Source: Octopus vulgaris (lineage: Eukaryota). From it: a stretch of 64,000 nt of DNA. The translations under genes were made by a program, and so were the position numbers. Below, one piece after another: positions 1 through 64,000 of the stretch (position 1 is its first letter; the number at the start of each line of letters is the position of its first letter). The stretch lies in contig OX597817.1 in assembly GCA_951406725.2 (NCBI GenBank), positions 153,698,001 through 153,762,000 of the forward strand, written 5' to 3'. The notes below the pieces were generated by a model, which was not told where the DNA came from, ran no database searches, and saw only the letters and a list, made by a program, of their open reading frames with translations.

Positions 1-150
1 ACTACTGGTTCACTTACCACGAAGGTTTCTAGAATCCATCCTATGAGATGTCTGCATTTAAAGGTCAGTTTGGTGATGTGGCTAATGAAAGATGTATCAT
101 TTTACATGATTACTCCTAAATCCCGTATGGTATACTTAGAGTTGGTATAT
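1..150 (-). mobile_element. Degenerate CR1/L2-type LINE reverse transcriptase fragment
   Basis: A minus-strand frame reads IRDLGVIM*NDTSFISHITKLTFKCRHLIGWILETF, matching the RDLGV..SF..HI..GWILRTF motif that follows the RT core in CR1/L2-group ORF2. It contains an in-frame stop. Confidence 0.6.
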
Positions 151-189
151 TTATCATGGAGTTGTCAGGTATACATTCAGATTGAGGTG

Positions 190-730
190 AACAGTATGGG
201 AGAGAAAGAAGTAGTGGAATAGGACGACAATGATGATGATGGACCTCTTGTGTTATTCTGAAAAGAATTTGAGTGGCCTGACTCAAAGAGCTAGGAGAAG
301 AGCTAGGGAATGTGCTGTTTAATATACCATCTATTGTTCTAGTATTGGGAAATGACAGCCAATTCATATCCTGTTGTTGCTATTGTTTAGATGTGGAAGG
401 GTAGTAGCAGTAGAACATGCTGGCAATAATGATGATGGGCCAGTTATGGTATTCTGAGGAAATGAAGAAGTGGATAGTTACACTGTGAAAGACTTTTGAT
501 TGAGGAGTTTAATAATTCATCAATTGTTCCATTATTGAAGTGTAACTTCTAATGCTGATTTTGTTGCTATTGTTTAGTTGTAGTAAGGGTGGTAACAGTA
601 GAACATGATGACAATGAGGATAATGGATCACTTGTGATATTCCGAGGAAATGAGGAAGTGGATAGGTGAACTGTGAAGGGCTCTTGATTGTGGAATTTGA
701 TAGATCATCAATTCTGCTAGTATTGAGGAG
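190..730. repeat. Diverged tandem repeat, about 3 units of about 188 bp
   Basis: gttgctattgtttag occurs at 376 and 563, and agaacatg at 412 and 600. The gg(a/g)cc/tc..ttgtg.tattc(t/c)ga motif occurs at 241, 437 and 625. Confidence 0.6.
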
Positions 731-788
731 TGGCCGTATATAACAACAATATAACAATAATAACATTGTTGTCATTGTTATATTGTTG

Positions 789-833
<45 letters not shown>

Positions 834-836
<3 letters not shown>

Positions 837-1063
837 TCTTTTACTCTTTTACTTGTTTCAGTCATTTGACTGCGGCCATGCTGGAGCACCACCTTTAGTC
901 GAGCAAATCGACCCCGGGACTTATTCTTTGTAAGCCCAGTACTTATTCCATCGGTCTCTTTTTGCCGAACCGCTAGGTGACGGGGACGTAAACACACCAG
1001 CATCGGTTGTCAAGCGATGGTGGGGGAACAAACACAGACACACAAACATATACACACACATAC

Positions 1064-1122
<59 letters not shown>

Positions 1123-1287
1123 TACGACAGGCTTTTTTCAGTTTCCGTCTACCAAATCCGCTCACAAGGCATTGGTCGGCCCGGGGCTATAGCAGAAGAC
1201 ACTCGCCCAAGATGCCACGCAGTGGGACTGAACCAGGAACCATGTGGTTGGTAAGCAAGCTACTTACCACACAGCCACTCCTGCGCC
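834..1287 (-). mobile_element. tRNA-derived SINE family 1 (about 450 bp, internal TA/TG microsatellite)
   Basis: The minus strand begins ggcgcaggagTGGCTGTGTGG (A box), then GGTTCAGTCCC (B box) and a cttgggc(a/g)agtgtctt CORE-like segment. An internal (TA)n follows, and the 3' tail is gaaacaagtaaaagagtaaaagag. More than 15 near-identical copies occur in the window. Confidence 0.9.
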
Positions 1288-2076
1288 TATATGTATATAT
1301 ATAATTTCAGTTTAAGTGTTGAGAATGCTTTAGTTTAGTAATGTACCTTTCTAGGGATTTTGTAGGGGTTTTTCTTTTTATTTATTTTAGTTCTTTGTTC
1401 TTATTATGTGTAAAAACATTACGCAACATTTTACAGATCAATTATTAAACACTATTTTCTAAGCACGGGAAAGGTAAACAGGGGGGGAGGTGCAATATTG
1501 AATTTTGCATCCCCGCAAAATTTCAGGGGGTGCACTTGCACCCCATGCACCTCCTGTTCCCGGGCCCTTGTCCACTCCTTGATATAAAGGAATTTTTTTT
1601 AAATGGCATATCATCATCAACAGCCTGCTCAAGGTGGCATGCTCTCGTCTACCGAGACTTTTACACTCACGTTAGGGAAAACAAGTGATCAGAACGGTTA
1701 CCAAACAAATGATGTTCCGATGCAGACATCGAAACAGAACGTCGGACCACTGCCAAGCAATAAATGAGCAGAACGCCTGATGAACACATGACGCACCTAG
1801 GCATACAGGTGGACAAAAACAAGTGACATCTTTGAGTAAGTAACCAATCTGAAGTTGAGCATATGTCTTAAAACATATATACACAAAGCAATATCGGCCT
1901 TAAACATAATGAAAGTTCTACAAATAAAGCAAACGATGAATAATTCTTCTTCACGCAACGCGACAGACTTTTTATTTCTTTTTTCCTTATTCTTTAAAAT
2001 CTTAATCATGTTTAATTACTAACTTAATTCATTGCCTTGAAACCTATTGAACTTTCAAATTTCTATAATGCGTTAT

Positions 2077-2368
2077 GTGGAGGCGCAATGGCCTAGTGGT
2101 TAGGGCAGCGGACTCGCGGTTTCGATTCCCAGACCGGGCGTTGTGAGTGTTTATTGAGCGAAAACACCTAAAAGCTCCACGATGCTCCGGCAGGGGATGG
2201 TGATCCCTGCTGTACTCTTTCACCACAACTTTCTCCCACTCTTTCTTCTGTTGGCCTGCTCGCTTAGCCAGCGGGGTGGCGTCATTCGAAGGCTAAAACA
2301 ATGCGAACGCATTGTGACCAGCGATGTGTAACAACATCTGATGGTCTGGTCGGTCACGTGATCACGTG
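2077..2368 (+). mobile_element. tRNA-derived SINE family 2, tail type X
   Basis: Head gtggaggcgcaaTGGCCTAGTGG...GGTTTCGATTCCC; 12-bp TSD ataatgcgttat at 2065-2076 and 2369-2380; 3' end (cacgtgat)x2. Confidence 0.9.
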
Positions 2369-2479
2369 ATAATGCGTTATTATTATGAGATTTATCGAAA
2401 ATTTGAACTTTTGTCATTTGTTTCTACTATGAAACTCATATGTGAGTGTGTATGTAAAACACTATATTTATATTTGGTC

Positions 2480-2625
2480 TCTGAGTTCAAATTTCACCAG
2501 GTCAACTTTGCCTTTTATCATTTCCAGGTCGATAAAATAAGTACCAGCTGAGTACTGAGGTCGATGTAATAGACTAGACCCCTCTTCCAAACTTGCTGGC
2601 CTTGTGCTAAAATCTGAAACTAATA
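2480..2625 (+). mobile_element. Older SINE family 3 (Deu/Nin-like domain), 5' truncated
   Basis: Contains ctgagttcaaatt..ggtcaactttgccttttatcatttccaggtcgataaaataagtaccag, with tail ttgctggccttgtgctaaaatctgaaac. Confidence 0.7.
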
Positions 2626-2688
2626 TTATTCGCAACGTATTATACACCGATATGTGTGTGTGTGTGTATGTGTGTGTGTGTATGCATT

Positions 2689-2905
2689 TACTCTTTTACT
2701 CTTTACTCTTTTACTTGTTTCAGTCATTTGACTGCGGCCATGCTGGAGCACCGCCTTTAGTCGAGCAAATCGACCCCGGGACTTATTCTTTGTAAGCCCA
2801 GTACTTATTCTATCGGTCTCTTTTTGCCGAACCGCTAAGTGACGGGGACGTAAACACCAGCATCGGTTGTCAAGCAATGCTAGGGGGACAAACACAGACA
2901 CACAA

Positions 2906-2963
<58 letters not shown>

Positions 2964-3118
2964 GACAGGCTTCTTTCAGTTTCCGTCTACCAAATCCACT
3001 CACAAGGCATTGGTCGGCCCGGGGCTATAGCAGAAGACACTTGCCCAAGATGCCACGCAGTGGGACTGAACCCGGAACCATGAGGTTGGTTAGCAAGCTA
3101 CTTACCAGACAGCCACTC
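2689..3118 (-). mobile_element. SINE family 1 copy
   Basis: Near-identical to 834-1287 and missing a few 5' bases. Confidence 0.9.
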
Positions 3119-3288
3119 ATTTATAGTTTTTTTTTTCGATTGGTGTCCTTATTTTATACATTAAGAAAAAAGAGATACTCAAAAGTTTGAATAATTATTT
3201 ATTTAGCGCTTTCATCAGATGATTCTTCAAAACGTTATGAAAGCCCTAAATAAATAATAGTCCAAATTTCGGACTATCTCCATTTGTA

Positions 3289-3293
3289 CACAC

Positions 3294-3374
<81 letters not shown>

Positions 3375-3553
3375 TTCATATGATAAATGTATAAATGTAT
3401 TCAATGCAAAGTAGAGAAGATTTACATCAAAGTATAAAAATATACTTAAAAATGCACCGATCCCAAACTATTCCAAAGAAACACATGCTCCCGTTCACAC
3501 CCACACATACAGACATATACACACACGCTAACACGAGCGGGTACACACACTCA

Positions 3554-3618
<65 letters not shown>
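3289..3618. repeat. (CA)n microsatellites (3289-3370 and 3555-3618)
   Basis: Directly visible. Confidence 0.95.
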
Positions 3619-3620
<2 letters not shown>

Positions 3621-4572
3621 GTGTGATCTTCGAGAAAAACCTTCATTCGAACCACATTTTTGGACTACTGATTTGTTTGCACGAAACAATTTTCGGAAAC
3701 TAGTGTTATTTATCCACAATATTATGATAAATAAAAATGTGTATGTGTATTTTTATAAGAGTATCTGTGTGCGCGCGAAACTGCACGTACATGTCTTTAT
3801 GTATACATTCATATATATATATATACGTATGCGTGTTTGTGTATATATATAAATATGTATATCTGTATGTATGTATGTATGTATGTATTTATGTCTGAGT
3901 GTGTGAATGTGTGTATGTGTGTGTTTATATAAATACACACACACACACACACATATACATACATAAACACACACACACACACACATATATATATACTTAT
4001 ATATATATATAGAGAGAGAGAGAGTGAGAAACTGAGAAAGAGTATGAGAGAGGCATAGTGAGAAAGCGGGAGGGAGGAAGAGAGTTGGTGAAGAACATGG
4101 TGAATAGCAACCAGCTATTTGAGAGGCTTCAGTATAATAAGTTCAAATTTGCACATGGAAATGTTAGAATATTCGTACGCTAGGTTTCCAGAAATGAAAC
4201 AGCAGACGATAAGTTGAAAATCATAGAAAGCTTTTAAGAAGTAATAGGGAAGATATCAAAACATTATTCACTTCTGTGTAAAAGAACTGGGAATCTGGGT
4301 TAGATTTCCAGGATGTTTGAATAAACAAGAAATAAAAATGAATTCCTTTTTTTTTATTTTTTATTTTTTTGTATAGCATAGGGGAAAATATATTTTTCAC
4401 TATTTTTAATTCCAAAGTATACAGATATGTATTAAGAGAAACATACGAGGAATATATGAGGAGCATCAAAATCAAAATGATTATAGATTTATTGATAAAC
4501 GATATAAGGTCTCACTAAGCGCTGTAAAGCTCAACACATGGATCGATACCATCAAAGATTTATTCTATGACA

Positions 4573-4972
4573 TCTTTATATATAAAAGTAAGGTTGTGTG
4601 TCTGTCTCCTACGATTTAGATTCCTAACTACTCCCACATTTTCCGGTGCAGTTTAACCAAAACCGGGTATCTTATAGTCGTGATTCATATCGAGCCCTTC
4701 TGGGTATTAGCGTGCGTCTACAATGAGTCTACGATTTTAAAAAAATATTTACCATAATTTTTTTCCATTTTAATTCATTTTTTCGCTATTATATAAGGGA
4801 AGTAACTCTCTAAAAATGTCTACGATGAGTCAACGATTTAAAAAAAATTTACCATCATTTTTTCCCCAATTTTAATGCATTTCTTTGCTATTTTTTTTGG
4901 CTATAACTCTCTAAAAATGCTTATATAGTTATTTCCCTTACAAACCCGAGCAACGCCGGGCGATACTGCTAG
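4573..4972 (+). mobile_element. Non-autonomous Helitron-like element (family H1)
   Basis: 5' end TCtttatatataaaag; 3' end cccgagcaacgccgggcgatactgCTAG with a subterminal hairpin; flanked by A (4572) and T (4973) with no TSD. Confidence 0.8.
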
Positions 4973-5243
4973 TCTCAATTAAAATCCTAAGTCAAAACGA
5001 AAAATGATAGCTACAATTCCGATCATAAAGTTGGATAGAACTGACAGAAATGGAAGAGCTTGTGTGTGAATGTAAAAGCATTCCTTATTTTACCAAAATT
5101 AATGAATAAAGAAAACAGGTACAGCGATGTATATCAGATGTAGAAAGATATTCACGAGATTCAACAAGAAGCAGCAATGGTTACAATTGGAAGTGGAGGA
5201 AGAACTAAGAGGAAAAGATAAATTTGAAATGATTTATGGGATA

Positions 5244-5628
5244 CTAGCAGTATCGCCCGGCGTTGCTCGTGTTTGTAAGGGAAATAACTATATAAGCATT
5301 TTTAGAGAAGTAAAGTATAATAGCCATCTCAATATGCTAACCACAAAGAGTGGGGTGGTGTTACTGTAGCTTTTTACGTTCTGAGATTTAATAATAAATT
5401 TTTAGAGAGTTACTTCCCTTATATATGCCAAAAATGCATTTATAAATGGGAAAATTTTTTTTTTAAATCGTAGACTCATCGTAGACGCGCGCTAATACCC
5501 AGAAGGGCTCGATATGAATCACGACTATAAGATACACAGTTTTGGTTAAACTGCACCGCAAAATGTGGGAGTAGTTAGGAATCTAAATCGTAGGAGACAG
5601 ACACACAACTTGACTTTTATATATAAAG
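5244..5628 (-). mobile_element. Non-autonomous Helitron-like element (family H1)
   Basis: Reverse-complement copy of 4573-4972, starting ctagcagtatcgcccggcgttgctcg on the plus strand. Confidence 0.8.
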
Positions 5629-6155
5629 TTGATACAGAAAAGGAGGATAGCGAAACCCATATGTGAAACTGTAAGCAATTAAGATCAAAGATTATTTTAT
5701 TAGGACCGAAAATGCAAGCATGTTTGGCAAAGAAAACTTACTAGGCGAGAATAAAGGAAGTACTTGAATGTGATTGTGGATGATACTGTATTTCAAATGA
5801 ATGAATGAAGATAAAGGATTAAGAATCTCTCTGCCGAGAGAGTTACTGCAGCGAAGGTGTCTCCACGAGTGCATATCACCATGTTAAACATAAACGTACA
5901 CAGCATTGTTTTAATCATCACTGTTTAGTGTGTCTCTAATGAATTAATTCCAGTTACATGTTAAATGTTTTAATAGGAGCTGGAAGCGAGTTAGGTCTCG
6001 TTATTTGCAGTTCGTGTTTGGCTCGTTATTTTCAGAAATGAGGAATCTAAAATAACCCAATCTAATCAATTGCAGTATAAAAGGGGAAATTATAGAGGTA
6101 ACCGAATCACTTCAAGTAGTGGGAACTTCAAGTAGATCACAAGCAATGGATAGAA

Positions 6156-6540
6156 TGGAAGCACTCCGTCGGTCACGACGACGAGGGTTCTGGTTGATCC
6201 GAATCAACGGAACAGCCTGCTCGTGAAATTAACGTGTAAGTGGCTGAGCACTCCACAGACACGTGTACCCTTAACGTAGTTCTCGGGGATATTCAGCGTG
6301 ACACAGAGAGTGACAAGGCCGGCCCTTTGAAATACAGGTATAACAGAAACAGGAAGAAAGAGTGAGAGAAAGTTGTGGTGAAAGAGTACAGCAGGGATCA
6401 CCACCATCCCCTGCCGGAGCCTCGTGGAGCTTTAGGTGTTTTCGCTCAATAAACACTCACAACGCCCGGTCTGGGAATCGAAACCGCGATCCTATGACCG
6501 CGAGTCCGCTGCCCTAACCACTGGGCCATTGCGCCTCCAC
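6156..6540 (-). mobile_element. SINE family 2, tail type Y (full length)
   Basis: Same head as 2077 on the minus strand but a different 3' half (gggccggccttgtcac...gacggagtgcttcca). 16-bp TSD agat(c/a)acaagcaatgg at 6134-6149 and 6541-6556. Confidence 0.9.
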
Positions 6541-6919
6541 AGATAACAAGCAATGGGTTACGTGTTACATGACTTGGAATCTGGAGAAGAATTAAAATAG
6601 CAGAACAGGCAATGGAAGTTCAAACGTTTCTTGGGTCCAGCGAAAGAAACGTATTCAACGGTATTGAGCAGAGTGAAATAATATATTCAAATGTAATTCT
6701 TGTTATTCTGAGATTATCCTTCCGAATCTAAGGCTACTTAATACCTATTTTTGCTACACACACATCTACAAACATGTGTGCGAATGTTGTGTGTATGTGC
6801 GTGTGCGTATGTGTAAAAAGAAAATCACAACTTAGCAACTACGTACCCAGGCAATCCTAGCACCTTACATGTTGATATATCAAGATTCTAACGAATCCTG
6901 CAACTGAGTTATATATAGA

Positions 6920-7081
6920 GGCGCAGGAGTGGCTGTGTGGTAAGTAGTTTACATACCAACCACATGGTTCCGGGTTCAATCCTACTGCATGGCACCTTGG
7001 GCAGGTGCTTTGTGCTATAGCCTCGGGCCAACCAAAGCCTTGTGAGTGGATTTGGTAGAGGGAAACTGAAAGAAGCCCGTC

Positions 7082-7118
<37 letters not shown>

Positions 7119-7332
7119 ATGTGTCTGTGTCTGTGTTTGTTCCCCGCCATCGCTTGACAACCGATGTTGGTATGTTTACATCCCTGTAACTTAGCGGTTC
7201 GGCAAAAGACACCGATAGGATAAGTACTGGGCTTACAAAGAATAAGTCCTAGTGTCGATTTGTTCGTCTAAATGTGGTGCTCCAGCATGGCCGCACTCAA
7301 AACGACTCAAACAAATAAATTGAATAAAAGAA
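6920..7332 (+). mobile_element. SINE family 1 copy
   Basis: A and B boxes, internal (TA)n and family tail. Confidence 0.85.
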
Positions 7333-7355
7333 TACATACATACATACATACATAT

Positions 7356-7408
<53 letters not shown>

Positions 7409-7496
7409 TACATACATACATCCATACATAACTATATATATATATATATATATATATAATAAATAAATAAAAGAGAGTGGGAGAAAAGATAAGACG

Positions 7497-7552
7497 GAGG
7501 AAGAAGAAGAAGAAGAAGAAGAAGAAGAAGAAAAAGAAGAAGGAAAAAGATG

Positions 7553-7615
<63 letters not shown>

Positions 7616-7696
7616 GCGATATTATGGCGTCTCGATGTAAACGATGAAGGTGAGGATGGCAATGAGGATGATAATAGTAGCCTAAACAGTAGTTGT

Positions 7697-7733
<37 letters not shown>

Positions 7734-7800
7734 GGAGGAGGAGGAGGAGGAGGAGGAGAAGGGGAGGAGGAGGTGGAGGAGTCGTAACAGCAGCAATAAT
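7497..7800. repeat. Compound trinucleotide array (GAA)n-(GAT)n-(GCA)n-(GTA)n-(GGA)n
   Basis: Directly visible. Confidence 0.9.
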
Positions 7801-7965
7801 GGTTGAAGAAGGATGAGGAGGATTCTCCAAATTCCTTAAATTCCACCCTTTTACAACATTTTTGCCTTGACCAGCCAATCAAACTGACTCGAGTCATTAA
7901 GATATTTACTTGACTTTTTGCTTATTATTACATTTTAAAAATATATTTCAAAATTTTTGTATTCC

Positions 7966-8182
7966 TACTCTTTACTATTTTACTTGTTTCAGTCATTTGA
8001 CTGCGGCCATGCTGGAGTACCGCTTTTAATCGAGCAACTCGACCCCATGACTTATTCTTTTGTAAGCCCAGTACTTATTCTATCGGTCTCTTTTGCCGAA
8101 CCGCTAAGTGACGGGGACGTAAACACACCAGCATCGGTTGTCAAGCAATGCTAGGGGGACAAACACAGATACACAAACATAT

Positions 8183-8263
<81 letters not shown>

Positions 8264-8426
8264 TATACAGGCTTCTTTCAGTTTCCGTCTACCAAATCCA
8301 CTCACAAGGCTTTGGTCGGCCCGAGGCTATAGCAGAAGACACTTGCCTAAGGTGCCACGCAGTGGGACTGAACCCGGAACCATGTGGTTGGTTAGCAAGC
8401 TACTTACCACACAGCCACTCCTGCGC
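7966..8426 (-). mobile_element. SINE family 1 copy
   Basis: Near-identical to 834-1287. Confidence 0.9.
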
Positions 8427-8736
8427 GTTTACATTTTTTTATGCATTTCTTATTTTATCTCCGATTTTGCTTGTATTTGTTTCCTCCTGCTTCTCTGGAT
8501 TGTATTTTTTCCTTCCAGAGTTTCTTGTTGTTTTGTTGCTCTTCTTCTGTCTCTCCCTGCTCATTTCCTCTCCCGCTCTAATCTTTTCTATTGCCTGGTG
8601 AAGGTGGAGAAACTTGGAGAACGTACTTAATAGATCTCAATATATAAATGTATGAATGTATATGTATACATTATATATACGCATGTATACATAAGTATAT
8701 GTGCGTATTTATACACATATAACTGTAGGTATATAC

Positions 8737-8826
<90 letters not shown>

Positions 8827-8827
8827 G

Positions 8828-8886
<59 letters not shown>

Positions 8887-9025
8887 ATTTTGATTTGAAA
8901 ACCCCACTAGAATGGGAGAAAGCGCTAAGGATCTAAGTGATATGATATATATATATAAAAAATGTAATATATAAATAAATATCTGTAAATATAAACCATC
9001 CGATCTTCTGATTACCTCATTTCTT

Positions 9026-9091
<66 letters not shown>

Positions 9092-9092
9092 T

Positions 9093-9129
<37 letters not shown>

Positions 9130-9133
<4 letters not shown>

Positions 9134-9480
9134 AGGATGCGTGGCGTTCGATCATATAATAATATAAATAATACATAAATATATGCAAATATATATATAC
9201 ATATATGTACATACCTACATATATATGTATATATACATGCATATATGGGTACAGGACATCAAAAAGACTTTGAACACAAGGAGAAACGAAAACATAAAAA
9301 CAGAAACATAGAAACGAACTTTTTTCGAACAACGAAAAAAACAGAGAAATGAGACATGCAACATAAAGAATATTCCCCTTCTTCAGTTGTCCCTGTTTCA
9401 TCTACTCTCCCTTTCGAAGGTAAGGACAAGACGCGACTTCGTTGAAAGAGTCCGTGTGTATATATATGTGTATATTCATA
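9130..9480 (-). mobile_element. Probable Penelope-like terminal-repeat fragment (family E)
   Basis: The minus strand has acaaCTGAAGAagggg..ttctttatgttgc...gttgttcgaaaaaa...tcctgtacccatatatgcat, homologous to 20765-20915. It lies adjacent to (GATA)n/(TA)n. Confidence 0.35.
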
Positions 9481-10269
9481 TACATATATCTGGTTTTCTT
9501 GATATAAATTACTACAGCTTTCTCATTCTCTCTCTGTCTCTCTCTCTCCCTCGTTTCCCCTCTCTCTTCTTCTGGGTAGTAAATATCTTAACCTCTCCTG
9601 TTTATTCATCCACTCCTTATAGGCAGCCATCTTCGACTGGAACTCTTTGATTACTTGTAAGTTTAGCAGTAAGATTTGACGCTCAAAAAAGGACAGAAAA
9701 AAATCTTTTCCACTGGAATATCTGCTCTCTTGTTTTAAATGTTTGAACTTATACAGCGACTGGAATATCTGTTCCCTTGTTTTAAATGTTCTTTACATTC
9801 AGTTCTCTACGTGCTGTTGACATGTGGGGGAAGGCGAAATTTATTCATATCAAATGTTGATTTTATCACTCACCTTTCTGTTAAATTTAGATAACGTCAA
9901 GATTTCTGATTGTTCTCGATAATTTGGTACCAAAAGCACAATTCGTTAAGATGATTATTCTAATAATAGCGGAAATGTTTCAGAATAATTTTATTTGGAG
10001 TAAACAGTCACAAACAGCATCCCTACTTAAACTGTCGACAATATAAAAGCTGCTGTTGACAGCAATATCTTGACGGTCATCTCTTAACAGGTCATGTAAT
10101 CACTCTCCTAAGTTTCAAGATATATGTAGCTCATGTAAATAGGGACATTATCTGCCGATCAGTTGTTAAAAGTGTTCAAAAAATCTAGATACACCATTTT
10201 TCATATGTGATATACCACTTTATATATTCTGTAATTTTTAATTGTATTGCTATGGAAACAGATATGTCT

Positions 10270-10785
10270 GATGCAACTTCCATCTAGACAGAAGCCGTAC
10301 TAAGTGTCACTTAGCAAGCAATTTTTCTGGGGTAAAGTAATCACAAGTTAGTAGTACTCCCACATCTGGGACGACACTAATTCTACTTACGAAATATTGA
10401 AGACAGCACCCGAAGAAAGACCACTCCACCAAATTCGACTGGTGGCCTTAAATCACTCGTCAGCACACTCCAACTTCTGTCCACTCGTTGGCTGTCTTCT
10501 CCCTGTATCTTTTCTATCTCAGCTACATTGACGTATGCTTCTTCGAAGCAGTTGGTCTTTCGCAACCTCTTCTCAGATACATTCGATTCTGTTGCCATCC
10601 CCTCATCTCACCATTCATACTATTACTCCCCATCTCCAGTTTCTGCATTAGTCACTACATCTTTCGTCTGCCCAGAACATCGCTTCTCTAACATTCTTTC
10701 TTCATATATTTTCCCTTCCGACATCATCTTCAAACTGTTTAAGAGTAAGATTAACTTGGTGGATCAGACTGAGCCTGGATGGTAA
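10270..10785 (+). mobile_element. Degenerate non-LTR retrotransposon (Jockey/CR1-superclade-like) ORF2 3' end
   Basis: Frameshifted translation gives YSHIWDDTNS..., LSTR(L)AVFSLYLFY..., SFVCPEHRFSNILSSYIFPSDIIFKLFKSKINL. This resembles the EYASHVWG / RRNVASLSIFYRY / SF.P....LWNSLP.SVFP..YNL..FKSRVN C-terminus of such LINEs. Confidence 0.5.
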
Positions 10786-10850
10786 GCGAAGACCGCTATA
10801 CAAAACGTTACTTATTCAAGTGAAAAATTAATGCCTAAAACTTGGGGAAA

Positions 10851-11320
10851 TATTGGGTTGCCCGGAAAGTTCGAGCTGATTTATGGTAGCTTACATTTCG
10901 ACTTATTTTAGAACATCGTTGAGTCCATAAAATAGGATTTGACTACACCTCCATTTAGAGTACAGTATAAGCTATCTTTTCGTGGAAGAAGGTTTATGTT
11001 CCTATAAGCTGTGTTAATTCTGTAACCCTTTAAAATGGAAGATAAGAAAGTTCATTTTCGGCACTTGATGCTTTGGGAACCAGACAAAAATTGCTGCAGC
11101 TCAGCTGGGATGTGTTACCCCACCCTCCATATTCACAAGATTGCCCCTTATTCAGGTCTCTGCAGAATAGTCTTAATGGTAAAAATTTCAATTCCTTGGA
11201 TGACGTAAAAAGATACCTTGATGAATTCTTTGCCATGAAAGCACCTCAATTCTGGGAAGAGGGTACTTTCAAAGATGGAGACGTATTGTGCAACAAAATG
11301 GAGAAATTTTGTGAAGGGAA
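10851..11320 (+). mobile_element. Internally deleted mariner transposon (transposase N- and C-terminal remnants)
   Basis: Left end tattgggttgcccggaaagttc; ATG at 11035 gives MEDKKVHFRHLMLWE. This is fused after a deletion and frameshift to TRQKLLQLSWDVLPHPPYSQD..LFRSLQNSLNGKNFNSLDDVKRYLDEFF, the mariner HPPYSPDLAPSD region with the APSDYH part lost. Confidence 0.85.
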
Positions 11321-11324
11321 GAAG

Positions 11325-11460
11325 TTGATTACATAGACCCTAGTACTTGATTGGTCCTTCTTTTATCGACCCTGGAAGGATGAACGGCATAGTCGTCCGT
11401 AAAAACGGACGAAATGCCACTAAGCATTTTGTCCGGTGTGCTTACAGCTCAGCCATCTCA
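11325..11460 (-). mobile_element. Decayed SINE family 3 fragment
   Basis: tttatcgaccctggaaggatgaa...gacgaaatgccactaagcattt matches the family-3 reverse complement. Confidence 0.55.
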
Positions 11461-11531
11461 TCGCTTTTATTTTATAACAAGTACTATATCGCAGTTTGCA
11501 TATTTCCACTCATTTTCGACAAATTTAAGTC

Positions 11532-11944
11532 AGTGGCTGTGTGGTAAGTAGCTTGCTAACCAACCACATGGTTCCAGGTTCAGTCTCACTGCGTGGCATC
11601 TTGGGTAAGTGTCTTCTGCTATAGCCTCGGGCCAACCAAAGCCTTGTGAGTGGATTTGGTAGACGGAAACTGAAAGAAGCCTGTCGTATATATGTATATA
11701 TATATATATGTATGTGTGTGTTTGTGTGTCTGTGTTTGTTCCCCTAGCATTGCTTGACAACCGATGCTGGTGTGTTTACGTCCCCATAACGTAGCGGTTT
11801 GGCAAAAAAAGAGACTGATAGAATAAGTACTAGGCTTACAAAGAATAAGTCCTAGGGTCGATTTGCTCGACTAAAGGCAGTGCTCCAGCATGGCCACAGT
11901 CACATGACTGAAACAAGTAAAAGAGTAAAAGAGTAAAAGAGAGT
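11532..11944 (+). mobile_element. SINE family 1 copy
   Basis: Starts agtggctgtgtgg and ends (gtaaaaga)x3. Confidence 0.9.
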
Positions 11945-12384
11945 ATGTATGTGTGTGTGTAGGCATATCTGTGTCCACCTGTATGTGCGTGAGAATGAGT
12001 ACGTGAGTGTACGTGAGTGTTTGTGTGTGTGTGTATGTGTACGTGTGCGTGTGTGTGTACACGCTTGCATATGTGTTTGTTCTTCTGGAAGAAAGAGGGA
12101 GAAGGGGAGAGAGAGGAAAAGTACAACACCCGAAAGAAAGTGGGTGGTTTATAGGAGATTTCCATTCGTAGCGCAAAAAATACAGTCGGGTGAATTGTGC
12201 AATATAATAGTTGGGTGGTGTGTATATTTTTGAGTTAGCGTGTGACTGTTGCTTTTTAAACTTTTCAAGCTATGAAGATTTTCTTGTTTTTGGTTAGGTC
12301 CGATAGAAAACTTGAACTAGTGTCATTCAAGACTAACTAAATTATTAACAGTTCTGGAGATCTGCTTGGAGATATAATAACTTG

Positions 12385-12393
12385 ACTACGTGT

Positions 12394-12462
<69 letters not shown>

Positions 12463-12505
12463 GTATGTATACACACACACACACACATTTATATATATAT
12501 GTGTT

Positions 12506-12548
<43 letters not shown>

Positions 12549-12639
12549 CTGTATCGGTGTGTTACGTATGTATATATATGTATATATGTGTGTGTGTGTC
12601 CGTGTGTGTATGTGTGTGTGTGTACATATGTGTGTGTGT

Positions 12640-12676
<37 letters not shown>

Positions 12677-12733
12677 GGTGTGTTACGTATGTATATATAT
12701 GTATATATGTATATATGTGTGTGTATGTACATA

Positions 12734-12779
<46 letters not shown>

Positions 12780-12815
12780 TATATATATATGTATATATTT
12801 ATATATATATATATA
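12385..12815. repeat. Compound (TG)n/(TA)n microsatellite with an internal duplicated ggtgtgttacgtatg unit
   Basis: Directly visible. Confidence 0.9.
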
Positions 12816-13246
12816 ACATACGTGCAGCTATACCAGCGCACCTCACACACACACACACTATTTTTCAGCTTCTATTATTTTAGTGTTCTTGGTTGTCTTA
12901 TGTTGTAGTGTTTCGTGTCCTTGCTTTGTTTAAACTGGATAAGTCTGTTTACAAGTTTTCAGTACTTATTAAGACGGCGGGAGTTGAACAATACAAGGGT
13001 GAGGGCTACTGTAGACCGGTCGTCGTCTGTTGAAGATGTTTAGTCAAGGCCAAATTAAAACATACACCATTATGTGATTCTAAATTTCGTTTGTGAGACA
13101 GTTTACTCAAACGGAGATGCGGGTTTGTAGTGATGATAATTTTGGGTGTTGACTAATCGCATCTGTTTCTGGGGTCATTTTATAGTATATATTTGCGTTT
13201 GGTACTTTATACTTTTAGGGCATATACTTATACATACGAATACACA

Positions 13247-13654
13247 GGCGCAGGAGTGGCTGTGTGGTAAGTAGCTTGCTAACCGACCACATGGTTCCGG
13301 GTTCAGTCCCACTGCGTGGCACCTTGGGCAAGTGTCTTCTGCTATAGCCCCGGGCCGACCAATGTCTTGTGAGTGGATTTGGTAGACGGAAACTGAAAGA
13401 AGCCTGTCGTATATATGTATATATATTTATATGTATGTGTGTGTTTGTGTGTCTGTGTTTGTCCCCCTAGCATTGCTTGACAACCGATGCTGGTGTGTTT
13501 ATGTCCCCGTTACTTAGCGGTTCGGCAAAAGAGACCGATAGAATAAGTACTGGACTTACAAAAGAATAAGTCCCGGGGTCGAGTTGCTCGATAAAAGGCG
13601 GTACTCCAGCATGGCCGCAGTCAAATGACTGAAACAAGTAAAAGAGTAAAAGAG
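13247..13654 (+). mobile_element. SINE family 1 copy
   Basis: Full head, internal TA/TG tract and tail. Confidence 0.9.
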
Positions 13655-13911
13655 TATACATCTGTACGAACACGTGATTTAATACTTAACTGTTATTCGA
13701 AAGGCTAAAAAGGGGCAGCTGAATCTCCTTCAAATCCCGTCCACATATGTAGGCATGAAGGTGGGGCCTGACACGTTCGAACAACCACCTCATCGAACAC
13801 CGGGCTTCGTATCTGTATGGAATAAAGGCATACAAGTACATATACACAGAAAATAAATGGCCATTTACCCTGCACTTTACAACAGGGTGAAGTACGCTCG
13901 ATACGTCTGAA

Positions 13912-14240
<329 letters not shown>

Positions 14241-14381
14241 TAATCCTACGCAGAACACTTTCCATACAATAACCATCAGAGCATCACAACAAATCACAGC
14301 ACATACCTAAGGCACACAGAGCTGCGCTCGGTAGTGAAGTGAAAGCACGCTATAAAAATAAAACTACTGAATAATAATAAT

Positions 14382-14390
<9 letters not shown>
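14241..14390 (+). mobile_element. Extremely 5'-truncated R4/Dong-like (RLE) LINE 3' end
   Basis: Translates ILRRTLSIQ* (compare AHILRKVLS* at the C-terminus of RLE LINEs and the 31522 copy). A 3' UTR and an (AAT)n tail follow, and the fragment is embedded in an (AAT)n array. Confidence 0.6.
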
Positions 14391-14422
<32 letters not shown>

Positions 14423-14447
14423 GCCCTGATGCAGTACCAGACAGTAC

Positions 14448-14605
14448 TAAACAACCGATGTTAGTGTGTTTACGCCCCCATAACTTAGAGGTAAGGCAAA
14501 AGAAACCGATAAAATAAGTACTAAGTTTACAAAGAATAAGACCTGGGGCAGATTTCTTCGACTATAACACTTTGAGGCGGTGCCCCAGAATGGCTGCAGT
14601 TAAAT
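14448..14605 (+). mobile_element. Decayed 3' half of SINE family 1
   Basis: acaaccgatgttagtgtgtttacg...gacacaaacaagtaaaagaat. Confidence 0.7.
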
Positions 14606-14879
14606 GACACAAACAAGTAAAAGAATATATATATATATAGATATATTACACACACACGCGCGCGCGCATACATATCATAAACACAGATTAGGTAAATACC
14701 GCGCTTGTTTCCTGCTTATCATTCTTTTTCTCATATTTGACTTGTACTCCGCACTCTAGACTAACCCGAGTTTGGTGCTCCGCATCTCACTATACTGGAT
14801 TCCAGAGTGTATTGAGAATTCCAGAACCGAATCCGATTTTGTGTATAGCACTTTACTGTGCCTCCCTTTTTTGATATAC

Positions 14880-14917
<38 letters not shown>

Positions 14918-14922
<5 letters not shown>

Positions 14923-15125
14923 ACGGGAAGCTTTATGAAAATAAACAAAAGACGAAGGCAGGTGGAATATAAACAAACAATTGTGTTAGTATGGCGCTCA
15001 GGAATAGAAATAAAACAAGTCTTTTACGTTTCGAGCCTACGCTCTTCAACAGAAAGATACACAGAAAAGAAACACAGAAAGAAACAAGGAGAGAAAAAAA
15101 ATGCGTGCAGAGGCTAGCGAATCAA
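14918..15125 (-). mobile_element. Penelope-like terminal-repeat fragment, family A
   Basis: Reverse complement of the 21562-21722 and 42526-42716 repeat; homologous to the 3' end of the Penelope element at 60050-61540. Confidence 0.75.
15020..15057 (-). ncRNA. Minimal type-I hammerhead ribozyme-like motif (family A, CUGUUGA core variant)
   Basis: tcttt-CTGTTGA-A-GAGC-gtag-GCTC-GAAAC-GTA-aaaga: 5-bp stem I, 4-bp stem II, zero-loop stem III, GUA triplet. Confidence 0.55.
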
Positions 15126-16209
15126 CATGATACGCACGTGTGAGAGTAAAGCAGTACATTTATATTGGGATGTTGTGGCTTCATCTATGTCAAGATAATG
15201 TTATATATACAAATTTTTATATCAGCCTAAAAGTTTGAAGAATTCCGAAAAGAAAACAAATTCACTGTATTAGTTCAGATGGAATCAGACAGATTGAAAT
15301 TCACGCATCCACATACAGGCTATAATCCATACCGATACGCATTCTATGAAATAGCTACACTCAGACCAAACGTCGTGTGTAGACGCTACGCACAGTTACA
15401 CACAAATGCAATATAAACAAGCATTCGAGTTGTTGCTTGTTTTCTGAGAGCTTCATCTGTATGAACGAACACCTACTCGGTGAAAGTCACCAATTCAATC
15501 GCCACCAAATCATTTAGGTTCAACGATTCCTTAGTGACGATGCCACGATATACATAAACACGCAAGCTTACATACGAACTCATGCGAAAACGGTAATAAT
15601 AACAGTTCTGTTCTCAAGAGTGAGATCAAATTCTTCTGCTTGTTATTTTATTTGATTTAAACATTTTTGTTCTTCTTTCCATTACTTTGAATCTTGCTTA
15701 ACCGATTTATCATCATACAACAGGAAAGGATGTACTAATATTGGCTGTAGGAGTTCTTCGAACAGTATCTATTTCTTAGATTTTCATGTTTAAAAAGAAA
15801 AGAGAAAGAAAAACAATCCACCCGTGTTACTTTAAAATTAATCCTATGTTAAACGTATCACGTTCAAGTAATTGTTGATAACACAGTAAGAAGTAGAGAA
15901 AATGTCTAAAAATAAAATGTATGAGTTCAAGAAATTAATGTAGAACTTTTCGAATATGATATGCAATACGGTATCTCCATAGCCATGTATTAAAAACGAT
16001 TTCTTTAAATAATCTCTGGTTTTCTGCTTAGTTTATCTGTTCAGCGAATTAAGTGCAAATGGATAAAAAGAACCAATATTAGATTTCACATCAAATCCAG
16101 TTATTTAATAACTCATCTAGTTATCATTTGGTCAATTATCATTTCACGTTGTCTCAATTCATTCAACTGGAAATGAGTAGAAACGACAGCTGGTGGGGAA
16201 GGGTGTTTG

Positions 16210-16330
16210 ATATTGCGACGGACTGGTGTCCCGTTCGGGGGTACTCTTCTGACTCTCAGTCATTTAAACGTTACAGACAGATGGATAAGTTCTAATAGAT
16301 CTAATGGACTTCTAGGTTCGTGATAGACTT
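16210..16330 (+). mobile_element. Decayed V-domain-like SINE fragment
   Basis: gcgacggactggtgtcccgttcgggggtactc...ggataagttct resembles the V-SINE core (GCGATGGACTGGCGTCCCATCCAGGGG...GGATAAGCTC), recalled from memory. Confidence 0.4.
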
Positions 16331-16879
16331 CAACATTTATTTATGAGGTGGAATTTAGCGAACAATTAGATTAAATAAAGATTGCCTTAAGCGTATTGGG
16401 TACGACTTGCGTCTCATCAGATACGTATCAAAAGGTGTAATATTTTCGTACTGTAAGCGGTGGCAGAACAGTAATAAAGACATTTGTGTACAGGAGCAAT
16501 CAAGGACCGTTTACTGATCACTCAGTACCCCTTTTGAACTGATCAGCTGAGGACTCTAACACAAAGTTTTCGGAGATAAAGATTGTAGACAACACTTATT
16601 TACTACTAGATATTTCTTCAGTCTTCCTGCCAGAGTGATTTTGCTTTGCTTATAACTAAATATGCCTGTAATCAAAGTGATAGCACCACTCTTACTCACT
16701 TCACATACTCAACTCAACAGGAATTCACTTTTAATGGAAGGCTTAATTTGTGCCCCACTCCTGCAACAGAAACTGTCTAATTTAAACAGAAATATTCAGT
16801 TATATTTTCTTGTGGTAGAAGTAAATTTTGGAACAAAAACAAACAAAAAAATTGGCTTCAAATTTTGGCACAAGGCCAG

Positions 16880-17050
16880 CAATTTTGAGGAAGTTGGCTA
16901 GTTGATTACATTAACCCCAGTGCTCAACTGGTATTTATTTTATCGACCTCGAAAGAATAAAAGGCAAAGTCGACCTCGGCGGAATTTGAACTCAGTTCGT
17001 AAAGATGGACGAAATGCAGATAAGATTCCGCCAGTTCGTCGCCTTGCAAT
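16880..17050 (-). mobile_element. SINE family 3 copy (older)
   Basis: tttatcgacctcgaaagaataaaaggcaaagtcgacctcggcggaatttgaactcag. Confidence 0.75.
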
Positions 17051-17454
17051 AAAAGAAAAAAAATAAATAGATAAAAAATAATACCCTCTCGAACTATCTT
17101 GGTTGGTTGCTCTTTACCATTCTGGGACGTCAAAACACCGTTTTTCTCAGAATCCCTCTCACTAATGAATCGCCTCTGTTATTAACACAAATTCGTCATA
17201 AAGGAGTCTGTTCTCTTGTGACGTAACACAACAGCGATTATCTTCGCGCTTGAGTCAGCCGGAATGTTTTAAAAATAAATATGCAAGCCATCGTGTTGAT
17301 TCTGGTTGTTCATCGTGCATGTGATGGTTTAATGTCAGTTGACAGGATGTGAGTACAGAGCAAGAAACACTTTGCTTGCTGAAATTATAAACAAGAGTCG
17401 TGACGCTTGTTATTTTCATTTCCAGAATGTATTAAGAAAAAAAAATGTGTGCCA

Positions 17455-17653
<199 letters not shown>

Positions 17654-18200
17654 ATTCTTCTAATATCATTTATGAGCATGGAGATGAGATTTAACGAATG
17701 AAGGTAAACACGGAAATGAAGATCTAATAAAATAATCTGGTTACCAGCCAGTGAACGTGGGCTGGAAACGGATACGATATATTGAGTAAGAGAAAATGTA
17801 AATTTGATGCTAATTACACAACGGTGAAGTTTCTAAGATTAGCTTGTCTCGACTATAATGTATATTTAGAATATATCAAATTCAAGCCATAACTTTAGAA
17901 TTTCAGTCTTAACGAGTATTTTGTATCTGGTAATACCAGAATAGCTGGGAAATATCCAGAGTGAGGAGCATCTAACATTTTTACCCGATAGATTTTCTAA
18001 AAGCAATGTAAAATATTTTGGCAAATTATTTTTGCAGTTACTAATAAATCTTAAACATTTTTTACTATATTTAGTATAAGCGCATGAAGATCAAAATGAT
18101 GATTTGTAGTTGAGTCAAGTTCTCGTCGCTGATGTCGCAAATAAATGCAGATTATGGAATAACATTCGAGTTTATTAGACATGATAATATGAAGAGTAAC

Positions 18201-18557
18201 GTGGAGGCGCAATGGCCCAGTGGTTAGGGCAGCGGACTCGCGGTCGTTGTGAGTGTTTATTGAGCGAAAACACCTAAAGCTCCACGATGCTCCGGCAGGG
18301 GGTGGTGATCCCTGCTGTACTCTTTCACCACAACTTTCTCTCACTCTTACTTCCTGTTTCTGTTGTACCTGTATTTCAAAGGGCTGGCCTTGTCACTCTC
18401 TGTGTCACGCTGAATATCCCCGAGAACTACGTTAAGGGTACACGTGTCTGTGGAGTGCTCAGCCACTTACACGTTAATTTCACGAGCAGGCTGTTCCGTT
18501 GATTCGGATCAACCGGAACCCTCGTCGTCGTAACCGACGGAGTGCTTCCATCCATCC
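18201..18557 (+). mobile_element. SINE family 2, tail type Y, with the B-box region deleted
   Basis: TSD atgaagagtaac at 18189-18200 and 18558-18569. It lacks the aggatcgcggtttcgattcccagaccggg segment present in the 6156-6540 copy. Confidence 0.9.
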
Positions 18558-19046
18558 ATGAAGAGTAACGTCTTTAGAGCATTCGATACCTTTTACGTTT
18601 TGAGTTGAAATCTCAGCAGCGTAAATTTTATTCTTCGTCCTTTTTGAGTCGGAAAAATAAACTCGTAATCAAATACTGAGGTCGATTTTATCGACTAACC
18701 CTTCTTTCAAACTTGTGGCCATTTGCCAATGTTAGAAACAATTACTATAATTGCTAATTTGAGATAAATTTGATGGACGGACACTTTTATTTTGTTTTGA
18801 TTTATTTTTTTAACTTGATGAGTTTTGGGGGAAGGGGCGGTGCCCATTACCCCTGCAGTAGCTGTAGTGTAGTAGCGTAGGTGGTGCGGATAGCACTGGA
18901 CAACCACTTTATGTGCGTATCTATGCTGTATTCGAAAGTCTGTTTCGTTTAAGGTAGAGGTCGCACAATTTGGCCACCGCACTAGCGACCAATACCCACG
19001 CTACGCACTATACAAGTCCCAATAATGTTTAATTATAAACATATAT

Positions 19047-19268
19047 ATTTCTTTACTACCCACAATGGGCTAAACACAGTGAGGACAAACAAACGGATTA
19101 AGTCTATTATATCAACCCCAGTGCGTAACTGGTACTCATTTAATCGAACCCGAAAGGATGAAAGGTAAAGTCGACCTCGGCGGAATTTGAACTCACGACG
19201 TGGCGGCAGACGAAATACGGTTACGCATTTCGCCCGGCGTGCTAACGTCTCTGCCAGCTCGCCGCCTT
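19047..19268 (-). mobile_element. SINE family 3 (young, Deu/Nin-like domain)
   Basis: The minus strand reads ggcggcgagctggcag...gagttcaaattccgccgaggtcgactttacctttcatcctttcggg...aagtaaagaaat. 15-bp TSD attataaacatatat at 19032-19046 and 19269-19283. Confidence 0.9.
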
Positions 19269-20159
19269 ATTATAAACATATATGATTTATTAAACATCGA
19301 ATGTCTAGGAGGGTCCATGCGAGTAAAATCGGAATCAAGGTGAGTCCATAGGTAAAAAGTGGTTGAGAAACGATGTTTTAAACTTCCTATTCATTTATAA
19401 TTTGTGAATACATTTTTATGATAGCGTTCTCTTCAGAGTACGCATGCTAGGAGTACGCTATATACTCACTGTGAGACAACCACTGCAGAAGTCTTGGAAA
19501 TTCCTGTAATTCGTTGTGGCTTAGACTAATATAAGTTATCAAATGAGATCTATTAAACCGGCATCTGATTCATATCAGCTAGCTCAAGTGTTCCGATATT
19601 TCCTCCACCATCTTTGAAAACATCTAAAATAATCTTATCCACGTGTTCGAAATACTAATCAGATCTTCGTAAAAACATTTGTCATTCGTTCAGGGTCAAA
19701 TACAGGTCACTCAACGGAAATATAGGTTTTCATCGTGTGTTTCTCTTTTCTACCACCATAACTGAAACAAATTTTTAATCATAACACTCAAATCTCTTGA
19801 GACTACCTTGTACTTTCATTAGCAGTTTTACATTAAGAATAGCGTTGTTATGTCCTGGTTATTATTACTGTTGTTATTACAGTTGTTGTTGTTGTTGTTG
19901 TCAGTGTTCTTGTGTTTATGGTGTTGCTGCTGCTCTTGTGGTTGTTGTTATTGCTATTGCTGGTGTTCTTTGTTTTGGCGGTTATTATTGTTGCTATTGA
20001 TACCATACTCGCTAACGAACAGTCATACATACTATCGTGAGTTACTAATAGATTTCAAAAAAAAGGATTCAGTTTCGATTTAGGGGTAGTTTCCTTTGAC
20101 TTTCTTGTACGAAACAGATGGTTATTTTCCCACGGTGCAAGAATAATTTTAAGCAATTG

Positions 20160-20254
<95 letters not shown>

Positions 20255-20299
20255 GTCTGTCTGTCTGTCTATCTGTCTATTTGTCTATCTGTCTGTCTA

Positions 20300-20336
<37 letters not shown>

Positions 20337-20353
20337 GTCTCTCTCTCTCTCTG

Positions 20354-20405
<52 letters not shown>
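20160..20405. repeat. (TATG)n-(ATCT)n-(CT)n compound microsatellite
   Basis: Directly visible. Confidence 0.95.
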
Positions 20406-20406
<1 letters not shown>

Positions 20407-20629
20407 GTACACACTTGTAATCCCTTACATGTTTTCTGTTTCATGTATATGTGAGTGGATCCGGTAGAGGGAAACTGATCCCACGTGACCATAGGCCATT
20501 TTTCTTTTTTTCTCTCCGTTGTAGCTGAAACAAGGAAGACGTGCTCCTGTTTGTCTCCTGTCCTAGCTTGATTTACGTGTTCGCCACCACAACCTCGTTT
20601 AGGCTTAGCAGCCCTTCCTGTTTGTTTTC

Positions 20630-20912
20630 ATTGTCCTGTTTGTGTTACCAATTTTGACCTTCCACAAAATCCCAAATTTATGTAATTTGCATTGCGGGAG
20701 AAACTGTTTTATCGAGAAAGCGTATATTGTTGTTAAATGCTCGAAATACGATTCTAGAAAACAGCCAACAACTGATGAAGGGTCGTTCTTTATGTTGCTC
20801 GCTTTGTTTTCCATTTGTGTCTTTTGTTGTTCGAAAAAATAGTTCATGTTTCATGTACTTGTGCATTATATTTTTTTCTTGTACACGTTTCCTGACCTCC
20901 TGTGCCCACATA

Positions 20913-20915
<3 letters not shown>
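20630..20915 (+). mobile_element. Probable Penelope-like 3' fragment (family E)
   Basis: acaaCTGATGAaggg..ttctttatgttgc at 20768-20797 is homologous to 9243-9395 on the minus strand. The upstream frame ..[10 protein letters not shown].. is only weakly similar to a GIY-YIG C-terminus. Confidence 0.3.
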
Positions 20916-20958
<43 letters not shown>

Positions 20959-20974
20959 CGTATAGATGTAAGTA

Positions 20975-21012
<38 letters not shown>

Positions 21013-21028
21013 CGTATAGATGTAAGTA

Positions 21029-21074
<46 letters not shown>

Positions 21075-21124
21075 CGTATAGATGTAAGTATGTACATATA
21101 CGTATATATATATATATATATATA

Positions 21125-21506
21125 TTCTTTTATTCTTTTCTTTTTTCTTCTATTTCTTTCAGCCATTTAACTGCGGCCATGGTGGAGCACTGACTTTAGT
21201 CAAACAAATCGACCCCAGGACTTATTCTTTGTAATACTAGTACTTATTTTATGGGTCTCTTTTGCCGAATCCCTAAGTTACAGAGACGTAGACACACCAA
21301 CAGCGGTTGTCAAGCGATGTTGGGTGGAAAAACAATGACACACACGATGGGCTTCTTTCAGTTTCCTACTACCAAATCCACTCATAATGCTTTGTTCGGC
21401 CCGAGGCTATAGTACAAGACACTTGCCCAAGGTATCACGCAGTGGGACTGAACCCAGAACCATGTGGTTGGTAAGCAAGTTATTTACCACATAGCCACTC
21501 TTGCGC
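21125..21506 (-). mobile_element. SINE family 1 copy (diverged, internal microsatellite lost)
   Basis: Family head and tail present. Confidence 0.85.
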
Positions 21507-21513
21507 AAATATA

Positions 21514-21561
<48 letters not shown>

Positions 21562-21565
<4 letters not shown>

Positions 21566-21720
21566 CTCTCCTTCTTTCTGTGTATCTTTCTGTTGAAGAG
21601 CGTAGGCTCGAAACGTTAAAGACTTGTTTTATTTATATTTCCTGAGCGCCATACTAATACCAATTGTTTGTTTGTATTCCACCTACCTTCATCTTTTGTC
21701 TATTTTCATAAAGCTTCCCG

Positions 21721-21722
<2 letters not shown>
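21562..21722 (+). mobile_element. Penelope-like terminal-repeat fragment, family A, within (TA)n
   Basis: Flanked on both sides by (TA)n; homologous to 14918-15125, 32870-33010, 42526-42716 and 60050-60200. Confidence 0.75.
21585..21622 (+). ncRNA. Minimal type-I hammerhead-like motif (family A)
   Basis: tcttt(21585)-CTGTTGA(21590-96)-A-GAGC-gtag-GCTC-GAAAC(21610-14)-GTT-aaaga. Confidence 0.55.
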
Positions 21723-21758
<36 letters not shown>

Positions 21759-21789
21759 AGAGATAGACAAATAGCTAGCTAGATTGATA

Positions 21790-22018
21790 TACATACATGT
21801 ATAGATATGTGTATGTTTGTATGTCTGTGTTTATCCCCCCGCTTGACAACCGATTTTGCTGTGTTTATGTCGCCGTAACTTAGTGGTTCGGCAAAAGAAA
21901 CCGATAGAATAAGTTCTAGGCTTACGAAGAATAAGTCCTGGGGTGGATTTGTTCGACTAAAGGCGGTGCTCCAGTATGTCCGCAGTGAAATGACTGAAAC
22001 AAATAAAGGAATAAAAGA

Positions 22019-22020
<2 letters not shown>
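21790..22020 (+). mobile_element. 3' half of SINE family 1
   Basis: gcttgacaaccgatt...gactgaaacaaataaagg. Confidence 0.75.
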
Positions 22021-22047
<27 letters not shown>

Positions 22048-22050
<3 letters not shown>

Positions 22051-22860
22051 AGATAGGGGTTGAAAATTCAACCCACCATGGGATAATATATATCCAATAT
22101 ACTGCTAGATAGGTACCCAACAAAATTAATACATAGATGTTAAAAATTGTCAAACAATCAGTTCATCTATTGTATTATATGGGTAAAGGTAATAATATTA
22201 CCGTAAATTAATACTACAAAATTAGAGAATGGAGAAACATACTTAAATCAGTAAAACAACAACTATCCGATGATACTCAATCCATACTTTAATAGACCAT
22301 TACATATGAGTAAAGGCAATATATAAAATGAAATGAGATATACAGTAATAGTAAAAAGATAAAGAGATATAAGTAAAAAATTTCAAATATAATATGCAAA
22401 TAAATCAAAACTGACAGCTGTTTCGGCAGTGAGGGCAGTCATACCTCATTTAACCTATAAGCCATAAAGGCAGGTATAAATGAGGCATTAACAAGGATGC
22501 CCCACGGCCTCTTCAGAGAATTAAATTAAATTTGTTATAATAGTGAAAAATATTATATAATCATATACATATAAATATAAAAATATAAAAATGTAAAATA
22601 TAAAAACTTATACATCATAATGCTACACTTATATAATATAATACACATTTGTACAAAAAAGGAAGGTAAACAGAACAAAATAAAACAAAATATATAACAG
22701 TGTATATATTAATATTAATAAGTACCGATATTATACATATTTGGCTAATAGTTTTTTTTATAAAAAAAAAAAGCTAACACATATGGAGATGAAAAATAAT
22801 AATTAAAACCATGGTACAGTTCATAAAATTCTAAAGCTATAAAAGTTAATAAAAATTACT

Positions 22861-22939
<79 letters not shown>

Positions 22940-23374
22940 TAATAAAAATAGATACAGTTAAGTTAGCACCAAGTCCATCCTTTCAAGATCGAAATAACTA
23001 TGAGTTAAGAAATGCTGACCACTAGGTAAAGAAAATTTAGATTAATTCGATTGGCTATTGGTTTGAAATTTAAATCACAAAAGAAAATTATACGGTTGGT
23101 TAGTCAGGGAACGCCAATATTCACACACGCATCTACAGATCAATCGCGACTGCCCTCACTGCCGAAACAGCTGTCAGTTTTGATTTATTTGCATATTATA
23201 TTTGAAATTTTTTACTTATATCTCTTTATCTTTTTTACTATTACTGTATATCTCATTTCATTTTATATATTGCCTTTACTCATATGTAATGGTGTATTAA
23301 AGTATGGATTGAGTATCATCGGATAGTTGTTGTTTTACTGATTTAAGTATGTTTCTCCATTCTCTAATTTTGTA
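22048..23374. mobile_element. Penelope-like element remnant with inverted terminal-repeat arms (family C)
   Basis: 22215-22440 is the reverse complement of 23148-23374 (about 227 bp, one mismatch seen). The element contains a hammerhead and is bounded by (TA)n. An inverted partial terminal repeat is typical of Penelope insertions. Confidence 0.65.
22407..22522 (-). ncRNA. Type-I hammerhead ribozyme with extended stem II (family C)
   Basis: Minus strand: aattct-CTGAAGA(22516-22510)-GGC-cgtggggca...[inner hairpin tgcctcatttatacct/aggttaaatgaggta]...tgccctcact-GCC-GAAAC-agct-GTC-agtttt. Stem III lies in the palindrome ACAGCTGT; stem I is imperfect. Confidence 0.7.
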
Positions 23375-23393
23375 TATATATATATACACATAT

Positions 23394-23613
23394 ATTCTTT
23401 TACTCTTTTACTTGTTTCAGTCATTTGACTGCGGCCATGCTGGAGCACCGCCTTTAGTCGAGCAAATCGACCCCGGGACTTATTCTTTGTAAGCCCAGTA
23501 CTTATTCTATCGGTCTCTTTTGCCGAACCGCTAAGTGACGGGGACGTAAATATACCAGCCAGCATCGGTTGTCAAGCAATGCTAGGGGGACAAACACAGA
23601 CACACAAACGCAT

Positions 23614-23644
<31 letters not shown>

Positions 23645-23815
23645 CATATATACGACAGGCTTCTTTCAGTTTCCGTCTACCAAATCCACTCACAAGGCAT
23701 TGGTCGGCCCGGGGCTATAGCAGAAGACACTTGCCCAAGATGCCACGCAGTGGGACTGAACCCGGAACCATGTGGTTGGTTAGCAAGCCACTTACCACAC
23801 AGCCACTCCTGCGCC
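23394..23815 (-). mobile_element. SINE family 1 copy
   Basis: Near-identical to the other copies. Confidence 0.9.
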
Positions 23816-23816
23816 A

Positions 23817-23867
<51 letters not shown>

Positions 23868-23871
23868 TTCA

Positions 23872-23910
<39 letters not shown>

Positions 23911-23954
23911 GTAATCATGTATATGTACATAAATCTTCCATATTTTACATACAC

Positions 23955-24130
23955 GATGCATCACGAGTCACCGTCCTTGACCATCTTGACAGGAAGTGTT
24001 GAAGGTAAGCGAGCAAGCGGCCGCCAAAGACGTTTATGGACTGACGAAATCAAAGAATGGACTGGAGACAAGGATCCGGCTGTCTGTATACATACAAGCA
24101 GCACAACACAGTGGCTACCTGGCTGGCTGA
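23955..24130 (+). mobile_element. RTE-clade LINE 3' ORF fragment
   Basis: HESPSLTILTGSVEGKRASGRQRRLWTDEIKEWTG matches the RTE C-terminal motif ILQG.VEG.R.RGR.R..W.D.IKEWTG. Confidence 0.8.
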
Positions 24131-24346
24131 TATTCACGCAGATGTTCTTGGCAAATTTCTGTCCAGTGATTAAAAAAAAATCTTCTACAGCTTTCTGAAG
24201 TTACAAGATTTGATAAGGTGTTCTGGCAGTGAAAAACGAAAGGAATAACTAATTAAGAGGCGAGTGAATCTTGCATGGTTGGACAGAAAGTGCTTACTTC
24301 TTGCTAGTTAATTGAAGCAGGCATAGTTATGAGCAGCGGTGCGTCG

Positions 24347-24695
24347 TATACATACATACATACATACATACATACATACATACATACATACATACATACA
24401 TACATACATACATACATACATACATACATTCACATACATACATACATACATTCACATACATACATACATACATACATACATACATACATTCACATACATA
24501 TGTACATACATACATACATACATACATACATACATACATACATACATACATACATACATACATTCACATACATATGTACATACATACAAACATACATACA
24601 TACATACATACATACATTCACATGCATGCATGCATACATACATACATTCACATACATATGTACATACATACATACATACGTACATACGTACGTAA
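24347..24695. repeat. (TACA)n tetranucleotide array
   Basis: Directly visible. Confidence 0.95.
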
Positions 24696-25148
24696 GTAAA
24701 ATGAGCAAAGTGAAAAATATTCGTTTCTGAGAAAATGGTAGGAGTTTAAGAGGAAATCACATTAACAATAGTCAAGTGATTCTCGGTCTTGCGTGGAAAT
24801 TGTGATCAAGGCGACGGAGGAGCTGGTATTGGTGCATCTTGTTAAGGCTTTTCCTTTCTAGCAACAAAAGTGTAAAGGCAGTTGTTTCAGATAGGACCCT
24901 ATAGAGGAGTTGCAGAGGATTTTTACCCCCACGACCCTTCCCAAGAACAGTAAGCAGAGAATATAGATGGATGGATGAATGGATGGAAGGATGGATTACG
25001 AATGAAACTTGAAGGTATTTTGATGATTGACTATCGAACGAAATAGCATGTACATCATTGCTCGACCTGTTACAAATAGCAGCGAAATTGCCATCAGTCT
25101 ACGCTTTCATTAAAAAAACCCCAGAAAACCCTTTTTTTTAATATTAGT

Positions 25149-25600
25149 TCTGTATAGGGCGGCGAACAGTAAAACTGCCTAGTGGCATTTCGTACGTCTT
25201 TACGTTCTGAGATTAAATTCCACCGAAGTCGACTTTGCATTTTATCCTTTCGGGGTCGATAAAAATAAGTACCTATTTCCTTATTACCCACAAGGGGCTA
25301 AACTTAGAGGGGACAAACAAGGACAGACATAGGTATTAAGACGATTACATCGACCCCAGTGCGTAACTGGTACTTAATTTATCGACCCCGAAAGGATGAA
25401 AAGCAAAGTCAACCTCGGCGGAATTTGAACTCACAACGTAACGGCAGACGAAATACCGCTAAGCATTTCGCCCGGCGTGCTAACGTTTCTGCTAGCTCGC
25501 GATAAAAATAAGTACCACTTTAGTACTGGGGTCGATGTAATCGACATACATTCTCCCCCGAAATTGCTCTCCTTGTGCTAAAATTTGAAACCGTTGTTAG
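25149..25600 (+). mobile_element. Older SINE family 3 copy interrupted by a younger family-3 insertion
   Basis: The plus-strand body runs to 25273 and resumes at 25500 (cactttagtactggggtcgatgtaatcgac...ttgtgctaaaatttgaaacc). Confidence 0.75.
25274..25499 (-). mobile_element. Young SINE family 3 nested in an older family-3 copy
   Basis: 17-bp TSD cgataaaaataagtacc at 25257-25273 and 25500-25516. Confidence 0.9.
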
Positions 25601-25789
25601 ATCAATTCACATTTCACTTAGAAATTATAGGATCGTCATGACGAGAATGTATTTGATCAAAGAGGTCTAATTGATCGTTAGCTGACCTGGGACTGACTAA
25701 TGAACGCTTAATGAATCCAACGCTCATAATAGGGTCGTCATTTAATGAGATCCAGCTGACGTTCTGACTCAGATTTTATAATAATAATA

Positions 25790-26245
25790 ATGAAATTATT
25801 GTATACAGTGCTCAGGTGCTCCACAACTTGTCAGAAAGTGCATATAAAGTACATGCAGTAATGTAAAAATGTCTGGAAAGCGAACAATGTATGAGTCAGA
25901 TACATGCTTGTGTGTGTATGGAGGGGAGAAAATCAAGTGTAGTGTTGGCGAATCTCAGAAAGCATGGAAGTTTTGAAGGATGCAGTGCTCCAACAACTAA
26001 CAAATGATGCCGGCAGTTTGTTCCATGCTTCAGCAACTCTCAGCGTGAAAAAATGTTTCCTGAAGTCATGGGAGCTGTGCTGTTTTCTGACTTTGTAAAT
26101 ATGTCCACGGGTGTTAGATGGGTGGAGGTTGAAAAAGGTGCTCAGAGTTATTGTTTGTACGATGGTTGATAATTTTATGGGTGTCTGCCAAGTCAGCTGC
26201 CAGACGTCGGAGTTTCAAGGGAAGTAAGGCGTTCAGGATATGGCA
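25790..26245 (-). mobile_element. CR1-clade LINE 3' end
   Basis: Minus-strand frames give LPYPERLTSL / KLRRLAADLADTHKIINH and TRGHIYKVRKQHSSHDFRKHFFTLRVAEAWNKLPASFVSCWSTASFK, the canonical CR1 C-terminus. Confidence 0.85.
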
Positions 26246-26372
26246 AATGCCTAGCCAATTACAAAACATAAATAAGTAAAAATAAACGAACAATCGAGTT
26301 AACACCAACTAGGTAACCTCTTAGTAAATAGCTTAGTTGATTTTTCTTTAATTTCCACAATAGATAAAGTAA

Positions 26373-26403
<31 letters not shown>

Positions 26404-26405
26404 CA

Positions 26406-26443
<38 letters not shown>

Positions 26444-26785
26444 TTCACGCACACTCTCTCTCACCCACACGCACACTCATATAAGTAGTAAGCTTAAATG
26501 TCTACCACAAATATGGTATCTACGACAAGTGATTGATGATTTGAACATAATAGCTGTTAACACTTCATAATGGAACAGTGGTAAAATGAGTAAAGTGAAA
26601 AATATTCGTTTCTGAGAAAATGGTGTGAGTTTAAGAGGAAATCACATTAACAATAGTCAAGTGATGCTCGGTTTTGAGTGGAAATTGTGATCAAGGCGAC
26701 GGAGGAGCTGGTGTTGGTGCATCTTGTTAAGGCTTTTCCTTTCTAGCAACAAAAATACATTTATCCATTCTCCCATCTGCAAGTT

Positions 26786-27004
26786 TACTCTTTTACTCTT
26801 TTACTCTTTTACTTGTTTCAGTCATTTGACTGTGGCCATGCTGGAGCACCGCCTTTAATCGAGCAACTCGACCCCGGGACTTATTCTTTTGTAAGCCCAG
26901 TACTTATTCTATCGGTCTCGTTTGCCGAACTGCTAAGTAACAGGGACATAAACACACCAGCATCGGTTGTCAAGCAATGCTAGGGGACAAACACAGACAC
27001 ACAA

Positions 27005-27067
<63 letters not shown>

Positions 27068-27232
27068 TACGACAGGCTTCTTTCAGTTTCCGTCTACCAA
27101 ATCCACTCACAAGGCTTTGGTTGGCCCGAGGCTATAGTAGAAGACACTTGCCCAAGGTGCCACGCAGTGGGACTGAACCCGGAACCATGTGGTTGATAGA
27201 CAAGCTACTTACCACACGGCCACTCCTGCGCC
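26786..27232 (-). mobile_element. SINE family 1 copy
   Basis: Full head and tail. Confidence 0.9.
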
Positions 27233-27741
27233 TAAGTTCTGTTATTATTTTATTTTATTACTATTTTTGTTCTCTTTAGCAGAAAAATTGAATCTCTATA
27301 GTAACCATGCTCAGTTTATAAAGTGGTTCATGCTCTAGAATGCCTCAGACGTTAGAAGCAATAACTAAAATAACAACAATATAATTAACAAAAACCGTGC
27401 TTACAGTAGCATGGTTTTGTGTCTTATCTTTGTTCCAGTTTTTTCGTCACACCAGATTCTTACAGTGACTTGCAAAAGAGATTCTCGTTCTATTTTTTTC
27501 CCTGAAGTTTTTCTTTTGCACTTTCCATCTGCTGGTAAAATATTTTTTTTAAAAAATGAGAAAATGTACGCAAAAGAGTGAGAAAAGTAGCCCAAAATAT
27601 GTTATTTTCAGTTTGTTTGGGAATGTGTCTATCGAATTCCTAAAAAAAAGGCAAAAAGAAAACAAAAAAAGGTTTATAAATTTTGTGCGCGTGTGTGTAT
27701 GTGAGTGTATGCGTGCGTGTGTATGTGTGCATATGTGCGTG

Positions 27742-28477
<736 letters not shown>

Positions 28478-28489
28478 ATATATAGACGA

Positions 28490-28720
28490 CCGTGAGGTTG
28501 TGAGTTCTAATCCCAGACCGGGCTGCGTGTTGTGTTCTTGAGCAAGACACTTTATTTCACGTTGATCCAGTTCACTCAGCTGTAGAAATGAGTTGCGACG
28601 TCACGGGTGCCAAGCTGTATCGGCCCCTTTGCCTTTCTCTTGGATAACATCGGTGTCGTGGAGAGGGGGAGGCTGGTATGCATGGGCGACTGCTGGTCTT
28701 CCATAACCAACCTTGCCCGG
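28490..28720 (+). mobile_element. 5'-truncated CORE-type SINE (family 4)
   Basis: gagttctaatcccag (B-box remnant) followed by gtgttcttgagcaagacacttta...ccagttcactcagctgtagaaatgag, which resembles the CORE domain. Confidence 0.6.
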
Positions 28721-29435
28721 GTAACTTTCTAGGTAACTTTCCGGGTAACTTTTCAAACGATCACCTCTAAAAAGAAATAAACAATTTTTTGAATAGAGCG
28801 ATTTTAGCATAGAATCCAAGTTTGAAGTTAAAGTAATGAATTTAAATGTCGAATGGTTTCAAAATCTTCACTTATCAAAAGGTATCAGGCTCTAAACAAT
28901 TCATCAAGGGAAATGAAAGGAGGGGCATTCTGACCGAATGCGATATAAATATAAATCTTACTTGTATTAATAATTTGTGTTGAAGAAAAATAAATGAATC
29001 TATGCAATAGTTAGACGAGAAGCACTCATTTAAACTCCAACGTATTTGACACATAAGCTAATGAGTAACATTGGCCTGTCATGCAGTCAATTGACTGCCT
29101 GAAAATCTCGATCAAATCCCATTCAGCTGTCTTACAAAAGGGAAGGACACATTAGAAAATATTGTTCTTGATTCTCTTAATCTTACAGGCTTGATCATTG
29201 CTCGATTATTGGTTCACTTAGGGCAAACAACAAAAACCAAACGCACCTCACCGCCCCAAAATGTTTCAATTTACCCCGTCTGTCGATAAACAATTTCAAA
29301 CTGAGGAAAGATCCGCATAATTGCTTTTAGTTTTGAAACCAATCATGCAGACCTGTGAAGCAAATAGTGCTAAGCCCTTCCCTTAAATATGATACAAGAA
29401 TAAGACTAAACATGTATTAAGTCTGTTAATATAGG

Positions 29436-29663
29436 TTTTTGCAGTCATTTTCGTACTTTCGTCATTCAATTTGATAATCAGGTCATTCAAAGTCGCAAAA
29501 AGAATTTAGTGCCATGAAGTTAGTCATTCAAATTCGTTTTTCGATCATTCAATTTCGCACTTCGGTCAAAGAATTTAGCATTTGCCCGTCCAGAGCATTC
29601 AAATTAGTCGGAATGACCCAATTATCAAATTGAATGACAATCGTACGAAAATGGCTGCAAAAA
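29436..29663. mobile_element. MITE-like element with about 50-bp imperfect terminal inverted repeats
   Basis: tttttgcagtcattttcgtac..gtcattcaatttgataat..ggtcatt pairs with aatgacc..attatcaaattgaatgac..gtacgaaaatggctgcaaaaa. A repeated (g/a)tcattcaa motif lies inside. Confidence 0.65.
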
Positions 29664-29689
29664 TTCTTTAATTGTTTGATATTTAGGTG

Positions 29690-30045
29690 CAAGGCAAGAA
29701 ATGTTGAAGTTGAGGGATTAGTCAATTACATCAGTCGCAGTACTTGAGCGGTACATTTTTTTACTTATCGCCACTGAAAGGACGAGCAACAAAGTTAACC
29801 TCGGCATGATATAAACTCAGAACATAATGAACCGGAACTAATCCTGCAAAGCGTTTTTTCCGAAGATCTGACGCTTCTGTCAGCTTGCCGTCATAAAACC
29901 TGTCCATAATAATTGTTTCAAATTTAGGCGCAAGACCTGCAATTTTAGGGGAAGGGGTTTGTCGAATAAATAGATCCCTGTACTCGTCTGGTAATTTATT
30001 TTATCAACCCCTGAGGGACAAAAAGTAAAGTTGACCTAGGCAGAC
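29690..30045 (-). mobile_element. Two adjacent decayed SINE family 3 copies
   Basis: Each has an aaagttaacctcggc/aaagttgacctaggc core and an aaatttaggcgcaag-type tail. Confidence 0.6.
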
Positions 30046-31177
30046 ACTCATCTAAAAGAACGCACTAGTATACCACTAAAAAACTTGATGGAAATGTTAA
30101 CCTTCTGTGAATAAATGACCTACTTCGGTATGGATACTGATATATATCGACTAGAAGAGGGTTTAGCTATTGGTTCGCCAATATCACCGATAACAGCCAA
30201 TATATACTGGAATACTTTGAGAATTTGGCTTTAGGACCAACACCACTAAAACCAACTCTATGGCTGCGATATGTCGATGACACCTTTATACTCTGGCCCC
30301 ACCAGGAAGATGCCCAAGTGCTGTTAGATCATGGGAACTCAATAAAGCCATCCATACAGTTCACAATGGAAAAGGAAAAAGACAATCACCTAGCATTCCT
30401 GGACGTATTAATAATACGCACCAAGTATGGATTCAGGGCATCCCTATAGAGCAAGCCAACCTTCTCTGGACCATGCCCCAACTTTAGTTCCCACCATCTA
30501 TACAGTGTAAAGAAATAGATTGCTCAGTGCCTAAAGCATTGAGTAAAGAATATAAGTAGCGCTCGTGATACCCACCACGAAGAAATGATCAAGCTCAATA
30601 ACAATCTATTAAGCAACAACTACCCCAAACACATACTATCCACTCCAATTATGAAGAAAAGAGGAGATGAACCAATAAACTGTCCACAGCCCGTCTACCC
30701 TATATGAAAGGCTTCTCCGAAAAAATACAAAAGGATATGCGGCCCATATGGCATCAGGATAGTATTCAAGAGTAATACAACACTTCGTAAATATCTTCTT
30801 CGAGTAAAACCACCTATAGAAGAGAATATTACCAAAGACTGCGTGTACTCCATGCCATGCAGATGTGCTAGGTTATACAAAGGCGAAACATGCCGCCCCC
30901 TCAAAATAAGGGTGGACGAACATCGTAAAGCTGTGACACGAGGAGATAATGATAAATCGGGTATAGCTGTTCATATATGGAAACATGGAGACCACCTTCC
31001 CCTTTGGGATGAAGTTAAAATAATAGACAGAGAACACCACTGGAAAATACGAAAACTAAAAGCAGCAGCACATATGCTAGGACACAACAACCTCTTAAGC
31101 AGACCGACTGCAGATATATGAGTAGCATATGGGAACCGATATTAGATTTATAAGCCCTAAAATTCTCTCCATAATTG

Positions 31178-31310
31178 CCCACGGGTATATGGCGTAGTGG
31201 TTAAGAGCACGGTCTACTAACCTCAAGATTCCGAGTTACCTGAACAAGAACAAAAACAACAACAACAACATCGAAAAATACCTTAGGAATGAGAACCCAG
31301 GTTCGAAATT
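31178..31310 (+). promoter_or_regulatory. tRNA-like Pol III promoter elements within the Penelope 3' repeat
   Basis: A box TGGCGTAGTGG (31190-31200), tRNA-like ttaagagcacggtctactaacctc and a truncated ccgagtt. A second B-box-like GGTTCGAAATT lies at 31300-31310. Confidence 0.5.
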
Positions 31311-31318
31311 TCTCCAAG

Positions 31319-31362
31319 ATATCTGCTGAAGGCTAGAGGGTATATCAGCCGAAACGTTGTGT
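31319..31362 (+). ncRNA. Minimal type-I hammerhead-like motif (family B)
   Basis: atat-CTGCTGA(31323-29)-A-GGCT..AGCC-GAAAC(31351-55)-GTT-gtgt. Stem I has two G.U pairs, and stem III lies in the palindrome AACGTT. Confidence 0.55.
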
Positions 31363-31521
31363 TAACAACAAACAAGATGAGGACAAATATCCGTCAAATG
31401 TAAATAATGTGCTAGAAAAGATGCCGCTATATATATCGTTCGATTCGCTAACGACTTTACAGCTTTTGTTGTTTCTTCTTTTTCTTCATAGTTGTTAGGT
31501 AGTATAACTTCTTGTTAGCAT

Positions 31522-31965
31522 TTGTCAGATTCCTTAAAGTACAAGGTAAACAAGCCGGACACAATTGTCAAAGATGGGAAGAATAAGAAATGCTTAATGA
31601 TAGATGTAACAGTACCATCAAAGAGAAACGTGTCCATTAAAGAAGTTGAGAAGTTATTTAAGTACAAAGGCCTAGAAATAGAAGTGACCAAGATGTGGGG
31701 AATGAAAAGCAGCACAACACCAGTGGTTATTGGAGCGTTAGGGCTAATTAAAAAGGGCCTTGATAAGCAGCTCAACAAACTCCCTTGCATTGTTAACGTG
31801 GGAGAACTTCAGAAAATAATGTTGCTAGGTTCCGCACACATTTTACGCCGAGTACTCTCCATGAGATGAGGACCTGCTGTGACCCTAGGGTCAAGGGATG
31901 ACCCCGGTTCAGCAGAAGATAACGGACCGTAGTTTATTTTAAAATGATAATAATAATAATAATAT
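31522..31965 (+). mobile_element. R4/Dong-like (restriction-like endonuclease) LINE 3' end
   Basis: KPDTIVKDGKNKKCLMIDVTVPSKRNVSIKEVEKLFKYKGLEIEVTKMW..PVVIGALG..LQKIMLLGSAHILRRVLS* is a PD-D..E..K RLE domain. It is followed by a 3' UTR and an (AAT)n tail. Confidence 0.9.
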
Positions 31966-31969
31966 CAAT

Positions 31970-32405
31970 AATCCTTTCTACTGTAGTCACAAGGCCTGTA
32001 ATTTTGGGGGATGGATCAAGTCGATTACATCGACCACAATGCTCAATTGGTACTTATTTCATTGGCTTTAAAAAGATAAAAGGCAAAGAAGACGTCGGCG
32101 AGATTTGAACTCGGAACATAAAGTTACGATGTATATGTGTCAAGATAATTTTTTGGACGTTCTAGTGACCCAACAAGTTCATCACCATTTTGCTTTCCAT
32201 TTGGGCACAAGACCAGTAATTTTAGTTGGGGTCGGGCATTAACCGATTAAATCGACATCGACTCTAATAGTTGACAGCTATTTTATTTTATCGACCCCGA
32301 AAGGATGAAAGGCAAAGTTGAAATCGGTGGGATTTGAGCTCAGAACTTAAGGAAAATGCAGAAAGCATTTTTCCGACGGTCTAACGCTTCTGCCAGCTTT
32401 CCACT
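31970..32405 (-). mobile_element. Two decayed SINE family 3 copies
   Basis: tttatcgaccccgaaaggatgaaaggcaaagttga (32288) and a related copy at 31970-32130. Confidence 0.65.
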
Positions 32406-32832
32406 TTAAAGCTAATAGATTATGATAATTGTATCAAACAAAATATTAATTTGTAAATGCACCAAACCGGAGCTTCTCTCAAACACAACACGCTATATAA
32501 TTTCTAAAACGCAATTACTTCGATTGGAGTAACGGTTTTGAGTTTATATAGAATTTCAGAAAAATAAAACAATTAGTACTCAACATTTTTGTTTGAACGA
32601 GTAAAGGTGCTTCAACTTTGAATATAATACTCAGTGAACAAGTGCGACTGTGAAGTTAATGCCATAGACGAAATGTATCAGACAGCTGAAACGTATCATA
32701 TATGTACTTATATATATTTGCGAATGTATGTCTCGCTTTCCCTGTCTGTTTGCCCGTCTGTCTGTCTGTCTTTCTCTCTTCACACACATGCATACATTAA
32801 GACAAAAACACGCACACACATATGTATGAATG

Positions 32833-32869
<37 letters not shown>

Positions 32870-32872
<3 letters not shown>

Positions 32873-33010
32873 TCCCTCCTTCTTCTTTTTCTTAATCCTT
32901 TCTGCTGAAGAGCGTAAGCTCGAAATGTGAAAGACTTTTCCATTTTTCCAGAGCGTTAAACTAATACACCTGCTTGTTGGCCCACCTGACTTCGTCTTTT
33001 GCATTCTGTA
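32870..33010 (+). mobile_element. Penelope-like terminal-repeat fragment, family A variant, with an inactive-looking hammerhead
   Basis: cttt-CTGCTGA(32902-08)-A-GAGC-gtaa-GCTC-GAAAT-GTG-aaag. The GUG triplet is not cleavable. The fragment follows (TA)n. Confidence 0.65.
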
Positions 33011-33131
33011 AATTCGGACTATATGTATGTATGCATGTATGTATAAGTAACAAAGATGTACAGGTTTCAATACATTACGGCCATTTCAAGGCACCGAACT
33101 GGCAAGGTGCCTCATATGTGTGCGCGCAGAT

Positions 33132-33171
<40 letters not shown>

Positions 33172-33548
33172 CAAAAGGATGTGTTATCATACTATTCCAC
33201 ATATGCAAAAACAGACATACCAACAATCCAACATATATGCAGCAGCAGCTGCCCCACGGATATCATTATGGTTTCGAAACCAGAACTTTCAACCACATTT
33301 ATCCTATGTACAACAGTATCGGTAAATAAATTCAATAAGTAAATCAATAACCAACCCCCTAAATATGTGACTAAACAGAAAGCAAACCTTTAAATCATAC
33401 ATTCTATTTCCTACAGTCTTCCATTGTACAAAATAAAAATGAAAGCTTAATAACCACATTTATTCAAGCTAAATAAAGTCAGGATTAAACACTAGCTTTA
33501 TGTATGTATGTATATATATATATACATATATAATACACCTTCCTACCT

Positions 33549-33580
<32 letters not shown>

Positions 33581-33586
<6 letters not shown>

Positions 33587-34800
33587 GGCCGTCCACTAGT
33601 GACCGAGGAAGACCATTGCTGACCTTCAGGAACATTGTGCGCTCTAGGACCAACTTATATTTTGCATTTGCGGCTCCGTTGGTGGCTTAATGATCCTTGC
33701 TCTTGACAAGCATACACGACTGAAAACATTGCAAACCAAGCTTTCCCAATTCCCATCAGTGTGCTTTCGAGCAGTGCGCTTAAGTTCTTCACGCAGAATA
33801 CGTGCTCTCTCAAAAGTGTCGACCCCCTCCTTAACCTGCTTCCTCAATATGTTGCGATGACAGGCATTGCTCTCCCAGTCTGTCTCCGTCATATCACAGG
33901 CCTTTAATGAGGACTTCACACAGTCCTTAAATCGCAGCCTTGGTTTTTGCCAGTGTCTCTTTCCATTCACATGTTCCCCATATAGCATCTGCCTAGGGAT
34001 CCTGCTATCCTTTATTCTAATAAGGTGTCCAGTCCAACGTAACTGGTGCTTGTGCACCATCACCTCGATACCCAAGATATCAGCTGTGCTCAGGACCTGT
34101 GAGTTTTTTTAGGTCCAGCCTACATTCAGAATGTGTCTCAGATATCTCTGATGAAAGCGTTCAAAGAGCCTTACATGATGTTTCTAAAGGGTCCATGTCT
34201 CACATGAGTAAAGGTGTGATATCAGTACACATGCACGATACACAACAATTTTTGTTTGCTTTTTGATGCCATGCTGGGACCAGACACAAGACTGAAGAGA
34301 CCGGAAGGAATCAGTTGCTCTCTGCAGCCTGAAAGATATTTCATCATCCAGGGAGCATGAATGGCTGAGTGTGCTGCCCAGGTAGACACACTTTTCAACC
34401 ACTTTCAGAATTGTTCCTTCAACCAAGTTAGCTGGTTCCATATATGGATTTCCTAATGCAGGCTGGAACACTGCAACAGTCTTGTCCAGGTTAATGCTGA
34501 GTCCAAATGCTTTACAAGAAGCAGAAATACGGTTCATAAGTATTTGCATGTCATCCACTGAATGAGTGACTAAGTCACGGTCATCAACATAATGGAGGTA
34601 ACGAATAAGAAGAGAGTGGAAAACTTTTGAATTGGCAGTAGATCGGCGCAGATTAAAGAGGCAAAAAAAATATCAATATCTGACATATATTCCCAGAGAG
34701 CTAACCTTAGCAAAAGCATGGGTGAAGGTCCCACCATACCACCACCAACATTGACCCAAGCCTCCATCCCATCATGAAATGATTTAATTATAGATACAAA

Positions 34801-34802
<2 letters not shown>
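33581..34802 (-). mobile_element. RTE/BovB-like LINE, degenerate 3' 1.2 kb
   Basis: Frameshifted ORFs: IIKSFHDGMEA.., MQILMNRISASCKAFGLSINLDKT..YLGSTLS..LYSCETWTL, and QLRWTGHLIRIKDSRIPRQMLYGE..PRLRFKDCVKSSLK..CNVFSRVCLSR. Confidence 0.9.
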
Positions 34803-35790
<988 letters not shown>

Positions 35791-36174
35791 TATTTAAGCA
35801 TATATCTGTAATACATATTTCTTTTTCTGTATGTGTATGTATATGTGTGTGAGTGTGAGTGTGTGAGAGAGAAAGAGAGAGTGAAAGTGAGAGAGAGAGA
35901 AATTCATACGAATAAGAATTTCTATTGCTCTTTTAAAACATAGACTGAATTATTTATGTTCCAGGAAAGACAGTTATTTAAAGACCAAACCAAATTTCTT
36001 CACCTCTTTTTTTCTCACAATTTTATAATCATAAAGGCTATTACAATCTTTCACTGAAAAATTCGTTATCAGTTTTGTGAAGTGTTTTAAGTTCTAAGAA
36101 AATGCATCCTTGAGGAAATAAATTAATTCATAGAATTCATCAGATGGTGGGTGAAGTATAATGCATCAACGGAA

Positions 36175-36572
36175 AGAGCATGAGGGTGTGTGTGGTAACT
36201 TGCCTACCAACGATATGGTTCCGGGTTCAGTCCCATTGAGTGGTACCTTGGGCAAGTGTCTTCTACTATAGCCTCGAGCTAGCCAAAACCTTGTGAATGG
36301 ATTTGGTAGAGGGAAACTGAAAGAAGCCCGTCGTATATACATATATATCTGTGTGTGAGTGTGTATTTGTGTGTCTGTGTTTGTCCATCCACCATCGCTA
36401 TAAACAACCAATGCTGGTGTGTTTACGTCCCTGTAACTTAGCGGTTCGGCAAAAGAAACTGATAGAATAAGTATTACGCTTACAAAGAATAAGTCCTGGG
36501 GCCAATTTGTTCGACTAAAGGCGGTGCTCCAACATGGCCGCGGTCAAATGACTGAAACAAGTAAAAGAATAA
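36175..36572 (+). mobile_element. SINE family 1 copy (diverged)
   Basis: Decayed A box, ccgggttcagtccc B box and family tail. Confidence 0.8.
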
Positions 36573-36575
36573 AAG

Positions 36576-36642
<67 letters not shown>

Positions 36643-36707
36643 CACACATATATATGTATGTATAGTCCCCTTCCCAAAACTTCAGGTCTCGTGCCTATAA
36701 TGGAAAG

Positions 36708-36850
<143 letters not shown>

Positions 36851-37172
36851 ACTACGCTATCAGCTGCCATTGTTCCCTTATCAACAAGTTATATAGTTTT
36901 ATCAATAACCCTGAAATTTGCAGGCCATTTTGTCCCACTCGCTCCCAGCCCCCTTTCTTCCCTAACCTGTTTTTGATTCTTCTTCTTTTTATAATTTTTT
37001 TGTCTCTCTTAAGCATTCATTTCCAGTAATATGTTTTCCCCTTGAAACAAGGCCCCCTTATTTATTTTCATTTCTTATAAATACTTTCTTCCAATTCAGG
37101 GTCGCACTGATAGCAGTTATTAAACATATACATAGTCACACGTTTATCGACTTAAACCCACGCCTGTACAGT

Positions 37173-37585
<413 letters not shown>

Positions 37586-37914
37586 AGAACACTTACGACG
37601 CAGGAAGTATTATTATGCTAGCTTGCCCCCTTTTTAGCATTTGTGGACATTAGTAAATTCATAGAAGGGGACAGCAGGCTCTGAAACAATGGCTGGATGC
37701 TTGCTCTTGGTTGGAGGTTTCTGTCACTAAATCAACACTGGGTAACTACCAACTGTATTGGGATTAGCAATATTCTGCGTTAAAAACATTTGGTTTCTCA
37801 CTCTTTCACTACACTGCTATGAAATATAATAATATCCCACCCACCACTAGTGTTTATTTGTGCTTCGACTGTGTAATGTCACTCATTCAGTGCTCTTATG
37901 ACAAATAAAGAAAT

Positions 37915-38430
<516 letters not shown>

Positions 38431-38639
38431 GACCCCTTTTATCGCATTTCGCCGCCTTTTCGATTTCTTTCTCATCATCTTTTACGTAAACCTCCACACC
38501 AATTGTTGACTGTCTTTGTATCTATCCCCTGCTTTTCTTTGCCCTTGTGGCTAATAAAGGAAATCTATCATCCTCTTGCTCTTCCTCCTACTCCCCCTCC
38601 TCTCCCAATCATCATCATCATCATCACCATCACTATTAT

Positions 38640-38974
38640 TTAAGACGTCGCACAGTATCCAGTATCGTGATGTTGATTGAAGACAGTGTGTCTACCCAGG
38701 GGTTTGTACTGTCTGTCAAGTCACAGCAAGAACCTCAGACAGAGAGCACTTTTAGCAATATGCGTGCAGTTCCAAGTAATGCTGATTTTTGCAATACACT
38801 CTATATTGTAGAGTATTTCTCAAGTTTCCAGAGGTTTCTTCAGGTTGGGTGGTATTGAACTCAATGCACCCATGGCAACAGGGAAAACCTTTATGTTTGA
38901 CTCTCGTAGCTGCCGCATCTTGGCGATCTCAATTCTCAGCTCTCCATAGTTATCTAACTTCTCTCTTTCTTTCA

Positions 38975-38975
<1 letters not shown>
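38640..38975 (-). mobile_element. R4/Dong-like LINE 3' end (second family)
   Basis: Minus strand: KEREKLDNYGELRIEIAKM.QL..IKVFPVAMGALSSIP..., then after a frameshift VLQKSALLGTARILLKVLSV*, then a 3' UTR and a (GAT)n tail. Confidence 0.85.
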
Positions 38976-39445
<470 letters not shown>

Positions 39446-39752
39446 CCGTTATTGTTTCAGTACCATATTTACATTGTGTGTTTCCCCTATATAAACGAAT
39501 TTTCCTCTGTGTTCTTCAAGTGCGCGCAAAATTCTTGCATTTCCTTAATGGATACTGACCAAATAACTATTAAATGCCGGGGCTAAAAACACATAGTGCG
39601 CAACTTCAACTTTATTATGGGCCTATTACTGACATATAAAATTAGATCTTTCATCTAAAGTTTCGAAGGCGACTGATAGTAAGTAATAATTTGAATTAAA
39701 ACATAATTCGCAGCTTTCGTTTCAGAATATACCACCGATGATGCAAGAAATA

Positions 39753-39978
39753 TATTTCTTTACTACCCACAAGGGGCTAAACACAGAGGGGACAAACAAG
39801 GACAGACAAACGGATTAAGTCGATTACATCGACTCCAGTGCGTAACTGGTACTTAATTTATCGACCCCGAAAGGATGAAAGGCAAAGTCGACCTCGGCGG
39901 AATTTGAACTCAGAACGTAACGGCAGACAAAATACGGCTACGCATTTCGCCCGGCGTGCTAACGGTTCTGCCAGCTCG
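39753..39978 (-). mobile_element. Young SINE family 3
   Basis: TSD ccgatgatgcaagaaata at 39735-39752 and 39979-39996. Confidence 0.9.
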
Positions 39979-40569
39979 CCGATGATGCAAGAAATAGGTT
40001 TGCCTATACGGAAAGCAGGGATCTTCATGACATACCTGTCTGACAGCAGCTGTTGAACAGTCTTCAGGTTTTGGGAGGGTAAATATTGGACTGTCGACTT
40101 TGTTGGGGCGTTCAGTTATTCAGAACTAAAAGGCCTGCGTAAAATTATTTATGACCTTCGACGTGGTGGGCGCCTGCAAAGTGTTACATTTTACAAAGTA
40201 TCGGAGCAAAAATGCGACTGGTCATCCACGTTTTTAATTTCTTTGAAACATGTTGTGTGGTACATTTGAGCTCCCATATATCTTGAGAATTTTGGGAAAT
40301 AACAATGTAATGATTCCATAGAGTTACTGCATATAGATCTTAGCTTTTGCAAAACAAAAACAACAAAAACTGGCATATTGGAAAAGTAAAAAAAACGCAT
40401 AGAGAAATATTGTGTGATTTTTAATATCAGATAGCAAATTGGAAGCCTAAATGATTACATAAAATTGGCTATTGAACTGAAGCTATTACTAATACAACTG
40501 TTACCGTGTTTATAATTGGTGTCACTGGAATAATATATAATCGTGTTTGTAAAGTGTTATGTCGCAATA

Positions 40570-41060
<491 letters not shown>

Positions 41061-41481
41061 GGTTGTGTGAGCTACGAAATCCTCGTCACCACTGTCATGT
41101 CGCACGTTCGGATGTCCTCTACTCAACTCTAGTCGACTCTACTCCGTTCTAGTCTACTACTCAGCTGTGCTATTTCTTTATTAGCCACAAGGGCTCAAAA
41201 TAGAGCGGGACAAACAAGGACAGACAGAACACTACAGAGGGGACAATACATAAAACGAATATGAATGAGATGATTATATAACAATGAGGTTATGAATGGC
41301 TGCATGCGCCCCTCATCACATGCAGTACCATTAATATTTTTTTACCTCCATTTTTATCATGTATTTACATAACAATTAATTATCGTGTTACATACCATTG
41401 CAAGTATTTGAACCGTTATATATATTTTCTATAATTGTTCTTCTTTTTTCCATAATTTTTAAACGTGACCATAAACATTTT

Positions 41482-41705
41482 ACTCTTTTCTCTTTTATCT
41501 CTTTTATCTCTTTTACTTGTTTCAGTCATTTGACTGCGGCCGTGCTGGAGCACCGCCTTTAGTCGAGCAAATCGACCCCGGGACTTATTCTTTGTAAGCC
41601 CAGTACTTATTCTATCGGTCTCTTTTGCCGAACCGCTAAGTGACGGGGTCGTAAACACACCAGCATCGGTTGTCAAGCAATGCTAGGGGGACAAACACAA
41701 ACACA
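41482..41705 (-). mobile_element. 3' half of SINE family 1, ending in (TA)n
   Basis: Family tail and body up to the internal microsatellite. Confidence 0.85.
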
Positions 41706-41706
41706 C

Positions 41707-41760
<54 letters not shown>

Positions 41761-42471
41761 TCTTTCTTTTTTTTCCTTTTTTCCTCCGTTTCCTTTTTTA
41801 CCTTTTCTTTTTTCCTTTTTTTTTCTCTTTTTTTTCCTTGTCAATTTAACATACTTATTTTCTTTTTAGTAGTACTTCATCAATGATTCAATTTCTATTA
41901 AATCCACAACTGGTGGGTCAATACTATCTCCACACATTTCTTGTGCACCTGACGTCCAGGCTTCTCCCTCTATATCTACGTATTGGACTAGCCTACTTTA
42001 TCGTCTGGGGGCGTCCACACAAAATAAAGACATAAGCTAGTTACTTATAGGAACAGACAGAGGAAGTTCTCGTAAAACTGTAATGTAATCGTTGTACGGG
42101 AATTCTTTCAGAGCACCGTTTGAAAGTCTTCTCATTGTAATTTTGAACACTTGCATGAGAAAAAAACATCTAAATTTTTAAATATCGTTAAAGTAATCTT
42201 TCAAAGTATTTACATTTCGATATATTTTGAATGCGAGTCTGCCAAAACGTATTATTTCGCATACAAAAAAAGAATGTCGCAAATCATGAAAAGGAACATG
42301 TATAACAAAGAGCTTATGCTGTACTTTATCTTTTAGTCATATCCGAAGATTGTTAATTTACTTCTCCGCAGTTGGATGGTTCTTCAGCATAGAATCATTC
42401 AATGACTTAGACTGGCTGTTACGAGACTAAATTTATAAAATTATATAAAATGCACGCATGTATATATACGT

Positions 42472-42525
<54 letters not shown>

Positions 42526-42530
<5 letters not shown>

Positions 42531-42716
42531 GCTACTGCACGCATTTTTTCTCTCCTTCTTTCTGTGTTTTTCTCTCTCTGTGTATCTTTCTGTTGAAGAG
42601 CGTAGGCTCGAAACGTTAAAGACTTGTTTTATTTATATTTCCTGAGCGCCATACTAATACAATTGTTCGTTTGTTTTCCACCTGCCTTCGTCTTTTGTTT
42701 ATTTTCATAAAGCTTT
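42526..42716 (+). mobile_element. Penelope-like terminal-repeat fragment, family A (absent from copy 2)
   Basis: It lies between (CT)n and (TA)n; the equivalent position at about 51900 lacks it. It contains the hammerhead-like motif at 42585-42622. Confidence 0.8.
42585..42622 (+). ncRNA. Minimal type-I hammerhead-like motif (family A)
   Basis: Identical to 21585-21622. Confidence 0.55.
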
Positions 42717-42734
42717 ATTATATATATATATATA

Positions 42735-43535
42735 GGATCTTTTCCTTTTTGAACGGCAGACAATTTCTAGTTAACTAAACACTTTAAAACTTCGTATACT
42801 GGTAGAATGTGTCAAAATAAAACATTTTTTTCTCTTGGCTTTCTTGAGAAAATTGTAATTTGTTTGTTTAACGTAGTTTAATTTTTCGAATTTTAACCAA
42901 TCCTATGCTCTCTTTTGAGCTAAAATCATTTGCTGCGTCTAAAACTGAGACACTACCCCCTCAACCTAAACCTAACCCTAATTTTTTTTCTTAATTGTTA
43001 AATTAATTTAATTGTTACGCGTGTAAAAAAAAACCGAAAGCAATGGAGAATGATTTAAACAATTAACAAACAAAATAATTCTATAATTGCATACACACGC
43101 TTTCCGTAACACATGCTTTCCGTATACGTACGGAAAGCGTGTGTATAAAATTATAGAATTATTTTGTTTGTTAATTGTATAAATCATTTTCCATTGCTTT
43201 GGTTTTTTTTTTTTACACGCGTAACAATTAAATTAAGTTAATAATTTAGAAAAAAAATTAGGGTTAGGGTTAGGAGGAGGGTTAGGGTTAGTTACAGGAT
43301 GTTGTCTCAGTTTTAGACGCAGCAAATTATTTTAGTTGAATGGAGGTAATCGATTGGTTAAAATTGCCGAAATGCTCGGATTTTCAGACGAAATATCTTA
43401 CAAACTATAGAATTTCCTCAATAAAGCCAAGAAAAAATGATGTTTTATAAACAAATTCTACCAGTTTACGAAGTTTAAAAGTGTTTAGTTAACTAGAAAT
43501 TGTGTTGACATCTACCGTTCAAAAGGAAAAGATCC
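42735..43535. mobile_element. About 800-bp fold-back/MITE-like DNA element with internal TTAGGG-like repeats
   Basis: Termini ggatcttttcctttt..gaacgg / ccgttcaaaaggaaaagatcc, flanked by TA. Long imperfect arms extend to a central gctttccgta-tacg-tacggaaagc hairpin. The left arm contains (cctaac)n and the right arm (ttaggg)n. Confidence 0.8.
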
Positions 43536-43927
43536 TATATATATATATGTGTCACAGAACTAAAAATTAGGGGCATCCATCATTGAATCGTTCCCAGTTG
43601 TTTTAATTTCTTTAAAAAAATGCTTCATGATACTTTTAAGAGTTACCATCTAACATAAAAAATGACATGACCAAGATCCGTTGAAACTGTAGCAAACAAA
43701 ACGACTTCTAACTGTTTCTCAAATCTGACCCAATTTTCTATGATAAAATATGCTATGTGGTATCACAATTATGAGTGACTACAGTGTCGGGAAGCCTCAA
43801 ACTTGATGCGTTGTCGTTTTTCAAGTATATGGCCTGAAAAATGTCAAAAGTAAAAGAAAATGCAAACGAAATGAAGGATACTAAGGCTTTTAGTAGTATG
43901 TGCTAGCGTATGTACCACTCCTTCACA

Positions 43928-44050
<123 letters not shown>

Positions 44051-44291
44051 AAAAATTACGCTTCCATTCTACAGTGTATGTATGTGTGTGCGTGTGTATT
44101 GTAAATGTGAGCACTTGAGATTAAGATTGTATTAAAAACATTTCTTAATCTTAGAAAAACAATTAGCAATATTAGAAACATGAGACGATTGAATCTATGC
44201 TCTAAGTCGTTTTTATTCAGAAAATTTAATTCAAAATTCAAAATTTTATTTAGCTGCATTGAAATAGAAATTTTATTTATTTATTTAAATA

Positions 44292-44697
44292 GGCGCAGGA
44301 GTGGCTGTGTGGTAAGTAGCTTGCTTACCAACCACATGGTTCCGGGTTCAGTCCCACTGCGTGGCATCTTGGGCAAGTGTCTTCTGCTATAGCCTCCGGC
44401 CGACCAATGTCTTGTGAGTGGATTTGGTAGACGGAAACTGAAAGAAGCCTGTCGTATATATGTATATATATATATATACATATGTATGTGTATATGTTTG
44501 TGTGTCTGTGTCTGTCCCCCCAACATCGCTTGACAACCGATGCTGGTGTGTTTACGTCCCCGTCACTTAGCGGTTCGGCAAAAGAGACCGATAGAGTAAG
44601 TACTGGGCATCCAAAGAATAAGTCCCGGGGTCGATTTGCTCGACTAAAGACGGTGCTCCAGCATGGCCACAGTCAAAAGACTGAAACAAGTAAAAAG
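44292..44697 (+). mobile_element. SINE family 1 copy (counterpart 53371-53770)
   Basis: Full head and tail. Confidence 0.9.
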
Positions 44698-45952
44698 AAA
44701 AAAAAAGAAAGATATTCATTCATATATGTTTTTTTGTTTTTGTTTTTATTACAAATAAAATTCATATGTTTTAACAGTATTCTTGCATTTTGATATTCAT
44801 AATTTTTATTATGCATCTTGGTTCCCGTTCCTTAATGAGCTAATTAAAGTTAGTTATGCCTCAAATCTGCAAATCCAGTTGCGGGCAATTGTCTTGAGAA
44901 GGACGACATTTTTCCAAAGGGTTTTGCCTCTGAAACACCTTCAGTAATTTTTTTTCAAAGGACCAATAAATATTACAAAACATTTTAATTCTATATTCTT
45001 TGTTCTTATTGAAGCAGCGAGTTGCCAGAATCTTTTGCACTCTGAATCTAAGTTCCGTTGCAGTCGGCTCTGCCTTTCAGGGATATAAAATAGGTTCCAT
45101 TGAAGTACAGGAGTCAATGCAAATGGCTTATTCCTCTCCTACTGAAATTGCTGGCCTTGTACCAAAACTTGAAATCATTCTCTGTTGTTACCGATTTTAC
45201 TTTTGACTAATTACAGAAGCCACATATGCACACACATACGTATGTATGTCTGTCTGTCTGTATGTGTGTGTATGCATGTATTGTTATATACATATGTATT
45301 TATATATGAGAGAGGGAGAGAGGGAGAGAGAGAGGAGAGCTCGGTGCATATGCACGTATATATACACAGATTTATACACTCCCCTATATATATATATATT
45401 TATGTAGGAGGGAGTATGGGTGTTTTTATTGTGTGTATTTTCATATTTACAAATTATTTTTATCATATATAATAATAAATATAAGAATAACGATCAGTTT
45501 ATCCTTAAGGCAATGGCGTCGCAATGAATTAATAAATAACAAAAAATAAAATGAAAGCAAACTTTTATCTTTATATCTGAGATGCAGCAATCGTTAAAGT
45601 ATACCTGGATTATAAAAATGAGCAATAGAATTTAAGAATTCTTCTGACAATTCTTTTCCACTCGTCTTTCTACAGTGTTGCAGTCTTCTCCACCTAGTTA
45701 CTACGTCGACTCGTGTCGCTTTATTGTAGATATAGATGGCTAGATGGTTTGAGGTACTAGAAGTTACTTTCTTCATCATGGGTACAGAAAGCTCCTGGTA
45801 ATAGGATTTGAAACTATTTGGGTTTATTTTACTTCTTTTGCAACTGATTATACTAATTGTTATGTCGCAGGTTCAGATGCCTTCTACTCAAATCCACTCC
45901 TACTCTCGACTCCTCGACGTCTAGACTTCTCCCTCTATATCTACGTATTGGG

Positions 45953-46348
45953 AAGGCGGCGAGCTGGCAAAAACGTTAGCGGTATTTCGCCTGCCGTTAC
46001 GTTCTGAGTTCAAATTCCGCCAAGGTCGACTTTGCCTGTTATCCTTTCGGGGTCGATAAATAAAGTACCAGTTACGCACTGGGGTCGATGTAATCGACTT
46101 GATCCCTTTGTCTGTCCTTGTTTGTCCCCTCTGTGTTTAGCCCCTTGTGGGTAATAAAGAAATAGGTATTTCGCCTGCCGTTACGTTCTGAATTCAAATT
46201 CCGCCAAGGTCGACTTTGCTTGTCATCCTTTCGGGGTCGATAAATAAAGTACCAGTTACGCACTGGAGTCGATGTAATCGACTTAATCCCTTTGTCTGTC
46301 CTTGTTTGTCCCCTCTATGTTTAGCCCCCTGTGGGCAATAAAGAAATA
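45953..46348 (+). mobile_element. Head-to-tail dimeric SINE family 3 insertion
   Basis: Two tandem units within one 17-bp TSD, tatatctacgtattggg (45936-45952 and 46349-46365). Confidence 0.9.
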
Positions 46349-46968
46349 TATATCTACGTATTGGGCTAGTCTACTTCATCGTCTGGGGGCGTCCACACAA
46401 CACTAATACAGTATCGAGTGCTAGTCTTCTTGCTTCTAAGCTTGCTTCAACTTCGGATCAACAGTGTCTTTTATTAACATCGCAGAATCAGTTGTTAAAC
46501 ATCGGTAATATACTGATACCAAATCGGTTTATCTGATCATAACGATTCCTCAACAAGAGAAATGTCATGAATCACTGTAACATTTCATTAAAACATTTGC
46601 AGACCAAAAATAATCGAATGACTAACCTTTTGTTATCAATGACTTCTCATTTCTATTCATCCTGGAACCATAATACTTAAGCTGGGAGAAAATTTCCCCC
46701 CGGTGGAAATTTCAGGATTCCAGGTAGAAATTTGAATATTCCAGTAGGAAAAATCATTTGGGGTTGGAACATTCTTCATTTTGTTGACTGATTTTACTAG
46801 ATTTATTTTCCGTAACGTTGATTTTAATCAACGTCACGGAAAATAAATCCTTCCCACTGCCTTGTATTAATTTTAAAAATGTTAAATTAATATATATATA
46901 TATCAATTTAACTAATGTTAAATTAATATATATCAATTCAGCTAATGTTAAATTAATATAAGGCTGTG

Positions 46969-47160
46969 GAAGGCGGCGAACTGGAAGAATCGTTAGTGCA
47001 CCGAGCTAACATTCTGAGTTCGAATTCCGCAGAGGTCGACTTTACCTTTCATCATTCTGGTGTCGATAAAATAAGAACTAGATGATTACTGGGGTCGATG
47101 TCATCGACTGACCCTCTACTCCGAAATTGCTGACCTTGTGCCGAAATTTGAAACCAATAT
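46969..47160 (+). mobile_element. Older SINE family 3 copy (counterpart 56151-56340)
   Basis: ggcggcgaactgg...gagttcgaattccgcagaggtcgactttacc...ttgtgccgaaatttgaaacc. Confidence 0.8.
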
Positions 47161-48261
47161 AAGACTGTGGAATTTATACAATAAATATTGTTATATATAA
47201 GACTATCATGCGTAGGTGGGCGCGAAAAATTGAACTGGATGAAAGAGCGACAGAGGAAAAGTCACATAATGCTGTGGAAGTGGTGATTTGGAGATGTAAT
47301 CTCATATTTGCTTAAAACATACTTGAAAAAAATTTAATGCAAGGAATTAAAACCAGATTGTAGATTAGGTGCATTGAGATCTTGTTCTTCCTGTTTAGCA
47401 TTTTTATACCAGGATATTTACATTGAGCTGTTCACAGCTTCAAGTAGTGTCACATTGTCCTTATAAACAATTATGTCAGTGTTATGTTAATTGGCTTTAT
47501 TTTCGCCTTAACGTCCATCCTATAATCATAAGACACAAAACAGAAGTCTCCAAAAAGTCAATTGACATGCTAAAATTTGCAGCCAAATTTTCCCCATTTT
47601 TCACCGTATTGTCTTCAAATAAAAAAAATAGGAAGTACTCAATGAATAATATAGTCCTTGATACATTGTGTCCGAAGCAAAATAGAATGACCGTCGCCAG
47701 AATATATTTCATCATTGGCCAACCTGGTTGATAAACAGCAAGCACTATTCTTAGAATTTCTATAACAGAACAACTTTATCGATTTTTGGTTTTAATGTTA
47801 TATAACTTAAGTTTATTTAAGTTTGCAGAATTCGGTTAGCACTTTAGTGATATTCAATTAATTATTACGCAATTTATCTGTCTCTTGCTCGTTATCAATT
47901 TCTGTTAATTTTCCGAGAAAGTAGCACTAGAAAACCATTTCGTGAATGTGATACTTATAATTCTATGACAGGTTGATCACATGACGTTTTGAAATGTACA
48001 GTCGCAAAACATTTATAAGGAGTAAGGTTTCTTTTACAGCACCAGTGCTCACACACACATACATACACGCATGCACATGCAAATACATGGACATTTATAT
48101 ATACACATATATGCATGTGTATACACACACACACATACAAACGCTCACATCATAATGCCATAGCTAGACCAATAATCACCTGTTAGAACTTAACATATTT
48201 AAAATGCGCACCATTACTAAGCTCTGGTTGGTTATATGATTGTCCATCCTTAAATATTTTA

Positions 48262-48600
48262 TTGAGCACTTTACCATGTCAACCTGACATGAAACGAAGA
48301 ATCCAGACATTTGAGCTGAAGTGCTCCAAAAGGCTGATAAGCATCCTGTATCTAGAACACAAAATGAGCATCTTTGTCAGGGATCAAGCCAACGCTGCCA
48401 GACAGGAATCACTCCTTGTGCAGGGAAATAGACGAAGGCTTGCCTTGTACGGTCACTATCCTGTCACAACTTCCTGTCCAAAACCATTCTTTAGGCACAG
48501 TTGAAGGAGAGCGAAAGAGGGGCTGACAGAGGAAATTTTGGTATGCCAACATCAAGGACAGGACAGATCACAACACCACGAACTTCCGGTGCATGATGTG
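48262..48600 (+). mobile_element. Degenerate RTE-clade LINE 3' fragment (counterpart 57461-57800)
   Basis: RRIQTFELKCFKRLISILYLEHK..RRRLALYGHVSSHNFLSKTILQAQLKEGERG..W..NIK matches the RTE C-terminus. Confidence 0.85.
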
Positions 48601-48623
48601 AAGAGAGACCGATGGTGACGGCT

Positions 48624-48900
48624 GACTGCAAAAGTGCCGCAGGGAGCTGCACCGGTTAAGGGAACTGATGATGTGCATATCTATATAGGTGCAGGAGTGG
48701 CTGTGTGCATAGGCACAGGAATGGCTGTGTGAATTGGCGCAGGAGTAGCTGTGTGTAAGTAGCTTACTTACCAACCACATAGATCAGGGTTCAATCCCAC
48801 TGCGTGACACCTTCGGCAAGTGTCTTCTACTATTGCCTCGGGCCAACCAAAACATTGAGTGGATTTGGTAGACGGAAACTGAAAGAAGCCAGTCATTTAT
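48624..48900 (+). mobile_element. 5' half of SINE family 1 with a triplicated head (counterpart 57882-58095)
   Basis: Three tandem copies of a ggcgcaggagtggctgtgtg-like 24-mer precede the body. Confidence 0.8.
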
Positions 48901-48925
48901 GTATATATGTGTGTGTGTGTGTGTG

Positions 48926-49015
<90 letters not shown>

Positions 49016-49256
49016 TAAATTTAAATTAAGCAGAAAATGAGGAAAACTTTTGATCAACAAACAATTTGACTACCATCAGTTATTATTTTTTAATACAAAA
49101 CTTTAACATTGCTAGCAGCGTTTCTGCTACCTATATCAGAAAGGAACACGAGAAAATAAACAGATAGAGAATATACATATACATACTTACATGTGCATAA
49201 ACACATACACTTAATTATGTATGAGTGTGTGTCTACTAACAAACATATATACATAC

Positions 49257-49299
<43 letters not shown>

Positions 49300-49447
49300 A
49301 AAAGCAATGAAGATTCAAGTTAATTTAAATGAATTTACTTGAATATGGTACCTAACTTAGATGCACCAAAAAGGAACTATACTGTTTTAACAATACAGTA
49401 ATGTGGGGTGATTATAAGCGAGAAAGAAGCAACAAGAATGGATAGGT

Positions 49448-49538
49448 TTTTAGTACAATCGTTTCATACAAGGACAGGCTTTATTAAAAGTTGCAAAAAT
49501 TACAGCATATAAACGTGTCCCGTACTCATCAGCTAAAA
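49448..49538 (-). ncRNA. Type-I hammerhead ribozyme (family D)
   Basis: Reverse complement of 50066-50156. Confidence 0.8.
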
Positions 49539-50065
49539 TACATGTGAGTTCTCTAGACATCCTATTGGTTGAGGCTATACTCATGAAGTAATGTAGATAA
49601 TTAAGTAACATAAACAGATTTCTAAAGTTCATTAAAGTTCTTTAAAGATGATGTACAGTCTTATCACAGAATTTTAAAAAAGTTTTAATAGCATCACAGA
49701 GAAGGTGACCTAATCCATAGTGCACATATGAATTTCCAGAGATATGATGAGGTATTACATACTCACAGACGACAAATTTATCCATTGTTAATCACAACGA
49801 GGTGGGTCTCAATTCCTGCTTATTAGCATTACAGAGAGGGTGAATTAATCCTTTGTATAGATGCACAATTTCCAATGGTGTAGATGTAAATTTCCAGAGA
49901 AATGAAGAGGAATTTCATATTCACAGGCGATAAATTTATCAATGGTTGAACACAATGAGGTAGGTATCAGTTCTTGTTATATGATTAGGTATTATATGAT
50001 TAATTATCTACATTACTTCATGAGTATAGCCTCAACCAATAGGATGTCTAGAGAACTCACATGTA

Positions 50066-50156
50066 TTTTAGCTGATGAGTACGGGACACGTTTATATGCT
50101 GTAATTTTTGCAACTTTTAATAAAGCCTGTCCTTGTATGAAACGATTGTACTAAAA
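50066..50156 (+). ncRNA. Type-I hammerhead ribozyme (family D)
   Basis: ttttag-CTGATGA(50072-78)-gtacgggaca...tgtccttgtat-GAAAC(50139-43)-gatt-GTA-ctaaaa. It has a canonical core, a perfect 6-bp stem I, an approximately 10-bp stem II and a 2-bp stem III with a near-palindromic loop. Predicted cleavage is after 50150. Confidence 0.8.
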
Positions 50157-50188
50157 ACCTATCCATTCTTGTTGCTTCTTTCTCTCGC

Positions 50189-50253
<65 letters not shown>

Positions 50254-50284
50254 TACATTCATATATATATATATACATATATAC

Positions 50285-50338
<54 letters not shown>

Positions 50339-50810
50339 ATATACACACACATAAAACATATATATATGATTTTATATACATACAATGCACACGCATTTAC
50401 AGAGTTACCCCGAGTACCCCTCTTTTGATCGACATTTCTTTCTATTCCATTGTGGCCTCTAGAAATACATCAGGGTCAATCGGCTCTTCCCATTCCCCTA
50501 CTAAAGAACTGATTTCAATAGCGATTTGTCTCACAAACTCGTGAGATGAATTGTCAAGGATAAGGCATTTGAATTGTATATCAAAGAAGTTTTTGAAGAA
50601 ATATTCGTCATAAATTTTTTTTAAATTCTTCTATCGCCAGAATTAATATGTAACACCGCGTAACTAAAAAGTCACAAACCAATCTTGCAAATCGTTGAGA
50701 ACAAGTCTTTTTCTCTGTGTGTTTCGCAGTATACTAAATTCTATCTGAATTGATGCAGAGGCATCTTGATTGCTCAACCTGCTAAGGTTTAATCGGACAA
50801 ATCAACCTCA

Positions 50811-50991
50811 TCATCATCATCATTGTTCGACCGTGGTCGAAACAATGGAATTTACCATGCTACGCCAGACTTCACGGTCCATCATGGCATTACGGAGGTC
50901 CTGTTGCTGGATGCCTGTATCCCTGGAGATTACATCAGGTTAGGAGAGTGTGCGCCTTCTGGTATTGCGAGTAGATGGCTTCCAGAGGAGA
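50811..50991 (-). mobile_element. 5'-truncated RTE-type LINE insertion with TSD, present only in copy 1
   Basis: Minus strand LLWKPSTRNTRRRTLS*PDVISRDTGIQQQDLRNAMMDREVWRSMVNSIVSTTVEQ* followed by a (TGA)n tail. 12-bp TSD aaatcaacctca at 50799-50810 and 50992-51003; there is a single empty site at about 58996. Confidence 0.9.
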
Positions 50992-51037
50992 AAATCAACC
51001 TCAGCACTGACTTTTGAAGGCTTGATCTGAACTGTTT

Positions 51038-51137
51038 NNNNNNNNNNNNNNNNNNNNNNNNNNNNNNNNNNNNNNNNNNNNNNNNNNNNNNNNNNNNNNN
51101 NNNNNNNNNNNNNNNNNNNNNNNNNNNNNNNNNNNNN
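51038..51137. other. Assembly gap (100 N)
   Basis: Directly visible; exactly 100 N is the usual placeholder for a gap of unknown size. Confidence 0.99.
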
Positions 51138-51843
51138 ATATACTCTTTCTTTTTTTTCCTTTTTTCCTCCGTTTCCTTTTTTACCTTTTCTTTTTTCCTT
51201 TTTTTTTCTCTTTTTTTCCTTGTCAATTTAACATACTTATTTTCTTTTTAGTAGTATTTCATCAATGATTCAATTTCTATTAAATCCACAACTGGTGGGT
51301 CAATACTATCTCCACACATTTCTTGTGCACCTGACGTCCAGGCTTCTCCCTCTATATCTACGTATTGGACTAGCCTACTTTATCGTCTGGGGGCGTCCAC
51401 ACAAAATAAAGACATAAGCTAGTTACTTATAGGAACAGACAGAGGAAGTTCTCGTAAAACTGTAATGTAATCGTTGTACGGGAATTCTTTCAGAGCACCG
51501 TTTGAGTCTTCTCATTGTAACATTTGCATGAGAAAAAACATCTAAATTTTTAAATATCGTTAAAATAATCTTTCAAAGTATTTACATTTCGATATATTTT
51601 GCATGCGAGTCTGCCAAAACGTATTATTTCGCATACAAAAAAAGAATGTCGCAAATCATGAAAAGGAACATGTATAACAAAGAGCTTATGCTGTACTTTA
51701 TCTTTTAGTCATATCCGAAGATTGTTAATTTACTTCTCCGCAGTTGGATGGTTCTTCAGCATAGAATCATTCAATGACTTAGACTGGCTGTTACGAGACT
51801 AAATTTATAAAATTATATAAAATGCACGCATGTATATATACAT

Positions 51844-51936
<93 letters not shown>

Positions 51937-51938
<2 letters not shown>

Positions 51939-52718
51939 ATCTTTTCCTTTTGAACGGCAGACAATTTCTAGTTAACTAAACACTTTAAAACTTCGTATAC
52001 TGGTAGAATGTGTCAAAATAAAACATTTTTTCTCTTGGCTTTCTTGAGAAAATTGTAATTTGTTTGTTTAACGTAGTTTAATTTTTCGAATTTTAACCAA
52101 TCCTATGCTCTCTTTTGAGCTAAAATCATTTGCTGCGTCTAAAACTGAGACACTACCCCTCAACCTAATTTTTTTTTCTTAATTGTTAAATTAATTTAAT
52201 TGTTACGCGTGTAAAAAAAAACCGAAAGCAATGGAAAATGATTTAAACAATTAACAAACAAAATAATTCTATAATTGCATACACACGCTTTCCGTAACAC
52301 ATGCTTTCCGTATACGTACGAAAGCGTGTGTATAAAATTATAGAATTATTTTGTTTGTTAATTGTTTAAATCATTTTCCATTACTTTCGTTTTTTTTTAC
52401 ACGCGTAACAATTAAATTAATTTAACAATTAAGAAAAAAAATTAGGGTTAGGGTTAGGGGAGGGTTAGGCTTAGTTACAGGATGTTGTCTCAGTTTTAGA
52501 CGCAGCAAATGATTTTAGTTGAATGGAGGTAATCGATTGGTTAAAATTGCCGAAATGCTCGGATTTTCAGACGAAATATCTTACAAACTATAGAATTTCC
52601 TCAATAAAGCCAAGAAAAAATGATGTTTTATAAACAAATTCTACCAGTTTACGAAGTTTAAAAGTGTTTAGTTAACTAGAAATTGTGTTGACATCTACCG
52701 TTCAAAAGGAAAAGATCC
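51937..52718. mobile_element. Fold-back element, counterpart of 42735-43535
   Basis: Same ggatc...gatcc termini, with shorter telomere-like tracts. Confidence 0.8.
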
Positions 52719-54810
52719 TATATATATATATGTGTCACAGAACTAAAAATTAGGGGCATCCATCATTGAATCGTTCCCAGTTGTTTTAATTTCTTTAAAA
52801 AATGCTTCATGATACTTTTAAGAGTTACCATCTAACATAAAAATGACATGACCAAGATCCGTTGAAACTGTAGCAAACAAAACGACTTATAACTGTTTCT
52901 CAAATCTGACCCAATTTTCTATGATAAAATATGCTATGTGGTATCACAATTATGAGTGACTACGGTGTCGGGAAGCCTCAAACTTGATGCGTTGTCGTTT
53001 TTCAGTATATGGCCTGAAAAATGTTAAAAGTAAAAGAAAATGTAAACGAAATGAAGGATACTAAGGCTAGCGTATGTACCACTCCTTCACAAACAATAAT
53101 AATAATAATAATAACAACAACAACAACGCAAAAATTACGCTTCCATTCTACAGTGTATGTATGTGTGTGCGTGTGTATTGTAAATGTGAGCACTTGAGAT
53201 TAAGATTGTATTAAAAACATTCCTTAATCTTAGAAAAACAATTAGCAATATTAGAAACATGAGACGATTGAATCTTTGCTCTAAGTCGTTTTTATTCCGA
53301 AAATTTAATTCAAAATTCAAAATTTTATTTAGCTGCATTGAAATAGAAATTTTATTCATTTATTTATATAGGCGCAGGAGTGGCTGTGTGGTAAGTAGCT
53401 TGCTTACCAACCACATGGTTCCGGGTTCAGTCCCACTGCGTGGCATCTTGGGCAAGTGTCTTCTGCTATAGCCTCCGGCCGACCAATGCCTTGTGAGTGG
53501 ATTTGGTAGACGGAAACTGAAAGAAGCCTGTCGTATATATGTATATATATATATATATGTATGTGTATATGTTTGTGTGTCTGTGTTTGTCCCCCCAACA
53601 TCGCTTGACAACTGATGCTGGTGTGTTTACGTCCCCGTAATCTAGCGGTTCGGCAAAAGAGACCGATAGAGTAAGTACTAGGCATCCAAAGAATAAGTCC
53701 CGGGGTCGAGTTGCTCGACTAAAGGCGGTGCTCCACCATGGCCACAGTCAAAAGACTGAAACAAGTAAAAAGAAAAAAAAAGAAAGATATTCATTCATAC
53801 ATGTTTTTTTGTTTTTGTTTTTATTACAAATAAAATTCATATGTTTTAACAGTATTCTTGCATTTTGATATTCATAATTTTTATTATGCATCTTGGTTCC
53901 CGTTCCTTAATGAGCTAATTAAAGTTAGTTATGCCTCAAATCTGCAAATCCAGTTGCGGGCAATTGTCTTGAGAAGGACGACATTTTTCGAAAGGGTTTT
54001 GCCTCTGAAACACCTTCAGTAATTTTTTTTCAAAGGACCAATAAATATTACAAAACATTTTAATTCTATATTCTTTGTTCTTATTGAAGCAGCGAGTTGG
54101 CAGAATCTTTTGCACTCTGAATCTAAGTTCCGTTACAGTCGGCTCTGCCTTTCAGGGATATAAAATAGGTTCCATTGAAGTACAGGAGTCAATGCAAATG
54201 ACTTATTCCTCTCCTACTGAAATTGCTGGCCTTGTACCAAAACTTGAAATCATTCTCTGTTGTTACTTTTGACTAATTACAGAAGCCATATATGCACACA
54301 CATACGTATGTATGTCTGTCTGTATGTATGTGTGTGTATGCATGTGTGTATGCATGTATTGTTATATACATATGTATTTATATATGAGAGAGGGAGAGAG
54401 AGGGAGAGAGAGAGAGGAGTGTTCGGTGCATATGCATGTATATATACACAGATTTATACACTCCCCTATATATATATATTTATGTAGGTGGGAGTATGGG
54501 TGTTTTTATTGTGTATATTTTCATATTTACAAATTATTTTTATCATATATAATAATAAATATAAGAATAACGATCAGTTTATCCTTAAGGCAATGGCGTG
54601 GCAATGAATAAATAAATAACAAAAAATAAAATGAAAGCAAACTTTTATCTTTATATCTGAGATGCAGCAATCGTTAAAGTATACCTGGATTATAAAAATG
54701 AGCAATAGAATCTAAGAATTCTTCTGACAATTCTTTTCCACTCGTCTTTCTACAGTGTTGCAGTCTTCTCCACCTAGTTACTACGTCGACTCGTGTCGCT
54801 TTATTGTAGA

Positions 54811-55197
54811 CTAGCAGTATCGCCCGGCATTGCTCGGGTTTGTAAGGGAAATAACTATATAAGCATTTTTAGAGAGTTATAGCCAAAAAATGCATTAAAA
54901 ATGGAAAAAAAAATTATGGTAATTTTTTTTTAAATCGTTGACTCATCGTAGACATTTTTAGAGAGTTACTTCCCTTTATTTAAAAAATATGCGTTAAAAT
55001 GGGAAAACATTATGGTAAATTATTTTAAAAATCGTACACTCATCGTAGACGCGCGCTAATACCCAGAAGGGCTCGATATGAATCACGACTATAAGATACC
55101 TGATTTTGGTTAAACTGCATCGCAAAATGTGGGAGTAGTTAGGAATCTAAATCGAAGGGGACAGACACTCACACAACTACAGTTTTATATATAAAGA
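54811..55197 (-). mobile_element. Non-autonomous Helitron-like element H1, present only in copy 2
   Basis: The minus strand reads TCtttatatat...gatactgCTAG. The empty site in copy 1 (ttattgtaga|tatagatgg, about 45730) shows insertion between A and T on the minus strand with no TSD. Confidence 0.9.
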
Positions 55198-58091
55198 TAT
55201 AGATGGCTAGATGGTTTGATGTACTAGAAGTTACTTTCTTCATCATGGGTACAGAAAGCTCCTGGTAATAGGATTTGAAACTATTTGGGTTTATTTTACT
55301 TCTTTTGCAATACTTTAGCGATTAAGTTATGACAGAAAAGAACTGATTATACTAATTGTTACGTCGCACATTCAGATGCTTTCTACTCAACTCCACTCCT
55401 ACTCTCGACTCCTCGACGTCTAGACTTCTCCCTCTATATCTACGTATTGGGTCGATGTAATCGACTTAATCCCTTTGTCTGTCCTTGTTTGTCCCCTCTA
55501 TGTTTAGCCCCCTGTGGGCAATAAAGAAATATATATCTACGTATTGGGCTAGTCTACTTCATCGTCTGGGGGCGTCCACACAACACTAATACAGTATCGA
55601 GTGCTAGTCTTCTTGCTTCTAAGCTTGCTTCAACTTCGGATCAACAGTGTCTTTTATTAACATCGCAGAATCAGTTGTTAAACATCGGTAATATACTGAT
55701 GCCAAATCGATTTATCTGATTATAACGATTCCTCAACAAGAGAAATGTCATGAATCACTGTAACATTTCATTAAAACATTTGCAGGCCAAAAGTAATCGA
55801 ATGACTAACCTTTTGTTATCAATGACTTCTCATTTCTATTCATCCTGGAACCATAATACTTAAGCTGAGAGAAAATTTCACCCCGGTGGAAATTTCAGGA
55901 TTCCAGGTAGAAATTTGAATATTCCAGTAGGAAAAATCATTTGGGGTTGGAAAATTCTTCATTTTTTTTACTGATTTTACTAGATTTATTTTCTGTAACG
56001 TTGATTTTAATCAACATCACGGAAAATAAATCCTTCCCACTGCCTTGTATTAATTTTTAAAATGTTAAATTAATATATATATATATCAATTTAACTAATG
56101 TTAAATTAATATATATCAATTCAGCTAATGTTAAATTAATATAAGGCTGTGGAAGGCGGCGAACTGGAAGAATCGTTAGTGCACCGAGCTAACATTCTGA
56201 GTTCGAATTCCGCAGAGGTCGACTTTACCTTTCATCATTCTGGTGTCGATAAAATAAGAACTAGATGATTACTAGGGTCGATGTCATCGACTGACCCTCT
56301 ACTCCGAAATTGCTGACCTTGTGCCGAAATTTGAAACCAATATAAGACTGTGGAATTTATACAATAAATATTGTTATATATAAGACTATCATGCGTAGGT
56401 GGGCGCGAAAAATTGAACTGGATGAAAGAGCGACAGAGGAAAAGTCACATAATGCTGTGGAAGTGGTGATTTGGAGATGTAATCTCATATTTGCTTAAAA
56501 CATACTTGAAAAAAATTTATTGCAAGGAATTAAAACCGGATTGCAGATTAGGTGCATTGAGATCTTGTTCCTCCTGTTTAGCATTTTTATACCAGGATAC
56601 TTACATTGAGCTGTTCACAGCTTCAAGTAGTGTCACATTGTCCTTACAAACAATTATGTTGGTGTTATGTTAATTGGCTTTATTTTCGCCTTAACGTCCA
56701 TCCTATAATCATAAGACACTAAACAGAAGTCTCCAAAAAGTCAATTGACATGCTAAAATTTGCAGCCAAATCTTCCCCATTTTTCACCGTATTGTCTTCA
56801 AATAAAAAAAATAGGAAGTACTCAATGAATAATATAGTCCTTGATACATTGTGTCCGAAGCAAAATAGAATGACCATCGCCAGAATATATTTCATCATTG
56901 GCCAACCTGGTTGATAAACAGCAAGCACTATTCTTAGAATTTCTATAACAGAACAACTTTAGCGATTTTTGGTTTTAATGTTATATAACTTAAGTTTATT
57001 TAAGTTTGCAGAATTCGGTTAGCACTTTAGTGATATTCAATTAATTATTACACAATTTATCTGTCTCTTGCTCGTTATTAATTTCTGTTAATTTTCCGAG
57101 AAAGTAGCACTAGAAAACCATTTCGTGAATGTGATACTTATAATTCTATGACAGGTTGATCACATGACGTTTTGAAATGTACAGTCGCAAAACATTTATA
57201 AGGAATAAGGTTTCTTTTACAGCACCAGTGCTCACACACACATACACGCATGCACATGCAAATACATGGACATTTATATATACACATATATGCATGTGTA
57301 TACACACACACACACACGTACACGCACACACATACAAACGCTCACATCATAGCTAGCCATAACTAGACCAATAATCACATGTTAGAACTTAACATATTTA
57401 AAATGCGCACCATTACTAAGCTCTGGTGGGTTATATGATTGTCCATCCTTAAATATTTTATTGAGCACTTTACCATGTCAACCTGACATGAAACGAAGAA
57501 TCCAGACATTTGAGCTGAAGTGCTTCAAAAGGCTGATAAGCATCTTGTATCTAGAACACAAAATGAGCATCTTTGTCAGGTATCAAGCCAACGCTGCCAG
57601 ACAGGAATCACTCCTTGTGCAGGGAAATAGACGAAGGCTTGCCTTGTACGGTCACGTATCCAGTCACAACTTCCTGTCCAAAACCATTCTTCAGGCACAG
57701 TTGAAGGAGGGCGAAAGAGGGGCCGACAGAGAAAAGTTTTGGTCTGCCAACATCAAGGTCAGGACAGATCACAACACCACGAACTTCCGGTGCATGATGT
57801 TGAGACCGATGGCGACGGCTGACTGCAAAAGTGCCGCAGGGAGCTGCACCAGTTAATGGAACTGAAGATGTGCATATCTATATAGGTGCAGGAGTGGCTG
57901 TGTGCATAGGCGCAGGAATGGCTGTGTGAATTGGCGCAGGAGTAGCTGTGTGTAAGTAGCTTACTTACCAACCACATAGTTCAGGGTTCAATCCCACTGC
58001 GTGACACCTTCGGCAAGTGTCTTCTACTATTGCCTCGGGCCAACCAAAACATTGAGTGGATTTGGTAGACGAAAACTGAAAGAAGCCCGTC

Positions 58092-58170
<79 letters not shown>

Positions 58171-58410
58171 TAAATTTAAATTAAGCAGAAAATGAGGAAA
58201 ACTTTTGATCAACAAACAATTTAACTACCATCAGTTATTATTTTTTAATACAAAACTTTAACATTGCTAGCAGCATTTCTGCTATCTATATCAGAAAGGA
58301 ACACGAGAAAATAAACAGATAGAGAATATACATATACATACTTATATGTGCATAAACACATACACTTAATTATGTATGAGTGTGTATCTACTAACAAACA
58401 TATATATACA

Positions 58411-58483
<73 letters not shown>

Positions 58484-58520
58484 CACACATATACATTCAT
58501 ATATATATATATATATATAC

Positions 58521-58569
<49 letters not shown>

Positions 58570-59138
58570 TAACAACATATATATATGATTTTATATACAT
58601 ACAATGCACACGCATTTACAGAGTTACCCCGAGTACCCCTCTTTTGATCGACATTTCTTTCTATTCCATTGTGGCCTCTAGACATACATCAGGGTCAATC
58701 GGCTCTTCCCATTCCCCTACTAAATAACTGATTTCAATAGCGATTTGTCTTACAAACTCGTGAGATGAATTGTCAAGGATAAGGCATTTGAATTGTATAT
58801 CAAAGAAGTTTTTGAAGAAATATTCATCACAAATTTTTTAAAATTCTTCTATCGCCAGAATTAATATGTAACACAGTGTAACTAAAAAGTCACAAACCAG
58901 TCTTTTTCTCTGTGTGTTTCGCAGTATACAAAATTCTATCTGAATTGATGCAGAGGCATCTTGATTGCTCAACCTGCTAGGGTTTTAATCGGACAAATCA
59001 ACCTCAGCACTGACTTTTGAAGCCTTGATCTGAACTGTTTTGCCGAACTGCTAAGTTACGGAGACTTAAACGAACCAATACCAGTTCTCAAGTGGTGAGA
59101 GGGACAAACACACACACACACACACACATGTACATATA

Positions 59139-59368
59139 TTTCTTTACTACCCACAAGGGGCTAAACATAGAAGGGACAAACAAGGACAGACAAACGGATT
59201 AAGTCGATTACATCGACCCCAGTGCGAAACTGGTACTTTATTTATCGACCCCGAAAGGATGAAAGGCAAAGTCGACCTCGGCGGAATTTGAACTCAGAAC
59301 GTAATGACAGACAAAATACCGCGAAGCATTTCGCCCGGCGTGCTAAGGTTTCTGCCAGCGCGCCGCCC
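59139..59368 (-). mobile_element. Young SINE family 3
   Basis: 10-bp TSD tgtacatata at 59129-59138 and 59369-59378. Confidence 0.9.
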
Positions 59369-59380
59369 TGTACATATACA

Positions 59381-59810
59381 GGCGTGACTTTGTGATAAAG
59401 AGCTTGCTTCCCAACCTCGTGATTTCGGGTTCAGTCCACGGCGTGACACCTTTGGCAAGTGTCTTCTGCTATAACTTCTCAACCGACCAATGTCTTTTCA
59501 GTGGATTTGGTAGACGAAAACTGAAAGACGCCGGTCGTATAAATGTGTGTGTGTGTGTGTGTGTGTGTGTATCTTCGTATCTATGTCTTTGTGTCTGTGT
59601 TTGTCCCCCGCCATAGCTTGACAACAGGTATTGATGTGGTTACGTTCTCTGATTTATCGATTCGGCAAAAGAATGAAATGAAATAGGCACCAGGCTTTAA
59701 TAAAGACTAAGTATTGGGGTGGATTCATTCGGCTAAAAACAAATATTCAAAACAGTACCCCAGCATAGCTGCAACATACTGACTCAAACATGTAAAGGAT
59801 GAAAAAAAAA
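59381..59810 (+). mobile_element. Diverged SINE family 1-related copy
   Basis: gggttcagtcc B box, gtagacgaaaactgaaaga, an internal (TG)n and a decayed tail. Confidence 0.7.
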
Positions 59811-59812
59811 GG

Positions 59813-59881
<69 letters not shown>

Positions 59882-60000
59882 CAAGTCGGGGTTAACCACA
59901 GTAAAGGTACTGTGGATACATAAGAGTAAAGTAATTTATTTTATAGAAGGAGCTTACAGGAAAGAACTGTTTCATCTGAATGAAACAGTTCTAGTCTGAG

Positions 60001-60049
<49 letters not shown>

Positions 60050-60051
<2 letters not shown>

Positions 60052-61540
60052 GGAGAATTAACAAAAAAAAAGACGGAGACAGGTGGTGTAGACAACAAGC
60101 AGATGTATTAGTATAACGCTCAGGAAGTGAAAAAGCCTACGCTCTTCCACAGAAACAAGGAGAGAAAATAAAGAAAGTTTAGTGACTAGAGATCTATCAC
60201 GGAGAATGCCGGACTGAAGGGTCATACAGGAAAGCCAGGAAGAAGGGGAAATAATAAAGTATTGGTGATCCCAAAACGAAAGTGCGCGTGCGTGTATTTG
60301 AGAGTTTGTATGTGCGTGTGGAAAAGGGCTGGTGATCTTGACGTGTGCGTGTGCGTATGTGTAGGTGTGAAAATGTGGGTCTGGGAAGTGGTCAGTGCTG
60401 ATGCGTGCGTGGTGGTGTGTTGTGTGGTTAATGTGTTGTGTGGTGTGTGGTATGGTGTGAAGGTGTTGGGAGGTGGGAAGGCGAGAGTGGGGAAAGCAAT
60501 GGAGGTATGTGGGTTTGGTTGAGGGTGGGGGTAGAGGTGGAGTATGTGAGTAGAGGGGGGATGGGGTAGAGGTGGAGTATGTGCGAGTGGGTGTAAGGGA
60601 TTGGGTGGGGTGGGATGGGGAAGTATAGGGAAGATGGGGTGGGCTTATGAGTGAGGGGTGACGATAAAGGAGGAAGGAGAAGGTATGAAGAGAAGAGAGG
60701 AGAGTAGGAGTGAAGAGCAGAAGTAGGAGTCGGAGCAAGAGAGGAAAGGTTGGTGGGAGGATGTAGGTATGAGGGGGAGAGAGGCGAGGGGAGGAGGTTA
60801 GATGAAGAGGGGAGGAGAGTTGAGCCCATATGGTGGAAAGGAGCGAAGAGAAGATTAATCCTTGTTCACGGCGCAAACGGGAGTCCAGATGGCTTCTGTG
60901 GAAGGACAGTCCGAACACGGACAGGCGTTACAAAGAGTGACCGGCAGAGCGGAAATGGCGCGAGACCGGGGTGTCATTGCCGAGTCAGGTGTCTCGGAGG
61001 TGTTCCGCGAACCGGTCAACCAAGCGGCGTCCGTTTGCCCAACGTATAGAGAAGGGCAGAGAGAGCACGAGATGCAGTAGATGATATTGGTAGAAGTGCA
61101 GGTGAAGGAGTCAGTGATGTGATAGGGTCGATGATGGGTGTTGGTGAGGAGGGTGGTGTTGGAAAGGTAAGGGCAAGTGCGGCAGTGTGGGCGGAAGCAG
61201 GGGAATGATCCGGGTTGGGAGGCTGGGTTAGGGAAGAAGCTGTGGACCAAGAGGTCTCTTAGGTTGTGCGCTCGTTTGAAGGAGGGGAGGGGTCGGTTAG
61301 GGAAGATGTGCGAAGTAAAGAGGTCGGACTGGAGTCGCCGAAAGGCTCGGAGAATGGTACGCTGGAGAGGTAGGGTGGTGGGGTGGTAGGTAAGGGGAAA
61401 TGGGAGGCGGGAGACGGTGGGGCGGGTTCAAGGGGAGAGAACAGATGCTGGCAAGAGCGGTGTGGATAGTGGTGAGGGGATATCCGCGTAGGATGAAGTG
61501 GTGAGCCATGAGTTGAGACTGAGTCTCGACCTTAGGATTT
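60050..61540 (-). mobile_element. Penelope-like retroelement (5' truncated; RT thumb + GIY-YIG + family-A terminal repeat)
   Basis: Minus strand: AHHFILRGYP (RT thumb), PGSFPCFRPHCRTCP..FTCTSTNIIYCISCSLCPSLYVGQT (GIY-YIG with a Cys motif), then after a frameshift RFAEHLRD..VSRHF..GLSFH. The 3' end carries the family-A repeat with a broken hammerhead (CTGTGGA-A-GAGC-gtag-GC at 60152-60135). Confidence 0.9.
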
Positions 61541-61559
61541 ACTGTTTCTAAGTCTAGTA

Positions 61560-61735
61560 CTTACAAACAATAAGTTACGGGGATGTAAACATAGCAACAT
61601 CGGTTGTCAAGCGATGGTGGCGTGACAAACACAGACACAAACGTATAAATGTGTATGCGTGTGTTCCACACAGTGGGACTGAACCCGGAACTATGTGTTG
61701 GTTAGCTAGCTACTTACCACACAGCCACTCCTGCG
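61560..61735 (-). mobile_element. Diverged or internally deleted SINE family 1
   Basis: cacagtgggactgaacccggaac...cagccactcctgcg head. Confidence 0.75.
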
Positions 61736-61753
61736 TATATATATACATATACT

Positions 61754-61794
<41 letters not shown>

Positions 61795-61798
61795 GTAC

Positions 61799-61868
<70 letters not shown>

Positions 61869-61949
61869 GTATATAGTAAATAAAAAAAACGAACACAAGA
61901 AAAAATAACAACGCGAGGACGTGGTACATGAAATATATGTATGTGTGTG

Positions 61950-61988
<39 letters not shown>

Positions 61989-62073
61989 CAATAATTAAGG
62001 GTAAAATCAATTAGTTATTAATTAATTTCACCAAGTAGTGTTCAGTATGTAAAAGGACCATTCAAGGCGTATT

Positions 62074-62163
62074 CAAAATATTACTTTATATAATTAAGGG
62101 CTCAGTAAAATTTTACTGAGCCCTCATTTTACTGAGCCCTTAATTATATAAAGTAATATTTTG
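62074..62163. repeat. Perfect 38-bp inverted repeat (fold-back) next to (TA)n
   Basis: 62074-62111 is the reverse complement of 62126-62163. The spacer is a partial extra copy of the arm. Confidence 0.9.
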
Positions 62164-62232
<69 letters not shown>

Positions 62233-62442
62233 CGAGATTCCACGCAGTTTCTGTCTACTAAATCTACTAAATTCTTTCACAAGGCATTGGCTGGGCTCAC
62301 TGCGGGATTGAGCCCGAAATTACAGTGCTGCAAATCGATCATTTTAACCTCGTAGCCATGCCTCTCAAAACAATTGTTCAGCTAGCAATGATTCAGATTT
62401 CTCCTACTATTAAAGCATTGTGAGAACCACTGTGTTTGAACA

Positions 62443-62995
62443 CAGTGGTTCTCAACCGGGGTCCTTATGGCACCTGAGGGTTCATCTTTATATATATAAA
62501 ACTGTAGTTGTGTGAGTGTCTGTCCCCTTCGATTTAGATTCCTAACTACTCCCACATTTTGCGGTGCAGTTTAACCAAAACCGGGTATCTTATAGTCGTG
62601 ATTCATATCGAGCCCTTCTGGGTATTAGCGCGCGTCTACGATGAGTCTACGATTTTAAAAATAATTTACCATAATTTTTTTCCATTTTGATGCATATTTT
62701 TTTTAATATGTCTAAAAATGTCTACGATGAGTCAACGATTTTTTAAAAATTTACCATAATTTTTTTCCATTTTTAATGCATTTTTTGCTATTTTTTGGCT
62801 ATAACTCTCTAAAAATGCTTTATAGTTATTTCCCTTACAAACCCGAGCAACGCAGGGCGATACTGCTAGTATAAGATAAGAATGTTGAAAGCAGTATCTA
62901 TATAACTAGTTTTAAACATCGAATGGCCATGGGGGTCCACCGGAATTAAATAGTAATCAAAGGGGTCCATAGATAAAAACGGTTGAGAACCCTTG
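62443..62995. mobile_element. hAT (Charlie-type) MITE containing a nested Helitron-like element
   Basis: TIRs cagtggttctcaacc / ggttgagaacccttg; imperfect 8-9 bp TSD gtttgaaca / gtttaaca. Confidence 0.7.
62485..62869 (+). mobile_element. Non-autonomous Helitron-like element H1
   Basis: TC...CTAG termini, between A (62484) and T (62870). Confidence 0.85.
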
Positions 62996-63059
62996 GTTTA
63001 ACAGATATGAATACTTGGGATAAGACTTAAAGGATACTGGTTTTCTGTTTTATCTCTTA

Positions 63060-63450
63060 CTAGCAGTATCGCACAGCCTTGCTCGGGTTTGTTTCGACCC
63101 TTTAGAATTAGAATTTTTGAAAAGTAAAAATTTCACATTATGTAGCTTGTTATTCTCTTTAAATGAACATTTTTTCTGGTTGAAATACACCGAAAAATGG
63201 CGACACAGCAGACAAAAAGTCGTAAAAAATGGAGATTTTCATAGAAAAACAGCACCTGTTTGATGTAAATAATTTTTGGTGTTATCATGGTCCGATTTGA
63301 TTTTTTTTTTCTTCTACGGAACGAAGAGCAAGCCTTCTATCATACTCTCAATTTTGGTCAACTTGCGCCGCAGGATCTCGGAGGAGATAGTGTTAGTTGA
63401 AGGCTACCAAACCTGCCATGCACAGACAACTTCAGCTTTATATATATAGA
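63060..63450 (-). mobile_element. Non-autonomous Helitron-like element, second subfamily (H2)
   Basis: The minus strand starts TCtatatatataaag and ends cccgagcaaggctgtgcgatactgCTAG like H1, but the interior is unrelated. Confidence 0.75.
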
Positions 63451-63459
63451 GAGAGATTT

Positions 63460-63785
63460 GTTCTAATCGTTAGACTGCGGCTATGCTAGGGCACCACCTA
63501 GAAGGGTTAGTCGAACAAATCGACATCAGTATTTTCCTTTTCTTTTCTAAGTCAGGTATTTATTCTATCGGTCTGCTTTTGCTGATCCGCCAAGTTACGG
63601 TTGTCAACTTGTGCTGGGACACACGCAAACACACACATGTACATAAGTTGCTTTTTGCTCCCCGTCAACTAAATCAACTCGCAAGGAAACACTAGTGCAA
63701 GGTGGGTGCCATGCAGTGGCACTGAACCCGGAACCATATGGTTTGGGAGCTAATTTCTTCCCACACAGTCTCACCTGCGTATGTG
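63460..63785 (-). mobile_element. Diverged SINE family 1-related copy
   Basis: gcagtggcactgaacccggaacc and gtcgaacaaatcgac motifs. Confidence 0.65.
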
Positions 63786-63799
63786 TGCGTATGTGCTGT

Positions 63800-63800
<1 letters not shown>

Positions 63801-63892
<92 letters not shown>

Positions 63893-63895
63893 TGT
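63801..63895. repeat. (TG)n microsatellite
   Basis: Directly visible. Confidence 0.95.
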
Positions 63896-64000
63896 ACATC
63901 CGAGTTCGTATCGTAGTTTGATTAAGAAGTTTTATTTACGTTGTTCCGAATTTGTGCGGCACCCAGAGAATTTTGTACCTGAGGCAAAAGTTCTGCTTAG

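What the first reader, a model, noticed from the sequence alone, without database searches (positions are those of the whole stretch)
49298..50189. Young, polymorphic 0.9-kb non-coding element with two inverted, apparently intact hammerheads
Seen in the sequence: identical 184-bp inverted arms (49421-49604 and 50000-50183) each contain a canonical CUGAUGA/GAAAC hammerhead. It has a perfect 6-bp stem I (ttttag/ctaaaa), an approximately 10-bp stem II and a GUA cleavage triplet (cut after 50150 on the plus strand and at the mirror site near 49454 on the minus strand). The roughly 400-bp interior has no ORF but contains two diverged repeats of about 140-170 bp (acagaga(a/g)ggtga...aatttccagaga...aaatttatc...gaggt). 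The element sits in (TA)n and is absent from the other copy of this locus (about 58440-58490). Inference: it is a recently mobilised non-autonomous Penelope/retrozyme-like element. A transcript from either strand would contain one sense ribozyme and fold into a 184-bp dsRNA stem, a potential ADAR or siRNA substrate.
Basis: partly seen in the sequence, partly recalled or inferred. Interest (0 to 1): 0.8.

Follow-up and report, generated by a model that had tools for sequence, protein, structure and literature searches.

The report
Truncated double Penelope-like retrotransposon insertion
The 0.9-kb "element with two inverted hammerheads" is two dead, 5'-truncated copies of an abundant autonomous Penelope-like retrotransposon (Hydra clade) inserted head-to-head into a (TA)n microsatellite; this is a known insertion pattern and not a new kind of mobile element.

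Summary
There are 185-bp perfect inverted arms (49420-49604 and 50000-50184). Each carries a complete type-I hammerhead, cut after 50150 (+) and 49454 (-). The unit sits in (TA)n and is absent from the homologous block at about 58400-58490.

The unit is two 5'-truncated copies of one retroelement joined head-to-head. One is a 696-nt copy on the minus strand (49993->49298). The other is a 190-nt copy on the plus strand (50000->50189). The "arms" are only their overlap. At least 23 other genomic loci show such pairs with different junction points.

The full unit is about 4.63 kb and encodes a 949-aa protein. [quoted passage not shown] The hammerhead lies 216 nt upstream of the ATG in tandem copies. 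Diverged relatives (Argonauta, corals, a second family in this genome) carry hammerheads at the same place with different helices. The extra 122 nt (49298-49419) is the PLE "tail".

"Young" is supported. "Polymorphic" is plausible: the empty copy may be the other haplotype across a 100-N gap. "Non-autonomous/retrozyme-like" is not supported. Verdict: a new member of a known kind, of low interest.

The parts
49298..49993 (-). Main 5'-truncated PLE copy ('long form', 696 nt). It corresponds to unit positions about 4053-4630 plus the tail, and is entirely 3'UTR, hammerhead and tail with no coding sequence.
   Evidence: It is contiguous with other copies at 97-99.7% identity. It maps to R4053-4750 of the L052 reference unit.
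49298..49419 (-). The 'tail': the first ~114-122 nt of the next tandem unit (5'UTR, ending about 53 nt before the ATG of the master). It lies between the two alternative cDNA start sites and is predicted to form two hairpins.
   Evidence: In L052 and L050 the same sequence runs on from the hammerhead arm into the ATG. The fold of 49447->49298 has z=-4.0, with 0 of 200 shuffles as stable. It is present at exactly one outer end of each of 26 paired insertions.
49448..49538 (-). Type-I hammerhead ribozyme motif of the main copy; predicted cut between 49454 and 49453.
   Evidence: Descriptor scan; identical to the plus-strand copy.
49605..49993 (-). 3'UTR segment of the PLE containing two diverged repeats spaced 158 nt (49717-49823 and 49875-49980).
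   Evidence: The same two repeats occur in all longer copies.
49994..49999 (.). 6-nt filler (ATATGA) at the head-to-head junction. Together with the next TTA it repeats the adjacent ATATGATTA at 49979-49987.
   Evidence: (D6). Other loci show 1-13 nt overlaps or 1-24 nt fillers at this junction.
50000..50189 (+). Inverted partner copy ('short form', 190 nt): the last ~190 nt of the unit, ending ...CTCTCGCG directly at (TA)n, with no tail.
   Evidence: Maps to R4443-4636. End sequence compared with 22 other pairs.
50066..50156 (+). Type-I hammerhead ribozyme motif of the partner copy; predicted cut after 50150 (GUA|C).
49268..49297 (.). Left (TA)n target microsatellite.
50190..50220 (.). Right (TA)n target microsatellite.
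58400..58490 (.). Empty site: uninterrupted (ACAT)n(TA)n in the homologous block B.
51038..51137 (.). 100-N scaffold gap that exactly separates homologous blocks A (41755-51037) and B (51138-59040).

Best explanation
The region 49298-50189 is one insertion event of an autonomous Penelope-like retrotransposon (PLE) of the Hydra clade into a (TA)n microsatellite. It left two 5'-truncated, non-coding copies joined head-to-head.

Shown by sequence:
- The family's full unit is about 4.63 kb: 5'UTR ('tail'), a 949-aa ORF (telomerase-like RT plus C-terminal GIY-YIG nuclease), a 1.6-kb 3'UTR and a hammerhead about 40 nt before the unit end.
- The window holds a 696-nt copy on the minus strand that ends at the distal end-point (with tail).
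- It also holds a 190-nt copy on the plus strand that ends at the proximal end-point (no tail).
- Both abut (TA)n on the outside and meet at a 6-nt filler.

Inferred mechanism (from Frangieh et al. 2024, PMC11167929, on an Anolis PLE):
- The RT-nuclease nicks both strands of the AT-rich target.
- Each 3'-OH primes cDNA synthesis at one of two internal start sites of a longer-than-unit RNA. In this family both sites abut TA-rich runs: CGC|UUAUAA and UUUUUG|AAUAUAU.
- Both cDNAs stop early and are joined by microhomology or filler.
- Because every copy contains sequence on both sides of the scissile bond, the template RNA was not cleaved at this 3' hammerhead.
- The ribozyme's likely role is 5' processing of tandem or read-through transcripts of master copies, 216 nt upstream of the ATG. 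It has no likely role in this dead copy.

The window copy itself is inert: it has no ORF and no known promoter. If transcribed through, it folds into a 185-bp perfect hairpin that masks both hammerhead strands.
For: Family and insertion pattern:
- The arm has at least 43 near-identical scored copies (1098 first-look candidates), many in inverted pairs with variable spacing.
- In 23 unique pairs, plus 3 complex ones, the two copies are truncated at different, locus-specific points. All lie in (TA)n, and each pair has exactly one short and one long end.
- Longer copies extend into an 875-976-aa open frame.
- L052 and L050 show the direct upstream partial copy (pLTR) running through hammerhead and tail into the ATG.

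Protein:
- Motifs PADKTG (DKT), RIRWKTY (RWK), YRDD, CKCRIKSKC (CxCX5C), VIY...YIG, CQLC and CVH match the published Hydra-clade diagnosis, together with (TA)n targeting and canonical hammerheads (PMC8557442 section 11).
- AF2 model with pLDDT 76; top PDB fold hits are TERTs.
- The C-terminal domain's top fold hits are the GIY-YIG enzymes T4 EndoII, I-TevI, UvrC and Hpy188I.

Hammerhead:
- Hammerheads occur at equivalent positions, often with an inverted upstream copy, in Argonauta hians, Oculina and metagenome relatives and in a second family in this genome. Their stems I and II differ in sequence but still pair.
- Dual opposite-strand hammerheads 100-700 bp apart were already attributed to truncated PLEs (PMC4209133).
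- The tail at one end only and the inverted 5'-truncated copy are described PLE features (PMC8557442).

Age:
- Nearest copies differ by 2-5 of 581 nt.
Against: - Pfam and PDB sequence searches find no domain in the ORF or in its family profile, so RT and GIY-YIG assignment rests on motifs and predicted folds. The GIY-YIG fold E-values are weak (0.05-1).
- Rfam does not recognise the hammerhead, and the 106-nt region's MFE is no better than shuffles (z=0.29). Cleavage is untested.
- The unit (4.63 kb) and the tail (~114-122 nt) are larger than published for Hydra elements (<3 kb) and PLE tails (30-40 bp).
- No phylogeny against reference Hydra sequences was made.
- The short-form junction reads CGCG|TATA, with a G that is not in the master (CGCTTATAA), which simple annealing-primed initiation does not explain.
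- Frangieh et al. saw no strand difference in start-site use in vitro, whereas here the two sites are always split between the two ends.
Confidence: 0.9

Rival explanations
1. One reading: a discrete non-autonomous PLE-derived or retrozyme-like element of 0.9 kb. It would have 184-bp terminal inverted arms and a private 400-bp interior, and would be mobilised as a unit.
For: The unit is non-coding, is bounded by (TA)n, and is absent from the homologous block. Animal retrozymes are thought to derive from PLE pLTRs (bioRxiv 10.64898/2026.07.22.740005).
Against: No other locus repeats this exact architecture. Junction points and arm lengths differ in every pair. The interior and the 122-nt left extension are collinear with the 3'UTR and 5'UTR of the ORF-bearing unit. 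There are no direct tandem hammerhead units here or among the 40 scored arm copies.
Confidence: 0.04
2. Same element, different mechanism. A single target-primed cDNA started at the distal (tail) site, snapped back on itself or switched template to make the inverted copy. The GIY-YIG nuclease then resolved the intermediate by cutting one tail off at the proximal site. That would give one long and one short end.
For: Several pairs are near-perfect palindromes truncated at the same position (R4181/4181, 4249/4248, 4222/4218), as snap-back predicts. The D. virilis nuclease needs the tail for recognition, and Craig et al. suggest nuclease-mediated resolution. The model also explains the 26/26 heterotypic ends.
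Against: Most pairs, including the window's (696 vs 190 nt), are strongly asymmetric, which needs two independent truncations or large deletions. The Anolis PLE protein cleaves and extends both strands in vitro.
Confidence: 0.25
3. The inverted duplication is a long-read or assembly artefact (for example a chimeric palindromic read) near a contig end, not a real genomic structure.
For: The locus lies 850 bp from a 100-N gap, inside a block that is duplicated across that gap.
Against: The same kind of structure recurs at 23 or more independent loci on many chromosomes, each with its own junction and (TA)n flanks. It is also the textbook PLE insertion pattern in other species.
Confidence: 0.03
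4. A foldback, MITE-like DNA transposon with long terminal inverted repeats.
For: Perfect 185-bp inverted repeat and an AT-rich target.
Against: The arms are not terminal on the left: 122 nt lie outside the left arm. Arm length varies between loci. The family master encodes an RT plus GIY-YIG nuclease, not a transposase. Copies show a 5'-truncation series typical of retrotransposition.
Confidence: 0.01

Closest known systems
Hydra clade of C-terminal EN+ Penelope-like elements (Craig et al. 2021, PMC8557442)
   Same: Single ORF with RT followed by a GIY-YIG nuclease. DKT instead of DKG, an RWK motif, a CxCX5C linker, CxxC and CxH around the catalytic E and N, and no conserved CCHH. Canonical hammerhead in the pLTR, insertion into (TA)n, and aquatic invertebrate hosts including Mollusca.
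   Different: The unit is about 4.63 kb rather than <3 kb. The extra length comes from two N-rich low-complexity inserts (residues about 485-577 and 664-806, unstructured in the model) and a 1.6-kb 3'UTR. The tail is ~114-122 nt rather than 30-40 bp. Hammerhead stem II carries a roughly 45-nt distal extension. Clade membership was not tested by phylogeny.
PLE minimal type-I hammerheads (Cervera and de la Pena 2014, PMC4209133)
   Same: Type-I topology with the full catalytic core. Helix III is very short (2 bp) and its ACGAUUGU segment is self-complementary, allowing a dimeric helix III (-7.8 kcal/mol). The motif lies in the pLTR. That paper reports pairs on opposite strands 100-700 bp apart and attributes them to truncated PLEs.
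   Different: Stem II is much longer than the 7-8 bp described for Schistosoma PLEs. Activity is untested.
Poseidon PLE of Anolis carolinensis (PAc; Frangieh et al. 2024, PMC11167929)
   Same: Two adjacent internal start sites for reverse transcription define the 'tail'. AT-rich targets, cleavage and extension of both strands, and use of uncleaved RNA as template.
   Different: In PAc the start sites lie inside the ORF and showed no strand preference in vitro. Here they lie in the 5'UTR next to TA-rich runs, and in 26 of 26 genomic pairs they are used once each, one per end.
Metazoan non-LTR retrozymes
   Same: Non-coding, carry a type-I hammerhead, and are PLE-related.
   Different: Retrozymes are direct tandem arrays of short units that yield circular RNAs. 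This locus has two inverted copies and belongs to an ORF-bearing family.

Membership tests
Penelope-like element (PLE) | Reverse transcriptase most similar to telomerase RT | tested here: met
   AF2 model of the 949-aa ORF has pLDDT 76. The top Foldseek PDB hits are TERTs (3du5_A at E=8.9e-8; Candida, yeast and human telomerase), ahead of retron, DRT and group II RTs. A YRDD catalytic motif is present. Pfam sequence search is silent.
Penelope-like element (PLE) | GIY-YIG endonuclease domain fused to the RT | tested here: met
   VIY...YIG, R..H, E and N are invariant in the alignment. The domain model's top PDB hits are T4 EndoII (prob 0.98), I-TevI (0.93), UvrC GIY-YIG and Hpy188I. E-values are weak (0.05-1).
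Penelope-like element (PLE) | pLTR/partial-tandem organisation, inverted 5'-truncated upstream copy, and a 'tail' at one end | tested here: met
   L052 and L050 show a direct partial copy followed by a full unit. 23 unique head-to-head pairs were found, and the tail is at exactly one outer end in 26 of 26.
Hydra clade of PLEs | DKT (not DKG), RWK motif, CxCX5C linker, CxxC and CxH flanking E and N, no conserved CCHH | tested here: met
   PADKTG, RIRWKTY, CKCRIKSKC, CQLC and CVH are present. The invariant columns of A1 and A3 contain these cysteines and no CCHH set. Compared with PMC8557442 section 11.
Hydra clade of PLEs | Insertion into (TA)n | tested here: met
   Both outer flanks are (TA)n in all 23 pairs examined, including the window.
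Hydra clade of PLEs | Phylogenetic placement of the RT within the clade | not tested
The nearest outside proteins (35-46% identity) are from Argonauta hians and stony corals.
Hammerhead ribozyme, type I (PLE minimal form) | Conserved core C3-A9, G12-A14, A15.1-U16.1 and H17, with helices I, II and III in type-I order | tested here: met
   UUUUAG-CUGAUGA-[stem II]-GAAA-C-GAUU-G-U-A|CUAAAA at 50066-50156.
Hammerhead ribozyme, type I (PLE minimal form) | Helices maintained in diverged relatives at the same position in the element | tested here: met
   Six outside loci and a second family in this genome carry hammerheads next to the ORF, with different stem I and II sequences that still pair. One example is TGCTTC/GAAGCA versus TGCCTC/GAGGCA. 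Two subfamilies of this family differ at two stem II positions and both keep pairing. No formal covariation statistic was computed.
Hammerhead ribozyme, type I (PLE minimal form) | Match to curated Rfam hammerhead models | tested here: not met
   No hit at gathering score or at E<=10. The models also miss all hammerheads of the relatives, so the test is uninformative for this subclass.
Hammerhead ribozyme, type I (PLE minimal form) | Self-cleavage at H17 | not testable with these tools
   Needs in vitro transcription. PLE hammerheads are reported to be weak alone and protein-assisted.
Non-LTR retrozyme | Direct tandem repeats of short hammerhead-bearing units; family without an ORF | tested here: not met
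   The two motifs are inverted, not tandem. The family master encodes a 949-aa protein.
TIR / foldback DNA transposon | Fixed terminal inverted repeats at both termini | tested here: not met
   122 nt lie outside the left arm. Arm length differs at every locus.

The most novel reading that the evidence does not exclude
In all 26 paired insertions of this family, one outer end stops at the proximal start site and the other at the distal start site about 114 nt further on. The two sites are separated by a two-hairpin RNA module and each abuts a TA-rich run. If this holds genome-wide, each integration uses both reverse-transcription start sites exactly once, one per nicked DNA strand. That would be a genomic footprint of an obligately asymmetric, probably dimeric, double-strand target-primed mechanism with (TA)n annealing, which in vitro work on PLEs has not shown. 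A by-product would be many young, perfect hairpin-forming loci in a cephalopod-like genome that could feed dsRNA, ADAR or small-RNA pathways.
Probability: 0.3. Interest if true: 0.5.

Novelty: new member of a known kind. Interest (0 to 1): 0.25.

Why it matters
For genome annotation, this locus should be masked as a PLE (Hydra-clade) fragment pair, not reported as a new ribozyme-bearing element.

The family is large and young. The arm has at least 1098 first-look candidates, many frames of about 980 aa are intact, and copies differ by less than 1%. It is therefore probably still active and contributes presence/absence variation at (TA)n microsatellites. It may also contribute to assembly breaks such as the gap-flanked duplicate here.

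The regular short-plus-long end pattern and the structured tail give a cheap genomic read-out for testing models of PLE integration, which are still poorly understood.

Tried and rejected
- Rfam at gathering score and at E<=10 on the locus and on six related loci: no hammerhead was found anywhere, so the result was rejected as uninformative for PLE minimal hammerheads.
- Unconstrained folding of 50060-50165: no better than shuffles. The 91-nt core's MFE does contain helices I and II.
- Pfam on the 345-aa, 875-aa and 949-aa frames and on 30 family members, and a PDB sequence-profile search: all empty. I therefore used predicted folds.
I replaced it with loci from the genome search and the look-up of encoding contigs.
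- My first two hammerhead descriptors missed the second in-genome family because its helix III is 4 bp with an 8-nt loop. It was found by eye and with a relaxed descriptor.
- MITE/foldback transposon, retrozyme and assembly artefact were considered and rejected (see rivals).
- Target-site duplication cannot be read in (TA)n.
- A covariance model of the hammerhead was not built because the stem II loops are too variable and the distinct sequences too few.

Full report
**The observation.** The sequence is as described.
- The two arms are 49420-49604 and 50000-50184: 185 nt, 100% complementary, 395 nt apart.
- Each arm holds a complete type-I hammerhead: UUUUAG-CUGAUGA-stem II-GAAA-C-GAUU-G-U-A|CUAAAA, at 50066-50156 (+) and 49448-49538 (-).
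- Stem I has 6 bp. Stem II has 7 contiguous pairs that continue around a roughly 45-nt distal loop. Stem III has 2 bp. The cut is predicted after 50150 and after 49454.
- A descriptor of this stringency hits shuffled 64-kb sequence 0.02 times.
- The interior has two 79%-identical repeats spaced 158 nt and no ATG ORF above 70 aa.
- The unit is flanked by pure (TA)n.
- The flanks align to 55441-58454 and 58400-59009, where the 892 bp are missing.
- Rfam reports no hammerhead, even at E<=10.

**What it is.** The 185-nt arm has at least 43 near-identical scored copies in the 2.8-Gb genome (1098 first-look candidates). Many lie in inverted pairs whose spacing ranges from 24 to about 2450 nt.
- Aligning the window unit to these loci shows that 49298-49993 is one contiguous piece in other copies. 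The right arm is a second, inverted copy of the last ~190 nt of the same piece.
- The window unit is therefore a 696-nt copy on the minus strand (49993->49298) joined head-to-head, through a 6-nt filler (49994-49999), to a 190-nt copy on the plus strand (50000->50189). The "arms" are the overlap of the two.
- In 23 unique pairs, plus three complex ones, the junction point differs at every locus. Overlaps are 1-13 nt or fillers 1-24 nt, and both outer flanks are always (TA)n.
- This is a 5'-truncation series, which is typical of retrotransposition and not of a TIR element.

**The master element.** Longer copies extend upstream into an open frame of 875-984 aa.
- In L052 and L050 a direct partial copy (pLTR) runs through the hammerhead and the 122-nt left extension of the window unit into an ATG 53 nt further on.
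- The unit is about 4630 nt: tail/5'UTR, ATG at 175, stop at 3024, a 1.6-kb 3'UTR, the hammerhead at 4504-4594, and the unit end.
- The hammerhead cut lies 216 nt upstream of the next ATG.
- The window's main copy covers unit positions about 4053-4630 plus the tail, so it is wholly non-coding.

**The protein.** Pfam and PDB sequence searches are silent.
- The motifs are clear: PADKTG, RIRWKTY, YRDD, CKCRIKSKC, VIY...YIG, R..H, CQLC, E, N and CVH. They are invariant in alignments with 29 homologues at 33-41% identity.
- The AF2 model (pLDDT 76) is disordered only in two N-rich inserts.
- Its best PDB fold matches are telomerase RTs.
- The C-terminal 150 aa best match the GIY-YIG enzymes T4 EndoII, I-TevI, UvrC and Hpy188I, with weak E-values.
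- These are the published diagnostics of the Hydra clade of PLEs: DKT, RWK, CxCX5C, CxxC and CxH, no CCHH, (TA)n targeting, canonical hammerheads, and aquatic invertebrates including molluscs (PMC8557442).
- The best outside hits are in Argonauta hians and stony corals.
- The genome's size and repeat content suggest an octopod. This is an inference and was not verified.

**Is the hammerhead real?** Comparative evidence says yes, as a motif.
- Relatives carry hammerheads beside the ORF, often in direct pLTR pairs plus an inverted upstream copy. These relatives are two Argonauta loci, Oculina, one NCBI assembly contig (GCA_024449705.1, species not identified) and two ENA metagenome contigs.
- Their stems I and II differ in sequence but still pair. 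The Argonauta element also has a long stem II with a large AT-rich loop and GAAAC-UGCA-GUA.
- A second Hydra-like family in this genome has a 51-nt hammerhead in 11 of 12 loci, 133 nt upstream of the ATG in L062.
- Rfam misses all of these, so its silence at the window is uninformative.
- Helices I and II are part of the MFE of the 91-mer. The helix III segment ACGAUUGU is self-complementary (-7.8 kcal/mol), which fits the dimeric mode proposed for PLE hammerheads (PMC4209133).
- Catalysis is untested.

**Mechanism.** Every pair has one end at the proximal site (...CTCGCG|TATA) and one at the distal site about 114 nt further on (...TTGCTTTTTG|TATA), 26 of 26.
- The intervening tail folds into two hairpins (z=-4.0).
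- In the master, both sites are followed by TA-rich runs.
- This fits what is known for PLEs: a tail at only one end, two internal RT start sites, cleavage and extension of both target strands, AT-rich targets, and uncleaved RNA as template.
- All copies retain both sides of the scissile bond, so the template was not cut at this hammerhead.
- I infer twin target-primed synthesis from the two nicked strands of (TA)n, early termination, and end joining.
- A snap-back plus nuclease-resolution model remains possible, because several pairs are near-perfect palindromes.

**Age and polymorphism.** The nearest copies differ by 2-5 of 581 nt, and 25 copies have an identical arm. Many frames are intact.
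- Recently active PLE families have been reported in Octopus vulgaris (PMC13282606).
- Homologous blocks A (41755-51037) and B (51138-59040) run exactly from the first base after a 100-N gap to the last base before it.
- The right flank occurs only twice in the genome.
- This is the signature of two overlapping contig ends, probably haplotypes, that were not merged. A true tandem duplication with the gap at its junction is not excluded, since mismatch is 0.65-4.4% by block.
- If the blocks are haplotypes, the insertion is heterozygous, so "polymorphic" may be right.

A transcript through both copies would form a 185-bp perfect hairpin (-401.6 kcal/mol for 49420-50184). This is a plausible dsRNA substrate. 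It would also pair the ribozyme with its antisense, so cleavage in that context is unlikely.
- There is no evidence for a retrozyme-type tandem array or for a separate non-autonomous master.

**Verdict.** This is an ordinary, recent, dead-on-arrival double insertion of a Hydra-clade PLE, a new member of a known kind. The only modestly new points are the family's unusual size, its long structured tail, and the strict short-plus-long end rule.

Noticed in passing
window 41755-51037 vs 51138-59040; gap 51038-51137: A ~9-kb block is duplicated exactly across a 100-N scaffold gap: the first base after the gap aligns to 41755 and the last base before it aligns to 59040. Mismatch is 0.65-4.4% with several indels. 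This is probably an uncollapsed haplotype overlap (false duplication) rather than a real tandem duplication.
   Followed up: partly
23 unique paired loci plus L047, L050 and L052, e.g. L031, L035, L043: Every head-to-head PLE pair has exactly one short-form end and one long-form (tail) end, 26 of 26. Under independent use of the two ends the chance is about 1.5e-8. Several pairs are near-perfect palindromes truncated at the same unit position.
   Followed up: partly
window 49298-49447 (-): The region from the hammerhead to the long-form end folds far better than shuffles (z=-4.0). It forms two hairpins that lie between the two cDNA end-points. In the master, both end-points are followed by TA-rich runs (UUAUAA and AAUAUAU) that could anneal to a (TA)n target. 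The short-form junction carries a G that is not in the master.
   Followed up: partly
L052 ORF residues about 485-577 and 664-806 (L052:2171-5017): There are two asparagine-rich low-complexity inserts, between the RT thumb and the linker and before the CxCX5C motif. Relatives lack them, and they are disordered in the AF2 model. They account for much of the extra ORF length.
   Followed up: no
window 30708-31121 (+) and 60855-61427 (-): Open frames with GIY-YIG-like motifs (CVYSMPCRC..YKGET..R..EH, and IIYCISC..YVGQT with an upstream CxxC). These look like remnants of other PLE families. A LINE-like RT fragment lies at 33644-34672 (-).
   Followed up: no
window 32900-32953 (+): A loose hammerhead-like match (CUGAAGA...GAAA, stem I 5 bp, stem II 4 bp, long helix III region) sits about 30 nt from a (TA)n boundary. 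It may be a decayed PLE end or a chance match.
   Followed up: no
window 44290-44702, 53368-53777, 13246-13651, 23395-23835, 2709-3118 and others: A ~400-nt SINE-like repeat is present in at least 12 copies in the window at 75-92% identity. A 184-nt unit is tandemly duplicated at 45981-46348, with dispersed copies at about 39747, 25267 and 59137.
   Followed up: no
own genome: The genome holds several further Hydra-like PLE families. RT identity to this family is 83%, 75% and 62%. Another family has many intact 727-aa frames. First-look candidates number 14,882 and 22,588, so this clade is a major and apparently active component of the genome.
   Followed up: partly
L054 7318-7561 (Argonauta hians): A 118-nt perfect inverted repeat lies immediately downstream of the Argonauta PLE's (TA)n end. 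It gave spurious miRNA-family hits in Rfam.
   Followed up: no
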